Below, one piece after another: positions 1 to 64,000 of a DNA stretch of 64,000 bases. Made by a program: the position numbers and the translations under genes. This DNA comes from a virus (taxonomy: Duplodnaviria; Caudoviricetes): IMG/VR virus record IMGVR_UViG_3300028591_000084; one strand, given 5' to 3'. The notes beneath the pieces were generated by a model that worked only from the letters and a program-made list of their open reading frames with translations, was not told where the DNA came from and made no database searches. Numbering within the stretch: the first letter of the stretch is position 1; each line of letters opens with the position of its first letter.

Positions 1-170
1 ATTTAGTGATACATTTTTTCGACAAAAACGTCTATATAGTAAATGACATCTGGCGGCTAAAAAATGTATCATTTTTACTGGTTTCATGTCTTCTTTAGAT
101 CCTCTCATCCTGATACTTTTTGAAAAAAAGAAAGAGGCCTGGTCGTTTAAGCGACCATGGTCTCTAATAA
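1..170. repeat. Copy 1 of ~170 bp repeat (13-bp-arm palindrome plus minus-strand terminator); may continue beyond the window
   Basis: TGATACATTTTTT...AAAAAATGTATCA arms around CAAAAACGTCTATATAGTAAATGACATCTG, which is identical in copy 2. Confidence 0.85.
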
Positions 171-174
171 TTAA

Positions 175-231
175 TCATTTAATCTTTAAAATTTCAAATC
201 CTCTATCTCTTCTACCAATTTGATTACTAAT
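175..231 (-). pseudogene. Orphan 3' end of a third SF2-helicase-like paralogue
   Basis: Translates ISNQIGRRDRGFEILKIK*, matching C-termini ISNPKTNKRDPGFEILQVK and ISNKETGKRDSGFEILGLKE; in-frame stop upstream and no start codon. Confidence 0.75.
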
Positions 232-268
232 ATACCCTGATAGTTGTAATTAAATATAAATATAATAA

Positions 269-440
269 ATTTAAATGTACCATTTTTTCGGCAAAAACGT
301 CTATATAGTAAATGACATCTGACGGCTAAAAAATGGTACAATTTTAGTATGAGTGTCTTATTTAGATCCTCTCAGTGCAAACCTTTTTTGAATAAAAAAA
401 GAAAAGAGACCGGGGGCTATGTTGCCCACGATCTCTTAAT
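269..440. repeat. Copy 2 of ~170 bp repeat (palindrome plus terminator of the helicase gene)
   Basis: TGTACCATTTTTT...AAAAAATGGTACA arms with compensatory changes relative to copy 1. Confidence 0.85.
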
Positions 441-447
441 AGGTGTT

Positions 448-2535
448 TTATTTTACCTGCAAAATCTCAAAACCAGGATCTCTCTTATTCGTCTTTGGAT
501 TTGAGATTAAACAATACTTAACTTCAAACCAATTTTCTATTTCACTAGCCTTAGCTTTTTTTGAAATATTATTCTCGTTATATGCTGCTTGGATCTTAGC
601 TTTAATATCGGCCTTAGTATATTTTTCGCCAATAACAAACCTTTTCATTATAGAATCTCTTAGCTTACCTCCTTGTGATCCAATTAAGACTTGCAATTCA
701 TCTCTCAGTCGTTCTCTTCTGTAACCAAGAGCCTTTATTCTCTCCAACCCAAGGACATTATAAAATCCTACAAATTCCGTTGATGAAACTTGAAGAATAT
801 TATCCAATATCCTAGGATCATTAATATCAATAACTGTATCATAGAAAAGTTTCAATTTATCTTCCAAACTCTTCAAGGACTTTAGATCTTCAGCATACTT
901 ATCGACCATTTTACTAACCTCCTGATTGGCGTAATTTAGACCCATAGATTCGAACCTATTAAAAACAGTGAATCTATCTTTATAATCCAGTTGCTGAATA
1001 TCAAATGCCCTTTGTTCTGCTATTAGGACAAGGTTATTAAGGACTGGAGCTGGTTGAGAACCAGAGTGTCTACTTATACCAATATAGTCCTCAGAGTAAG
1101 AAGAATAGTCAATATCATGCGAATATTTCAGGAGTAAAGCTCTTTTACCCTCAATATCATCCTCATTATTGTAGGTTCTCAGTAACTTCTCTGTGATTCT
1201 TTTCTTATTCTTAACAATATCATCAAACTGTTCCTTTGTTATTTCTTTTTTACAGTTAGTGACGATAAACATCTCAGCTCTGTCTTTCCAAGGGTTAATC
1301 TCTAATCTCTGTCTTCCCATAATCTGAGGTAGATCTAGGGTAATATCAACAGACAAAGAATCAATATTAGCATCACTAAAGATAAACGTTCTAGCACAAG
1401 GACTATAAAAATCTGCCCCAAGATAAACGGTTCTAGTACAGAAAGTAAACATCTTTCTTGTTTCATCTTTCTTAGGTACTTTCCCAATAACCTGGACCTT
1501 ATTGTCTGTTATTCTGAATGCTTTTCTTAGTTTAATCTCATTTTCTTTTGTTCTAGCACAAAGAACATTACACTCATCCAGGGTTAGGTGATTAGACTTA
1601 ATAGCGTTACAGATATCCTTTACTGAATTAAGATACAGAACAGCTTCAGTCGACTGAATAGTTATAACTTCCCCATTATCAGCTTTTTGAGAAAACATAT
1701 CACCCCTATTAGCCCTATATCTTCTAACAATCTTCTTCAGTTCTCCCGCTAAGGTTTTCTTGGGAAATTCATTAGGACCACACCAAGTTATCTCTAAGTT
1801 TGGTTTTGTAACTCGATTGGGGTCTTCTTTTATCCAGTCTAACTCAATATAAGGAAGATCTTTAAACTCATCCATCTGATCGAGATAAGACTCAATCATA
1901 GGAGTAGCTGATACAAAACAGACCTTTTGAAGATCTTGAACCTGCTCGACAAACTCTAATTCTGTGTCGGCCTTAAATCTGGCGTCGACGAAAATTGACT
2001 GAAACTCATCGATAACTACTTGAAAATTGGGCAGTACACCAAGTTTGTTCAGTGCTTCCTTAACGTGCCTAAAAGAATCGTAAGTCACGAGAAATTTAAC
2101 AGGTCTTCCTATTCTCTTACATTTTTTGTAATAATCAACTACTTCATTTTTTAGACTAATAACTCTTGTTTTCAGTCCATTAAGTCTTTCTGTCTCAAGC
2201 CGTTCATAATATTCATCCCAGGACTCATCAGGACCCTTCGTACTTGGAATATCTTTCTTCCTTTCCAGATCTTTTTCAAAATTAGCGATCTTTTCATACT
2301 CATTTCTTACATAAAAAACTTCTCCGGGATGTTGATCCTCTTTATTCTCTAATAAAATTCTTCTTGGGGAACAAAGAATAAGATCCTGCTCATTTGTTAA
2401 GCAGTATTCAGTAAATCCACAACCCGTCAAGAGTTTATTGAGAATATGAGGAAAATCATACTTACTCAGAGAATAATCTTTCCAATCACTTAAGTACCTA
2501 ATTCCTCTCGGCACTATTATTTGTCTTTTTTCCAC
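448..2535 (-). CDS. SF2 (DExx) helicase-like protein, possibly origin-binding, with C-terminal putative DNA-binding domain; paralogue A
   Basis: Degenerate Walker A TGCGFT, VIDEFQ, SATP, YLGADFY, LPQIMGRQR; collinear with 46830-48992. Confidence 0.75.
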   Translation of the reverse strand: MEKRQIIVPRGIRYLSDWKDYSLSKYDFPHILNKLLTGCGFTEYCLTNEQDLILCSPRRILLENKEDQHPGEVFYVRNEYEKIANFEKDLERKKDIPSTKGPDESWDEYYERLETERLNGLKTRVISLKNEVVDYYKKCKRIGRPVKFLVTYDSFRHVKEALNKLGVLPNFQVVIDEFQSIFVDARFKADTELEFVEQVQDLQKVCFVSATPMIESYLDQMDEFKDLPYIELDWIKEDPNRVTKPNLEITWCGPNEFPKKTLAGELKKIVRRYRANRGDMFSQKADNGEVITIQSTEAVLYLNSVKDICNAIKSNHLTLDECNVLCARTKENEIKLRKAFRITDNKVQVIGKVPKKDETRKMFTFCTRTVYLGADFYSPCARTFIFSDANIDSLSVDITLDLPQIMGRQRLEINPWKDRAEMFIVTNCKKEITKEQFDDIVKNKKRITEKLLRTYNNEDDIEGKRALLLKYSHDIDYSSYSEDYIGISRHSGSQPAPVLNNLVLIAEQRAFDIQQLDYKDRFTVFNRFESMGLNYANQEVSKMVDKYAEDLKSLKSLEDKLKLFYDTVIDINDPRILDNILQVSSTEFVGFYNVLGLERIKALGYRRERLRDELQVLIGSQGGKLRDSIMKRFVIGEKYTKADIKAKIQAAYNENNISKKAKASEIENWFEVKYCLISNPKTNKRDPGFEILQVK

Positions 2536-2909
2536 TTCAATATTAATCTAAATTTAGTATCTTCTATGAATTTAAACTCCTCTTCAAGGGATCTAATCAT
2601 TTCTCTTTCTCTTTTTACTTTATACTTTGGACAATATTCTACAAAAAAACACCACCATGCAGCAACACGGCCAATGGTTGTATCTTCCTCTGCTAGCTTT
2701 TCTAAACGGACAAATTGGTTAAAATAATGCCAGCCATAATATTTCAAGCTATCCCGAGGTAAGAAATAAATATCATTCTCTTTTAGGAACAAGTAGACAT
2801 TCCTCTTAGAAAAAATCTCCTCTTTGCTAATAAAATATAAAGTTTCTCTTATATTTTCGTCAACAATAGCTTTCGTTCTTGGAAAACTAATCTTATAAAG
2901 CCGTTTCAT
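2517..2909 (-). CDS. hypothetical protein
   Basis: 130 aa ORF in an operon-like run. Confidence 0.6.
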   Translation of the reverse strand: MKRLYKISFPRTKAIVDENIRETLYFISKEEIFSKRNVYLFLKENDIYFLPRDSLKYYGWHYFNQFVRLEKLAEEDTTIGRVAAWWCFFVEYCPKYKVKREREMIRSLEEEFKFIEDTKFRLILKWKKDK

Positions 2910-2915
2910 ATCCTC

Positions 2916-3248
2916 TTACGGCATCATCGGTTCACTGTCTATCTTAAACTTACCTGTCTTTGAATCAATAGAAAATGTACCAATTGAGCTAGGGGAACGA
3001 AGACCTGTACGGCCCTCAAAAAAGTATAGAGTTCTATCTATTACAAATTTTTTACTAGCTATCTTAGATCCCATTAAGAAAACTAACGTATCCTTAATCT
3101 CTTCATAAATAGTCTCTTTGTCTTTCTTATTCAGGCCTAAATACTCTTCTCCCTCTAGAAGTACTGTCTTAGATTTAACACCATTAGGATATAACACACA
3201 AAAGTCTCTATTACCAAAAAGTAAATGATAGTAATATTTCATTTTCAA
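2916..3248 (-). CDS. hypothetical protein, paralogue of 3245-3583
   Basis: Shared IYxExxDxL...SKKF/YxID motif. Confidence 0.65.
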   Translation of the reverse strand: MKMKYYYHLLFGNRDFCVLYPNGVKSKTVLLEGEEYLGLNKKDKETIYEEIKDTLVFLMGSKIASKKFVIDRTLYFFEGRTGLRSPSSIGTFSIDSKTGKFKIDSEPMMP

Positions 3249-3583
3249 GGCACAATGACTTTAAATAACCCAGTTTTTGACAAGAAGTTAAAACTACACT
3301 TCTTAATAAAGGTCGAATCAACACCGTCCCAACCAATCCGAACAGTAAGAGTGTCTATGATATATTTTTTGCTGACAAATTTGTGGCCTCTCTCAACTGT
3401 TAGAAGATCCTCTAGTTCAGCATAAATTAAGCCTATTGACTTTTCTCTTTCATAATTATTAATAAAACTTAGATATATAGGTTTAAGTCCAATTAAGTAT
3501 AGAAATTTTGTTCTATATTGGCAAGGCAAAACAAAATCAACCCCTAAGTAATTATAGAAATAAATTTGATAACACTCCGTCAT
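3245..3583 (-). CDS. hypothetical protein, paralogue of 2916-3248
   Basis: ATGA overlap with the downstream paralogue. Confidence 0.65.
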   Translation of the reverse strand: MTECYQIYFYNYLGVDFVLPCQYRTKFLYLIGLKPIYLSFINNYEREKSIGLIYAELEDLLTVERGHKFVSKKYIIDTLTVRIGWDGVDSTFIKKCSFNFLSKTGLFKVIVP

Positions 3584-3925
3584 ATTAAAAAATCATAGTG
3601 CATTACTAATTTTGGGATCGTTTGAAGCACAAATTTCGCTATTTCTCTGATTCTTAAATTTAATCTGATTTCGTATTAATTTTAAATTTACACTGTTAAG
3701 TAACATTTAGTAAACATATTATTACACAGATAAGGGATTAGGGCCTTAATGATGTGGAAAATATTATCTCAATCTTTTGGTTTTGTGGTGTAAATATCAG
3801 GATCTATTAAACATGATGAGATCATGACTCCTCAGGGCCTTAATAAAAAAGATGATTTGGAACTTTAAAAACTTGATTCTGATTTCTTGCGGAAAAGATA
3901 AAATCAATGACATGGTTCAAATATT

Positions 3926-4378
3926 TTGTTGTATATGAAGCTTTTTAGAGTAATTTTAAAACCCCATATTATTGTCAAGTTTAATTTTAGTGTTTACTGT
4001 GATCATTACTCCACGTACTTTCTCTGTGAAGACGAGCATATACTAAAGGATTCTTCATTGGTATTTAAAACTATTAGTAAGATTGATGAATTATCGCTCG
4101 ATTGTGACTTCACTAACAAGGATTATCGTTTTGAAAAAGTGTGGGAAGAAGGAGAAGTAAGGTGGACTGATGAAAAAGATCATCTTTTAAGGGAGGATCT
4201 TAAACACTTATTTCCAGAAGTAGATATTAGAAAGTTTTTTAACCTTAGCATTATTTATAAAATTCTAAAAGAAAGAAGATCGCATAGCTGTAGCTGTATA
4301 TATAATTATGGTCTCTTACCAAAAGTAAGAAGTATACAAATAACTACGACTATTTTTCTCATTGACAATCAACCTTAA
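3926..4378 (+). CDS. hypothetical protein (probable ATG at 3935)
   Basis: ORF followed by hairpin and T tract. Confidence 0.55.
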   Translation: MLYMKLFRVILKPHIIVKFNFSVYCDHYSTYFLCEDEHILKDSSLVFKTISKIDELSLDCDFTNKDYRFEKVWEEGEVRWTDEKDHLLREDLKHLFPEVDIRKFFNLSIIYKILKERRSHSCSCIYNYGLLPKVRSIQITTTIFLIDNQP

Positions 4379-4434
4379 AGAAATTGCCTGTAACAAGGTA
4401 ATTTTTTTTCAAAACCTATCTCTAAACTCTCCTC

Positions 4435-4450
4435 AAAGCCTTATATATGT
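4435..4450 (+). promoter_or_regulatory. phage promoter motif AAAGCCTTATATATGT
   Basis: Motif AAnnCYTTAnnnnTG recurs upstream of most transcription units. Confidence 0.7.
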
Positions 4451-4525
4451 GACTGAAACGTAGTAAGTTACCTTCCGAAGGATTAGCGGGTTCCGATCCT
4501 AAGGAATGAGAAAAAAAAGGAACCT
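4449..4525 (+). ncRNA. Structured leader RNA motif, copy 1
   Basis: Near-identical to 10366-10440; stems GTRACT/AGTTAC and GGTTCC/GGAACC, possible pseudoknot AGGAT/ATCCT. Confidence 0.55.
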
Positions 4526-4540
4526 GACAACAACAAGTAT

Positions 4541-5434
4541 ATGAGAAACGTTACTATTGTCTACCATAAGGTGGATTTCGACGGACTTGGCAGTGCACTA
4601 ATTGCCAAGGATGTAATGAAGGATTCCGACCATGTAATAGAACTGATCGGTTGGAACTACGGGGATCAGATCCCCAACCTTGACCGGGATGTAGTAGTCC
4701 TGGTTGACATATCATTTCCAAAAGAGATAATGAGAAGTTTAGATCCGAATCGAACAATTTGGATCGACCATCACGTCTCTGCCTTGAAAGACGCAGAGGA
4801 AGGTGGCTACAACAATCTGCCCGGTATTCGCCGGGTGGGAATCGGCGCAATAGCACTGACATGGGAGCTCTTCCATTCTGAGGGGGAACTTCCCGAGGTT
4901 ATCAGTCTTCTGGCCAAGCACGACGTTTGGTTGAAAGACGGGGAATGGGAAAGCAGAACTGTCCCGTTCCAACGCGGATTACGAACTTCATTGGGTATGA
5001 GCCTGGAGAAGCTCGAAAAGATCTGGCCCCAACTCCTCAGGGGCGAAAAAATTGAGGAGTTGATCGACTTAGGCCGTACAATTGATAAGTACGACCAAGA
5101 TCGGTTCAGCGTGGCTTTGAAGCGCTTTAGCTTCGAGGCTAAAATTGGTGATTTGACAGCTATATGCATGATGTCAAACGATTGGGGAGGACATCTGTTC
5201 CGCTCAGTCGAAAGCCAATACCCTGTTCTGGCATGTATCAACGTTGATGCACAGAAAAGCCGGCAGGGTGGAAAGAATATCTATCAGATGAGCCTTTATG
5301 GCACTGACAGATGCGATGCAGATCTTAGCATTATAGCCAAAGCCCATGGCGGCGGAGGACATGCTAGGGCATGTGGGTTCCCCTTGACGGAGGAGGAATT
5401 CATCCATCTCATGACGAGAAGGGAACTCATCTGA
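4541..5434 (+). CDS. DHH/DHHA1 family phosphoesterase
   Basis: YHKVDFDG, LVDIS, WIDHH, GGGGHARACGF. Confidence 0.9.
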   Translation: MRNVTIVYHKVDFDGLGSALIAKDVMKDSDHVIELIGWNYGDQIPNLDRDVVVLVDISFPKEIMRSLDPNRTIWIDHHVSALKDAEEGGYNNLPGIRRVGIGAIALTWELFHSEGELPEVISLLAKHDVWLKDGEWESRTVPFQRGLRTSLGMSLEKLEKIWPQLLRGEKIEELIDLGRTIDKYDQDRFSVALKRFSFEAKIGDLTAICMMSNDWGGHLFRSVESQYPVLACINVDAQKSRQGGKNIYQMSLYGTDRCDADLSIIAKAHGGGGHARACGFPLTEEEFIHLMTRRELI

Positions 5435-5442
5435 AAGGAGGG

Positions 5443-5475
5443 GGCCGAGATGTAAAAGTCTCGGCTTTCTTTTTT
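5443..5475 (+). terminator. intrinsic terminator
   Basis: GGCCGAGA-TGTAAAAG-TCTCGGCT followed by T tract. Confidence 0.7.
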
Positions 5476-5603
5476 AACTGGACTCTGTATTAGAATTCCT
5501 TCGGATCCTTATATATGTGACTGGAAGATGGAGGAGTTTAATTCCCCTTCTCTTTTTATGCCTTAAATTAGGGGGAAAATAAACCTACCTTTGAACTCTC
5601 CTC

Positions 5604-5619
5604 AAAGCCTTATATATGT
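5604..5619 (+). promoter_or_regulatory. phage promoter motif
   Basis: AAAGCCTTATATATGT; upstream ~25 nt duplicates 4411-4434. Confidence 0.7.
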
Positions 5620-6245
5620 AAGATTAGAATATTACCTAAAGGATTAGAACGATGATTCTAATCATTTAGTTTTCTGTAGTTGAAACGTATACTACTAACT
5701 TATGCAATACTAAAGGTGGTTTGGGGGACTTGCATAAGGACAATCAAGAAAAGAGAAACTTGGCTTCGTCAGGGCGAAGTAAAAATATCCAAACAGATTA
5801 GTTCATTATATATAAGAGCTGGTTACTCTTGAACTAATTTATAGGCCCTGAGCGTAATATAAGGAAAAGTAAATATATTGAACACGATAACCAGTGCTGA
5901 TCCTTTTGGTGACGCAAGTGTTATCAATTTTTAGATAAATTTTCTCCAACTGAAAAAGATTGGGGAGCGGTAAGAAGCCACTAAGAGAGGATCTTAGGAT
6001 TAGGACCTTACCAAAACGCAGTAACCGGGGTACCCTGGTGAACTCAGAAGACTTAATGTAATATCTGTATATATTCTTAAGTTGGAGGGAGCGTGGAATG
6101 TCGGGATTAGGGTACAGCCTGATTACAGATAATGATCCTTACCTGGAGAAGGTACGTAAAGTAGGAAATTATCTGTGACATGACAAAAGACCTTAAGAGA
6201 GAAACTTAAGGCAAAGAATTATATTAAGAGACGAAACCAATATTT
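5620..6245 (+). ncRNA. Large multi-pseudoknot non-coding RNA candidate
   Basis: ~620 nt with no ORF of 60 aa or more, after a promoter; many stems and loop-loop complementarities. Confidence 0.65.
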
Positions 6246-6253
6246 ATAATTAT

Positions 6254-6439
6254 ATGAAAAAGGATTTATTAATAGACGTAATGGTTTTGTTAACCATCGT
6301 CTTATTCGTTGGCTCTTTTATGGGAACCAACAGTGGATCAACGGCTGGCGCTACAGCATTTGTTACGCTAGTAGTAATCGTTCGTAAATTATTCTTCAAT
6401 GAAAATTCCCCTGTATACTGGAGGGACGTTGAGGAATAA
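6254..6439 (+). CDS. small two-helix membrane protein
   Basis: Two hydrophobic segments; terminator at 6444-6487. Confidence 0.7.
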   Translation: MKKDLLIDVMVLLTIVLFVGSFMGTNSGSTAGATAFVTLVVIVRKLFFNENSPVYWRDVEE

Positions 6440-6488
6440 ACGAAAAAGGAAGTCTAATCGTAACAATAGGCTTCCTTTTAATTTTTAT

Positions 6489-6573
6489 CATGAGTAATTA
6501 AGTAGACTTTGATTAGAGAAGTTATCTTAATCTGATGAGGCTAGATTCATTTAAGGAAAAGCCGAAACTCATG
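6489..6573 (+). ncRNA. Type III hammerhead ribozyme
   Basis: Stem III CATGAGT/ACTCATG, GUA cleavage triplet 6494-6496, stem I ATTAAG/CTTAAT, CTGATGA core, stem II GGCT/AGCC, GAAA. Confidence 0.9.
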
Positions 6574-6704
6574 GTTAACTTAACGCTAACTAAAGACTTA
6601 ATATTCTAATCTTTGTAACTACTTAATATCCTTAAATTGGAGACGTAGTTTATTTTTTTTTTCATCCCGTTAATTCTTTATTTATGATTAAATAACGCAA
6701 ATAT

Positions 6705-6989
6705 ATGGAAAAAGAACAACTTTCTAAGATTTTTGAGTCAACTTATAAAAGAATTGACGAAAGAATAGAGGATCAGAAGAAGATTCTAGAGTCTATTCAT
6801 GAAAAGACTATTAAAGATCGTGTAAAAAGTTTCTTCCAAAGTGAGGAGGAGAACTGTGACAGAAAACGTCGTGCAGGATTAGTGCATGAGGCAATCAAGG
6901 AAACTCACGAAAGAGAGCTTGAAAATCTACTCTTAGTGCGTGAAGGAGTAGAAATGATTGAAAATGAAATAAACAAAGAAGGGGCTTAG
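6705..6989 (+). CDS. hypothetical coiled-coil protein
   Basis: 94 aa ORF after a promoter motif. Confidence 0.65.
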   Translation: MEKEQLSKIFESTYKRIDERIEDQKKILESIHEKTIKDRVKSFFQSEEENCDRKRRAGLVHEAIKETHERELENLLLVREGVEMIENEINKEGA

Positions 6990-7033
6990 TGCCTCTTTTT
7001 CTTTTCATCCCGCCTAATCACCTTATTCCTGAT

Positions 7034-8413
7034 ATGAAAGAAATATTAAAATTTATTGGAGAAATAGCAGAAGAATTAGGATTGTCTGCTTATGTTGTTG
7101 GAGGTTATGTCCGTGATGAGATACTTGGACGTAACTCTTATGATATTGATATCCTGGTTGTGGGAAAGGGAGTGAAGCTAGCCGAAGAAGTTGGTAAGAG
7201 AACTAATTCTAAGGTTCTAGTTTTTAAGAATTTTGGAACAGCTCAACTCATCTACCAGGAACAAGTTATAGAATTTGTTGGTGCTAGAAAAGAGTCATAT
7301 CAAAGAGGATCCAGAAAGCCTATAGTTGAAGAAGGAACTTTGGAAGACGATTTAACAAGGCGGGATTTTACAATTAATGCTATTGCCAAATCAATAATGC
7401 CAAGAGATTTTGGAACTATTATTGATTTGTTTGGTGGCCAGGAAGATATTAAACTTGGTATTATAAAATCCCCTACTGATCCTTTAATAACCTTTTCTGA
7501 CGATCCTCTTAGAATGCTGAGGGCTATAAGATTTGCCACAACACTAGGCTTTGAAATAGATCCAACTACTTTTGAAGCAATCAAAAAAACTGTTGATAGA
7601 TTAGATATTATCAGTCCAGAAAGGATTACCACAGAATTATGCAAGATTATGTCATCTAATGATCCTGGAACTGGAATAGATTTACTAAAGGAGTCAGGTC
7701 TTTTAAAGAAGATTATACCGGAACTTGATATTCTTGATACCTCAGATAGTGAATGTGGTCGAGGTCATAAGAATAATTACTGGCACTCTGTTCAAGTCCT
7801 AAGAGGTGTTGCTGATAAGTCTAATTCTTTATGGCTTAGATGGGCAGCGCTTCTTCACGATATAGGTAAAGAGCCTACAAAGAAGTTTATAGGTGGGGAC
7901 GAAGGTTGGTCTTTTATTGGTCATGAGGCTATCGGTGCTGATATGGCTGAGGTCATATTTAGAAGATTGAAATTACCATTGGGAGATACAGTAAAGTATG
8001 TTAAAAAGCTAATCAATCTTCATATGAGACCTGCTTATATTAGTACTAGTGAAATAACAGACTCTGGTGTTAGACGGCTCTTATTTGATGCTGGTGATGA
8101 TTTTGATGATTTAATGATCCTTTGTAGATCTGACTTGACAACAAAGAGAGAGGATAAAAGGGAGAGAATTGAAAAGCACTATGATCAACTCCAAAGTCTC
8201 GTTAGTGATCTTAAAGAAAGGGATCAAAGAAGATTATTCCAACCTTGTATAAACGGAAATGATATTAAAGAGCGCTACGGACTTAGAACTGGAAGACTAG
8301 TGGGTCAACTTAAGAATTTTATTAAAGAAGGAGTTTTAGATGGGAGACTAGAAAACACCAGATCCTGTCTATTTAAAGCGCTGGATGAAGAATGGAATCG
8401 GATAAAGAAATAA
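7034..8413 (+). CDS. cca: CCA-adding tRNA nucleotidyltransferase with HD domain
   Basis: VGGYVRD, DIDI, RRDFTINA, DPLRMLRAIRF, LLHDIGK; ATG at 7034 preferred over GTG at 6989. Confidence 0.9.
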   Translation: MKEILKFIGEIAEELGLSAYVVGGYVRDEILGRNSYDIDILVVGKGVKLAEEVGKRTNSKVLVFKNFGTAQLIYQEQVIEFVGARKESYQRGSRKPIVEEGTLEDDLTRRDFTINAIAKSIMPRDFGTIIDLFGGQEDIKLGIIKSPTDPLITFSDDPLRMLRAIRFATTLGFEIDPTTFEAIKKTVDRLDIISPERITTELCKIMSSNDPGTGIDLLKESGLLKKIIPELDILDTSDSECGRGHKNNYWHSVQVLRGVADKSNSLWLRWAALLHDIGKEPTKKFIGGDEGWSFIGHEAIGADMAEVIFRRLKLPLGDTVKYVKKLINLHMRPAYISTSEITDSGVRRLLFDAGDDFDDLMILCRSDLTTKREDKRERIEKHYDQLQSLVSDLKERDQRRLFQPCINGNDIKERYGLRTGRLVGQLKNFIKEGVLDGRLENTRSCLFKALDEEWNRIKK

Positions 8414-9006
8414 AACTTATTGTTTTTGCTATCCAACCAGACTATGAATTTCCTCTAACAATACCAGAAAAGCAGCGGGTACTTCAATCAAATCTAGAAG
8501 ACTGCTCAATTTTAAAAAGAGTTGAAGTCCTTAAAGCCTTCTTTGAAAATCTGAAGGATGATACTCAAACTCAAATTATTAAAACAAAAGATATAGTGCT
8601 GCTTGAGACTATAATCAGATTCTTAGCTTCTCATGAAAAGTATGAGAGTAAGGTAAAGTATGCTCTAGAGACTGTAGATGGTGCTGTCAGTCATAGTAAA
8701 CTCTGGTTTCTTAGTAGCAAGGTGATGTGGATGAGGGTATCCAGTTTATGTGGAAGAAAACACGCCTCTCTATTTCGTGGAATGTGGTCGTGGACTAGGA
8801 CGGAAGATAATTGGAGAGTAGGTAGACGACCACCAAAGAATAAAACTATTCTTGTTTGGAAGAGCGGCATGGGAGAGCCTATTGTCGCTAAAGTCGGACC
8901 AAATCGAGATTTTCAGCCCTTAGATCCTTCGGTTAAACTGGAAGGAAAAGATTATATGTGGAAAGTAATTGATTTTAAAACACCAATAATTTATGAAGAA
9001 CGTTAA
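8392..9006 (+). CDS. hypothetical protein
   Basis: 204 aa ORF. Confidence 0.6.
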   Translation: MESDKEIKLIVFAIQPDYEFPLTIPEKQRVLQSNLEDCSILKRVEVLKAFFENLKDDTQTQIIKTKDIVLLETIIRFLASHEKYESKVKYALETVDGAVSHSKLWFLSSKVMWMRVSSLCGRKHASLFRGMWSWTRTEDNWRVGRRPPKNKTILVWKSGMGEPIVAKVGPNRDFQPLDPSVKLEGKDYMWKVIDFKTPIIYEER

Positions 9007-9145
9007 AAAGATTAGTTTAGCAGCCCTTGGAATAATGGGAATCACAATACTCGGCACAATTGCGGTAGGTTATTATACTGTCATTTCTGCCGTCAAAGGA
9101 ATTCAGGAGATGAAGTTGGAAGATGAAGACCTCTTGGATGGATAA
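8993..9145 (+). CDS. small membrane protein (50 aa, not in the ORF track)
   Basis: MKNVKKISLAALGIMGITILGTIAVGYYTVISAVKGIQEMKLEDEDLLDG fills the gap, overlapping both neighbours. Confidence 0.6.
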   Translation: MKNVKKISLAALGIMGITILGTIAVGYYTVISAVKGIQEMKLEDEDLLDG

Positions 9146-9320
9146 ACTAGTAGGAATCTTATTCTGTGGAGCTGGGTTTATATTTTTAGCATTAGGCCTA
9201 TATCTCCTCAGTGTTCATAGTAGAGTTCTTGGGATTGGAGCTGGCTGCTATGTGATATATAAGATTCTCTATCATATTGGATATTATTTGATCTATGGAG
9301 AAGAAAAAGAACAAAGGTAA
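9123..9320 (+). CDS. small membrane protein
   Basis: Two hydrophobic helices. Confidence 0.6.
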   Translation: MKTSWMDKLVGILFCGAGFIFLALGLYLLSVHSRVLGIGAGCYVIYKILYHIGYYLIYGEEKEQR

Positions 9321-9969
9321 ACACTTAGCATTCCTTTTAAGACATGATACCTCTTATCCTTATAGAGAAGATGGTTGGAGAGAGGTTAGCGATTTGGTGA
9401 AGAACCATGGATTTACAAGAGAAGAACTTGAAACCCTTGTTAAAACTGATGAAAAGGGGAGGTATGAATTTGATCTAGAGAAGAGAAGAATAAGGGCCGT
9501 TCAAGGACACAGTATTCCCGGAGTTAAGCCAGATTCTATTATCTTAGCAACACCTCCAACTATTCTATACCATGGAACAAGTAGTAAGTATATTAGTAGC
9601 ATTATGTCAGGTGGCTTAGAGAAAAGAAACAGAAATCATGTTCATCTATCTGAAGATCCTGATACTGCTAGAAAGGTCGGAGCAAGACATGGAGGGGGAT
9701 TTCCTGTCATCATTTATGTTAAAGCAAAAAAGTTTTTTGATGATGGGCATAAGATATTTAAATCTGCCAATGGAGTATGGTTAACAGAAGATTCTATACC
9801 CTATAAAGACTATTGCTTTTTATTACCTGATACCTTAACACTTGGGACATTAAGTTGTGAAGACTGTACAGCGGCTAAATACTGTAGAAAGGAACATTGT
9901 CAAGCAAATACTTCATTTTGTGATGTTCCTGTTTATTATAATGATTTTGAAAACCAGTCAAATCTTTAA
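9295..9969 (+). CDS. kptA: RNA 2'-phosphotransferase Tpt1/KptA
   Basis: LLRH, DEKGRY, IRAVQGHS, LYHGT, RNHVHLS, SANGVWLT. Confidence 0.93.
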   Translation: MEKKKNKGKHLAFLLRHDTSYPYREDGWREVSDLVKNHGFTREELETLVKTDEKGRYEFDLEKRRIRAVQGHSIPGVKPDSIILATPPTILYHGTSSKYISSIMSGGLEKRNRNHVHLSEDPDTARKVGARHGGGFPVIIYVKAKKFFDDGHKIFKSANGVWLTEDSIPYKDYCFLLPDTLTLGTLSCEDCTAAKYCRKEHCQANTSFCDVPVYYNDFENQSNL

Positions 9970-9973
9970 TACT

Positions 9974-10040
9974 GATAAAAGAAGCGAAGTCATATTAACG
10001 GGGGAGATTGTTCGTGATGAATAATCTCTCTTTTTTTATT
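9974..10040 (+). ncRNA. putative small RNA unit (promoter, variable segment, conserved hairpin terminator)
   Basis: Promoter motif 9960-9975; hairpin GAGATTGTTCGTGATGAATAATCTC almost identical to the 52 kb array hairpin. Confidence 0.5.
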
Positions 10041-10048
10041 TTCCCGTT

Positions 10049-10064
10049 AAAACCTTATATATGA
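10049..10064 (+). promoter_or_regulatory. phage promoter motif
   Basis: AAAACCTTATATATGA. Confidence 0.7.
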
Positions 10065-10086
10065 TAAAATTTATTAATTAAAGAAA

Positions 10087-10323
10087 ATGGAAAAAAAGAA
10101 TTTGACTATTTCAGCCTGGGTAACAGCCCCGGCAGAAGTTCAAAAGCATGGCATAAATCGTTATGCCGTAACTTATGACCCCATGATTGGGGTCGCAAGA
10201 TCGGAAGAGCGTAGGCGCTGGGTCGCCACGCTTGGTTCGTTGGCACTGGCAGCTTATGTTGCCAGGAAGGTCTGCCAGAAATGGTTAGACCCTAAAAAAG
10301 AAGAAAACAAAACCGAGGCGTAA
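10087..10323 (+). CDS. hypothetical protein
   Basis: 78 aa ORF between promoter and terminator. Confidence 0.7.
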   Translation: MEKKNLTISAWVTAPAEVQKHGINRYAVTYDPMIGVARSEERRRWVATLGSLALAAYVARKVCQKWLDPKKEENKTEA

Positions 10324-10365
10324 GCCTTGGTTTTTTTTTTATTTTCCCGTTAAAGCCTTACATAT

Positions 10366-10440
10366 GTAACTGAAAGGTAGTAAGTTACCTTCCGAAGGAT
10401 TAATGGGTTCCGATCCTAAGGAATGAGAAAAAAGGAACCT
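10366..10440 (+). ncRNA. Structured leader RNA motif, copy 2
   Basis: Repeat of 4449-4525 directly after promoter 10352-10367. Confidence 0.55.
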
Positions 10441-10455
10441 AAATTAAGTGCTACT

Positions 10456-10563
10456 ATGAAGAGGGCATTGCAATTTTTGGCATCTTTCACCCTGATATAC
10501 ATCGGGGTGTACATAATGCCAACTCCATCCTGTTTAGCAGATGGAAAAAAGGGGGAGGAGTAA
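10456..10563 (+). CDS. small hydrophobic peptide (35 aa)
   Basis: MKRALQFLASFTLIYIGVYIMPTPSCLADGKKGEE; same spacing from the leader motif as the DHH gene. Confidence 0.45.
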   Translation: MKRALQFLASFTLIYIGVYIMPTPSCLADGKKGEE

Positions 10564-10601
10564 CTCCCCTTTCTTATCTATAACTTAATAAACAGTGTGA
10601 C

Positions 10602-10829
10602 ATGAAGAATGAGTATCTGGGTGAGGTCCTTGAAAAAAGACTCGAGGACGTCTCACAAAAAATTAAAATCCTTCATCTCGTAATAGAGAGTAGAAGGGAG
10701 AAAATGGCCAATTTAATATGGCCAATAAAGGTCCTAGAAAACTGGGACATAGAACGAACTCTTGAGAAGGAATATAATCGCCTTCTTCAAGAGAAACAAA
10801 GTTTGAAAGAAACCTTAGCAATTTGCTAG
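10602..10829 (+). CDS. hypothetical protein
   Basis: 75 aa ORF. Confidence 0.55.
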   Translation: MKNEYLGEVLEKRLEDVSQKIKILHLVIESRREKMANLIWPIKVLENWDIERTLEKEYNRLLQEKQSLKETLAIC

Positions 10830-10875
10830 GATTTCTTTTTTTTCTTTTTGTTCCGCCTAAACCTTTATTATTGAT

Positions 10876-11421
10876 ATGAATTTTAGAATAGCTTATTTTA
10901 TTAGTGATTCAGATCCAACCTGTTTAGAAATGGCTGTTGAATTGCCAAGATTATTATTAAATAAGCGAGGCCAGGAGATGGTACTGATTAAAAGTCCTCT
11001 AAGCGACTATACATACTATCCCTTTTTTGGTAATGATGATACTGAGCCTGAAAAATGGTTAGAAAAGTGGTTAAGGCCTGATAAAAAACAGGAAAAGATA
11101 GAATTAGGGCCTACTACTGTTCGTCTTTATGTTTTAAAGCCATTTGATGAGGGTTATAACGGTAATTTTAAAGTATTATCATCAGGGATTATAAAAAGAA
11201 TATTTGAAAAATGTTCAGCCAAGGTTCCATTGAATCTTCAAGTACCTGGATCTCTTTATAGTATTCCTGTTGAAGACCCACTTATAATCAATAATCCTCA
11301 TTCTACAATTTTGATAGAGGAGAATGACATAGAGTTTGAAAATGTAAAGAAATCGCCATTTACTCCCGAAATCTTCCTCACAATTAAATACTTACTAAGA
11401 TATGGCACGAACAAAATATAG
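10876..11421 (+). CDS. hypothetical protein
   Basis: 181 aa ORF immediately after a promoter motif. Confidence 0.65.
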   Translation: MNFRIAYFISDSDPTCLEMAVELPRLLLNKRGQEMVLIKSPLSDYTYYPFFGNDDTEPEKWLEKWLRPDKKQEKIELGPTTVRLYVLKPFDEGYNGNFKVLSSGIIKRIFEKCSAKVPLNLQVPGSLYSIPVEDPLIINNPHSTILIEENDIEFENVKKSPFTPEIFLTIKYLLRYGTNKI

Positions 11422-11917
11422 AGTCATCGTAGCATTATCAGCAAGAAAAGTAAGAATAGGGCCAGTTGTTATGTTATTTATTGGTCCAATAAAAGGGTGG
11501 TATGAAAAGAGGTATGATAGAATTTTTTCTCCTTCTCCTTCTTTCATTAAGAATCTGGATTTTACTAGTATTAATGAGACAATTAAGTCTTATAGAGAGG
11601 ATTGCTTGAATCCTATAAAAAATGGTCTAAAGAAAACTAACTTTTATATTAGATTTTCGGTTAATCCAAATCGTACTGGAGATATTTCATTTAGAAAAGT
11701 ATTTGGATCAAAGCTTTTGGAGGCTGTCTTAAGAAATAATAAGGTTTATCTCCTAGGGGGTGTAAGACTTGAATGTGAAACAATGCTGGGTAATTGTAAA
11801 GCTATAGGGGAATTTGAAGCTTATCTTGATCTAAAAGAAATCATAGCAGTCAAGAAATCCACTAAAGCGATAGCAGCAGTATCCAGCGAAAGTGTAATTA
11901 ATCAACTTATAATATGA
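11402..11917 (+). CDS. hypothetical protein
   Basis: 171 aa overlapping ORF. Confidence 0.6.
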   Translation: MARTKYRVIVALSARKVRIGPVVMLFIGPIKGWYEKRYDRIFSPSPSFIKNLDFTSINETIKSYREDCLNPIKNGLKKTNFYIRFSVNPNRTGDISFRKVFGSKLLEAVLRNNKVYLLGGVRLECETMLGNCKAIGEFEAYLDLKEIIAVKKSTKAIAAVSSESVINQLII

Positions 11918-12261
11918 TCAGGATTTACTGTTTTATAAATGAAGAGGTGGGATTTAATTCCTTTATAGTTGAAGTTCCTATGTATGTAAGAACGGCTGTA
12001 GGTGGAGCGGTAATTTCTGATAAAATGGACCTTAAGGACCTTAAGAGTGTATTTTTAGTTTATTCTATCTTCTCTGCTCCATCTAAGCTCTTCACTGTTA
12101 GTACTCTCAAAAAATTCCTTATCGATAATAAGTACAACCATAGGATGTTTTTTGTTGACGAGGAGACCGTTAGGGAGTATGATAAATCCCAACTCTACCT
12201 TAAACAGGAATTTAATGAGGAAGATATATTTCCACGTGATAATGCCAAATACTTCTGGTAA
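11914..12261 (+). CDS. hypothetical protein
   Basis: ATGA-coupled ORF. Confidence 0.6.
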   Translation: MIRIYCFINEEVGFNSFIVEVPMYVRTAVGGAVISDKMDLKDLKSVFLVYSIFSAPSKLFTVSTLKKFLIDNKYNHRMFFVDEETVREYDKSQLYLKQEFNEEDIFPRDNAKYFW

Positions 12262-12335
12262 TGGAATAGTTCTAACTTAAAAAATATCAACTTAAGGCCG
12301 TTTAAGTCCTTATACCTGAAAGAAACATAGATAAT

Positions 12336-14456
12336 ATGGATGATAAAAAATTAAAAATTGAAGTTTTAGAAAAAGCTAAAAAAACGCTTAAAGAGGAATT
12401 TGTTGGGCTTGACTCTATTATTGATGAGATTATTGCTGCAGTTACTCCATGGTATATCACCCCGGAAATTATTAAAAGACCGGTAGTGGTATCGCTTTGG
12501 GGAATGACTGGAACAGGTAAATCATCAGTTGTCAAAAGATTAATAGAGTTACTTGACATTAATACCTCGATTTCTTTTGATTGTGGAACTATGGGCAGTG
12601 ATAGGGTTAATATTACATCTTCTATCATGGATACTCTTGGTTTTGACTCAGATGATACTAAGAAGACAGCTAGTGAAACCTTAGTACCCCGTGATCCTAT
12701 TGTTATGGTTTTTGATGAATTTCAATATGCCAGATCCATTAATAGTAGTGGAGAGGAAGAGGTTCAGGGTGGTGTTAGACCTATTTGGACTATATTAGAT
12801 TCTGGTATTTTGGAGGTTGGGGAAAGTTTCTCTTGGTCTTTCAATAGTCTCTGCTCTTTTGCTGAGGATTTGAAAGTATTTTCCGACGAATATCCTGATA
12901 TCAAGGTAAAGAATAATATGATTTATGATCCTGCTGAAATAAAGATCTATAATGACAGCTTAGGATTTCTTTATAAGACAGTACCAGGATTGCCAGGATA
13001 TGATGAAGATGATACTCCGACAACAAGTGATGACTCTAATAAGGATCCTAACAAACCAGTATCAGTTCTTGGTCTTGAGAGTATAAGGACACTAGCAAGA
13101 AGATTATCAAGAGTTAATACAGAAAAACTGAATATCAATATTATTCAGGATCTTTTAAAATCAGAACTAACCATAAAAGAATTATCTGACTGTATTAATA
13201 AGATTATTTCCTTGACAACGAAGAGCGTAAAACTTGATTGCTCTAAGTCACTTGTATTTATAATCGGTAATTTGGACGAGGCATTTGAAGTTCAGGATGA
13301 TATTAGTCCCGATATGGATGCTGATATTTTCTATAATATAACGAAAAATGTAACGATCCATGATATTAAAGAATCACTTTCTAAACGATTCAGGGCTGAG
13401 GAAATTGCCAGATTAGGTAATAACTTGATAAAATATCCAACTTTAAAGAGATCTCACTTTGAAGAAATTATTAAGAGAGAAGTAAGCAGAATAAAGAAAG
13501 ACTTTAAAGAGAGAATTAAGAATATTGACTTAGAGATTGATAAGCCGGTTCTTGATCTTTTGTATTATGAAGGTGTCTACCCAACTCAAGGTGTTAGACC
13601 AATATTTACTTCCATTAATACACTTCTAACCCCAATACTTAGCCAGGTAATACTTAATTGTAGCACTAAAGCTATTATTACTCTGGATAATGCTGAGGAA
13701 GTTGTAAAAAAGAAATTTAGGTTACCGGAAGTTACTATTCTTATTGAATCTCCAGATCTTTCCGAACCTTTAAGAATCAAACAGAACTTAACACTAGGTT
13801 CTTTAAGATATCCAAAGATTAGAAAGAAAGTTTATGCTATTTCTATCCATGAAACTGGACATGCTTTAGTTCAAACTTATCTGACTGGTAAAACTCCAGA
13901 CACTATTATTAGTGTTAGTACTAATCGAGGTGGATTCTGTTCTACGTATGATGAAGGCCTAGATCAAGAGATAGAGTCGATTCGGGATATTAATAACGAG
14001 GTTATGATAGATATGGCCGGTTGGGCTGCTGAAAGACTATTCTTCAGTCCTGAACGATGCTTACTCGGGTCTAATTCTGATATTTCAAAAGCCTGGAAAC
14101 TACTAAGTAACGCTGCTTATAGATCAGGATACTACTTTAATAGATCCTACTCCGATCTCCTTTGTGATGAAAAGGGAGACGGTATTGGACAAGGTATGAA
14201 CCCTGATGAGATTAATTGGAGAGTTAGGTCGACCTTTAATAATTTGGAAAAAGAAACAACAAAGATATTAAAGGAAAATATCGGTCTCCTTAAGAAGACA
14301 GCTTTAATTCTTAGTGAAACAGGCATTATGACTGGGAACGAATTTATGGCCTTGATTGAGAAAAATGAAGGATCATTAACCCTAAGCAGAATAAAACATG
14401 CTTCTGAAATTAATGATCCTGAATACTATAAAAATAAAATAGAGGGAAGAGCTTAG
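12336..14456 (+). CDS. AAA+ ATPase fused to FtsH-like (M41) metallopeptidase
   Basis: GMTGTGKS, MVFDEFQ, HETGH zinc motif, MAGWAAERLFF; no TM segment. Confidence 0.8.
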   Translation: MDDKKLKIEVLEKAKKTLKEEFVGLDSIIDEIIAAVTPWYITPEIIKRPVVVSLWGMTGTGKSSVVKRLIELLDINTSISFDCGTMGSDRVNITSSIMDTLGFDSDDTKKTASETLVPRDPIVMVFDEFQYARSINSSGEEEVQGGVRPIWTILDSGILEVGESFSWSFNSLCSFAEDLKVFSDEYPDIKVKNNMIYDPAEIKIYNDSLGFLYKTVPGLPGYDEDDTPTTSDDSNKDPNKPVSVLGLESIRTLARRLSRVNTEKLNINIIQDLLKSELTIKELSDCINKIISLTTKSVKLDCSKSLVFIIGNLDEAFEVQDDISPDMDADIFYNITKNVTIHDIKESLSKRFRAEEIARLGNNLIKYPTLKRSHFEEIIKREVSRIKKDFKERIKNIDLEIDKPVLDLLYYEGVYPTQGVRPIFTSINTLLTPILSQVILNCSTKAIITLDNAEEVVKKKFRLPEVTILIESPDLSEPLRIKQNLTLGSLRYPKIRKKVYAISIHETGHALVQTYLTGKTPDTIISVSTNRGGFCSTYDEGLDQEIESIRDINNEVMIDMAGWAAERLFFSPERCLLGSNSDISKAWKLLSNAAYRSGYYFNRSYSDLLCDEKGDGIGQGMNPDEINWRVRSTFNNLEKETTKILKENIGLLKKTALILSETGIMTGNEFMALIEKNEGSLTLSRIKHASEINDPEYYKNKIEGRA

Positions 14457-14896
14457 ACTCCTCCTTCTATCTTTTTTATTTCTACACCATGCCACAATCC
14501 AGCGGGTTTGTTAGGACTGGTCAATATATCAACTCTCTTCCTAAACCTCTTGTTCATTGTGTCATGAATTGTGTAGATTCCTGCAATCTCTCTTGGGCCA
14601 CTAATCTTCACCTTATCACCATATTTTAAATGGCCCTGGTTGATAAAGTCTCTACTAACCGCTATCCATTTCAAGCGGCCTCCTTTTAGTTTCGCCAGGT
14701 CAATCTTACTACCATCAGCAGTTATCAAAGGATTATCACTACACTGTCCCTCTACAGGATGATATTGTGTAACTGTAACCTGATGACTTCTGGCTCTGGT
14801 TCTCTTCAGATGACCTTGATGATTCTTAATCTTTGCATCCATCGTCGGATTGGTCGATAAACAAATCATCATCATACTCAATATTAATTTTTTCAT
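14453..14896 (-). CDS. secreted 3D-domain (cell-wall lytic transglycosylase-like) protein
   Basis: Signal-like MKKLILSMMMICL, VTQY, TADG, IAVSRD, HDTMN, RVDIL. Confidence 0.75.
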   Translation of the reverse strand: MKKLILSMMMICLSTNPTMDAKIKNHQGHLKRTRARSHQVTVTQYHPVEGQCSDNPLITADGSKIDLAKLKGGRLKWIAVSRDFINQGHLKYGDKVKISGPREIAGIYTIHDTMNKRFRKRVDILTSPNKPAGLWHGVEIKKIEGGV

Positions 14897-14988
14897 ATCA
14901 TTAATAAGGATTTTAAGGGATAATTTTACATACAATTCAGGCTTAAGTCCTTATTTTTGAAAGTTTAATTAATAAAATAAAAAAAATC

Positions 14989-15735
14989 ATGAACATTCAA
15001 GAATTTAAAAAGAATTACGGTCTTAACACAGGAGATCCTAAGTGGATTATTAACGGTGGAGACTTGTTGAGGTATGTTGGAATGGAAGTAGTCTATATCG
15101 ATTATAAGAAAGATAAGACGACTGGGGAATGGAGTTCTAGAATCGAGAGGGCTATAATTAAAAAGATAGATGACTTCGATCCTATCACCATGACCTATCA
15201 CATTCTCTATGACTTGCTTGACTCAAAACAAACAGACTTAGAGGAGAGAATCATACCAGAGGGATATTCCTTCGATATCATGGGACAAGGTATTCAAGAC
15301 TCAATGAATCGCTTTACACCCTATTCTTATCACCTAATCCTCCAAGAAGAAGACCTGTTTTATAAGCGACTCTTGGAAGGATGGGATATCAATAAGACCC
15401 TTCCTTTTGAAGCCCTAAAAACAATAAATGAAAATAAAGAAAAATCTAAACTTTTAAAATACGCTAAGAATATTGTAGCCCTCATTAGACCATTCAAGGA
15501 TCAAAATGCTGAAGAACTGGAATACTCTGATGAAGTTCTACAATTTAGAATTTTTGACCTCATCTTGAAGCATGAATATAAAGAAGACTGGAGATTGATG
15601 ATTAAAGATAGAACAGGAAAATCTTTTAATATTCTCATTAGCGAAAAAGAAGAGGATTCATACGAATTTAAACTAGGAAAAGATCTGGTTGGGGATCTTA
15701 AAATTATAGATTTGGAAAAATGGTTAGATCATTAA
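14989..15735 (+). CDS. hypothetical protein
   Basis: 248 aa ORF after promoter 14945-14960. Confidence 0.7.
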   Translation: MNIQEFKKNYGLNTGDPKWIINGGDLLRYVGMEVVYIDYKKDKTTGEWSSRIERAIIKKIDDFDPITMTYHILYDLLDSKQTDLEERIIPEGYSFDIMGQGIQDSMNRFTPYSYHLILQEEDLFYKRLLEGWDINKTLPFEALKTINENKEKSKLLKYAKNIVALIRPFKDQNAEELEYSDEVLQFRIFDLILKHEYKEDWRLMIKDRTGKSFNILISEKEEDSYEFKLGKDLVGDLKIIDLEKWLDH

Positions 15736-15766
15736 TCTTAAGCGGCATCTTTATTAGTCTATACCC

Positions 15767-16288
15767 ATGGCTCGGACTAAGAAAATCTTAGCACTTGACG
15801 TTGCTTATAAAGGGTCGCAGTATAAGGGAGTTGGAATAGTCTTCAGTGAGTGGACCCAGGGAGAACCTAATGAAGTGATTGAAATTAAAGGTCGAAATAA
15901 TGCACCTTATATTCCTGGCGAATTCTGGAAAAAAGAAGTGCCAATACTTAAAGAATTGTGCAAAAATCTCGACCAAATAAAAACAATCATAGTGGATGGT
16001 TTCTTGGAGGTCCTAGATGATAGGACTGAGAAACTTAATTCTAGCTTCTATGAGCATCTAATGAAAGAACTTAAAGGGTGGAAAGGACAAGTAATTGGAA
16101 TTGCTAAGAGTGACTTTGGAGAAACGGGAAAGAAAGGATATGCTTTGAGATGGGAAAGGGGAGGTAAACCACTCTGGATCCAATGGAAAAATGGTAAAGA
16201 TCCAACCAAAAATCTCAAGGAAATGAAAGGAGATAAAAGACTTCCTGATCTCTTACAATTTTTGGATGATAAAACTAAAGAAAATTAA
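15767..16288 (+). CDS. nfi: endonuclease V family protein
   Basis: ALDVAY, PYIPGEFWKKE, IIVDG, VIGIAKS, RLPDLL. Confidence 0.8.
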   Translation: MARTKKILALDVAYKGSQYKGVGIVFSEWTQGEPNEVIEIKGRNNAPYIPGEFWKKEVPILKELCKNLDQIKTIIVDGFLEVLDDRTEKLNSSFYEHLMKELKGWKGQVIGIAKSDFGETGKKGYALRWERGGKPLWIQWKNGKDPTKNLKEMKGDKRLPDLLQFLDDKTKEN

Positions 16289-16383
16289 AAACTAATAAAA
16301 GGTGGAGATCCTATGATGGGCCTCCCCTTCTTTTTTTTTCAATTCAATAAATTACTACTAGGATCCCCTTGTATTCTTATTAT

Positions 16384-16563
16384 TGGAGAATTAGAAATTT
16401 AATTTGATATTATCTATTCATATTTATTCCATGGGGATCCATCCTGTCTGTGAAGATAAGGTGGTGCACGTATTAGTTAGTATCGTTTTGTTTTCATAAT
16501 ATACTTGTTGTTGTTTTATTTTTTAATTCTCTAGGTAGTGGTCTGTGAAGATCGCTACTTTTC
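16384..16563 (+). ncRNA. putative two-module antisense small RNA
   Basis: Promoter-like motif ~16370-16386; two GTCT-GTGA-AGAT hairpins; 16499-16514 is the exact reverse complement of 4527-4542. Confidence 0.6.
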
Positions 16564-16624
16564 TTCATCGCTTCAAACCCTTATTAATAAGTATAATTTT
16601 TTTAATTTAATTTAAACAACAAGT

Positions 16625-17950
16625 ATGAAAAAGAAGACAAAAGAAAAAGTGGAATTCTTCAATACTGTAAGAGACGGTATTAAAAGTGGGCTGTTCGTAG
16701 AGGAGCCCGGAAGAGTGAAGAGGGGCGAAATAGTTCCTCTTATTGAAAAACTAGACCAATACAACGGTCTAGAGGTAAAGAGAACCCACAGAGATTGTTG
16801 GAATCTGTGGGCAATAATAAAGAAGAACTTAAAGCTTCTTCGAGTCCAGAATGCATACATACTGCCCAACGAGGCAGTAGCACCTGCAGCAGTACCTGCA
16901 GTAGAGAGTAATTATATCTTGCCCGCCAGCCCAGATAAGATGTTGGCGGAGGCAAGACGGAGATTCAGGCAGCGGCATCCTGAATGTCATAAGGCATTTA
17001 AGATCGAAAGAGGAATTTCTTTCAAGGAAGCCGAATTCGACTTGATTTGGTTGATGGTTTCTGACAGGGTTACAATAGGCAAAACCCTTTGGGCTGTCCA
17101 GGACGCCCACCCGAAAGGATCTGCAAAGACCTGGAATGGATGGGAGAGAATAATCGAGAAGCTAAGTTTCTACAATATCAACAGATTTTCGATTATTAGA
17201 CAGGGCAACAAAAAATACATAAGGATCGAAGGAACTATCCAGGATGCCTTGATCTTGCAGAGGGATCTTTCGAAAGTAGGAAAGAAGCTTCTCAATAAGA
17301 ACTATGAGGTAATTAAAGACCTCAAGCCTGTCGAGAAGCAGGATGATTTTATCGCTCCCACTACAGCATTAAAGAGTGGTATTGACGATAGGGACGGGTT
17401 CATCCTGTTAGTTCTTACAAAACTGGCAGAGAATGAGGGGGTAGGAATTGATGAGGCTAGACAAATTTTAGCCTTGAATCGGTACTACCCGGTGAATTAT
17501 AGTAGCGGGGAAATAAAGGACCTCGTTGCCCGTTTCCCCGAGTATCTTACCATCAACAGTCTGGATGGCAAAATACAATCTGTCATTCAGAACAGATGTC
17601 CAGAAGAATTGAAGAAATTTAGCCCTTATAACAGGGCAATGGAAATCACGCTAATAATCTCATCAAAGCTCCCTTTAGAGGAGATTGAGAAGGTTATCGG
17701 AAAAGTAGTGGTGCACTATTCTTCCGAGGAGGTAATGGTATGTACTTCCTCATTAAGTGAAGGACGAGACGACATAATTAAGCTAGCAAGGCTGAAAGAA
17801 AAGCTTCGATCAACAGACAAGATAGTGGGTCTTCACAGGCCAGAACTGTTGGTAGACGAGATGGATCGTCTCCTGAGGGTGGCCGTAATGCCAACCCAAT
17901 TATTAGGGCGATCGAGAGAGGCATTGATAGAAGCTGCCGTTAGAGTTTAA
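16625..17950 (+). CDS. hypothetical protein
   Basis: 441 aa ORF with GC-richer codon usage. Confidence 0.75.
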   Translation: MKKKTKEKVEFFNTVRDGIKSGLFVEEPGRVKRGEIVPLIEKLDQYNGLEVKRTHRDCWNLWAIIKKNLKLLRVQNAYILPNEAVAPAAVPAVESNYILPASPDKMLAEARRRFRQRHPECHKAFKIERGISFKEAEFDLIWLMVSDRVTIGKTLWAVQDAHPKGSAKTWNGWERIIEKLSFYNINRFSIIRQGNKKYIRIEGTIQDALILQRDLSKVGKKLLNKNYEVIKDLKPVEKQDDFIAPTTALKSGIDDRDGFILLVLTKLAENEGVGIDEARQILALNRYYPVNYSSGEIKDLVARFPEYLTINSLDGKIQSVIQNRCPEELKKFSPYNRAMEITLIISSKLPLEEIEKVIGKVVVHYSSEEVMVCTSSLSEGRDDIIKLARLKEKLRSTDKIVGLHRPELLVDEMDRLLRVAVMPTQLLGRSREALIEAAVRV

Positions 17951-18025
17951 TTTTAAAAGTAAAAGGAAGAACCGGGATATAATGTCCTGGTTTTTCTTTT
18001 GTCCCTTTAATTCTTTATTATTGAT

Positions 18026-18346
18026 ATGAGTATTAAAGTTAGAAGTGTTATTGATGTTATTACTAATAGTAGTAGTGAAACTTTTATAATTAAGAATTCT
18101 GGTGGAGATACAATTGATGATGTCCCTAAGAGATTCTACAACTTTATTGAAAGTCGTTACGGTCAGACTTATGGCACCAGAGACGCCCCGGCATTTTCTG
18201 GTGTATATGATGCTGATTTCTATACTAAGCCTGACGGCTCTATTGTAGTAGACTATCAAGTAATGTGTAATCTTGATGAAGGCCTCGAAATATTAGAAGA
18301 AATCTACGGAAAAGGGAACGTTAGTCGTGAAGAATCTGATTATTAG
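18026..18346 (+). CDS. DVITNSSSE-motif protein
   Basis: N-terminal RSVIDVITNSSSETF. Confidence 0.7.
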   Translation: MSIKVRSVIDVITNSSSETFIIKNSGGDTIDDVPKRFYNFIESRYGQTYGTRDAPAFSGVYDADFYTKPDGSIVVDYQVMCNLDEGLEILEEIYGKGNVSREESDY

Positions 18347-18920
18347 AAGTGTTATTGATGTCATCACTAATAGTAGTAGTGAAACCTTTTTGATTAAACG
18401 AGGTACTAAGACGTTAAAAGAAATAGAGAATGACCTACTAAGTCATAAAAGTGATAAGGATAGGGGTACTGGAATGGGAGGAATCCTAGAGGTTAAAGAT
18501 AGAGTTTGGGAAGATACAGAAAAAATTAGGTCTGACTTGGCCATCGTTGATATTGACCAAGGTTTTAAGGATCTTATGAAATATCTCTTAAAAACCTATT
18601 ACGTTATTGATGTCATGGATTCAACAGCTATTCTAGGACCTGACAATGAAAGGGTTATTTCTATTGGAAAATCTTCAAGCTTAACTGGTGCTAGAAGAGA
18701 GGGCGGTGAGATAGTTGAACTTATTTCATACTATTCTGACATAAAGGAGCAAGAGAGGATCCTTAATGGCCCTAATGGTGAAGAAGAACTATTAAAATAC
18801 TTTAAATGGAATGAAACTTGTGGTTCAAAGGAGGATTTACTCAAACAAGTCAGAGAGTGCATTAAGAAAATTAATAATAATCCAATAGTAAAGAAATATG
18901 CACCAACTAAAGAGTCATAA
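18327..18920 (+). CDS. DVITNSSSE-motif protein (tandem paralogue)
   Basis: Identical RSVIDVITNSSSETF motif. Confidence 0.7.
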   Translation: MKNLIIRSVIDVITNSSSETFLIKRGTKTLKEIENDLLSHKSDKDRGTGMGGILEVKDRVWEDTEKIRSDLAIVDIDQGFKDLMKYLLKTYYVIDVMDSTAILGPDNERVISIGKSSSLTGARREGGEIVELISYYSDIKEQERILNGPNGEEELLKYFKWNETCGSKEDLLKQVRECIKKINNNPIVKKYAPTKES

Positions 18921-19647
18921 AGGGATGAAAGCTTATTGTTTTAAGCTGACAGATCCTGAGAGTACAAGAATAGAACTTGAATTTAATATATTAGATACTC
19001 CATACTTCTGTCTTAAAACTGAGAGCCTAACCGATATTAGAGAGCAAGTTTGTAAAAAGAATTATTGGTCTTGGGATGCAGATTGGATAGCTTGTGATAA
19101 TGATACCTCTTCATTTCCGATGCCGAGAGTTGATTCTCTAGGATTCGGATCAGATAAAAAGAATTTGGAAGAAGCATTATCAGACTATGAACCAGTAGTA
19201 GGATATTATTACTGCTGTGTTCCAATAGACTCAATAGAAAATAAAATAATTGAGGATAAATTTAGCATTCTCAATATTTTTGATTCTTTAACACCAGGAG
19301 ATTATATAGTCTATAATACAATAGGTGCAGAAAAGAATTCTCTAACGATGCTTTATGGTGGTAAAGGAGACTTTATAGCTCTTTATAGTGAAGCCTTTAG
19401 GAAAGTAGCTTCACCGTCAGCAGACCCATTAAAAAGTGGTTTTATAGGGTCTCTAGACTTAGTACCTGGGGATTGGTTGATAATGCTAAGCTCCTTAGAT
19501 TTGAAGACTAGAAGAAGAGCATCACTTCAGGAGATTATGATTATGAATCGTGAAATAGAAAGGGTCGGTTATCGACTCAGTAGGAATTCTAAAACTATAA
19601 AAATAGTAAAGGATGAGCAACCTGAGCGTAATTTTAAATCGCAGTGA
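18898..19647 (+). CDS. hypothetical protein
   Basis: 249 aa ORF. Confidence 0.65.
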   Translation: MHQLKSHKGMKAYCFKLTDPESTRIELEFNILDTPYFCLKTESLTDIREQVCKKNYWSWDADWIACDNDTSSFPMPRVDSLGFGSDKKNLEEALSDYEPVVGYYYCCVPIDSIENKIIEDKFSILNIFDSLTPGDYIVYNTIGAEKNSLTMLYGGKGDFIALYSEAFRKVASPSADPLKSGFIGSLDLVPGDWLIMLSSLDLKTRRRASLQEIMIMNREIERVGYRLSRNSKTIKIVKDEQPERNFKSQ

Positions 19648-20083
19648 TGTCCCAAAATCACATCAAGCGGAATATTTTGATTGGGACGGTATAATATCAG
19701 GAGAAGATACTTTTTGTACCAGAGATGAAATGATAATAATCATTGAAGTCGGCCTAAAAGAGAAGTTAAGGGATAATCCTCTTCTCGGTCAATCATGGGA
19801 TTTCAGTGCTCAACTTAGGGGAAGCACTAAGGAATGGTTGAATAAAGAATGGCTTGATCTAACTCACCGCAACAAAACTATCTTCAAAAAGCTCTTAGGT
19901 CTGGCCTACATAACAAGTAAGCCCAGAGAATATTTTAAGAGCGATGGGGAATATGAAGAGTATATTTCCTATCTGAAGTCCAAAGCCGTTTTGAGGTGTG
20001 AAGGAACAAAAGATTTTCTAATGACTTATAAAAATTTAATATTCAATAAAGAAGAGCTGAAAAAATTGCAGCAATTCTTCTAA
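19613..20083 (+). CDS. hypothetical protein
   Basis: 156 aa ORF. Confidence 0.65.
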   Translation: MSNLSVILNRSDVPKSHQAEYFDWDGIISGEDTFCTRDEMIIIIEVGLKEKLRDNPLLGQSWDFSAQLRGSTKEWLNKEWLDLTHRNKTIFKKLLGLAYITSKPREYFKSDGEYEEYISYLKSKAVLRCEGTKDFLMTYKNLIFNKEELKKLQQFF

Positions 20084-20155
20084 GGTAGTACTTGTTACAG
20101 TACTACTTTTTGTTTTATCTCCTCAAATCCTTACAGTTGATTAAGTATTTAAATT

Positions 20156-21172
20156 ATGGAACTATTAAAGAAACTTATTGAAACCCCGAGCCCAACAGGT
20201 AGAGAGGGCGCGATTGCAAATTTATTTATTAAAGAATTACCAGAGGGAACTGGTACAATTGATGCAATGAATAATGCCTACTATTTACAAGGCTCAAGTA
20301 ATTTACTTCTATCAGCTCACCATGATGAAATAGCTTTTGCTGTTTCCTATATTGAAGAATCTGGCCTGATTCGTATAATGAGGACGAGCGGTGAGGATCC
20401 TAGAGTATTACCTGGATTAAGATTGGAGGTTATAACAGATAGCGGTGACCTAGTAAAAGGTATTATCTGTATGAGACCTATTCACGTAGTTGAAACTAAA
20501 GACCGTGATACCTTACCTAAGCTTGAAACACTAGCTCTTGAGGTTGGAGCCACAAGTAGAGAGAATGTCGAGAAGATGGGAATTCATATTGGTTCCCCAG
20601 TTATCTTTGAGAGATCCTTCCTAATACTCGGGGATTTGATTATTGCCCCTGGCCTTGATGATAAAATAGGTGTTTATATCGTCATGGAAGTCCTGAGACA
20701 GTGTAAGGAAATAAATCAAGTCGCTGGTTGTTTAATGGCAGCCGAAGAGACTGGTACTAGGGGAGCTAAGGTTGCAGCAAGAAAACTAAATCCTCTTCAT
20801 TCTCTGGACTTTGATGTGACTTTTACAACCGATGATGGTAGTGGCTTGTCCCCAGCTAGATTTGGTGGAGAGGTTAAATTAGGCGCGGGACCAATTATTG
20901 AATATGGTCCAGATAAGAATGCTAAGGGCTGTGACTTTTTGATTGATCTAGCAAAACAAAACGATATTCCTTATCAGATAGCCGTAAGTAGAGCTGGAGG
21001 AACAAATACTGCTAGAATTCAAGAGTTTTCAAATAATGGTTGTTTGTGTAACCTCTTATCTATTCCTTGTCGAAACCTTCACCAGCCGAATGAGATTGTT
21101 AGTAAAAAGGATGTTGAGGCTGCAATCAAACTAAGCGTTTTATGGACAAAGGCCCTTGGGACGAAAGATTGA
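20156..21172 (+). CDS. M42 family aminopeptidase
   Basis: SPTGRE, SAHHDEI, LDDKIG, AEETGTRGA, DFDVT, GGTN, LHQPNE. Confidence 0.9.
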   Translation: MELLKKLIETPSPTGREGAIANLFIKELPEGTGTIDAMNNAYYLQGSSNLLLSAHHDEIAFAVSYIEESGLIRIMRTSGEDPRVLPGLRLEVITDSGDLVKGIICMRPIHVVETKDRDTLPKLETLALEVGATSRENVEKMGIHIGSPVIFERSFLILGDLIIAPGLDDKIGVYIVMEVLRQCKEINQVAGCLMAAEETGTRGAKVAARKLNPLHSLDFDVTFTTDDGSGLSPARFGGEVKLGAGPIIEYGPDKNAKGCDFLIDLAKQNDIPYQIAVSRAGGTNTARIQEFSNNGCLCNLLSIPCRNLHQPNEIVSKKDVEAAIKLSVLWTKALGTKD

Positions 21173-21480
21173 TGAAGAGTAGAATAATAGAGTTTTGTAT
21201 CTTCGCCATACTAGTTCTAGTTCTATATTGGACGATATATTCTTATATTCAAACCGTAGAAGCTAGAGATAGAATTTCAAAGAGTTTCTATGCATTTTCC
21301 CAGGAGTATGAAGACAGCTTACTATCAAGAGAAATGGAAGGCTATCGGAGAGGAAAAGCTGAAGTTCTTGATTCCCTAAGAGAAATGAAATTAAAATTAG
21401 AGGAAGAAAGAAAGCGTAGGAAATATTTTGAGCATCTTAAAACTGAGAGTGAAGATACTTTAAATATTGGAGGAGATTAA
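21142..21480 (+). CDS. membrane-anchored coiled-coil protein
   Basis: N-terminal TM helix. Confidence 0.6.
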   Translation: MDKGPWDERLMKSRIIEFCIFAILVLVLYWTIYSYIQTVEARDRISKSFYAFSQEYEDSLLSREMEGYRRGKAEVLDSLREMKLKLEEERKRRKYFEHLKTESEDTLNIGGD

Positions 21481-21501
21481 TTTCTCCTCTTTTCTTTATT
21501 A

Positions 21502-22668
21502 TTGATGATGAAAAAATACAAATTTACTAAATTTATTGAGTACGGTTATTTAGACCAACACACCGTAAGTTTCAAAATTCCAGGTATATCATATGTAGAA
21601 GAAATAGCCTGGACTGCTTCACTGGATCCTTCTCTACCTAATTTTAAAACCTTAGAGAATAATCCGACAAAGGGATTCAAAATTCGTCAAGAAGCATCGG
21701 GAACTATATTATTAGAGGATCCTAGAGGTATTGCGTTGAGTATTGATCCTGGTTATGCAAGTCAGTTACTTTTATCATATGGTTCTAAACTGGGAGAGAT
21801 AGAATTTCAGTATTTGTTCAAAGAGGATCATCCAATTATTGTTCCAGCCGAATTTATAAATAACTATTCAGTGAAATCTTACAAAAGAATACCAGGATAT
21901 TGGTATAGATCTTTAATAAATAGAGATTCACTATACTGCATTAATATCGAGGTGATTTCACTAGGTCCAAACAAAAGGCAAATCTGTTATTTATTCTGGG
22001 ACAAAATGAGTGACGATTTTTTAATTTGTCCGGAAGAAGTAGTGAATATTTATGTTGATACTCTTGGAAGTGAATATATACCCGATTCATCTGAAGAAAA
22101 GTTAAGTAGAAGTGAATGTTCATGTCTTCAGGAAGAGTTAAGGCTAATAGCCCCTGTTTGTATGAACAACGTTATTGGAGACCTTAAATCTCTAAAGTCA
22201 GCTTATCAAAATGATGAAGGTAGTAATGTTTATCTCGACTATATTCCAGAAATTCTCTTAATGACAAAAGAGATTAACCGGGATTTTAGAAATCTCGAAT
22301 TACCGACTACATTTGCTGTCAGAGAAAGTGTCCAGCATTTTAGTATTGTCCAATATGATCCAGTGTCAAAAAGAGCCTGGAAGAGATATATGGTAAATTG
22401 TAAGAAAGGAAAAATTATATACACTACTTTAAACCCAAGTCAGGTCTCTATTGAGGATGTTTTAAAGGTTGGAGTACCTCTTTCGGTTGGAGATAATCAG
22501 ATAGCTACAATAGGGACAACAACACTAAATTCCTACTTCGTTACTCCTTGGTTATCAAATTACGATCTAACTAGTGCCCTTGTTTTAAAGCCAGAGGCAA
22601 TGAATAAGAAGGAACTCGAGCAGACCTTGAGAAGCGCCGATATTCATTATAATTATGCTAGACTTTAG
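21502..22668 (+). CDS. hypothetical protein
   Basis: 388 aa ORF. Confidence 0.7.
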   Translation: MMMKKYKFTKFIEYGYLDQHTVSFKIPGISYVEEIAWTASLDPSLPNFKTLENNPTKGFKIRQEASGTILLEDPRGIALSIDPGYASQLLLSYGSKLGEIEFQYLFKEDHPIIVPAEFINNYSVKSYKRIPGYWYRSLINRDSLYCINIEVISLGPNKRQICYLFWDKMSDDFLICPEEVVNIYVDTLGSEYIPDSSEEKLSRSECSCLQEELRLIAPVCMNNVIGDLKSLKSAYQNDEGSNVYLDYIPEILLMTKEINRDFRNLELPTTFAVRESVQHFSIVQYDPVSKRAWKRYMVNCKKGKIIYTTLNPSQVSIEDVLKVGVPLSVGDNQIATIGTTTLNSYFVTPWLSNYDLTSALVLKPEAMNKKELEQTLRSADIHYNYARL

Positions 22669-23449
22669 GGGAGATAGAGGTAAATGTAATAAATATTATA
22701 AGAACTTTTCTAAGCGACGTAAATGGATCAATGAGAAATATGGTGGTACAAAAATAGGACATAGGAAATTACTAAGAGCTTTAAATTCCTATGAAGATTG
22801 CCACTATCGTCCTTATATTAATATGCGGAAGATAGAGAAATTCCTATTAAAGAGAGTAGGGCATCCAATTGAAGAGGTAGCTGAAGATTTTGTTAAGAGG
22901 ATGAAATTAGAAAAATGCTTACTTGTATCAAATCCTATAAGATACTTCTATTCAAATTGCTTATTTGTACTACCACCTAGTGGGTATATATCTCTAAATT
23001 ACTTCTATATTAGTAAACCACGTAGTAGGAAAGGTCAAGTAATAGCACGAAGGATCAGATATAATAAATTTTGGATCAATCCAGAAACTATGACTCTAGA
23101 GTTTGGAGAAAATCCGAATTATATTAGTAGAAGTTCGGAACTAAACTATGATGTCAGAAAAGCCCCAAAAAGAATAGTAGAGTATAATGATAAACCAATA
23201 CATAGGGGTAAAGAGAATGGATTCTTTACTTCTATTGGTAGGTTCTATTATTTTCTTTTGGGGTTTGATTCTAAGATCTTAGGCCCAGATGATATTTATG
23301 CCATTAATACTAGGGCTTTTAATGATCCGGACGATAAACTGTACTATTTTATAAAACGGCATAATTTGAAGAGGGTAATTTTAGCAGGAGGACAAAAATA
23401 CTTAGATAATGGAGACATGTGTTTTGTTATTCCTTTCAAATCCCCCTAA
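22655..23449 (+). CDS. hypothetical basic protein
   Basis: 264 aa ORF. Confidence 0.65.
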   Translation: MLDFRGDRGKCNKYYKNFSKRRKWINEKYGGTKIGHRKLLRALNSYEDCHYRPYINMRKIEKFLLKRVGHPIEEVAEDFVKRMKLEKCLLVSNPIRYFYSNCLFVLPPSGYISLNYFYISKPRSRKGQVIARRIRYNKFWINPETMTLEFGENPNYISRSSELNYDVRKAPKRIVEYNDKPIHRGKENGFFTSIGRFYYFLLGFDSKILGPDDIYAINTRAFNDPDDKLYYFIKRHNLKRVILAGGQKYLDNGDMCFVIPFKSP

Positions 23450-23469
23450 ATCCTTATCGTTGTAAAGAT

Positions 23470-23938
23470 AGACTAGTAGCTCAGCCGGACAGAGCAACAG
23501 CCTTCAGCTCAAAGTAGGGCTAGCTTTATTTCCTAAATATATGATAAATTGGGAAAAGAGAAGGCCGACTTCGAGAAACTGATTCTTGAGGAAGGTAAGT
23601 CCTATGAGCCTATCTATAGGAAAAATATATAACTGTTCTGAATCTATAAGATTAGGAATGGCGATAGATATTACTATAGATATAGGAGCGTACTCAGGAA
23701 ACTGATGATACTGAAGATCCCCTAAACGACGAAAGCTAAGTCAGAGATGATATGCCAACGACGTGCCAAGCTTGAAAAAGAAAGTGCATAGAGACTATAC
23801 AGGGATCACCTACGTCAAAAAATTGATATGGTTATGAAATAGTCCAGACCACAAACAAATGTCTGTTGATATTTGGCAGTGAAAACTGTAGTTGGTAAGC
23901 TAAGCTGTGGGTCATGGGTTCGAATCCCATCTAGTCTA
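23470..23938 (+). tRNA. tRNA-Arg(TCT) split by a group I intron (exons 23470-23504 and 23900-23938); CCA not encoded
   Basis: Acceptor AGACTAG/CTAGTCT, D arm GCTC/GAGC with A20, anticodon stem ACAGC/GCTGT, joined loop CTTCTAA, T arm ATGGG-TTCGAAT-CCCAT. Confidence 0.85.
23505..23899 (+). mobile_element. group I intron in the tRNA anticodon loop, with decayed ORF
   Basis: P3 GATCCC/GGGATC, P7 AGAGACTA...AAATAGTCC, IGS AGGGCT, terminal G. Confidence 0.85.
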
Positions 23939-24005
23939 CACGATTAGAGATTAGAGATGAATAATCTCTTTTCTTTTTTTGTCCCTTTAATTCTTTATTA
24001 TTGAT

Positions 24006-24611
24006 ATGGGAACAAATTATTATGCGAGGATTATACCTACGCGAGAAAAGAAGAATAAACTAATAGAGCTTATTGAAAATGATGAATTTAATGCAATCAA
24101 AGACACTGTTGACCTTTATTACCGCTCTCCCAACTCTTATAATTGGAGGGGTGGAGAGATACATTTGGGGAAGCAGTCAGGCGGTTGGAAATTTCTTTGG
24201 AATCCGAATTGGTGGAAAGTAAATGAAGGATCCTATGACTCTAAAATACATAAGTATATTGATAAATGGGTTGTTCGAAAATATTATGATTTAAATAAAA
24301 ATTCAATTCTAAGATTCCTCCAACGCCCAGACATTAGACTCTTTGATGAGTACGGTGATGAGGTTAACAATAAAAAAGAGTGGTTTGACGATATAATCAA
24401 AAGAGATTCTGGAACTTGGTGCGGAAAACCACTATTAGACAATAAGCTCTATTTTGAAACTACTGAAGGGGGTAAAGATGAATGGAGGAGAAGTATATTC
24501 CGGGTACGAAGTGAAGAGAAACAGTTCTGGGAAGATCAAGGCTTTGATGCTGAATACTTAGATTTCTACTCTGATGGCCTTAGATTCAGTAGTTCGTGCG
24601 AGTTTTCATAA
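24006..24611 (+). CDS. hypothetical phage protein
   Basis: MGTNYY...IHLGKQSGGWKF motif; 201 aa. Confidence 0.7.
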   Translation: MGTNYYARIIPTREKKNKLIELIENDEFNAIKDTVDLYYRSPNSYNWRGGEIHLGKQSGGWKFLWNPNWWKVNEGSYDSKIHKYIDKWVVRKYYDLNKNSILRFLQRPDIRLFDEYGDEVNNKKEWFDDIIKRDSGTWCGKPLLDNKLYFETTEGGKDEWRRSIFRVRSEEKQFWEDQGFDAEYLDFYSDGLRFSSSCEFS

Positions 24612-24653
24612 TACAGGGGGAAGTAATACCCCCTTTTCCTTATTTTTGAAACA

Positions 24654-25181
24654 ATGGAACCATTTTTTATATGTGAATTAAGTAAAGAAGATATTGCATT
24701 TTTAAAAGCAGTACAAGATAAAGATTATTATAATTTATTTAAACTAAGAAGACAACAGCCTACTGCACTGATCTATGGTTTTATTGGCCAACTCTTGACA
24801 AAAGCTGATTTCATTAATACTATTGGAGTAATTATTTTTGCACAGATCAATATTACCTACTTAAAGAACTTAGCTTTTGATTCTCATGATTCTGATAGTC
24901 AGTGTATAGCTCTTGCCGTCCTGAAACTGATGGGGATAACAATTAGTGAATCTGGCATGACTTATGGGACATACGGTTCTCAGGATTTTATAGACTCCAC
25001 AGAAGAATGGATTAAGTTTTTAGATAGAAAAACGGATGATGTTAAGGAAGCGATTAAGAACTGTTATATTATAAGAATCAACGTTAATAGTACTCTTCGT
25101 TCTCTTTATAAAAATACTAAAGATTTCTTTTTTAATGAGGATAATAGTTGTAAGAAAAATAAGTTTATAATCCTAGAATGA
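24654..25181 (+). CDS. hypothetical protein
   Basis: 175 aa ORF. Confidence 0.65.
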   Translation: MEPFFICELSKEDIAFLKAVQDKDYYNLFKLRRQQPTALIYGFIGQLLTKADFINTIGVIIFAQINITYLKNLAFDSHDSDSQCIALAVLKLMGITISESGMTYGTYGSQDFIDSTEEWIKFLDRKTDDVKEAIKNCYIIRINVNSTLRSLYKNTKDFFFNEDNSCKKNKFIILE

Positions 25182-25540
25182 ACACTTATATTATATCTTA
25201 TAAAGTCCTATTGAAAGCTGAAAATATTATTTACCCAATACCAATAGATAATTTAGATCTTTGGAAACCAGAAAGAATAAATTGGGATTGGATCAAAACA
25301 AAAGGAAGATTATATTGGATGGCTATACTTGATATCCTAAAACTTCCTTATACCCAAGTATCAGTGAGTGGTGAAATACCGGCTGAAAAAAGATGGGAAG
25401 AATTCATCAAAGAAAATACATCTCGTCTTCAATCAAAAATTCAAGGTAAATACTTTATAGAGATTGATGATAAATTTTCAAAGAAAGATATGGTTAATGA
25501 TTTATTAAAGAAAAATAACTCTTGGCATGAGGAACTCTAA
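25178..25540 (+). CDS. hypothetical protein
   Basis: ATGA-coupled ORF. Confidence 0.6.
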   Translation: MNTYIISYKVLLKAENIIYPIPIDNLDLWKPERINWDWIKTKGRLYWMAILDILKLPYTQVSVSGEIPAEKRWEEFIKENTSRLQSKIQGKYFIEIDDKFSKKDMVNDLLKKNNSWHEEL

Positions 25541-25913
25541 ATGTTATGTTTATATTCTAAGAAGAAAAACTAAGTCTATCTACTTAACACTTAGTGATTT
25601 TAATGAAATAAGAGACTGGTTTTTAGACAGAATTTCTGAAGCTCAAATCAAAAATACTAAGGTTTTTGTAGTAGATAACCCTGAGATTTTTAGTTTATCA
25701 ACAACTATACCTCTCCAAACCAATGATATCATAATAGCCATTGATAATGCAGACAATGTTTATAAGTTCTTAGAACAAGTTTTAAGTACATTTATTACTT
25801 CCGGGGTCTATTCATTTTGTTATAATAATGAAGAAGTGATAATAGGTCCAGTATCTTGTGAATTAGATCTAAAAACAGGAGAAAATGAAAACATGTTGGA
25901 CGACCTCTTCTAA
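25527..25913 (+). CDS. hypothetical protein
   Basis: Overlapping ORF. Confidence 0.6.
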   Translation: MRNSKCYVYILRRKTKSIYLTLSDFNEIRDWFLDRISEAQIKNTKVFVVDNPEIFSLSTTIPLQTNDIIIAIDNADNVYKFLEQVLSTFITSGVYSFCYNNEEVIIGPVSCELDLKTGENENMLDDLF

Positions 25914-26949
25914 GCTAGGTATTAAGGTAAGAAGAAATCCAGATTATAATTATGAATCAATCTGGTTTAATCTCAAAACATACAGACTAGGGGAAGGAGA
26001 GAGTAAAGAATTACCACCAACAAAGGCAGAATTTTATGATGTGGCCTTAGGAACGAAGTGTAATGCTAATTGCCCAGATTGTTATGCCTCAGCTAGCCAG
26101 TCTGGTGAGCTATTTGAAAATATTTGTGAAACCTGGTTAAGGTTTATTAGTACTATGGCGCCAGATATTGAATTAAATCCAAAAGATGATCCTGTTCTGA
26201 AAGAAATCTTATTGGATCCTATTGATATTAGTGCCCCATACGATGTTTTAAGCCTTCAAGTTGGTGCTAGAGAGAATTATACACTCTATCACAAAATTAT
26301 ATTAACTGAGAAACCGACGCAAATAGCTATAGGATCAACAGGAGAGCCAACAATACATCCAGATTTCATCAAGTTTCTTCAGACCGTTTTTGAAACAGAA
26401 GTAGTTCCTAATTATACAACAAATGGTATAATTCTGGGAGGTAAAGAAGAACCTACTGATCTTTTGGATGCTACTGAAAAATGGGTTGGCGGAGTTGCTG
26501 TATCTTTTGGTAATAGGGCCCTTAGAAACTATGCTGTTAAGGCTATAGATAGGTTACAAGGAGTTACGAAAGTCGTTATTCACCATATCATTAAAGATAA
26601 GAATAGTGTTGATGAGGTATTCAAATATGCCGAGGATTATGGAGATAAGATTCACTATCATGTCCTCCTACCTTTGATGGCACACGGGAGATCTAAAGAA
26701 GGTATGAAGGATGATGGAACTTATCAATACCTGGCGGAGAGGGTTGAAAAAACTGGTATAAAGAATTTAGCTTTTGGGGCTAATTTTACTCCCTGGATGA
26801 AGAAATATCCAAACTTATTACCAGTATATGACTATCCGCAAGAAACCTATAGTAAAAATATTCTCTTAAAACCAGAGGGAATAGTAATAACAAAATCATC
26901 ATTTAATTTAGAAACTGTATATGCTGAAGTTAAAAAAGATAACGATTGA
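25885..26949 (+). CDS. radical SAM protein
   Basis: CNANCPDCY (CxxxCxxC), GEPTIHPDF, NYTTNG. Confidence 0.88.
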   Translation: MKTCWTTSSKLGIKVRRNPDYNYESIWFNLKTYRLGEGESKELPPTKAEFYDVALGTKCNANCPDCYASASQSGELFENICETWLRFISTMAPDIELNPKDDPVLKEILLDPIDISAPYDVLSLQVGARENYTLYHKIILTEKPTQIAIGSTGEPTIHPDFIKFLQTVFETEVVPNYTTNGIILGGKEEPTDLLDATEKWVGGVAVSFGNRALRNYAVKAIDRLQGVTKVVIHHIIKDKNSVDEVFKYAEDYGDKIHYHVLLPLMAHGRSKEGMKDDGTYQYLAERVEKTGIKNLAFGANFTPWMKKYPNLLPVYDYPQETYSKNILLKPEGIVITKSSFNLETVYAEVKKDND

Positions 26950-27688
26950 AAATTTTTTAGGAAGTGGTAAAGACTTGACTGTTGGGCTAAGCTGTTATAC
27001 TAATTATCTAGCTTATGAAGATCATTACCATAACGAAAGTAAGGTTGTAGCTGACGACTTATTGACAGCCTTAACGACAGAAAGTAATAAGGACCTGCCA
27101 AAGCTCAACTGTGGTTCGGCGATGATGATTGACTTTTCTATTGAAGGATCCTGGATATTATGGAAGGATGGACAGAACAAGAGAGCTGGATATGAAGCTG
27201 ATATCTTAAGAAAAAGTATTGTTTACTGGAATACGGAGGAATTACTTCAATTTAGTACTATTCCTGACTTAAGAGATAATTTAAAGAGTATAATAAAAAA
27301 TAAATATATTCCAAACAATAATGCAGCTATTAAAGAGGAAATTATTGAGGCTGTTAACTACTTCTTAGGATATAAAGAAGAAGAAGTGTTATTGATTCTA
27401 GAGAACGGACTCCGCTTAAGAGGCGGGAAATTGGTTGGTATTGATGCCTTGTCCACTGAGGTTGTGATAGGCCTTTCAATCATCTTAACTGTTCCGGCTT
27501 ATGGAGAATCGATAGTTATTATCTGGAATCCATCTTTTGGAATAACAGATAATGGATTGAGATCTAGAATAGTAACTTGCTTAGAGAGACTGAATTATGG
27601 TAACCAGAATATTGTTTTTACTAATGATAGAAAATTATATAAACACTGGGATGCCATAACAGAAAAAATAAAAATAGAGGACCTATAA
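26921..27688 (+). CDS. hypothetical protein, degenerate ABC/AAA ATPase-like N-terminus
   Basis: LKKITIENF start but no Walker A. Confidence 0.5.
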   Translation: MLKLKKITIENFLGSGKDLTVGLSCYTNYLAYEDHYHNESKVVADDLLTALTTESNKDLPKLNCGSAMMIDFSIEGSWILWKDGQNKRAGYEADILRKSIVYWNTEELLQFSTIPDLRDNLKSIIKNKYIPNNNAAIKEEIIEAVNYFLGYKEEEVLLILENGLRLRGGKLVGIDALSTEVVIGLSIILTVPAYGESIVIIWNPSFGITDNGLRSRIVTCLERLNYGNQNIVFTNDRKLYKHWDAITEKIKIEDL

Positions 27689-27708
27689 AAGTCCTCTTTA
27701 TTTTTTTT

Positions 27709-28284
27709 TTACAAAATATTCTTGCTATTAAAAATTGTCTTGATCTTATTAATAGCCTCAACAACATCCTCTTCATCTCCGACATAGTTTTTAAAGTTGG
27801 GGGAGACAAAGACATGAATAATATTATCATTCATAAACAATACCTTTACCCTGAACTTAGCCAACCAAGCATCAGGATCTGTCTCAAACTCTAGATCAAA
27901 CCAAGTAGTGACTGGTTTAATGTCGGGTGCATTTCTACTACTCTTAATAACAATCCAACCACCGCTACAATCTTTTGATGGTTTCTCGACTAATTTCAAA
28001 AAAGCCTTATCTTCAATAATTTTCAAGGCCTCCTTTGCACTATCATAGGTTTCGGTCAAAGTTGTTGAATCAACCGTATATGTAGTTGGTATCGTAGTAG
28101 ACCAGGTCGTTTTAATAAGATTATCAGCCCAGTTAGAATTTTCCCAGACAGTACTATTATCAATAATAGTAGCAGTGGAGATGTTATCTAAACCTGTCAC
28201 TGTTTCCCAATCGTTATTCCAGATTGATTTTGACCAAGAAGAAGCTGCTGAATCTGCTGTTGCTTTATTATTATCCATTATCAC
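27709..28284 (-). CDS. hypothetical protein with Trp/Thr-rich low-complexity N-terminus
   Basis: 191 aa ORF coupled to the upstream gene. Confidence 0.65.
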   Translation of the reverse strand: MIMDNNKATADSAASSWSKSIWNNDWETVTGLDNISTATIIDNSTVWENSNWADNLIKTTWSTTIPTTYTVDSTTLTETYDSAKEALKIIEDKAFLKLVEKPSKDCSGGWIVIKSSRNAPDIKPVTTWFDLEFETDPDAWLAKFRVKVLFMNDNIIHVFVSPNFKNYVGDEEDVVEAINKIKTIFNSKNIL

Positions 28285-31043
28285 TTCATTTCAATTTGAG
28301 TTACACCACTTTCATTTAGATTAAGCTTAAGAGATTTATTATTAAATGCAGGTATAGACTCCATATGACTACTTATCAATGTCAGTCCAATATCCATCTG
28401 TGCTATCATATCAAGCACAACATCATGGTTACCAGCATCTAAGTGCTTCAAGAACTCATCCATAATTAAGAGTCCCATCCTTGTAACAACTTTACTTAGG
28501 AAGTCGATATCAAGAAGGGTTCTTTGACCATCAGAGCAGTTAACGTATCTTACATTATTACCACTCAAATTATAATATGATTCAAGATTGAGATGTTCTT
28601 TATTTCTAAAGGTACTCTCGACGACCTCATACTTAATCATATTATCGCTGAATTGATTAGCTAACTTAGTCATAATTTCCTTATAAATTAAGCCAGTAGA
28701 ACCGGTCAGCTTTATATATGTGTTATAAGCTTCCACAGTCTCTCTCATCTTTTCTAATTCAGCTTCACAAGTTTCAATAGTCTTTAATGCTTGCTGTTTA
28801 TCTCTATTAAGAGAATTCCATTGACTCCATATTGAAAGATCATAATCAGCCTTTCTCATATTCTCCAAGAATCCACTAGGGAGTTCAACTTTCTCAGGCT
28901 CTTCACCAATGCACGATAAGGCCTGTTCAATTTCTTTAATTTTTCTAATCTCCTCAGTCTGTTCTCTTGTTAGTCTGGCACCCTCTGATTTCTCTGCCAT
29001 CAGCTTAGACACCTCTTGATTATAAGAAGTCAGTGTTGTTCTACAACCAGAATCAATCTCAGCCTTATCTTGAATTCCATAATTCCAGAACTCATTATAT
29101 AAAGTATTCTGAACTTCTAAGAGACTATTAATCTTTTCGCTTAACTCAGCTTTATGTGCCTCAAGATGCTCATCAGATTTAATTGGTTGTTTACAAGTCG
29201 GGCAAAACTTAACTTCACTCAGTCGTTGTCTATCAAAGTATAATCTCCTACCCTCATTTTTTATTTCCATCAGCTTCGTATATCTCTCAGTAATCCAGTT
29301 AATCTTATCTTGAATAACTTGAATATCTTGATCAATAACATCATCTGATCTTTGTTGTCTGAGTTTAGGTCGAATAACACTATTTAGACGATCTTGGCAG
29401 GCCTCCTTCTGAGCTTGAAGATTAGCAGTTCTAGTTACAAAGTCATTATAAGAGAACCATTTCTCCTGTAAAATTCTCCCTGCTTCTCTTTTATTTATCA
29501 GGTCAACTTCTGACTCTTTAGGTAAGTCTAATGATCCTAATCTACCATCAATATACTTTAGGAGTTCGTTAGTCTTATCTCTTTCTTCTTTCCAATTACC
29601 AGCGTTATCAAAATAGTTAGATAATAGCTCTTGAGCCTGTTCATTATAGGCATCAATTCTATCCATCTTATAAAATTTACTAATAATCTCGCTTTTTCTT
29701 TCTGGAGTTATATCACCAATTAATTTAGGGTGATCAGAGTCGAAGAAATAGACATCCATATAATCAATGAAGGGGAATCTCAAGTGCATTTCCTTGATAA
29801 ACTCCTGCTTACCACCAAATCTTTGCGGCTCCCCATTAATCCAAAACCCATACCTCTTTGAACCTCGCTGAATTCTATACTCATTACCTTGATATAGGAA
29901 ATCAACTTCGGCCCAACACTCTTTAGTTCCAAATTGAATCAAATCTTTAGGGTGTGGATTTTCTAAGAAGGCATACTTGATGGCACTAAGAAGACTAGAT
30001 TTACCTGAACCATTCTCTCCAGTTATTAAAACTCTATCGTGATCCCCAAAGTATAACTCACATTCTTCTATACTTCTCCAGTTTCTACAATAAAACCTAG
30101 TTATTACAAAGTTAAAGTCAACCTCTTTAGCATCAATATCTTTAATACTCTGAAGGACCTCACCATGAACTTTCTCTAGGTGATGAGCCTTTATTATATT
30201 ATCGATCAGATTACCTATTTCTTCCCAGGCAGGTACATTGATAGATTTAAGACCACCAGCAATACTCTGATTCTGGGGCTTATAAACCCACCAGGTCAAA
30301 TTATCTTCATCAAATCCTTCTTTATCCCTGTCTTCTGTATAAACAAATTTCAAGAGATTATCATGAGGGTTAAGATCAATTCTCTTCCACTCATGTCTTT
30401 GAGGATCAAGAACAATAGCAGTTTGTGTAGGAGAATCGGAGATCTTACATTGCTGAGGAACTCCAATACTAACATACTTCCCTAATTGTGATGGTTTATG
30501 AATATCACCACAAATTGCTAAGTCAAACTTTGATTCGTCCAAATATTGATTGAGAAATTTATCTTCTGGAGTATAACAGATTGTAGCATGTGTAAACAAA
30601 ACATCTACTTTGTCAGGAATCCAGGTAAGATCAAACTCAGGTCTCCAATTATAGAAGCCAATACTACAGCCATCAATATTAATGATAGTACGATCAGCAT
30701 AGTGGAGATTATCGGGAAGCATGACAGATAAAACTGAATCAGTCATCTCCGAATTTATACCTTTATTATCTTGATCGTGATTACCCCAGATAATATAACC
30801 TTCCCTAAAGTGACTCATCAAAGTATCAAGGAACAGTTTGACTTCGTGCTGGACATAAGGTCTGACGAGGAACTTTTCAATCGTATCACCCGCCAAGACG
30901 ATTATGTCACAGCCTTCATTCTGTCCTGCCTCAATTATATTCTGACATACCGTTCTACTCTGGTATAGTCTAAATTTCTCTGTTGGGTTTCTTTGTGGAT
31001 AATCATGAATATGAATATCTGCTACTGCTAAGATCTTACTCAT
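28281..31043 (-). CDS. fused Mre11/SbcD nuclease - Rad50/SbcC ATPase
   Basis: DIHIH, AGD, GNHD, GDIH; Walker A GENGSGKS; CPTC zinc hook; CSDGQ signature; LIMDE. Confidence 0.9.
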   Translation of the reverse strand: MSKILAVADIHIHDYPQRNPTEKFRLYQSRTVCQNIIEAGQNEGCDIIVLAGDTIEKFLVRPYVQHEVKLFLDTLMSHFREGYIIWGNHDQDNKGINSEMTDSVLSVMLPDNLHYADRTIINIDGCSIGFYNWRPEFDLTWIPDKVDVLFTHATICYTPEDKFLNQYLDESKFDLAICGDIHKPSQLGKYVSIGVPQQCKISDSPTQTAIVLDPQRHEWKRIDLNPHDNLLKFVYTEDRDKEGFDEDNLTWWVYKPQNQSIAGGLKSINVPAWEEIGNLIDNIIKAHHLEKVHGEVLQSIKDIDAKEVDFNFVITRFYCRNWRSIEECELYFGDHDRVLITGENGSGKSSLLSAIKYAFLENPHPKDLIQFGTKECWAEVDFLYQGNEYRIQRGSKRYGFWINGEPQRFGGKQEFIKEMHLRFPFIDYMDVYFFDSDHPKLIGDITPERKSEIISKFYKMDRIDAYNEQAQELLSNYFDNAGNWKEERDKTNELLKYIDGRLGSLDLPKESEVDLINKREAGRILQEKWFSYNDFVTRTANLQAQKEACQDRLNSVIRPKLRQQRSDDVIDQDIQVIQDKINWITERYTKLMEIKNEGRRLYFDRQRLSEVKFCPTCKQPIKSDEHLEAHKAELSEKINSLLEVQNTLYNEFWNYGIQDKAEIDSGCRTTLTSYNQEVSKLMAEKSEGARLTREQTEEIRKIKEIEQALSCIGEEPEKVELPSGFLENMRKADYDLSIWSQWNSLNRDKQQALKTIETCEAELEKMRETVEAYNTYIKLTGSTGLIYKEIMTKLANQFSDNMIKYEVVESTFRNKEHLNLESYYNLSGNNVRYVNCSDGQRTLLDIDFLSKVVTRMGLLIMDEFLKHLDAGNHDVVLDMIAQMDIGLTLISSHMESIPAFNNKSLKLNLNESGVTQIEMK

Positions 31044-31561
31044 TATAATGATTTCATTACATGTGTATAATTACTAAAAAGCCACTGAATTGCAGCAAAA
31101 GAATGCTTACACAAGAGAGTTACGCCTTTCTTACCCTTTGGAATATCGGTAAGAGCTGCGCCGAGTCTAATCTGAGTATGATCATTACTGAATAAAGAAT
31201 CTCTCTTTCCCAGTAAGTATGCCGACCTATATTTAAAATCTGGGCAATCACAGTAAACTCGAATCTTATTACCCATCAAGTTACTGGCATCATAATCAGG
31301 ATCTAGCTGAATAAATACAGTATGTGTATTACCAGTATCACTAGTGACATTCAGTTTAAGAGTTAGATAAGCTACCTTAATATTCATCTTATTGAAAAAC
31401 TTCTTAAACTTATCTGCCAAAGTTTCTTCTTTAAGTGTCAGAAAGGTATTAACTAGACTAACACTGCACATACCTGCCTTAGTTTGCCTCTGACCATCAA
31501 TATTCATCAACTCCGACAGAGTATATCTCTCGCCGAAGATATTATTTAATAAGCTTGGCAT
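31043..31561 (-). CDS. SWIM zinc-finger protein
   Basis: CDCPDF...LCKH. Confidence 0.75.
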   Translation of the reverse strand: MPSLLNNIFGERYTLSELMNIDGQRQTKAGMCSVSLVNTFLTLKEETLADKFKKFFNKMNIKVAYLTLKLNVTSDTGNTHTVFIQLDPDYDASNLMGNKIRVYCDCPDFKYRSAYLLGKRDSLFSNDHTQIRLGAALTDIPKGKKGVTLLCKHSFAAIQWLFSNYTHVMKSL

Positions 31562-31564
31562 ATA

Positions 31565-31795
31565 CTATTTAATAGAGTTAAATTCTACAACTTTCTTCAT
31601 ATTTCCCGCCAAAGTTAAGACGGAATCATTAGCTACGATATAAAGACCTGCAAACATAGGAAGGTGATTTTTTCCATTACCACAAAAAACTGGCTCTGCT
31701 ACTTCCTTACCTACTTTTTCGCCATTCTTATATACCTCATCTGTATCTGGATTATAGTGATATACTCCTCCAGTTGGTGAAAATAATCTAATCAT
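31565..31795 (-). CDS. hypothetical protein
   Basis: 76 aa ORF in operon. Confidence 0.65.
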   Translation of the reverse strand: MIRLFSPTGGVYHYNPDTDEVYKNGEKVGKEVAEPVFCGNGKNHLPMFAGLYIVANDSVLTLAGNMKKVVEFNSIK

Positions 31796-32853
31796 ATTCT
31801 TTCAGTGTAAAGTGTTGGATCAAACCTACTAATAAAAGTTGTAAAGAATGAATCAGATAAGCCATGAATTTCATACTTATCTAAAAAATCATGCCATTCT
31901 TTTAAAGTTCCAAGCCTTCCACAAGTAGGAAGTAAATCTGTTATATTACGCTTAGCTTCCTCAAATCTTGGATACTTACTAATATCAAAAGTTGATAATT
32001 GTTTCTTAAACAAATCAACGTCTTCAACATTAGTATAGTCTCCGTGTAAGATTTCCTGGATAACTTGATTAGCGTCACAATACTGCTTCTTTGTTCTACG
32101 CATACCATTGTGACTCCCTGTAGCTCCTAATGAATCCCAATAAGATTTATAAGCATAAAGACTTATTTGGTCCCTTAGATCTTCAGGTATCTCATTATAC
32201 ATCTCGTCATAAGTTATAATCTGAGGATCCTGACCAGATCTTGGAAGCTTTAAGACAGGGCATTTTGGAGTAGTCGAGTAGTTCAAATCCGAATCTTGTG
32301 TTACTATGATGGAAGGTTTATCATCAATACTAAATAGCATCATACTGGCTAGATAAGCTAAGTTATCAAACTCCCATCCAGGTACACTAAGACTAGGAAC
32401 ACCAAACAACTTAAGATTTTGTGCTATTGCTCTCTTAGCTGCTTGACGAACATCATTCTTATAAAGCTTCTCATAGGCCTCATCAAGATCCTCCTTACTT
32501 ACTGTTGGATCAGACTTCATTGCCTCATATTTCTCTTTGGTCATATAAGTCCCAAGAGGATTAGCTTTACCTTTCTCTGATTCAATATCTCCTCTACTAT
32601 CCTTGTACGCTCCCCCTAAGATTTGAGTAGTAATATATCCTTTACCACCATCCCATTTATCAAGGAGCAGTACCATTTTATCTGCACTAACACCAAAGTC
32701 ACGATAGATTTTATTAAAGGTATAAATGCAGCTTCTTATTAAATCCCCTGCTGTATATTCTCCGGGTTTCTTATCCTTACTAACACCAAATAGGTTCTTT
32801 TGAAGGATTCCGGAAAAATCAACAAAAGCGTATTTATATTTATTACTGATCAT
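31792..32853 (-). CDS. FEN/PIN-like 5'-3' exonuclease (T4 RNase H-like)
   Basis: FVDFS, LLDKW, YKDSR, WEFDN, TQDSDL. Confidence 0.75.
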   Translation of the reverse strand: MISNKYKYAFVDFSGILQKNLFGVSKDKKPGEYTAGDLIRSCIYTFNKIYRDFGVSADKMVLLLDKWDGGKGYITTQILGGAYKDSRGDIESEKGKANPLGTYMTKEKYEAMKSDPTVSKEDLDEAYEKLYKNDVRQAAKRAIAQNLKLFGVPSLSVPGWEFDNLAYLASMMLFSIDDKPSIIVTQDSDLNYSTTPKCPVLKLPRSGQDPQIITYDEMYNEIPEDLRDQISLYAYKSYWDSLGATGSHNGMRRTKKQYCDANQVIQEILHGDYTNVEDVDLFKKQLSTFDISKYPRFEEAKRNITDLLPTCGRLGTLKEWHDFLDKYEIHGLSDSFFTTFISRFDPTLYTERI

Positions 32854-32921
32854 GACTATTCTAAAAAGAAGAGGCAAGAGTCTAAGCTCCTACCCCTTAA
32901 AGTTATTTAAGTTCCCCTCAA

Positions 32922-34265
32922 TTAGAAGGGAGCCTCTGAACTACCAGATCCACCAAACCCACTAGCAAAAGAGGGTTGAGTGAACGGTGCCTTTCTTACT
33001 TCTTGGCTCTTCTGTTGTTGTTGACCGCCATTATCTGGAGCCATAGGAGCGCCAGAAATAGGATCAAGATGACTAGCTGCTGGGTTCTGGAAGGGATTCG
33101 TATTATTTTCTACGATCCTTTGACTATTCTCGTTGGTTACGAAGTTATTTCCTCCACCGAAACCTCCAGCCCAAGAACCTTGACCCTGCTGTTGCATAGC
33201 TTCACGAGCCATATCAGCGAGAATTGGGTCATTTGTCTCTACACCACCAGCATTAGTGGGCTTCTGATGAGCCAATACTGTTTGATTAGTAGCTTCAATT
33301 GCTTCTTCAATACTTGTTCCGCTTTCCTTAGCCAGTCTCGTTTTAGCAAGAATATTTGTCATATAATCAATAGCCTCACGAATTAGATTTCTATTGAAAA
33401 GACGAGCCTGATCGGCAGGAACATCATCATCCTCTCTATTAGCTTGCCAACCGAGGAACAGTTTTACAGGATTTTGCATGATTTGAGCATCTTCCTCTGG
33501 AATTACTACATCCTTGAGATATTGGCCAGCATTAAGAGAGTGTTGAACAGAGATACTAAAGCCCGGAGAGTCTGACTTACTAATACTGAAAATCAGAAAT
33601 CCCTTACGACCGGATAGCTCTCTGTTGTAGATGTCGTTAACCCATTCAGAATCACCCATACCACTGGTCAAGTTAATATCAGAAATATTATTACCAATAA
33701 TATCGGGGAATCCTTTACTAGTTACTACAAGAAGACCACTAAAGTTCTGCCTAATAGGATTGCGAGAATCACCAAGACCCCAATAATTCAATACACGGGC
33801 CATAACTAGGGTGTAACACTTTCTACGAATCAAACCACCAATAGTTGGATCCATAGCTTTATTTCTCACATCAAGTTCCTTATACAACTCTTCATAAATC
33901 TGATAAGCTTGATCAAGTAACTCTTCATCAGCAGCTGTAAGGCTAGAAACCTCACGGCCGGTTGAAGGATCCTTAATTGTATAAGCACTCTTAGGCAAAA
34001 GTTTGATCCAGGCAGAATAAGTCTGCTCTGTTCCATCACTCATCACATTTCGACGGGGCATCTTAATCTCTCTCGTATTCTGGAGGACAACGAAAGGAAA
34101 ATCGTTAATCACACTAGTCAACGGGAGGAGCTGATACTTGCCAAAATTGCTTTTTGCATTAGTAAAAATAGTCTCCACTGTACGACGCTTCACAAACTGT
34201 TTCTTCTGTTTTGTAGGTGAAATTGTCTGAAGTTTTTCCAAAAACGAATCTACATTCTGAATCAT
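32922..34265 (-). CDS. putative single-stranded DNA-binding protein
   Basis: Replication context; G/Q-rich disordered tail ending EAPF like SSB tails. Confidence 0.45.
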   Translation of the reverse strand: MIQNVDSFLEKLQTISPTKQKKQFVKRRTVETIFTNAKSNFGKYQLLPLTSVINDFPFVVLQNTREIKMPRRNVMSDGTEQTYSAWIKLLPKSAYTIKDPSTGREVSSLTAADEELLDQAYQIYEELYKELDVRNKAMDPTIGGLIRRKCYTLVMARVLNYWGLGDSRNPIRQNFSGLLVVTSKGFPDIIGNNISDINLTSGMGDSEWVNDIYNRELSGRKGFLIFSISKSDSPGFSISVQHSLNAGQYLKDVVIPEEDAQIMQNPVKLFLGWQANREDDDVPADQARLFNRNLIREAIDYMTNILAKTRLAKESGTSIEEAIEATNQTVLAHQKPTNAGGVETNDPILADMAREAMQQQGQGSWAGGFGGGNNFVTNENSQRIVENNTNPFQNPAASHLDPISGAPMAPDNGGQQQQKSQEVRKAPFTQPSFASGFGGSGSSEAPF

Positions 34266-34454
34266 AATTAAATAAATAAAATAAATTAAATAATATAAAT
34301 AAATAAATTAATCACTAGTGAGGGAAACTTAATCTTCCCTCAATAATAAGAATTTAAGGGGACGTTAGGTAACTTTTTTACATTTCAGAAAGAAAAATTG
34401 AGAAAGCAATATTATACTTTCTCTGTTTGATTTTTGACGAGATTTCAAGGGAAG

Positions 34455-34805
34455 TAAAAAAAAAAGGTCCAGGATTTTACTCCTAGACCTAAAACACTCA
34501 ACTAAGCAGCCTTGACGATGAGGCCGAGGGTACAACTGCAAAACCTCTACACTGGTTTGTGTACGTCGTTGAACCAAGGATTTTATCTATCTTTGATCTT
34601 TCGTCTTTCATCTTTGATAATAAAAATCTTTGATCTTTGATCTTTTCATCTTTGAACTTTCAGCTTTAAGGTAAAATTACATCTGAAACATATGGAATGT
34701 AACAAATCTAACTATTAATTCCGCTTAGTTTAATCCTAATAAGAAATCTACCTTTTTAGCCTCTAGTAGAAAGAGAGCGTTATTTTTAGCCTCTTTCGCT
34801 TAGTA
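34455..34805 (-). ncRNA. structured RNA with ten 7-nt periodic AAAG repeats
   Basis: Closing stem ACTAAGC/GCTTAGT, repeats 34591-34667, terminator 34457-34490. Confidence 0.6.
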
Positions 34806-34812
34806 AATATTT

Positions 34813-35436
34813 TTATATCTCAATTTTTGTGGTGCTATTGCTTTCTGACAGGGCATAGTCAATATTAGAGTTGAAATCCTCAATATACTCTTCCAGATCC
34901 TTGATCATCTTGTTAATATTGCAGGGATCAACCATAGCCACCTCCTTGCTCTTTTCAATATACCTTTCAGCCTCCTCTTTTGCGGCGGCCTTATTTTTAT
35001 CGCTGGTGGCGTCTATTCCACTTATCAGTCTCTCTACTTGAAGGTCATTCTCCCTCAAGGCTTTGTCAAAATCCTCAGTAGCACTCAAAGCTTGTGCCTT
35101 TAGCTTCTTGAGAATCATCATCTTGTATTCGATGAGATTCTTCTTGTTCAGGGCTTCCTGAATAGTCATCTCCTCGTTACAGACTGTTATTGTCGTAATG
35201 CTATTTGACTTATCAATAGCACACTTTATGGCATTGATCCTCTCATAAAGATCCATAACGCTTTGATATCTTTCCTTAGCTTGAGAGATGAAATCCTCCT
35301 TCTTAATTGAAGAATAAGGACTTCTCAGCTTAGTACCATGAGATACAGCAACGATGTTCATATCGTTCACTTCTTTTGTAACTCTCGCTTTTAACAGTTT
35401 CAACTCTGCTAATGCTCTAGTAATTGTTAGTTCCAT
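34813..35436 (-). CDS. DIP1984-like coiled-coil protein
   Basis: TITRALAELKLL, MTIQEAL, IDYALSESN..T.IEI pattern. Confidence 0.65.
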   Translation of the reverse strand: MELTITRALAELKLLKARVTKEVNDMNIVAVSHGTKLRSPYSSIKKEDFISQAKERYQSVMDLYERINAIKCAIDKSNSITTITVCNEEMTIQEALNKKNLIEYKMMILKKLKAQALSATEDFDKALRENDLQVERLISGIDATSDKNKAAAKEEAERYIEKSKEVAMVDPCNINKMIKDLEEYIEDFNSNIDYALSESNSTTKIEI

Positions 35437-35476
35437 AAACTTTAAAAAATTAATTAATATCTTTAATATAAGTTTG

Positions 35477-35547
35477 TTGGGCCAGGAGGAGTCGAACCCC
35501 CATCCTTAGAGCCAAATTCTAATGTAATTCCGTTATACCATGGTCCA
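35477..35547 (-). tRNA. tRNA-Gln(TTG); CCA not encoded
   Basis: Acceptor TGGACCA/TGGCCCA, anticodon arm TTAGA-ATTTGGC-TCTAA, T loop GGTTCGACTCC. Confidence 0.85.
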
Positions 35548-35785
35548 TTAACAATTATAAAGATTTGACGGGATTATATTTTCCAAATATAAAAAAGAAA
35601 GGGAGGGTTAGGCTAATTAAACTTTTTGTCTTTAATTCAAAAAACAAGCAAAAACAATTAAAGATGATTGCGGTACCTTTCAATCAAAGTTTCAGCACGA
35701 CCTCCCCGACAGTCTTTATCATACTAACTCGCCTCTCTTGCGCCGTGATTGGTTGATCAGTACTTTCAGACTGTTATTTCTATTA

Positions 35786-36055
35786 TTAAGACCCTGACCG
35801 GGTTCTAAGAGTATTTTTCTCCTTTTCAACGATACCCTCTGCTTTTTTTAAGAAATCACTAATACTTTTCTTTGCTTCTTCTGGCAAAAGTTCTGTTGTT
35901 GGTAATGCTGTTTTAAATTCTTTAATTATGTCTTTCGATTTTTCACATTCTTCTATTGACACTAAAGAATCAGCACTTACTAAACACCCAAGTACTAACC
36001 AAAGCGCTTCATTTTTATATAACTCATCAAGAATATTTATACCCATAAGCTCCAT
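35786..36055 (-). CDS. hypothetical protein
   Basis: 89 aa ORF. Confidence 0.6.
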   Translation of the reverse strand: MELMGINILDELYKNEALWLVLGCLVSADSLVSIEECEKSKDIIKEFKTALPTTELLPEEAKKSISDFLKKAEGIVEKEKNTLRTRSGS

Positions 36056-36107
36056 TAAAAAAGTCCTGAAGTGCTTAATTAATTAAACACCCCAAGACCG
36101 ATAGTTA

Positions 36108-36752
36108 TTATTCTTCGTTTCTGAGATCTCTAAGTCTGAAATATCTATCTACACTATGATTATGAGTAATGTCATGAACATCATATTCTTTCGAATTATC
36201 TCGATCATAGGAAATAATAAAATCTTCAAAATGAACATAAGAGTCTCTCAAAACTTTCTTCAATGTTTCATTCTCTACATACTTCGAACTAGTACCTGGC
36301 TCAACTTCAGCCAAAGTAAGATGTGGCGTATAAGTAGGAAATTTTGATTTAATCTTGTAATACTCCGATAAGGATTTATTTAATTTACTCATTGAAGTAT
36401 ACCAAAAGTTATCATGTTTCAATTTCAAAACTACATAACCACTATCATTTTCAAAATTATCAAGTTCAAATAGATCAAGCACGGGGACAGCATTTTCCTC
36501 AAAACTCTTCTGTCTCTCTAGGTAATCAAATATAGATTCTTTGACAGGAGGATTTGATTTCCACCAACACTTATCAATAGTATCAAAAATATCACCTTTC
36601 TCTAGGAACTTATCAGCAGCATAAAGAACTGTGATATGAGAATCAAACTCAATTCCAGTATCCTTCAGATCAATTTCATCAAAAATAACATTAAGAGATA
36701 CTGGAGTTTCTAAATTCGCTGCTAGCATTAAACAAGAAGTTATACTTTCCAT
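36108..36752 (-). CDS. 2H phosphoesterase, Acb1/T4 gp57B-like
   Basis: Two HxT motifs, SHITVLY and PHLTLA. Confidence 0.75.
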   Translation of the reverse strand: MESITSCLMLAANLETPVSLNVIFDEIDLKDTGIEFDSHITVLYAADKFLEKGDIFDTIDKCWWKSNPPVKESIFDYLERQKSFEENAVPVLDLFELDNFENDSGYVVLKLKHDNFWYTSMSKLNKSLSEYYKIKSKFPTYTPHLTLAEVEPGTSSKYVENETLKKVLRDSYVHFEDFIISYDRDNSKEYDVHDITHNHSVDRYFRLRDLRNEE

Positions 36753-36760
36753 ACCGCTTA

Positions 36761-38615
36761 TTATTTCTGATTCTTAAGTCTGAATTTAACCTTCATCTCG
36801 TTAACTCTATCCTTAAGAGCTGAACCACCTTGATTATAACCCTTAGAGTCTGTTATAGTTAGACCTAATCCAAGTAAGTGATTGAGGAAGGTTTGGTTGT
36901 CTACTATAGAGGTATCCCCTCTAGCAGACTCGATAAATCCCTTAGCGCCTCTAGCCAATAAAGCAGTAAGCTCCATTTCACCAACAATCTGGCCAGTAAC
37001 TCTATAACGACCACGGCCCATTATTGGACTATCCTTCCACTCATTGACATCCACGCCAAACATAGAGGAAGTTACTTTATTGCTATAAGAAGGAATATGA
37101 TAAAGTTGAAGCAAAGTGAGAGGACCACAGTTAAGAGGCTTATCAATCTCAGTATATTTGCCTTCCATGTCCTTTGTTACCTTCAAATATTCCTCTTCAC
37201 CTAAGGCATCTTTTAATTCTTTAAGATCTGCTACTGTCTTTGTAGGAATGAGAATCCTACTTTGAGGCTTAACCCCTAGCTCATTTGCCCATTCATCCAG
37301 AAGTTGAGGTGTATATTTCAAACTATAGGATCCTACATTAAAGTAGTACATATCCTCTATTTTTGAATTATTATGCATCTCAATTACTTCTTCTACAGTC
37401 TTGCCGTTAAATCTACCTGGATAGTACTTTTCAAGCAAGGGAAGAATCTCCTTCTGTTTTATTTTTGATGTTTTATATGATTCTACTAAGTCATGGATTC
37501 TATAAGCTATTTTAGATAAGAGCTGTTCCATGTTTACTCCAGGAATTTTACGATTGACTGTTGAATAAGGGTTCATTACAACTTCAACAACTCTCTTTTC
37601 TCCAGTAGAATCATCAATCATAACGGGCATTTCGTCATCGGGCAAAATCTTACTGATAACACCCTTACCTCCAAATCGATTAGTAATTTTCGAACCGACC
37701 AAAAGATCTGTTCTCTTGATTAATCTTACTCTAACCTTATATACGAGTTTGGGGCTAGCATCATCCAAAACAATAGGACGAAGTCTATCAGCGGCTACAT
37801 AATCAGGTAATCTACTGTAAATCTCTTTCTTTCTAGACTCTTCTAATTTATCTTGATAGCCTTTAACAAGATCTTTAGCCATATAAGCCAGTGTTCTATC
37901 TGGAAGCTTAACGCCGCCTTTGACTTTCGGATTTACATTCTCCTGAATCAAAACATCAGAAACATAAGCTTCATCAATATTATTAGGTACAATAAGATCA
38001 TTAGCAATAGTATATTCACTAAGATTCTTACCCGCACCAAACATAGAACCTAACTGTCCCTGAATAACTTGATTAGCTTTATCTAACTCGATAACTTTAT
38101 AGGTCTTCACAACAGACTCCTTACTCTTAACCTTACTACCGATGGGTGCTATCCACTTAATTATTTCAGTGTTTTTAACATCCATACAGAGATCGATAAT
38201 ACTGTAAGAACACATCTTGCTTGCAAAGGACCTGCTTACTACTAGGGCGTCCTCATTAACGTATCCAAACATAGCGTGGAATAGTACAAGTGCATTAATA
38301 CCAGACTTATACGTATCCTTCTCTAAATTAACAGCTCCCACAATAACGTCGCCCTTCTTAACTTTATCACCTACCTTAACTTTAGGTTGGGTATAAACAT
38401 CGACATCATTAACTGACTGAATTGCAGATCTTCTTGGGATCTCAACTGTATCTTTATTCGGGAGCTCAATGACTACATTCTCCTCGGTAATTTCTTTAAC
38501 AACACCAGACTCCTCACGGAATCTATCGTTCAGGACATTTGATGATAGTTCTTCATAATTACCGGTATCAACAAGCGGTCGTTCTGCATTCGGTAAGGGG
38601 ATTGATTGTTTTAAC
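36761..38615 (-). CDS. rpoB: RNA polymerase beta subunit, exon 2 (spliced product 1060 aa)
   Basis: LKQSIPL..AERPLVDTG, GYVNEDA, GSKITNRFGGKGVIS, VMNP, GQIVGEME; frame open from 38614. Confidence 0.92.
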
Positions 38616-38787
38616 CGTTGGATTTTAGAAATTATCTTTCTAAGTTAGACTATATCATCGAGTTATAGGTATAGTCGTTGAACACTGAAAGGATTTGTAT
38701 GCCCGGGCTGTTTTCATCCAATCAATGCTGCCGATTTGTTTTCTTACTTTCCGGCAATTCTTATAATTTTTAGAGCACATTAATACT
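38616..38787 (-). mobile_element. minimal group I intron (172 nt) in RNAP beta
   Basis: P1 GAGCAU/GUGCUC with U-G pair, P10, AAUUGCCGGAA, AAUCGGCAG, GUUCAACGACUA, GAUAUAGUC, terminal G; splicing restores HMGSSMLKQ. Confidence 0.9.
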
Positions 38788-40115
38788 ATGCTCGATCCCA
38801 TGTGAATACGAACTGAATCTGAATAGTTAATAAAAGGTATTTGTCTGACCTCTTCCGACAACCTATAGTCAGGATGTTTATCAACAAGCTCCACTTCATT
38901 AGCAGGAACCATGATTTTTTTCATCCTATACTTTACCATGACCTCGCCCTTTTCATTTGGCTTAATCACATTATTGTCATAATCTACAAATTCAGAAGCA
39001 CAAACCTTCTTGTTTAAGTAGTCAAGATAAGGAATTGTGATAGGCTCAAAATTAGGAGTCATCACGTCAAATAATACATCTTCATCTGTTACATGAGTAC
39101 TAACCGTCAAAGCATTTTGTTTGTTCATGTTTTGGTTATTAGGTGTTGCCCCTACACAGATGAGATCACTAAAGGTTGAGTTATAGGCTACACTCAGAGG
39201 AACAGTAATCTTATTAGTGATAGATTCAATATTGATGGCATTAATACCTGTCGAAATCTGAATATCTTGCTCACCTTCCGATTTAGTTGAAGATCCTTTC
39301 CAGAACTTGGCACATAACATCGTAAGTACCTTAATACCGCCCTTCTCTGGCTCCATCAGTTTGCCCTGATTAGTCCAGTAATTTCGAATCTTCTTCTTTG
39401 TTCCATAAAAATTCTTTCTATTACCTCCATTAAAGATAAAATCCATAAAACCTGCTGGAACAGACTCAATTTTCTTATCAATAATCAAATCCTTAATCCA
39501 ATCATCACCAAAGGCTATACAATCCTGAATAAGCTTTCTGGTGATATACTCAGGTTTATAGTCCAGATCTAATTTAATCTGGAGCTTTTTAACTTGTCTA
39601 TCGGTAAGTCTGAGTGCCTCTTTTTCAAGACCGGAGACTTCATCAATGGCGTCGTAAGGATATTCTTTAACCCTTTCAGAAAAACCCAATAGAGGATTAT
39701 TTCGTCTAATCTTCAGAATTTGTTTGTCTATGTCATATTGATGGTCATAGTCAAAATTTATATAACGCTTCTTCCCCGCTAGGTTAATACGACAATCATA
39801 ATCGTTTCCTAGTGTGTTAGTTGCAATTCTAAAAGCACCCTCGATAATAAAAACACCATCGATCTCTCGAGGAACCTCAAATTCTGAATATCTAACAACG
39901 TCATCATAGTTGATCGTATACTCAAGTACTACCTTGTGAGTAGCAGTTAGACCATTCTCCACATAATATGAAGCTGGTTCACTCGGCTCTTCCGCTAAGT
40001 GCCACTTGAGATCCGTTAGTTTATTAGAACTGTAATCATCAATTCCATAACTAAAGAACCGCTCAACCATTATTTGTGCTCCTTTGTTCTTGAAATACTG
40101 ATTAAAATTACTCAT
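38788..40115 (-). CDS. rpoB: RNA polymerase beta subunit, exon 1
   Basis: DGVFIIEG, ICVGATP, IPFINYSDSVRIHMGSS. Confidence 0.9.
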
Positions 40116-40116
40116 T

Positions 40117-40488
40117 TTATAATAGAATTTTTAAATTTATCTGCTTAAAATCGCAGTCCATTGAATTAAAATATTCCTCTAACTCTTTCTTAGCTGCTTC
40201 CTTAATCTTAGAGGCCTCCACATATTCTTCCATGGGTAGACCAACAGTAGACAAGAAATATGCCTCAAAAGTAATTAAATAATTAAATGAGTCCTTTCTT
40301 TGATACATACTGAGCTTTACAAAAAACTTATCATATCGGTCCTCGCTAACTAAAGAACTAAGTCTTTCATACAACGTCTCCCTGGCACTAAGTTTATCTG
40401 GCTCAGTACTTTCTAAAACATTATAAGGAACTTCATAAGTTAGAATTATTCTATAGTGATAATCACTTTCGTTGTTCTTATCTAACAT
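40117..40488 (-). CDS. hypothetical protein within the RNAP operon
   Basis: 123 aa ORF. Confidence 0.7.
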   Translation of the reverse strand: MLDKNNESDYHYRIILTYEVPYNVLESTEPDKLSARETLYERLSSLVSEDRYDKFFVKLSMYQRKDSFNYLITFEAYFLSTVGLPMEEYVEASKIKEAAKKELEEYFNSMDCDFKQINLKILL

Positions 40489-40493
40489 AACAC

Positions 40494-40712
40494 TTAAAAT
40501 TCCATTTCCATCATGTTTCCACTACTAACCATTGGTGTAGCGGCCTCTTTTTTCTTTTTTCCTGACTCTTTAATGGGTTTGGGCGTTACAGCCACCGGAG
40601 AAGGAGTGCTGACTGCTGATTTAACAATCTTGCCATCCTTCTTCAGTGTGACTATAATCTCTAGCTCATTCTCAAATTCAGGAACCTCAAATTCTATTTT
40701 AAGATTTCCCAT
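40494..40712 (-). CDS. hypothetical protein within the RNAP operon
   Basis: 72 aa ORF abutting the beta' stop. Confidence 0.65.
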   Translation of the reverse strand: MGNLKIEFEVPEFENELEIIVTLKKDGKIVKSAVSTPSPVAVTPKPIKESGKKKKEAATPMVSSGNMMEMEF

Positions 40713-41925
40713 TTACTTTTTTGTAGCATTATCCAGTTTATCGTGTAATAACAGACCAAGAACAACGTTAGTCATAATGTCATCCTTAATCTTCATATCA
40801 CCCCTAACAGCACGATCAATAATCTTACCTGCCCAACCAAATGATAAGGTTGTAAAGAAAGATTCACGATCCAAGATAGCCTTCTGAGTACCTAAATAAT
40901 CAATCTCTTCAACCTGATCTGTTCTAGGATTTCTGACAATACGAGTAAGACCAGCAAATACCATTTCAAGAATTTCTTCAGGCATATCGCCAGGACTAAC
41001 AATACCAGTTTTACTAAAATCAGAAGACATCAACATATAGTATTGATTTCTAAATATATTAAAGGCTGAAGAAATATCATCACCGAGATCTGAGGTTACT
41101 TGTCTCATATTGACAACTCCTGAACAGATTCTCTGAAGTGGTTTGATTTCAGTTCCTTCTGGATAGTAATATAGGGAGTTTGGAGAGTAGACATATTGAG
41201 TATCTCCGACAAATACTTCAATCTCACCCCTCTTATTCTCCTCATATCTGATCTTTCCACCAAAGTAAGCATAACAGTCGGCGTTAATGACTTGATCCTT
41301 CTCAAAATACTTAGTTCCATTGCTTCCCTTAGCATTCATAAGCTTAATAACAGCATTAAGGGCATAAACGGGACTAGTAGTGTGATAAGCCGAACCAATC
41401 AAATCGCCTTCTTTATAGCTCTCTTGAGGAATGCCAACCCAATTATCAGGGCGAGGATATTTCATCTCAGTTCTACCTGATTTAAGAATAAGCCACTTTC
41501 CATCCTCAATGAGAGTGCAATTCTTTGGTGCATATAGATTTCCACTAGTATCTGCTACACGTTCATGACCACCATGTTTAAGACCAAGAATTCCCTGTGT
41601 AGTACTTTCTGAAAATGAAGTACCAGCACTAAGACCTACAGCAGATCCTTCCGGGAACGATGCCTTAAGGAATCTATTGCTAAATAAGTCGGGAGTAATG
41701 ATATCAAGGTCGCCCTTAGTCTTTGTTATAATTGATCGGACGGGTACTAAGTCAAATTCGTTTCTCTTTGATACTTCAGGATAAACCTTTCCGTTAGGAG
41801 CTGTTCTACCTGATGCTACATATCTAGGAATCAAAATACCTTCATTATCGGGATCCTGACCTGTTTTGAATATATAGTTTTGTAACAAGAAACCCATTTG
41901 TCTGTTTGTATATCCGCCAAGTGGT
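40713..41925 (-). CDS. rpoC: RNA polymerase beta' subunit, exon 3 (spliced product ~1124 aa)
   Basis: PLGGYTNRQ (SGYLTRR equivalent), VGLSAGTSFSESTTQGILGLKHGG trigger loop. Confidence 0.88.
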
Positions 41926-42272
41926 TGATCCCCACCAGTTAAGTAAGTGGGGACTTTGATAACAGAAATTTCTTTCTGATCTAGACTATACCTTGAGCTT
42001 CTACGCTCTCATTACATATAGTCGTTGAGCTCGCTTTTATTTTCCTCTGTCTGTGTTTTGACTTTGTTTGCTTTTGCTGGATCTTCTGTATTTCCAAGAT
42101 CCCAACTACGACTGCACCAACAGAGGCAACGAGTTTTGTCACTGCATTGATAACTGAAATTACTGAATCTACTTTCATAAGCGAGTTGCTGATTAAATTA
42201 AATTAAATTTTATCCTTCCAGCAATAATTAATGATTTTATACTGGAGCACCATTTTACCACAATTATAATTT
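41926..42272 (-). mobile_element. group I intron 2 in RNAP beta'
   Basis: P1 CUGGAGU/GCUCCAG, UUGCUGGAA, AAUCAGCAA, CUCAACGACUA, GGUAUAGUC; 3' splice site ambiguous (see findings). Confidence 0.85.
41981..42178 (-). CDS. intron-encoded 65 aa hydrophobic/basic peptide
   Basis: ORF lies in the P6 loop position of intron 2. Confidence 0.4.
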   Translation of the reverse strand: MKVDSVISVINAVTKLVASVGAVVVGILEIQKIQQKQTKSKHRQRKIKASSTTICNESVEAQGIV

Positions 42273-43295
42273 ACTCCAGAATTTTTCAGAGACAACAAAG
42301 ATCTATTCTCAATTGCATGAGAAATATAATTAGTCTCAGAGAATCCCGATAAGAGAGTTTCACCTCTCGTAATAATTGGTTTCTCCTCTGGACCACTAAC
42401 GATCAATGAAGGTGATGCCATTGACATAATAGATGCTAGTTTTACACGACCAGCTCTATCAAGCTCGTTCTTCAAGTCATCACTAAACTCTGCTTCTATT
42501 TCTTTTTGGTATTTACCATAAGATTCAGTAAGAAGTAGAAGTTTTTGTTTATCTGTGAGATCCTTATTATCACAGATTTTTTCAATTTCTTTATAAGTCT
42601 TAGTGTTAATATCAGCGTATAAGGTTTTAGTGTCGAAAGTAACCACACCTCGACGCGTTACTACTTTTAAAGCAAATTTTTGTAACTCATTCGCCTTTTC
42701 AACCCAATCCTCAAATCCATAAAGATAGGTCATTAATTTAGCTGCTGACTTACCACTAAGTCTCTGATAAGGTTTCAATATCGGTTCTCCACCAACTTGA
42801 ATCAAATCCAAGTCAGCATCAATGATCTTTGAAATCCTAAGTCTACCATAAGTCGTTGTTTTAGACTTATACTCTACATTTCCAAGTTTACCAGTAAAAA
42901 CAATTGGGGTTCCATAGTTAATAACTCTGTTTACCTCAACATCCTTAACAAGTTTAGCCCAGTCATCATAAAAATATTTGGGATTCTTTAAGTCGTCTTC
43001 ACCGTTCTCAGGTACAAACTCTGATGCATTAGCTAAGCCATCCAATGTCTCATGATTAAATTCAAAGATATTCTTTAAATTCTTTTTGTAGATATTATTA
43101 TATCTAGGAGACATTTTCTTTAGAGTTTCATCTCTCTCACTCTCTGGCACTAAGATCAAACTGACCGTATCGCCATCAAAATCAGCATTAAGAGGACCAC
43201 AAAGCTCAATAGGATAGTGAATAACGTAGTCATCAAATAGCTTAATTTTGTTACAGTAGATGCTATACTCGTGAAGAGTAGGCTGTCGATTAACT
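42273..43295 (-). CDS. rpoC: RNA polymerase beta' subunit, exon 2 (catalytic)
   Basis: VNRQPTLH and NADFDGD (43169-43189), in frame upstream of the ORF-track start. Confidence 0.95.
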
Positions 43296-44045
43296 CAAAG
43301 ATTAAAAACAAATTGTCCTTAATCCCTAGACTATATCTTTTTCAATTTGCACATAGTCGTTGAACCAATACTAAGATAAATTTTGTATTTCAAATTTCAA
43401 ATTAGGATCCTCAGCTACACGATCTTTTAAATACTTGTAAATATCACGTTTCTTTGATTTTTCTAAGAATTCCGTGTACCTAGTACCTTCATCATTTAAT
43501 TTTGTGTATTTCTGAAATTTTATTAGAGTATCAAACTCTAAATCTGCTAAGATGTCTGTGGGACCGCTAATAATTGCAATCACACGACCACCTAAAATCT
43601 GTTTTGGGAGCTGCTTGTTTATCCTTCTTTCCCAATCCTTAGAAAACCCTATTTTAACACTCATAGGGAAATCTAAGAAATAGATATAGCCGGAATCACC
43701 CTGAAACTTATTGTGAAGCAAGGTTCTATCAGCAACTCTCATTGCGTACTCCGATCCGTACCCATGAGAAGATTTGTCTAGAACATTTCTTGCTCGTATC
43801 TGGGCCATTTTATCATGCTTAGCCTCTGATCTATTCCATTCACCTATTCTACTAGTCCCAGTATATCTACCTTGGCTATGTAAAAGTTTCATGTGTTCTG
43901 ATCTAGACCAGGGAATTTGAGGATCGGAGGGCTTAAGTATCGTCATAGGCAATTTCTCCTTTCCTTCAATCTTTCTTAGTGTTGGCTGCTGATTAGGTCT
44001 CATACCTTTCCAGCAATTCTCAAATTATTAGTACCAGTTATACCT
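43296..44045 (-). mobile_element. group I intron 1 in RNAP beta', carrying an endonuclease gene
   Basis: P1 AGUGCU/GGUACU, P10 UAACU/AGUUA, P/Q/R/S elements, terminal G; splicing restores AVLVNRQPTLH. Confidence 0.92.
43371..44003 (-). CDS. intron-encoded homing endonuclease, GIY-YIG/T5orf172-like
   Basis: GYIYFL...VKIGFSKDWERRI...LE...TEF. Confidence 0.75.
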   Translation of the reverse strand: MRPNQQPTLRKIEGKEKLPMTILKPSDPQIPWSRSEHMKLLHSQGRYTGTSRIGEWNRSEAKHDKMAQIRARNVLDKSSHGYGSEYAMRVADRTLLHNKFQGDSGYIYFLDFPMSVKIGFSKDWERRINKQLPKQILGGRVIAIISGPTDILADLEFDTLIKFQKYTKLNDEGTRYTEFLEKSKKRDIYKYLKDRVAEDPNLKFEIQNLS

Positions 44046-45184
44046 AGCACTGCCTGTTCCTCTGCATATTCCTTGAACATCTTCTGTATTTCAGGATTTT
44101 CAAACTCCTCCTGAGTAGACTTCTTAGCTTCCTCAACAGTAAAGTTAAGCTCTTTAACCAAATAGTTAATAAACCCTTCTCTACACATTTCATAAGCAAT
44201 GGAAATAGGAACACCAATTCTATCGACAGGTAATTCAGCGTCGGGAACAATAGGGAGTCTAGCCGAATTCTTCACACGAACTGAATATAAATCACGAGCC
44301 TCATTCTTTTTACTGGTATTTAACAGATCAGTGGCCTGCTTCTTACCAGCATTAAGTAACGCCCTGAGAAGAGCAGTATAACGAACCTTTTCACCTGGGG
44401 TGTCAAATTGCTCAATAACTTTACTGTATCTCTGAATAGACTCTTCATCCTTATCACTGCAAAATCTAGTAATAATACCATACCAAGTCGTGAGTGGATT
44501 AGAAGTAATTTTTTTCTTACCACCAATCATCATCGCTGATATAGGCCTCATTGCAGCAGGGAGAACTAAGTATTCTTTATTGACTAATCTCTTAAATTCA
44601 GGAACGTAACCAGGGAAATGCTTCTCAAGGATCGCTAAAAGACCCTCATAAGAACACTTCTTCTCGTCCGTTATAAACTCAGAGACCTTCAATTCATTCT
44701 TTGCCTTACTGTACGTAAATTGACAAGTATCAAAAGCTTTAATACCTAGTTTCTTAGCACTACGACCAGCATAACCATTTCTCCTAAGATCGTTACCGAA
44801 AAACTCTAACTTAATCTTAGTATCCTTGAATATCTGATCGAACAATTCTTTGAAGACATTAAATCTCAACTCATTCAAATAATAGAAAGCTAAATCAATT
44901 CTTGCAAATCTTCTTAAAGCCTCCTCTTTCGAATAAACTCTTGCACCACAATTAGGACAAGGAACACTACTTTCCTGTTTAATATGACCACAAATACACT
45001 GACCTACAAAAGGAGAGCCAAACATATCTAAGTCATATAAACCACCATTAACTGGAGTTAGTGTTGTTGAGAAACGAAGGTTGTAGTCTCCGTGATCAGT
45101 GATGACACGCTCTTTACCACCTTCAGATTTAGTATAATCCAAAATGTCCTCGTCAGTTAATAATTCAAGACTTACTTCTGCCAT
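44046..45184 (-). CDS. rpoC: RNA polymerase beta' subunit, exon 1
   Basis: GGLYDLDMFG, CICG...CPNCG zinc finger, VLPAAMRP, RVKNSAR. Confidence 0.9.
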
Positions 45185-45196
45185 GATATTATAAAA

Positions 45197-46318
45197 TTAA
45201 TTCACACGTAAATCTTTCCAGATGATCTTGTTGGCGAAACTAGAATCAATAGGATTCTCCTCCGACCATTCTTTGTAAACCTGCTTGACATCCTCAATCG
45301 CTAAGGCTCTCGTCTTAGTCTTCTCACCAAGATTCTCGTAGATCTTACCCGGCTCAATGACCACTTCAATAAATTCACTGATCAACTCCTGAGTAATACT
45401 TCTTGATGCATTGGTAAATTTAGGACGAAATTCCCTATAATCCTGAATATCTTCATAGGTTAACTCCAAATCTGCATAACCAGCTCTGTTTCTAATCTCA
45501 GCAGGCTCGTTCTTCTTATCAAACCACTCTAAACCCATCTTTCTAACACGATCAGCAACCTTCTGACGACCCTTAGACTCATAGCGTTGAGCTAGTTGTT
45601 CAACTATTTCATACTGTAAGTCTTGAATCTTACTAAATGCTGCATTGATCTGCTTGTCATACTCCTCAGGCATTGTGGGACAATTAAGAATTAAGTCATA
45701 AAGATTAGAAGAGAATAAGAAAATTATAAAAGCAGGCAATTGACGCTGCTTACGTCTCTTACTGGTAATACTATCCTTGCTGAGATCTCGATTAGCTAAG
45801 TATTCAACAAACTTAGCAATATGTTCACGTGCTGCTTTGGCAAACTCCTCATTAAAGCCGTTATCACCAGTACCACCAAACTCCTCAGGCAAATCACTAG
45901 CACTGAGAGGCTTGTCCGGAACATATACACTCGAAGGAATACGGTTGTGAGACTGAGTATTGAAAACCTCGTTAGTCATGAAAGTAACAGTAGCAGAAGA
46001 AGTATTGGCAGGAATAGCATTCAGCACATTAGTAACTGCATCAACTAGATTCCCGTCAAAAATACCACTATCAAAACTTACCCTGTTCTTATTCTTACGA
46101 CTAGAAGCAGATATATTGTCATAAAACGTAGACATATCTATCTCCCTCTTAGTCATTTTACCTTCATAATTACTATTATCTACTTCTATATCTTCACCTT
46201 CATCCTCGAAATCTATATCTTCATCTTCTTCTTCTTCCTTGGAATCATCCTCTGGTTCCTCGTAATAAGAAGCAGCAAGACCATCTTCTTCATCTAATAA
46301 ATAATCATCATCATACAT
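45197..46318 (-). CDS. hypothetical protein with very acidic N-terminus, first gene of the RNAP operon
   Basis: 373 aa; D/E-rich first 50 aa. Confidence 0.7.
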   Translation of the reverse strand: MYDDDYLLDEEDGLAASYYEEPEDDSKEEEEDEDIDFEDEGEDIEVDNSNYEGKMTKREIDMSTFYDNISASSRKNKNRVSFDSGIFDGNLVDAVTNVLNAIPANTSSATVTFMTNEVFNTQSHNRIPSSVYVPDKPLSASDLPEEFGGTGDNGFNEEFAKAAREHIAKFVEYLANRDLSKDSITSKRRKQRQLPAFIIFLFSSNLYDLILNCPTMPEEYDKQINAAFSKIQDLQYEIVEQLAQRYESKGRQKVADRVRKMGLEWFDKKNEPAEIRNRAGYADLELTYEDIQDYREFRPKFTNASRSITQELISEFIEVVIEPGKIYENLGEKTKTRALAIEDVKQVYKEWSEENPIDSSFANKIIWKDLRVN

Positions 46319-46447
46319 AATCCATAATTATTAAAATTTATTAAAATAATTAAACCTGAAATTTATTATTTTACTCATATATTAAGGAGCAGGTTGGATA
46401 TTATCGGTAAAATTAACATTTGGGGAAAGAAATTGAAAGAAAATTTT

Positions 46448-46767
46448 AGTGATAGGCAGTAGCAAACAGGGAGTCTCGCCTTCCCCTATTCGGCCATTCC
46501 TTCCTTCACTAAACGTTTCAGAAGGAAAACCCGAAACTCCCTGGATACGCCCCACGCTCGGCCCAAAAATTACAGGGGCCTCGCTCTTTATGGGGCTACG
46601 CTTTTGACAATATACCCCTGAATTTTAACTGTAATATTTTTTAGTAAAATATATGAGATAAGCGTTTTCTTAGTATATATACGAAAATGGAACAAAAATA
46701 TTACACTTTTTACTGGTAAATTCAGTCAAAAACCTAATATTTGAGGGGTTTGCTATTGCCTATCACT
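46448..46767. repeat. origin-like region: 20-bp inverted repeats enclosing GC-rich hairpins and a palindrome
   Basis: 46448-46467 vs 46748-46767 match 19/20; TGTAATATTTTT/AAAAATATTACA palindrome. Confidence 0.6.
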
Positions 46768-46829
46768 CAAAAAAGGTGTGCGACCGTTAGGGAGATAACC
46801 TTTATTTAATCTTTAATTTATAATTTATT

Positions 46830-48992
46830 ATGAATATTAAGTACTATCGTACTGAAAATTTATTTAATGATTCAGAGAAAGAGATGTTATTGGGGGCTTA
46901 TTATAAAAATTTTAATTGTTCTGAGATCCTAGTAACACCAGAAAATGGGGAGCCTATAAAAAAATTAGTAGTAAAAATTAGTGAGGGCCATAAGTATGTT
47001 GATGATAGTTGGTACGAATTGCCCAGAGGAAGAGTAGTTCTTGATAAAGGAATAACAGGTTGTGGGATGACTGAATTAGCCTTAACCTGTAAAAATAGAA
47101 ATGTAATAGTACTCAGCCCTCGTCTTTTACTTTTAGAAAATAAGGCCGAACAGCATAAACAAGATCCAAATATTCTTTACTTAGATGTGACTTATGAGAA
47201 GGATACGGTTAATCTGGCAACTGGTGAAGTAAAGAAATCTAAAAAGAATAAGATAACTTATGAGGAGTTTCTTTCTATAACCAGGGATCGTATATCTAAT
47301 CATATAATTTCCTGTGCTCAACATAAGATGTGCGTAAAGTTCTTAGTTACTTACGATTCTGCTCATTATATTATTGATTTTTTAAGAGAGTATAATGCTT
47401 TAGGTAACTATACTTTTGTTGTAGATGAGATGCAGTCGCTACTGACCGATGCCTTTTTTAAACCAGAAATTGAGAATGAATTAATTACTCAATTATCTCA
47501 ACCAGACATAAGTAATGTTATTTATCTATCAGCTACTCCAATGATGGATGAGTATCTCTATCAGTTAGACGAGTTCAAAGAAATACGATATTATATGGAA
47601 CTAGATTGGACAGAGTCAGGGTTTGTAAGTAAGGTTACTGTCAATAAGAGTCAAACTACAGATCTAATGAGAGAGATGAGATCGATCATTGAAAAATATC
47701 AGAAGGGTATTTATCCTACATATACGGATCCTAATACTGGACAAGTATATATATCGACTGAGGCTGTTTTTTACGTTAACTCGGTAAAACAGATAGTGAA
47801 TACAATAAAAAGAATGAAACTTCTTCCTGATCAAGTAAATATTCTTATTTCTAAAACTCCAGAAAATCAGAAAAAGTTGTATACAATCGGTTTAAGGGAT
47901 GAAAATGATAAAAAATATTCCTATAAGTTTGGTACAATTCCTGGTAAAGGGGAACCACATAAGATGTTTACTTTCTGCACTTCAACTGTATATGTCGGAG
48001 CGGATTTTTATTCAACTTGTGCATCTACTTTTATTTTCGCAGACAGTAATATTAGTTGCTTGGCTCTAGATATTAGTACTGATCTCCCTCAAATTGTAGG
48101 GCGCCAAAGACTTGTTAGTAATGTCTTTAAAAATCAAGTAACTTTGTTCTTTAAAGTTACAAGAGAGTCGGGGTTTGCAAGTAGGGAAGACTTTGATGCT
48201 CTTCAGGAAGAACGCATGAAAGAGACAAAAATAATGATCAGGGTCTGGGAAAACCTAGATGAAGAAGCACGTAGAGTTATTTTATCTAGATACTTAGTGG
48301 CTATTAAGTATTTACAGTATGAAAAAGACTTTCTAGGATATTCAAAGACGACTGGCAAGTGTGTTGTTAATAAATTAGTTCGATTAGCTGATGAGAGAGC
48401 TTTTGAGCTTCAACAACGACTATATTCTAGTACTTTGATGGTAGTTAAAACTATTGAGGATCTTGATATAGTAGAGCAGGTTCAGAACGTTGATGAGGAA
48501 TTGAAAAGTAGGTTAGACCAGTTCCTAGCTTGTTTTTATAGTTTTGGACTTTTTACAGATCGGCTAAAATATCTTTGTGAGTTTTTGGATCTTTTTGATG
48601 ATTTCCCAGAAAATAAGCAGAGATTAATAAGTATTTTGAGTTATAGATTACCTAAAGATGTTTACTTATCGGCTTATCTTGCTTTAGGTACTAAAGGCTG
48701 CTCGGCTAGAAAGTATAGAGAAAAAGATATTAGGAAATTACTTTATAGTAGTACTAAAGAAGTTACAGTTTCTTTGAAAACTAAAGTTCTTGAAACTTTT
48801 GAGATAGGTAAAAAATATACGAAAGAAGGAATTAAAAAGACACTGGGAGATATTTATGATAGTGTTGGTAATAAAAGAAGGCCTAAAGCATCTGATCTAT
48901 TAAACTATTTTGAATTAAAAGATTGTTTAATTAGCAATAAAGAAACTGGCAAAAGAGATAGTGGTTTTGAAATATTAGGATTAAAAGAGTAA
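46830..48992 (+). CDS. SF2 helicase-like protein, paralogue B
   Basis: TGCGMT, VVDEMQ, SATP, YVGADFY, LPQIVGRQR. Confidence 0.75.
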   Translation: MNIKYYRTENLFNDSEKEMLLGAYYKNFNCSEILVTPENGEPIKKLVVKISEGHKYVDDSWYELPRGRVVLDKGITGCGMTELALTCKNRNVIVLSPRLLLLENKAEQHKQDPNILYLDVTYEKDTVNLATGEVKKSKKNKITYEEFLSITRDRISNHIISCAQHKMCVKFLVTYDSAHYIIDFLREYNALGNYTFVVDEMQSLLTDAFFKPEIENELITQLSQPDISNVIYLSATPMMDEYLYQLDEFKEIRYYMELDWTESGFVSKVTVNKSQTTDLMREMRSIIEKYQKGIYPTYTDPNTGQVYISTEAVFYVNSVKQIVNTIKRMKLLPDQVNILISKTPENQKKLYTIGLRDENDKKYSYKFGTIPGKGEPHKMFTFCTSTVYVGADFYSTCASTFIFADSNISCLALDISTDLPQIVGRQRLVSNVFKNQVTLFFKVTRESGFASREDFDALQEERMKETKIMIRVWENLDEEARRVILSRYLVAIKYLQYEKDFLGYSKTTGKCVVNKLVRLADERAFELQQRLYSSTLMVVKTIEDLDIVEQVQNVDEELKSRLDQFLACFYSFGLFTDRLKYLCEFLDLFDDFPENKQRLISILSYRLPKDVYLSAYLALGTKGCSARKYREKDIRKLLYSSTKEVTVSLKTKVLETFEIGKKYTKEGIKKTLGDIYDSVGNKRRPKASDLLNYFELKDCLISNKETGKRDSGFEILGLKE

Positions 48993-49096
48993 TCCTTAGG
49001 AGAGTATAATGCTCTCCTTTTCTTTTTATTTCGAGAAAAAAAATAAAAAAAGAAGTTATTCATCACGAACCACTTCTTTCTTCCCTTAAAACTCTC

Positions 49097-50488
49097 TTAT
49101 TTGATTATTCTGATTATTTTGATAGAAGGCTTGTTGTTGAGAGTACAATCTTTGACTTCAAACCAGTTTCTAATATCAGAGCTTTGTGGATTTCTGATAT
49201 ATCCCATTTGTTTGTATATGGTTCTAAGTTTTTTCTCTAGATCTTTCTTAATTATTTTAGTTCCAGGCGAAAATAGTGGCCAAATTAAATGGCCCATCAT
49301 TTCTTTTATTCCTATACCATTAATCCATTCGATTCGATACACATTGTTTAACTTTCTATCTTTTGTTCTCACTATTTTTATATTATACTCTTCAAAATCC
49401 ACTAATTGATCTATTCCGGTATAGTAATTTAGGGATCTAAAGGCGTTATTAGCCCTGTCTATAAGATCTATCCTACTCATTGAATCTCCTGGTTTTAAGA
49501 ATTTTTTAAGTTTTTCTTCCAGGCATTTTCTTTGCTGTTCTTTTATGGTTCCAGGTATAGCCTCATCTCTTATACCCAGGATCTTTATACACAGTACCGG
49601 TCTTTTATTATTTAGTGTTTTTCTTTTTATTTTTTCCAAGATGAAGTATTTATCTAGCTCTCCTAATCTTGGTTTTTGTGGATAATCAACTTCTGAGTAG
49701 ATATTGGCTAAGATATTAAAAATTGTAGTTTGTGGAATACAGTCATTAATTTTCAATCTCAGAATTAGTTTCTCTCTTATTAAGTTGAAATCGTTAAATA
49801 CTTCTAGTCTATAGTTTTTATAGAGTATTCTAATATTATAATCTTTTTTTATAATTTCTTCTGTGTTATAATATTGGAGGACATCTTTATATCTTTTATC
49901 AGTTATATGTGTAATTAGATCTAGTATTTCCTTATCATCTTTATATTTCACTGCATATCTTAAGATCGTTGTGAAGTCATAGGATGAAATTTTACTTATT
50001 TTTTCATATACTTTTTTAATTTTCCCACCAGGTAACTTCCCTCCGTATTGGTCAAGGAAGTAGATTATATTATCAGCTTCATTAGGAAACAGAACTTTTA
50101 TTAATTTTTTATAATTTTCTTCTGTTTGCTGAATATTATAGTAGAGGATCCTTCCATATATCTCCTCTTCTGTCATTCTGTCCCTAAATGCGATCTTAAT
50201 AGCATTCATAATAGGCTCTGGATTATAGGACGTATCAGAAGTTTTAATATCAGGCAGATTACTACAATCTGTTTTTAGAAATTTTTCAACTTCATTCGGC
50301 CCTATAAATCCATCCCCTGTTCTGCTGAAGAGAATATTTATTTTATCGTAAGTGTCATCAGGCAAATCATATTCTTTCCAAATAATCTCTAGATTTGGAT
50401 TAAATTTTGTGATTAGTCTGAGTTCTCTTTCATCCTTAAGTTTTTCAAGCAAAAAACTTGAATCACTAAGTTTTCCAAGTACTATCAT
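49097..50488 (-). CDS. protein with three copies of the helicase C-terminal domain
   Basis: Last repeat FSPGTKIIKKDLEKKLRTIY...SDIRNWFEVKDC aligns with the helicase C-termini. Confidence 0.65.
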   Translation of the reverse strand: MIVLGKLSDSSFLLEKLKDERELRLITKFNPNLEIIWKEYDLPDDTYDKINILFSRTGDGFIGPNEVEKFLKTDCSNLPDIKTSDTSYNPEPIMNAIKIAFRDRMTEEEIYGRILYYNIQQTEENYKKLIKVLFPNEADNIIYFLDQYGGKLPGGKIKKVYEKISKISSYDFTTILRYAVKYKDDKEILDLITHITDKRYKDVLQYYNTEEIIKKDYNIRILYKNYRLEVFNDFNLIREKLILRLKINDCIPQTTIFNILANIYSEVDYPQKPRLGELDKYFILEKIKRKTLNNKRPVLCIKILGIRDEAIPGTIKEQQRKCLEEKLKKFLKPGDSMSRIDLIDRANNAFRSLNYYTGIDQLVDFEEYNIKIVRTKDRKLNNVYRIEWINGIGIKEMMGHLIWPLFSPGTKIIKKDLEKKLRTIYKQMGYIRNPQSSDIRNWFEVKDCTLNNKPSIKIIRIIK

Positions 50489-50840
50489 TAATAAATTTGA
50501 TTACATCTTTCAGATTTAGGTTTCTAGTACCCATCTTTCTTAGAATGAGAGCTCCTATTGATTTATAAGCTTGCTCCAATCTAAAATCATCTCTAATATT
50601 AATAAAGTCCTTAAGTTCTTTCTTTACTTTCTTTATAATTTTTAAGTCAGAATCTTCAAGACTTTCAGTATTTGATAAAACTGTAAATCCACAATCTTCA
50701 CATTTAAATATTGCGGTTTTAAAGGGTCCGACATCTTCAATAAAATGTGGAATATCATTGGAGTCTCTTTCTATAATTTTTAAGATTCCAGTTTTTCCAC
50801 AAACAGGACATTTTATTATTTCAACTTCGTATTCTTTCAT
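50466..50840 (-). CDS. zinc-ribbon protein
   Basis: CPVCG...CEDCG. Confidence 0.65.
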   Translation of the reverse strand: MKEYEVEIIKCPVCGKTGILKIIERDSNDIPHFIEDVGPFKTAIFKCEDCGFTVLSNTESLEDSDLKIIKKVKKELKDFINIRDDFRLEQAYKSIGALILRKMGTRNLNLKDVIKFINDSTWKT

Positions 50841-51907
50841 TTGTTTTTAGCTATTATAGCATCAGGACTAAGAATAATTGTTTCTACTTCACCAATAAAT
50901 TCTTTTAGGGTTTTCTTTCCAGTATAAGACATAGCAGACTTAAGATAGTCAGTCATATTAGTAGTCCAACTTTCAAGAGTGTATTCAACATTAAGAAATA
51001 CTCTTATTCCTTCTGCAGTTTTTGTCTTAACTCCAAACAAAGCAGTTTGACCTTCTCTACTAGCCATTCCATAGAATGTTGCAGTAATATCACCCAAGAA
51101 TATCTTTTTATTATTAAAGGTGCCGTACCAAGCCTTCCCCTCTCTGTGAATATCTGTAAGGTCTGATAACTCAGTTTCTATTGGTAGAGAAAACCATTCA
51201 TCACTATTACACGTTTTTGGCGCAGCAGATTCAAGCGCCTTAGCAAACACACTGCCAATCATAACGTAATCAGCACCAAGGGCCAAGGCTTTAATAACAT
51301 CTGCATAACCTCTAACTCCTCCATCAGCAATAATCTTAGTATTACCTTTGATTGATTTCTTAATCTCGGCTGTCTCTTTAATTAGAGATCCCATAGCATA
51401 GTGAACTCCCAGATTACTACTACTAATACACCCTCTTCCTGAGCCTATTCCAAGTCGAATATAATCAACTCCGGCTTCATTAGCAATTCGATAGGTTTCA
51501 GGATTAGCAATATTACCAGCCATTATAATAAGTTCGGGACAAATTTCTTTTGCTTTTTTGATATAGTCGTATAGAATTTTCATATGTCCGTTAGCAATAT
51601 CAATCAGAACCTTACCCTTCCTCGGTTTAAAGTCTTTAAATTCCTCCAAAGATAAAGCAATCCAGGTTCCCTTATCGAACTGTCTCATTCTAAGTTCAAG
51701 TGCATAGGTTCTAGGAATGATTGGAATAATCCCAACTTTCTTATATTCCTCAATATTCTTCAAGCCAACAACAGTATCCATTGGGGCTGTAAAGATAGGT
51801 AAGGATCCTTCTTCAGTTAAGACACTACAATCACTTCTATGCTCTATCTCACTGATGATTGCAGGTACAATAGAGACATCATTGTATGAAAACTTAATAT
51901 TACCCAT
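50837..51907 (-). CDS. guaC: GMP reductase / IMPDH family
   Basis: APMDTV, DIANGH, GIGSGRGC, IADGG, FYGMAS, SAMSY; no CBS domains. Confidence 0.8.
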   Translation of the reverse strand: MGNIKFSYNDVSIVPAIISEIEHRSDCSVLTEEGSLPIFTAPMDTVVGLKNIEEYKKVGIIPIIPRTYALELRMRQFDKGTWIALSLEEFKDFKPRKGKVLIDIANGHMKILYDYIKKAKEICPELIIMAGNIANPETYRIANEAGVDYIRLGIGSGRGCISSSNLGVHYAMGSLIKETAEIKKSIKGNTKIIADGGVRGYADVIKALALGADYVMIGSVFAKALESAAPKTCNSDEWFSLPIETELSDLTDIHREGKAWYGTFNNKKIFLGDITATFYGMASREGQTALFGVKTKTAEGIRVFLNVEYTLESWTTNMTDYLKSAMSYTGKKTLKEFIGEVETIILSPDAIIAKNK

Positions 51908-51984
51908 AAAATAGTAGTTTATATTCAACTTTAAGGGTAGGGAGGGAGGATAGAGGCATTTTTTATTGAAGTGGACTCTGTATT

Positions 51985-52500
51985 AAAAAAAAGAGAGAGA
52001 CTATCCATCACGAACAATCTCTCTTTAAAAAGGAAAACATTTAATAAGAGGTCCATAATTGATTTTTCTCTCGCATATAAGGTTTTGATGGGAAAATAAA
52101 AAAAGAGAGACCATTTATAATAAATAGCCTCCCTCTTGACAAAATCAGGACTTGGTTCTCAAGCCATAATTAAGGTATTGGGTTGAGTGTAAATAAAAAA
52201 AAGAGACTATTCATCACGAACAATCTCTTTGTGAAACCAATTAAATCTTTGCCAATCCAATGTAAAAGGTCAATTGACATTTAGTCATATATAAGGTTTT
52301 GATGGGAAAATAAAAAAGAGAGAGACTATCCATCTCGGACTATCTCTCTACAAAATAATAAATATGTCAATAAATCATATATAAGGTTTTGATGGGAAAA
52401 TAAAAAAGAGAGACTATCCATCTCGGACTATCTCTCTTAGCGAAAAAAAAATAAAATATGGAAAAAAATTATCTACAATTTCAATTTTAAGGTATTGAGG
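51985..52500 (-). repeat. array of five promoter-variable segment-hairpin terminator units (putative small RNAs)
   Basis: Repeated CCCATCAAAACCTTATATATG or CAATACCTTAA promoters and GAGAT.GT.CG.GATG.ATAGTCTC hairpins with T tracts; no ORFs. Confidence 0.8.
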
Positions 52501-52572
52501 TGATATGAGGAGTAAAATTTACTTTCCTAAGACTCTTAATTCTTTATTACTAGATAAAATGCTTAAATTAAT

Positions 52573-54432
52573 ATGGTTAACGAAAGTAGTAATTATTTTG
52601 ACTTAGTATTAGCTATGTTTAACCAATACCTCTTTCAGGAGTGTAAGTCTAACATTGATGACATTATGTATGCTTATCAGGTTACTCCCTCGACAAGTGA
52701 TAATGCCTTCGTGGAACAATTGCTTAGTGCAATTAAGAATTACAGCCTAGATAGTATTGGTTATCCCTTGTTTCAGAGTATTTTTAGTAGGACCGGTAAG
52801 ACGCAGGCCGAATCAACTGAAATACTAAATAAGATTGTTGAATATAAAAAATACACTAAGGATCAGATTGCACCGTTCCGAACTTTGATTCGTGATATTG
52901 TAGCTCATTCTTATATTATTCGAGCTAATAATCTATATGGTGATAGTCCTAGTGAATTTATTAGTTATCTCAAGAATACTACATTTAAGTCGTCTGAAGA
53001 GGACTATTTTGTGACGACGAAATTTAAGGATCTTGATATTAACACTATAATAGCAGAAAGAGCTGACGGTGGCATCCCCAGTGCTTTTAACTGGATTAAT
53101 CAAACTTTTAGACCAGAATGTTGTTATCCTACCTCTGGTTTGATGTGTATTGCTATGCCACCAGGATGTATGTCGGGAGATACTGAGGTATTCCTAGCAG
53201 ACGGGACTGTAGATACTTTAGAGAATCTATATAAGAAGAAGGTTGAAGGTATTACAGTTTATTCTTGTGATGGAGAAACATCAAAAGTCTCCGTTGCTGA
53301 AAATTGTCAGATTTCTAAGTATGTGAGTGAGTGGTATGTTGTGGAGGTTGATGGTAAAAGAGAATATAGAGTAACTGAAAATCACCCACTATTATTAATG
53401 GGTGGGGAATGGAAAAGAGCTGATAAGTTAAAGATTGGTGATACTTTAATGTCATTCAATATTAAGTCAGCAGATAAAACAACTCACACAATCACTAATG
53501 TTTATCTTGAAAAATTAGATACTCCTCATCCAGTATATGATCTAGTAAATGTAGCTCTTTATCATAATTATGCAGTTAAGTTTGATGATGAGTCTGGATT
53601 CTTCAGTCATAATACAGGTAAGACTCTGTTTTGTATGCAGGAGTGTTTAAATATGTGTTTGATGGGTAAAAAGTGTCATTATCTCTGTATGGGTGATATG
53701 ACAGAAGAGGATTTTATTATTAGAATGTCGGCTCAGTATTTAGGGATCCCATTTTATGAGGTTAAACGTAATATCCTTCAGTGTTACAATGAGTTAGCGA
53801 AAGCGATAGGTGATAATTTGTCTATTTCCTGTATTCCTGCCTCAGCAATGACGGTAGATGACTATGTTGAAGAGATGAAGAATAAGCCTTATGATGTTTT
53901 GTTTATTGATTATGATAGTCAATTTAAATCAAATGTGGCTACAGAATCTATGTACTTAACTTATGGCGATATCTATGCCAAGCTATCAGAACTGACAGTT
54001 TCATATAAAAAGCTTGTTTTCATCCTAGCCCAACCAATGAAAGCTGCTTGGAGTTTACCCGTTATCGAGATGGATCAAGTTGGTGAATCTGCCCGAAAGA
54101 TTCATACCGTCGATTGGTGCTTAACTAGGGCTAGACTTCCAGAGAATCTCAATGGTTTAGGAACTAGTAAAATTGTTAAGTCTAGACGAGGTGAGGAACA
54201 AGTTATAGATTATAATATCCGTTTATCTAATGGCAGATTTAAGTCAGTTCCAAAGAGCGTGTTTGAGAAATTGGCTGAGATAAAGGATAAGCAAGAGTTT
54301 AAGGAGGCTGAGATTGATCATTTTATTGAGTCTTATTATAGAATCAATAAGGAAATTCAGTCAGATATTAAAAAGAAAACAACAGCACCAGGGTCAAGTT
54401 CTGGAAAGGATGCTTTGCCTTGGGAAAATTAA
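52573..54432 (+). CDS. dnaB: DnaB-like replicative helicase containing an intein
   Basis: P-loop MPPG|TGKT split by the intein; LFIDY, ILAQP, KSRRG. Confidence 0.85.
   Translation: MVNESSNYFDLVLAMFNQYLFQECKSNIDDIMYAYQVTPSTSDNAFVEQLLSAIKNYSLDSIGYPLFQSIFSRTGKTQAESTEILNKIVEYKKYTKDQIAPFRTLIRDIVAHSYIIRANNLYGDSPSEFISYLKNTTFKSSEEDYFVTTKFKDLDINTIIAERADGGIPSAFNWINQTFRPECCYPTSGLMCIAMPPGCMSGDTEVFLADGTVDTLENLYKKKVEGITVYSCDGETSKVSVAENCQISKYVSEWYVVEVDGKREYRVTENHPLLLMGGEWKRADKLKIGDTLMSFNIKSADKTTHTITNVYLEKLDTPHPVYDLVNVALYHNYAVKFDDESGFFSHNTGKTLFCMQECLNMCLMGKKCHYLCMGDMTEEDFIIRMSAQYLGIPFYEVKRNILQCYNELAKAIGDNLSISCIPASAMTVDDYVEEMKNKPYDVLFIDYDSQFKSNVATESMYLTYGDIYAKLSELTVSYKKLVFILAQPMKAAWSLPVIEMDQVGESARKIHTVDWCLTRARLPENLNGLGTSKIVKSRRGEEQVIDYNIRLSNGRFKSVPKSVFEKLAEIKDKQEFKEAEIDHFIESYYRINKEIQSDIKKKTTAPGSSSGKDALPWEN
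53167..53613 (+). mobile_element. mini-intein (149 aa) in the DnaB Walker A motif
   Basis: CMSGDT start, VTENHP block B, VYDL...HNY, terminal SHN then +1 Thr; no endonuclease domain. Confidence 0.92.
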
Positions 54433-54435
54433 AGT

Positions 54436-55251
54436 ATGAATAAGGAAATTAACTTAATAATAACTCTTGAAAAGATTAAATTGATCTCTGTTAATGCTCT
54501 TTATAATGCAGGGTTAACATATAAAGGGGTTAAACCAGTACCTTATATCTATAAAACCCCATTAGCTAAGAGGTTTGAAGCTATTATGGATGAGCAATTA
54601 AGGGCTATTAATTGGGAGGAGCATATTGGTTGGATTTCGGAAACAAAACAATTCACTATGACTCAGCAATATATCTTCAAGAGTGGTATAAAGCGCAGAG
54701 ACGTAGGAAATGTTGAGAAGCTAAGTACGGATTGTTTAGTTCGGTTTATAAGAAATGAGCTTGGGGTTTTAACTTTTGATGATGCCTTAATTTCAGATGC
54801 TCACCTTTATAAATCAATTATTCCAGGATCTCAAAATGAGTATCTCTGTATTAAGCTTACACCTTCTGATTTTAATATGAGATTTGATCAGATAGATAAG
54901 CCTGAGCAGATTCTAATTCATACTTCTGGCGATACTTCTTGGGAGAATAAAGATTTTAAGAAGGCATTTAAAGATTTAGGTCTTAAGTATCAATTATCAA
55001 CGACAGATAAGAAAATAAAAGATCATAATACTGATGTTTATTTTCTTAACTCTTCTAGTGAAAATTTTACTGAGGATCTTATTGACGTTATGGACTTTTT
55101 ATATTCCCATAAAGATTCTGGTTTCTGTTATGTTGGTATTTTTGGGGATCCTAAACCAGAAATAGTAAAGAAACTTAATGATTTAGGGGGTAGTAATATA
55201 AAAGCCGGCCCTATTAAAGATTATATTGATATTATAAACTTTTTCAAATAA
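54436..55251 (+). CDS. RusA-like Holliday junction resolvase with C-terminal extension
   Basis: SVNALY, RRDVGNVEKLSTD, FDDALI. Confidence 0.7.
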   Translation: MNKEINLIITLEKIKLISVNALYNAGLTYKGVKPVPYIYKTPLAKRFEAIMDEQLRAINWEEHIGWISETKQFTMTQQYIFKSGIKRRDVGNVEKLSTDCLVRFIRNELGVLTFDDALISDAHLYKSIIPGSQNEYLCIKLTPSDFNMRFDQIDKPEQILIHTSGDTSWENKDFKKAFKDLGLKYQLSTTDKKIKDHNTDVYFLNSSSENFTEDLIDVMDFLYSHKDSGFCYVGIFGDPKPEIVKKLNDLGGSNIKAGPIKDYIDIINFFK

Positions 55252-55640
55252 TGAATACTAATGAGTTTAGAGTAATTATTTCTGGTGCTAAGGAATTTGA
55301 TGATTATGAGTTATTGAAAGAGAAGTGTGACTATTACCTATCAAGAAAAGCTGCAGACCCAACCTGTAAGATTATTATAATGTGCGGTCATGAGCCTGGA
55401 GCTGAAGTTCTTGGTGAGCGGTATGCCTTAGAGAAAAAGTACGAATTAGACCTATTCATTCCTAATCGGGGAAAGAATGGTAAATCAGCAGTATTTATTC
55501 GAAATAAACAGATGGCAAAAGTTGCTAATTGTGCTATTATATTTAAGAGTGCTTACGGTAATAATTTCCCAGCTGAGGCTTTAGAGAAGTGTGTCAGATG
55601 GTTTCACTTATTAGTTAGAGTAGTTGAAGAAGAAGCATAA
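55251..55640 (+). CDS. SLOG family (DUF2493/YspA-like) protein
   Basis: RVIISG..F.DY, GAEVLGERYA, IRNKQMA. Confidence 0.75.
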   Translation: MNTNEFRVIISGAKEFDDYELLKEKCDYYLSRKAADPTCKIIIMCGHEPGAEVLGERYALEKKYELDLFIPNRGKNGKSAVFIRNKQMAKVANCAIIFKSAYGNNFPAEALEKCVRWFHLLVRVVEEEA

Positions 55641-55643
55641 TTT

Positions 55644-55922
55644 ATGGAGATAGGATATTTTAGAAAAGAAGTAGAGTCTGCTGTTAAGAGTTTAGGAATG
55701 AGAGATAATCTATTACTAGATATCTTAAAAAATTTGCTAATTAAGGCAGGAGGTGAAATTAGATTATCAGAAGAGGCTGGAGGCCCTTATGCCTTCACAT
55801 TAACTTATCTGGATGGTAATCTTATTTATAAAGCAGGAGGAACTGAAAGAATAGTTGATGAGGGTTATGCAAGACCTATCATCAGCATTATTGGAACTTT
55901 TAAAGATGATATAACAATATGA
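55644..55922 (+). CDS. hypothetical protein
   Basis: 92 aa ORF. Confidence 0.6.
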   Translation: MEIGYFRKEVESAVKSLGMRDNLLLDILKNLLIKAGGEIRLSEEAGGPYAFTLTYLDGNLIYKAGGTERIVDEGYARPIISIIGTFKDDITI

Positions 55923-56635
55923 TTAAGTGTTGTGCAATTAGTGATTTGCATGGGAGATTTCCAAGATTAAGTAAGGATCTTGATTATCTCTTTATTGCTG
56001 GTGATTTTATTGATATTAGTGTTCAGCATGATGACAAGGCCTCTCTAAACTGGGCTAAAAAGTATTTTATGCCTTGGCTCAATGGTTTAGGTGTGAGAAA
56101 GAGAATTATTCTAGTGGCGGGAAATCATGATTTTTATCCTTATCGTTGCTCAGCTGAATTTAGAAAAGAAGTTATTAGGCCGTATAATAAGCTTGTAACC
56201 TATTTGGACAATGAACAATATAAAGATGAGCATGTAAATGTTGTTGGCGTTCCTTGGTGTAAGCCTTTTTATAATTGGGCTTATATGAAACCACTTGAAA
56301 AGATCAAAGGGGATTTAGATGCTTTGTTTCCTGATAATATTTTTGAAGGAGATCAATATTCCATTCTCTTATCTCATGACGCCCCTTATGGTGTTAGTGA
56401 TGTTCTTGATCCTACTCAAGCCCATATTTCCTACGTACCAGGAACTCATATTGGAAATACAGTCCTTGCTGAATTTATTGAAAGAACAAAACCCAATTTG
56501 AATTTACATGGGCATCTTCACTCAACAAATCATGAGGCTGAATTTTTAGGTCAGACGGAGGTTAGGAATGTTAGTATCTTAGATGAAAAATATAAAGAGA
56601 CTTATCCATCACACTATTTTGAAGTAAATGGATAA
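55919..56635 (+). CDS. calcineurin-like metallophosphoesterase
   Basis: SDLHG, AGD, GNHD, SHDAP, HGHLH. Confidence 0.9.
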   Translation: MIKCCAISDLHGRFPRLSKDLDYLFIAGDFIDISVQHDDKASLNWAKKYFMPWLNGLGVRKRIILVAGNHDFYPYRCSAEFRKEVIRPYNKLVTYLDNEQYKDEHVNVVGVPWCKPFYNWAYMKPLEKIKGDLDALFPDNIFEGDQYSILLSHDAPYGVSDVLDPTQAHISYVPGTHIGNTVLAEFIERTKPNLNLHGHLHSTNHEAEFLGQTEVRNVSILDEKYKETYPSHYFEVNG

Positions 56636-57221
56636 AAATAGTGTTGTAGAGTTTAAGTGTCTTGGAGAATATAAGGATCTAGAAGAGATAATAAAATTAT
56701 CTCAAGGTAAACTAGTTCTTCCATCTCTCACGGAAGTCACGGCTCTTTTTTTGAATCATTTCTTTAGTGTATATGGTCCAGTTAATATAAAAGAAGATAG
56801 AGGTATTCCATTTATTGGTTTCAGTTATTCTGGTCAAAATGCTAGTAATATCCTTACAGATATAAAAATATTGTTTGATAATTATCTATCTAAAGTATTT
56901 TATATCTATACTGCAACTAGAGTTACGGATTTTCAAAAACATTATTTTGTGACTAATGACATCTTAGGGGACGCTTTTCCGAATCGTTATAGATTAATAG
57001 GATCTATCCCCGATTATGATGGAAGAACTGAGTGGCCAGATTTTAAATCTTGCTGGTCAGACATTTTAACGATACCTTTCATATCCTATACGTCTAATTG
57101 GTCTTTACTTAAAGATTACAATCTTGCTTTAAAATATGGTAAACAAGATTTAATTAATGATTTTTTTGATCAGATGTATATTGAGGCTAATATAATCTGT
57201 TACGATCTTAGGTGGGGATGA
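56628..57221 (+). CDS. hypothetical protein
   Basis: 197 aa ORF. Confidence 0.6.
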   Translation: MDKNSVVEFKCLGEYKDLEEIIKLSQGKLVLPSLTEVTALFLNHFFSVYGPVNIKEDRGIPFIGFSYSGQNASNILTDIKILFDNYLSKVFYIYTATRVTDFQKHYFVTNDILGDAFPNRYRLIGSIPDYDGRTEWPDFKSCWSDILTIPFISYTSNWSLLKDYNLALKYGKQDLINDFFDQMYIEANIICYDLRWG

Positions 57222-57254
57222 ATTCCCTGCCTTTCTTTTCCTTATTGTTGAGAT

Positions 57255-58355
57255 ATGAAAAGAATAAAATTTGATATTCGATTGAATATGCCTGAAACTA
57301 ACAGTAGTTCATCACATGCTGTTGTGATTGATAGGCTAAGTAATGAAGTGTCTGCCCCAGGATCCCCATACTGGGATTTACCTATTAGTGAAGATGGTTG
57401 TCTTCACGTACCCTCTTCAATTTCTAATTTTGGTCAGAGATTTGATATAATTAACAGTGTAAAAAGTAAAGTGCACTATGCAATGGGCCAAGCATTATCA
57501 CAAGACTATCAGACTGTATTTAACTGTCTGGATAAGATTAAAGTCTTGAAAGAGGTACTAATTGAGGTAAGTGGGGCTAAGGACGTTATTTTTGATGCTT
57601 TCCCAGAGTACTTTAATAAGCTAAAGGAGATTCATGATCTAAAAGATTGGGAAGAATTAGTTTATTACTATGATTATGATTGTATTTTTGGATTACCAAC
57701 AATAGATCATGACTCTAAGGACAAGTATCCAGAAATATTTAATTCCAAGGAAACTCTTAGACAGTTTTTGTTTAATCCAAGATCGATGGTATTTATTGGA
57801 GGAGACTGTGAGAAGGAGACCAGGGAGGATTATTATAAAGTCTTAGAGGGCTCTGGACTAATACCGCCTAATGAAAATCCAAAAGCTATACTTCAGATAA
57901 TGTTCCCAGAGCCAATAGGGAGAATAGATTTTGAGCTAGATCGATATCCCTTGGAAAGTACTACTACTGAGGTCAATAAGATATTAGGGTTATTGTACTA
58001 TGATATCCAAGAGAAGAGATTCGTTCAGGATTTTGAATGGGATACATTTAATGCAAATAGGTATGCTAAGTACGTAGATGATGTCTCTATTGATGTAAAA
58101 TATTTACCCAAACTTAAGGAACATTTTGGGAAATCATTTTTATTAGTAGATGGTTATACTTGGATAACAACAAGGCTAAATGATGATTTGCTGAAGCTTT
58201 ATTTAAATAGTATAACTAAAAATAGTGGTGATAATGATACAGGATATCTTAATTCTCTTATTCAACTTTTAGAAGAAAATAAGGAATCCTGGTATTGTCT
58301 GAAGAGTAAAATAATATCGGAGGAATTCGGCGAAATTAGCGGACAAGATGAGTAG
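57255..58355 (+). CDS. ETNSSSSH-motif protein
   Basis: IRLNMPETNSSSSHA N-terminus, IDHDS. Confidence 0.7.
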   Translation: MKRIKFDIRLNMPETNSSSSHAVVIDRLSNEVSAPGSPYWDLPISEDGCLHVPSSISNFGQRFDIINSVKSKVHYAMGQALSQDYQTVFNCLDKIKVLKEVLIEVSGAKDVIFDAFPEYFNKLKEIHDLKDWEELVYYYDYDCIFGLPTIDHDSKDKYPEIFNSKETLRQFLFNPRSMVFIGGDCEKETREDYYKVLEGSGLIPPNENPKAILQIMFPEPIGRIDFELDRYPLESTTTEVNKILGLLYYDIQEKRFVQDFEWDTFNANRYAKYVDDVSIDVKYLPKLKEHFGKSFLLVDGYTWITTRLNDDLLKLYLNSITKNSGDNDTGYLNSLIQLLEENKESWYCLKSKIISEEFGEISGQDE

Positions 58356-59406
58356 TAGTTATATAAATGGTAATTATATTGTAACGTTTGATAGGAGTGG
58401 GACAAGGTTTAGAAGAGCTTTGAGAGTAGGTGAAAATTTTAATCCTATTTTTCCAGACTCTATAGATCTTAAAGTTAGTAATATTTGTGACATAGGTTGT
58501 CCATTCTGTCATGAAAATTCTGTTCCTACAGGTAAAACTTGTTCTTGGGAAAATTTAGAACAAGTACTTTCTCCGATTAAGGATTATCCAATTGAGATAG
58601 CCATAGGAGGTGGAGATCTTACTATGATTGTTCCTCAGGTTCTTGATTTTGGAAGTTGGTGTTCAATGAATACCCGGTTTCAGCTAAGAATAACTATAAA
58701 TTCTAAGAGTATAATTAAGAGGCCTGGAGAAAAATCTGAAATTGTGTTTAATAGGCATAGTACTAGTCATAAGGATAGGTATACAAGAAATGTGGGTTCT
58801 GGATCTGCCGCATTACTCAGCGAACGTCATTATTTTCAAGCTATCGGTATTAGTATTTCCTCTTTTGATGATCTTCATAATTTGATAAGTAATGACGGGG
58901 AAGAGGGGTCATTACTATATAGGCTTGGTGGAGAGGTGAATCAAGTTGTTTGGCATATCGTGATTGGTGTAATGCCAGTATCAGATTTTGCTAGGATCTT
59001 AAAAGAATACACAAATAATTCTGACATTTACTTCGGATTTAGTAGACTTCGATTTCTTATTCTAGGGTTTAAACAATATGGTAGAGCCTCTAATGTTAAA
59101 GAAATAAATGAATTAGACGAATGGAGATCTATAGTCAAACAAACTCTATGGACAGCCCGTCATGTATATTCTATGGAGAGACTCAAGTGTATTTTTGCTT
59201 TTGATAATCTCGCCATAGAACAATTGGGAATAAAAGAGTCATTGTCAGTAACAGAGTGGTCAGAATTATACCTAGGAGATGAATTTTCTTCTTCAATGTA
59301 TATTAATGCTGTTGATGGATATTTCGGTCATAATAGCAGATCTAAAGAGGGTATTAGGTCTTGGGATGAAATAAGTATTTTAGATTATTTTAAAGATCAT
59401 GCCTAA
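58348..59406 (+). CDS. radical SAM protein
   Basis: CDIGCPFCHE, EIAIGGG, FDNLAIEQL. Confidence 0.88.
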   Translation: MSSSYINGNYIVTFDRSGTRFRRALRVGENFNPIFPDSIDLKVSNICDIGCPFCHENSVPTGKTCSWENLEQVLSPIKDYPIEIAIGGGDLTMIVPQVLDFGSWCSMNTRFQLRITINSKSIIKRPGEKSEIVFNRHSTSHKDRYTRNVGSGSAALLSERHYFQAIGISISSFDDLHNLISNDGEEGSLLYRLGGEVNQVVWHIVIGVMPVSDFARILKEYTNNSDIYFGFSRLRFLILGFKQYGRASNVKEINELDEWRSIVKQTLWTARHVYSMERLKCIFAFDNLAIEQLGIKESLSVTEWSELYLGDEFSSSMYINAVDGYFGHNSRSKEGIRSWDEISILDYFKDHA

Positions 59407-59974
59407 GATTTATATAGTTAGTAAGGAGGCTTATTATAAAGTATTGGGAGAGGACATATATAAAGATTATGTTCCAACACAGGTTATAGTTGATTTTCCA
59501 AGCGATAAGCTCCCCTTTATTAAAAGTTTGGATACTTATCCTTATTTTGTTACTGAGGATTTTATATCACTAGCTTACCTTCCTAGTGACTGTTATGATA
59601 TTGATCGATATTTTGTTCCTAGGAAGTTCGCAGATAGAAATATAGCCCCTAGGTATGAAATCTCGTTAGATAATTGGAAAATTACTCCTATTAACGACCC
59701 TGATCCTTATATATTGAATGAGTATTATAAGTCTGATCTTTATTATGGTGAGAAGTTTTCAATAAAGGAATCAGGATACTTAGTAGAGGATATAGTTAAT
59801 GGTTGGAGTGAGAAAGTATTTGTTCATGAAGATAAAGAATACTTTAGCAGCTATTATATTTGTTATCCTTATAAAACTGTTTGTAGAAGAGACAGTACTT
59901 TATTTGCTGAGAGAGAGGAGTTATTTAAATTTGTAATGGTAAATTTATTAGGTAGTGAAAAAAGCAAAAATTAG
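59399..59974 (+). CDS. hypothetical protein
   Basis: 191 aa ORF. Confidence 0.6.
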   Translation: MPKIYIVSKEAYYKVLGEDIYKDYVPTQVIVDFPSDKLPFIKSLDTYPYFVTEDFISLAYLPSDCYDIDRYFVPRKFADRNIAPRYEISLDNWKITPINDPDPYILNEYYKSDLYYGEKFSIKESGYLVEDIVNGWSEKVFVHEDKEYFSSYYICYPYKTVCRRDSTLFAEREELFKFVMVNLLGSEKSKN

Positions 59975-60374
59975 AGAGATTATTCGAGATGTAAACCAGA
60001 GCTTAATTCATTATAAGAGAGGTGGTTGCATCGACTGTAGAAGAACTCCTAATTCCTCTATCAATATGGTCAACACAATAGAAGAGTATGTTGATGCTAG
60101 ATTTAATAGAGAGTGTTGGGAGGTTCCAGAGTTAAGAGAGGCTTGTGATCTGTTAGAAGGTCATCTGTTTATCTGTACTTTGGAAGGTGTTGATGAGGTC
60201 CGGAAAAGATATAAGACGGCTACTCTTAAATTAGTTAGTCCTACTGACATTCTGGATCCTACTCCAGAGCTTGAAAATCTACTTAAAGAAGTTAAAATCT
60301 TTCTTGGTGGAAATAAAATTAAATTTAATGGTTTAAAGTATAAAGTAAAATTTGAAATCCTTTTCGAAGAATGA
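59955..60374 (+). CDS. hypothetical protein
   Basis: 139 aa ORF. Confidence 0.6.
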   Translation: MKKAKIREIIRDVNQSLIHYKRGGCIDCRRTPNSSINMVNTIEEYVDARFNRECWEVPELREACDLLEGHLFICTLEGVDEVRKRYKTATLKLVSPTDILDPTPELENLLKEVKIFLGGNKIKFNGLKYKVKFEILFEE

Positions 60375-61858
60375 GTTGGAGATTAGTTTGTGATATTGAT
60401 GCCTATATTGGTGATGATAATACAGTAGTTTTCGCACCAACAGTAGAGACAAAGAGAGTATTATCGAAGTATATTAAACATATTTCAGGACATACAAAGA
60501 AAGTTATTCTAGAGGATCCTCAGTTTAGTTTATCTATTACAGACGATTTAAAGATTCTCTGTAAGTCTGACGAGCTGCCTGAATGGTGTACTGTAAAGAA
60601 TTTTGCTGACTCTACTGTAGGAAGAATTATTAGTCAGAACTTAATCTCTAAGACTCAAGGCCAGTTTGATAGCCAAGAGTTTGAGATTATAATTAATAAT
60701 GATGAGGGCTTCGTTAGCTTTGTTACAAGTGAAATGAAAGAATATGATGATTGTTACGATGAAATGAATCGTCAACTCTATTTTTCTATTGGAAAGAAAG
60801 TAAAGAAGCTGATTGTAGGTCATAAGTATTATAGTTCTGAGGATTCGTTTTATTATCTAGGAACTTTTCTTAGCAGAAAAACCGGAGGAGATGTTATATC
60901 TGATTTTGAAACAAATGTAGATAGTCTTCAGAAAGTATATCTGATTTACAAAGGTGTAGCCCCCAGAGATGGTTCAGGAAAGATCAGTGATATTCTTAAG
61001 TCTAACTATCCATCCGCCCTTGGTAATTTAAGACTTGTTTTTAAACTTGGTAGCGTTGTAGATGGTGGAAAGGGACTTATTGATGATGTTCCTGATATTA
61101 GACCTTATTTTGAGTGTATTATTCAGAATGCCTTAGGACAACCTGGAGTTAACCCTCTTGAAATTTTATCAATCTGGAAAAAAGATTGGGAAGCTAAGTT
61201 GTCAGAAGATATAGTTGAACTGATTCTTAAGTATTACAAGGATCTCTGTGTTAGTACTTTAATTAGTGAATGGGATGTTGTAAAGTCTAATATGATTTCT
61301 AAAGCTAATACAGAGAAAGATAATCTTAATAATCTCCAGTCAAAGACCTGTGCACTCATTGATACTAATAATGTTTGGTCAGGACCTTTCTATCAAAACC
61401 TATTTCAGTATTTTGGGATCGATATACAGGCGATTACATCACAAGTCTTAAAGACAATTGAAAATCCTATTAACTATGTTTTTAGTAGTTGGGAAACCTA
61501 TTCTAAGTACTATGAGATTTTCTTTGCTAATCATTTTGTAGTTAATAATAGAGACTTGGATCAAACTGTAAAAAAGTCAAATAAGATCCAGCCAATTACT
61601 GAATTATTGGGAGAAGGGCCTTTATCGGAGGCAATTAAATTCCTACTAGATGAGGCAAGAGAAAATAAAGTAATTTTATCATCTTTTGTCTTTTTACCTA
61701 AAGCTGAGGGAGATGGTTATTTTATTAGAGCCAGAGTAACCTTAGCTGACATCATTAATAATATCAACTTGACGGATGATCTCAAGAAGGATATTATTAA
61801 GAAGAAGTTTAATTACATTAACGTCAGTTTTGACGAGAATGCAGAAATCATTTTATGA
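60371..61858 (+). CDS. hypothetical protein
   Basis: 495 aa ORF. Confidence 0.7.
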   Translation: MSWRLVCDIDAYIGDDNTVVFAPTVETKRVLSKYIKHISGHTKKVILEDPQFSLSITDDLKILCKSDELPEWCTVKNFADSTVGRIISQNLISKTQGQFDSQEFEIIINNDEGFVSFVTSEMKEYDDCYDEMNRQLYFSIGKKVKKLIVGHKYYSSEDSFYYLGTFLSRKTGGDVISDFETNVDSLQKVYLIYKGVAPRDGSGKISDILKSNYPSALGNLRLVFKLGSVVDGGKGLIDDVPDIRPYFECIIQNALGQPGVNPLEILSIWKKDWEAKLSEDIVELILKYYKDLCVSTLISEWDVVKSNMISKANTEKDNLNNLQSKTCALIDTNNVWSGPFYQNLFQYFGIDIQAITSQVLKTIENPINYVFSSWETYSKYYEIFFANHFVVNNRDLDQTVKKSNKIQPITELLGEGPLSEAIKFLLDEARENKVILSSFVFLPKAEGDGYFIRARVTLADIINNINLTDDLKKDIIKKKFNYINVSFDENAEIIL

Positions 61859-62142
61859 AACAAGAAAATATAAAATGTGATGGTGAAGTAGTACAAGAAC
61901 TAGGTAATTCTATGTTTAATGTGATGTTAGACTTAAAGGGAGAAGATCATACTGTTATCTGTACTATATCTGGTAAGATTCGTAAAAATTTTATCAGAAT
62001 TATGACAGGTGATAAAGTTACTATTGAAATGAGTCCCTATGATCTAACGAGAGGACGTATTGTTTTTAGATATCCTCCTATTGCTTCACGACAGGTAGAT
62101 TCAGAGTTAATTAATAATAAGTCTAACAAAAAGAAAAAGTAA
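61855..62142 (+). CDS. infA: translation initiation factor IF-1
   Basis: ISGKIRKNFIRIMTGDKVTIEMSPYDLTRGRIVFR. Confidence 0.95.
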   Translation: MKQENIKCDGEVVQELGNSMFNVMLDLKGEDHTVICTISGKIRKNFIRIMTGDKVTIEMSPYDLTRGRIVFRYPPIASRQVDSELINNKSNKKKK

Positions 62143-62145
62143 GTA

Positions 62146-62844
62146 ATGAAAAGACCTAAAATTTCAGATACTCCTATTGGAAAGTTGTATCCATTTTACT
62201 TAGAGAACAAAGTGCTTAGAGATCATTATCTCTATCAAGTAGTAACCCCAGAAATGCTCCCAGATTATACACCACTCCTAACTTTGGTGAAGATTTCTGA
62301 GAGAGTTCATCCCAATGAAAAGCTGCAGGCAACCAAAAATAATATGTACCATGGTGATTTGCTTGCTATGATGATGCGTGGATCAAGAAAGGATCTCAGC
62401 AAGAAGGCAGCAGCTTTCATTGAGAAGTCCTTTAGTGGAAAGATGGGTTCTCACATCTACGAGTCTAGTGAAAAAGCTCCCGCTGTTTTTGAGAATGGTA
62501 CTGATTTTCCTCTTTACGAGATGGACCCTTTTGGCACCAGACTAATCGTTTGCGGTATTCGTGATTTGATTAGAAAGACAAAGTATCAGATTCGTGATGG
62601 TGCTTTGATTGATATTTTGTTAACTCAAGATACTTTTGGTGTTTTCAAGATTGTCGGAGTAGGGGAAGGAGTAAAACTTCAGATCCAGGGTGTTTATAAT
62701 ATGGCAGATATTGCTAGACAAAACCCCCTTAATCTGGATCTTTCAAAAGTAGTCAATTACCCCAAGAAGACTTTTACTGGAGAGACTAAGAATTATGATC
62801 TCTTTCGTGCTATTAGATCTTGTGAGTGGCGATCTTTTGAATAA
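62146..62844 (+). CDS. hypothetical protein
   Basis: 232 aa ORF. Confidence 0.7.
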   Translation: MKRPKISDTPIGKLYPFYLENKVLRDHYLYQVVTPEMLPDYTPLLTLVKISERVHPNEKLQATKNNMYHGDLLAMMMRGSRKDLSKKAAAFIEKSFSGKMGSHIYESSEKAPAVFENGTDFPLYEMDPFGTRLIVCGIRDLIRKTKYQIRDGALIDILLTQDTFGVFKIVGVGEGVKLQIQGVYNMADIARQNPLNLDLSKVVNYPKKTFTGETKNYDLFRAIRSCEWRSFE

Positions 62845-62895
62845 CCTAAATCAAACGGGGATTGGTGATGAGCCTTTCCCCTCTTTTTTAATTTT

Positions 62896-63321
62896 ATGAT
62901 GCAGGAATATTTTTCAGGGAAAAAGAAAATATTAAAGTCCCTATATCTTCTTTATTTTTTGATATGCGGGACTTTCTCTTACTTTATATTTCTTAAGACG
63001 GGTTTTAGTATATTATTAGGTTTGGTATGCCTTTGCTCTATTGTAGGGTTTGTAGTATTTCACGATCTTTTAGTATTGTGGATCTTTAAGCAGTCTGTAA
63101 TAGTAGCAACACAAACCTTACTGAATGAGATAAGAAAATATATAAGAGATAATATTATTCTAGATTGTTTAGAAAAAGAAGATATATCAGGAATTCGTTA
63201 TGGTGAATTAAGAGATAAGATTGAACTAATTTTTGATAGCATTGAAACCCCTGAATTAAAGGAGTTTGCCGATCTCTTGGCTGATAGAAAGAGGTTTATT
63301 CGGGAAAAAGAAAAGAAATAA
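62896..63321 (+). CDS. membrane protein
   Basis: Two TM helices. Confidence 0.6.
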   Translation: MMQEYFSGKKKILKSLYLLYFLICGTFSYFIFLKTGFSILLGLVCLCSIVGFVVFHDLLVLWIFKQSVIVATQTLLNEIRKYIRDNIILDCLEKEDISGIRYGELRDKIELIFDSIETPELKEFADLLADRKRFIREKEKK

Positions 63322-63350
63322 GGAGCCGTTAAAAGCTCCTTTTATTTTTT

Positions 63351-63860
63351 TTATTTAACAAGTCTAAGAAATAGTCCGGTTAATTCTTCTATTTCTTGTC
63401 GATTGTAAGTCTCGTTTTCATCCTTGAACTTTAAATCTACAAAGTAAGCAGCAAAATCTAGATAATTGCTGTGAGAATTTGAAGTTTCTTTTAGGATTAA
63501 TTCTTCAGATTCCTTGAGAAAATCTTTCACTATTATTATTTTACTAAATAAAGGATATGCATTATTATTACATAATAACTTTCTTATAAAATTTGAAGTA
63601 AGATATTTCTCATTAAACATAGAATCTTTCCCTACTAATTTCTGCTTATTTTTAAAACATATATAGGCAGGCCCGTATTCATCATAGAACTTTGTATTAT
63701 ATAGTCCTGAAGATCCTATCAGTTTCTGATTAAAATCAAAATGAGGGTCAGTGTAAAATTTTTCTATTTTTACTTTAGATAGTACTGGAATATAAATTGA
63801 ATGTGAAATCGCCTTATATGCACCTTTATCAATCTTAGTAACTATGACTATACATTTCAT
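63351..63860 (-). CDS. hypothetical protein
   Basis: 169 aa ORF; convergent terminator 63320-63350. Confidence 0.6.
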   Translation of the reverse strand: MKCIVIVTKIDKGAYKAISHSIYIPVLSKVKIEKFYTDPHFDFNQKLIGSSGLYNTKFYDEYGPAYICFKNKQKLVGKDSMFNEKYLTSNFIRKLLCNNNAYPLFSKIIIVKDFLKESEELILKETSNSHSNYLDFAAYFVDLKFKDENETYNRQEIEELTGLFLRLVK

Positions 63861-64000
63861 TCTTTAATACTTTCAATTATATCAATTTTGATATTACTAT
63901 TACTTAGATTTTTCATTTCCTGCCTACTGCAAGTGCCTTTATATCCTTTAAATTTTAAATCTACAGTATAAGTATAAAAGATTTGAAATCTTTGACAGCC
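63857..64000 (-). CDS. partial hypothetical CDS (3' end)
   Basis: Open frame ending ...IDIIESIKE* with ATGA overlap. Confidence 0.4.
   Translation of the reverse strand, partial: GCQRFQIFYTYTVDLKFKGYKGTCSRQEMKNLSNSNIKIDIIESIKE

Follow-up and report, generated by a model that had tools for sequence, protein, structure and literature searches.

Genomic context of the array

The window, i.e., the whole 64,000-nt stretch analyzed here (IMG/VR record IMGVR_UViG_3300028591_000084), is AT-rich jumbo phage DNA of about 34% GC, which encodes RNA-polymerase beta-type domains, an SbcCD-like nuclease, an IMPDH/GMP-reductase-like enzyme and a DnaB-like helicase with an intein. The IMPDH-like protein is also found on a 311,995 bp contig. 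No cultured close relative was found: phages in INPHARED match the IMPDH gene only, and none matches the array. The latter lies in a gap of 640 bp, flanked by the IMPDH-like gene on the minus strand (ATG at 51907) and the helicase gene on the plus strand (52573). As the IMPDH-like gene has a promoter of its own (Table 1), the array is not needed for driving it. The GC skew around the array tracks gene orientation.

Shine-Dalgarno-like motifs precede only 3 of the 69 genes in the window, as against 13.6% of background positions, and hence the premise of the original prediction that this phage infects a host lacking Shine-Dalgarno-dependent initiation holds. The hosts of these phages are probably Bacteroidota.

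Anatomy of the five units

The original prediction had placed five tandem minus-strand units at 51985-52500, each with a phage promoter, a unique segment, a hairpin and a U-tract, and without an open reading frame. All of these are present (Table 1), with unique segments ("bodies") of 25-54 nt, a spacing between successive units of 88, 119, 96 and 110 nt, and only chance ORFs of at most 42 aa overlapping the region. Micro-peptides were considered and rejected, as the ATGs within the promoter boxes give frames of 2-15 codons which are inconsistent between units.

The five hairpins have predicted energies of -11 to -16 kcal/mol, and at least 6 of the 9-10 nt that come after each are T, i.e., every unit ends in the stable stem-loop plus U-tract that defines an intrinsic (Rho-independent) terminator. 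Several of the stem pairs are G·U, and therefore the helix can form solely in the minus-strand RNA. Whole units fold with z-scores of -2.5 to -3.3, with the bodies of units A and B predicted to be unstructured. The resemblance between these two bodies (73% over 33 nt) was set aside as evidence, being a matter of low-complexity T-rich sequence. Taken at the sequence level, these features support the view that each unit would constitute a self-contained promoter-to-terminator module.

The modular construction is also apparent from repeat analysis, which recovered one family comprising the hairpins (D1) and a second comprising the T-run and promoter (D2), the copies being 92-100% identical. There are three copies of the composite of hairpin, T-run and promoter in the array and a fourth at 10004-10065, with 90-100% identity; the promoter module of unit B is 94% identical to that preceding ORF 10087. 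In other assemblies of the same phage the contigs end inside the array, and the body of unit E is identical in contigs from two other samples, both of which break inside that unit.

Table 1. Coordinates of the array units and of related features in the window
Feature	Coordinates	Strand	Basis
Promoter of the IMPDH/GMP-reductase-like gene (ATG 51907)	51925-51946	-	sequence, upstream-region listing
Unit A promoter box CCTCAATACCTTAAAATTGA	52481-52500	-	sequence, unit scan; fits consensus CC..A..CTTA-N4-TGA
Unit A body, 42 nt, U-rich, predicted unstructured	52439-52480	-	sequence, folding
Unit A terminator hairpin, GNGAU family, loop GAGAU; U-tract to about 52397	52406-52438	-	motif, folding, covariance model
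Unit B promoter box CCCATCAAAACCTTATATATGA	52375-52396	-	sequence, repeat family D2
Unit B body, 25 nt	52350-52374	-	sequence, unit scan
Unit B terminator hairpin, sequence as in unit A, with U-tract	52319-52349	-	motif, folding, covariance model
Unit C promoter box, sequence as in unit B	52285-52306	-	sequence, repeat family
Unit C body, 54 nt, weak internal hairpin	52231-52284	-	folding, unit scan
Unit C terminator hairpin, GNGAU family, loop GUGAU, with U-tract	52200-52230	-	motif, folding, covariance model
Unit D promoter box CCCAATACCTTAATTATGG	52164-52182	-	sequence, unit scan
Unit D body, 28 nt	52136-52163	-	folding, unit scan
Unit D terminator, 17-bp hairpin, UUA loop, outside the GNGAU family, with U-tract	52103-52135	-	folding
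Unit E promoter box CCCATCAAAACCTTATATGCGA, deviant 3' end	52071-52092	-	sequence, repeats, unit scan
Unit E body, 46 nt	52025-52070	-	folding, unit scan
Unit E terminator hairpin (52024-51994), GNGAU family, loop GUGAU, with U-tract	51985-52024	-	motif, folding
GNGAU-family hairpin as terminator of protein gene ORF 49097-50488	49049-49079	-	covariance model, terminator scan
Solitary unit outside the array: promoter-like box, 25 nt, GNGAU-family hairpin (10001-10031), U-tract	9953-10065	+	motif, unit scan

The phage-clade promoter box

A survey of the 100 nt upstream of every long ORF in the window revealed the box CC(C)nTTAAnn(C/T)CTT(T)A-N4-TGA upstream of at least 15 genes, often with almost no leader between box and start codon. 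Its core, CTTATATATG, is found 25 times in the 305-kb relative G001 (IMGVR_UViG_3300045988_177552, with a helicase 69% identical to that of the window), as against once for the reversed control. Further, in G001, in the relative G002 (IMGVR_UViG_3300031992_000005; 353 kb, with direct terminal repeats and 100% complete) and in another contig, L137, the 5' ends of tRNA genes follow the box at a distance of 5-10 nt, which puts the predicted transcription start immediately downstream of it. The identification of this element as a phage promoter, as had been proposed from the window sequence, is thereby upheld. The core of the unit D box, CCTTAATTATG, also precedes a gene-less unit in G001 at 198480. 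A scan for sigma-70-type -35/-10 promoters found no excess over shuffled sequences (90 sites versus 80.6 ± 9.8).

A covarying hairpin characteristic of gene-less units

A single hairpin motif had been predicted to be common to four of the units, and indeed a degenerate 25-mer, GAGAKWGTYCGWGATGRATAGTCTC, matches four of the array hairpins and additionally 10004-10028 on the plus strand, with 0.00 matches in shuffled sequences. With a search anchored on the pentaloop, 28 distinct copies of this hairpin were collected, drawn from the window, from G001 and from G002 with its sister phage; the selection required a GNGAU loop and 10 or more of the 13 pairs. In their gapless alignment 92.3% of cells are paired, as compared with 72.8% in column shuffles and 35-55% with slid partners, although this percentage and the invariance of the loop are inflated by construction, given that the copies were preselected for pairing and loop. 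The compensatory changes and the invariant G·U pair are not inflated by this selection: changes on both sides are seen in 12 of the 13 stem pairs, and the fourth pair from the loop (G10·U22) is G·U in all 28 copies. The adjacent fifth position (9·23) is a mismatch in 22 of the 28. The motif thus consists of about 8 covarying base pairs, the mismatch, the invariant G·U, 3 base pairs, the GNGAU pentaloop and a U-tail.

The distribution of the motif distinguishes two classes of terminators. Among the terminators of -9 kcal/mol or better in G002, it is present in 16 of the 32 belonging to gene-less units and in none of the 75 at ORF ends (Fisher p = 1.4e-10); the corresponding figures in the window are 4 of 8 versus 1 of 21 after protein ORFs (Fisher p = 0.013). 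The one clear exception in the window is the hairpin terminating ORF 49097-50488. Upstream of the hairpin of the solitary unit (Table 1) lie an ORF end as well as a promoter-like box, the latter overlapping the stop of ORF 9295-9969; the hairpin is itself followed by the promoter module that units B and C carry, here driving ORF 10087. Hence, with one or two protein genes of the window ending in a hairpin of this family, it is not exclusive to gene-less units.

A covariance model of the family (R1) finds six copies in the window, all of which are seeds of the model (including the hairpin of unit A, which as such a seed scores 44.6 bits), together with weaker relatives at 16532-16561 and 4377-4408. 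Searched against 711 kb from 81 other loci, it found nothing other than a piece of G002, which marks the motif as clade-specific. Judged by its pattern of sequence constraint, the hairpin is apparently a specific RNA motif rather than a generic terminator. On the basis of 28 copies from three or four phages, a GNGAU unit can be defined as a promoter box situated about 25-85 nt upstream of a covarying hairpin (with the mismatch, the invariant G·U, 3 base pairs and GNGAU) and a U-tract, the whole being free of ORFs; this definition covers units A, B, C and E, with unit D having another hairpin. The proposal of a common 3' hairpin therefore stands in the sense of a shared, covarying, class-specific 3' module marking gene-less units.

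Recurrence and turnover in related phages

When IMG/VR was scanned for pairs of CTTATATATG boxes separated by 65-95 nt, 71 loci were retrieved, nearly all of them on contigs of 200-400 kb. A comparison of arrays in related phages had been suggested together with the original prediction, and one of these loci, in G002, is a seven-unit array of the same architecture with hairpins such as GAGGATCAGTCCGAGATGGATAGATTCTC, whose 16-nt apex is identical to that of units A and B. In total, G002 has about 27 gene-less units in six arrays, with bodies of 24-74 nt; tRNA genes and GC-rich structured RNAs lie between them, each with a promoter and terminator of its own. G001 has single units only, one of which shares the hairpin apex and lies beside a tRNA-Arg unit, and the array is absent from the syntenic site in that genome. 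A metagenome scan for tandem apices yielded two G002-like contigs, the other loci inspected being unrelated repeats, coding repeats and a CRISPR array. None of 80 IMG/VR loci reached via the IMPDH-like protein is syntenic at the array site; two apparent terminator runs among them were dismissed as coding sequence.

The mode of turnover is visible between G002 and its sister phage L127, which are near-identical across the array save for a 109-nt indel, L127 lacking exactly one unit, with breakpoints within the repeated promoter box. In addition, a 7-nt indel affects one body, the loop varies at its N position, and one stem shows a U-G to C-G change. Thus, the bodies of the sister phages are nearly unchanged while one whole unit has been gained or lost. 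Within G002, three pairs of bodies located in different arrays are paralogous. At greater distance, the bodies of the window show no similarity beyond shuffles to those of G001 and G002. The alternative offered with the original prediction, namely that the units are emptied promoter-terminator cassettes remaining after gene loss, is accordingly borne out in so far as units are gained and lost by recombination between repeated modules. The unconserved bodies and the lack of an array at the syntenic site of the closest full relative also fit neutral spacer DNA, and the near-identity of the modules could reflect very recent duplication rather than selection.

Wider searches returned little. In Rfam 15 at gathering thresholds, the array, its surroundings and the G002 arrays have no match except for tRNAs, and the best sub-threshold matches are at chance level, with families of the GibS and BTnc231 type scoring 15-18.5 bits against thresholds of 80-115. 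Exact hairpin patterns had 0 matches in IMG/VR; no body was matched in INPHARED phages, and that of unit C had 0 matches in JGI metagenomes. The hairpin pattern GTYCGWGATGRATAGTCTC was found in 185,579 bacterial and archaeal species genomes as six single, scattered matches in unrelated MAGs, none in an array, where we estimate about 35 matches by chance. A limited literature search found no published description of arrays of such units.

Complementarity to translation starts

The original prediction had interpreted the bodies as antisense RNAs silencing translation starts, as two of them contain reverse complements of A-rich start contexts. Bodies A and B do read, on the opposite strand, AAAATAAAAT-ATG-GAAAAAAA and AAATAATAAAT-ATG-TCAATAA; however, the bodies contain no excess of CAT over ATG (3 versus 3 in the window, 28 versus 19 in G002). 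Against the rest of the 64 kb, the longest exact complements of the five bodies are 10-14 nt and do not exceed those of dinucleotide shuffles. For unit A the longest is 13 nt, a length reached by 153 of 300 shuffles, and for unit C it is 14 nt, reached by 16 of 300 shuffles and situated inside the SbcC-like gene rather than at a start codon. Duplex energies at 76 start sites of the window are within the range of shuffles, and start regions fare no better than gene interiors.

Since 64 kb represents only a fifth of the phage's genome, the test was repeated on the complete 353-kb G002 genome with its 27 bodies and 452 start windows. Here the summed longest matches amount to 306 in the start windows versus 307.4 ± 6.2 for shuffles (p = 0.63), and to 345 versus 359.6 over the whole genome. 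The proposed silencing of phage translation starts is thus not supported in either data set. Two individual matches leave the idea with a low residual probability. Body A is perfectly complementary, over 18 nt, to the leader and ATG of a G001 gene (29161-29178). In the gene-less unit at 16376-16561, 16 nt are exactly complementary to the leader and the AU of the ATG of ORF 4541-5434, a length reached by only 14 of 500 shuffles. The former match is low-complexity A-rich sequence, and an orthologous site is absent from the window.

Functional interpretation

To the reading preferred here we assign a probability of about one half: the array would comprise five independent predicted small-RNA genes, members of a family particular to a clade of jumbo phages, with a shared 3' hairpin and probably with targets in the host. 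It retains the modular units, the common hairpin and the SD-less genes of the original interpretation, and dispenses with its start-codon antisense mechanism and its CRISPR analogy. Transcription would begin a few nucleotides past the phage-type box (CC..TTAA..CTTA-N4-TGA), proceed through an AU/U-rich, mostly single-stranded body of 25-54 nt and stop at the intrinsic terminator, giving products of about 60-95 nt. In four of the five units this terminator is at the same time a conserved RNA module (covarying stem, mismatch, G·U, GNGAU loop and U-tail), which might serve both as the stop signal and as a common stability or recognition element, probably bound by a protein. The variable 5' part could confer specificity in trans through pairing with host rather than phage RNA or, alternatively, it might titrate a host factor that binds single-stranded RNA. 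The terminator-plus-promoter repeats also act as recombination substrates, so that units are duplicated, lost and replaced quickly.

The principal alternative, to which we accord a low yet appreciable probability, draws on the PeSLs, i.e., the promoter-early stem-loop cassettes of the hyperplastic regions of T4-type phages (Arbiol et al. 2010, PMC2839356; Comeau et al. 2014, PMC4122927). By this account the units are duplicated terminator-plus-promoter modules without any RNA function, the bodies are leftover or stuffer DNA, any transcripts are by-products, and the array is at most a platform for recombination or insertion. The concept is documented in these studies, and it would accommodate the repetition of the composite module, the one-unit indel with its breakpoints in the promoter box, the lack of body conservation between phages and the breaking of short-read assemblies within the array. 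Additionally, the same module flanks ordinary small ORFs at 10000-10900. However, modules that flank genes predict the opposite of the terminator distribution in G002, where the motif occurs in half of the gene-less units and at no protein gene; the approximately 27 units of that genome have intact promoters and terminators and lie among tRNA and structured-RNA genes; and simple recombination between two modules leaves one module rather than a module, a body of 25-54 nt and another module. The invariant G·U and the covariation likewise point to selection at the RNA level. It appears unlikely that the bodies are, as originally envisaged, programmable antisense RNAs which pair with A-rich start regions of host or phage transcripts and block initiation, with the hairpin as a handle. 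The scarcity of Shine-Dalgarno motifs would leave such regions A-rich and accessible, and the anti-AUG contexts of bodies A and B and the two long complements described above are as expected under this proposal, but neither the five array bodies, set against the 64 kb (a fifth of this phage's genome), nor the 27 of G002, set against that genome, outperform shuffles.

Sequence conservation in a terminator apex, here including the mismatch and the invariant G·U, is what protein-binding RNA sites typically show, and it invites a cis-acting explanation, wherein a phage protein recognizing the apex turns termination off later in infection, so that five promoters boost the IMPDH operon across a ladder of regulated terminators, with the bodies as spacers. 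In the window and in two arrays of G002, the units point the same way as the next gene. Nevertheless, the gene downstream is served by a promoter of its own, some arrays stop at tRNA or structured-RNA units instead, such a switch would need no five to seven repeats and no candidate antiterminator was identified, making this account very unlikely. The location in an AT-rich divergent gap beside the DnaB-like helicase gene, with several promoters, could alternatively suggest an element acting at the DNA level, such as a transcription-primed origin of replication. This is rendered exceedingly improbable by the scattering of six arrays over the G002 genome and by constraints (G·U pairs and covariation) which are RNA-level and confined to one strand; moreover, the GC skew merely follows gene orientation, and the relative with the 69% identical helicase has no array at this position.

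A bolder reading, which we regard as a long shot, is that the GNGAU hairpin is the handle of a new RNA-guided system of phages. In such a system the individually transcribed RNAs would be loaded onto a phage or host protein, the bodies would be guides against transcripts of the host or of competitor phages (e.g., at A-rich starts), and the repertoire would be renewed by cassette recombination, not by spacer acquisition.

Non-coding RNA biology of jumbo phages is largely uncharted, with a 2026 review mentioning only that phiKZ expresses non-coding RNAs (PMC13282480). The family described here is computationally recognizable by its clade-specific promoter, fast-evolving body and covarying hairpin with an invariant G·U and GNGAU loop, and would amount to dozens of mini-genes per genome in phages of SD-less hosts (probably Bacteroidota). 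If expressed, these would surpass in density all small-RNA batteries known from phages and offer a tractable model for the diversification of viral regulatory RNAs through module-mediated recombination, with the hairpin as a concrete bait for a partner protein. Even were they by-products, the units would extend the PeSL principle beyond T4-type phages.

Relationship to known systems

The array resembles the PeSLs in its short composite modules of stem-loop terminator and promoter, repeated within a phage genome and acting as crossover points for indels of whole, transcriptionally isolated units between close relatives, the last feature being seen in G002 and L127 rather than in the window's own phage. 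It differs in that PeSLs flank protein ORFans, which in the window is found only at 10000-10900, whereas the array modules enclose non-coding bodies of 25-54 nt. Further, PeSL promoters are of the host sigma-70 type as opposed to the phage-clade box, and the hairpin apex is here conserved in sequence and avoids the protein-gene terminators of G002.

As a protein-free stretch of a large virulent phage with several predicted small RNAs, interleaved in relatives with tRNA genes, the array is also reminiscent of the clusters of tRNAs and small stable RNAs in phages. The RNAs of the T4 tRNA region, including species 1 and 2, are co-transcribed and processed. In contrast, promoter and terminator are individual to every unit of the array, whose bodies lack any tRNA-like fold. 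Trans-acting bacterial sRNAs, including GibS and BTnc231 of Bacteroides, have the overall design predicted for the units, with an individual promoter, a single-stranded 5' region and a 3' intrinsic terminator; those families show neither a tandem arrangement nor a common GNGAU hairpin. The hallmarks of such sRNAs, a complement beyond chance or a conserved seed or target, were not found in the phage genomes searched, and the bodies are unconserved between phages.

CRISPR arrays have regularly spaced identical repeats, spacers of uniform length and one leader. The alternation of conserved and variable segments and the potential of the hairpin as a handle are shared with these arrays and with RNA anti-CRISPRs. 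The CRISPR-like logic that had been read into the array is nonetheless not supported, in that there is a promoter and terminator per unit, a spacing of 88-119 nt and bodies ranging from 24 to 74 nt. Mimicry of a CRISPR repeat, as by an RNA anti-CRISPR, was rejected, since none of the 185,579 bacterial and archaeal genomes has the hairpin as a repeat. Body A has GTAGAT alone in common with the end of the Cas12a repeat, the stem being missing, which we take to be a coincidence.

Among viruses of another host domain, the Pol III miRNA cluster of BLV provides an example of individually transcribed viral small RNAs (PMC12498455). The logic of lined-up small-RNA genes, each with a promoter and terminator of its own, would be common to both. 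The parallel is one of analogy only, the transcription machinery, RNA biogenesis and host domain all being different.

A gene-less unit complementary to a start region

Separate from the array of five small-RNA units, the window carries a further promoter-to-terminator unit that encloses no gene (table). It is closed by a GUGA-tetraloop hairpin, which is recovered by the covariance model of the GNGAU-family hairpin (E = 7e-4), and its segment 16499-16514 is an exact 16-nt complement of 4527-4542, a stretch which covers the leader and the AU of the ATG of ORF 4541-5434. This segment likewise pairs with the start region of the neighbouring gene, at 16625.

ORF 4541-5434 is itself preceded by one of two near-identical structured leaders, which have the common sequence GTRACTGAAAnGTAGTAAGTTACCTTCCGAAGGATTA..GGGTTCCGATCCTAAGGAATGAG and both of which lie immediately 3' of CTTAyATATG promoters. 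These leaders are candidate cis-regulatory RNAs.

Coordinates of features in the window and in two related phage genomes
Feature	Source	Position	Strand	Description
Gene-less unit	window	16376-16561	+	promoter to terminator, ~185 nt
Paired structured leaders	window	4440-4530; 10360-10440	+	near-identical, ~75 nt, GC-richer
PeSL-like mini-cassette region	window	10000-10900	+	three or four composite modules of terminator and promoter
T-arm resembling that of a tRNA (GGGTTCGAATCCC), with an acceptor-like end	window	~23900-23970	+
DnaB-like replicative helicase gene	window	52573-54432	+	with intein; adjoins array
Motif AATACAGAGTCCACTTCA	window	51962-51979	-	between unit E terminator and IMPDH promoter
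Motif AATACAGAGTCCACTTCA	G001 (305-kb relative)	155755-155777; 198458; 221263
GC-rich structured RNAs	G002 (complete 353-kb relative)	7030-7123 (-); 102736-102830 (+); 103035-103140 (+); 217700-217880 (-)		~80-140 nt

Related elements in other genomes

The AATACAGAGTCCACTTCA motif, which lies upstream of the IMPDH/GMP-reductase-like gene, is identical at 23/23 positions in G001, where it recurs adjoining a small-RNA unit. The four GC-rich structured RNAs listed for G002 are located within its small-RNA arrays, each with an individual promoter and T-run, and match no Rfam family.

In about 60 loci from IMG/VR jumbo contigs of 200-400 kb (L109-L177), CTTATATATG promoters occur in tandem, two or three per locus at a spacing of 68-100 nt and without clear terminators. 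On their 3' side is a conserved leader, GTAATA...ATTACCT(C/A)AAG, together with a hairpin; this leader is also present in G001, at 200453 and 200941. Three loci from JGI metagenome contigs of 26-29% GC (L196, L203 and L206) contain AT-rich tandem repeats of ~100 bp, every one bearing TTGACA...CGAGATGGATAG, and resemble arrayed promoter units of the sigma-70 type. The repeats are unrelated to the phage array units, and the loci were retrieved only through a common 12-mer.

Other features of the window

The modules of the region resembling the PeSL (promoter-early stem-loop) cassettes of T4-type phages enclose GC-rich segments together with short ORFs, which are 78 and 75 aa long. There is also an ORF-free gap at 23449-24006. 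The tRNA-like element drew no call from ARAGORN or Rfam; immediately 3' of it stand a hairpin and the promoter of ORF 24006. Within the helicase, the intein is marked by Intein_splicing and PT-HINT matches at residues 206-347.
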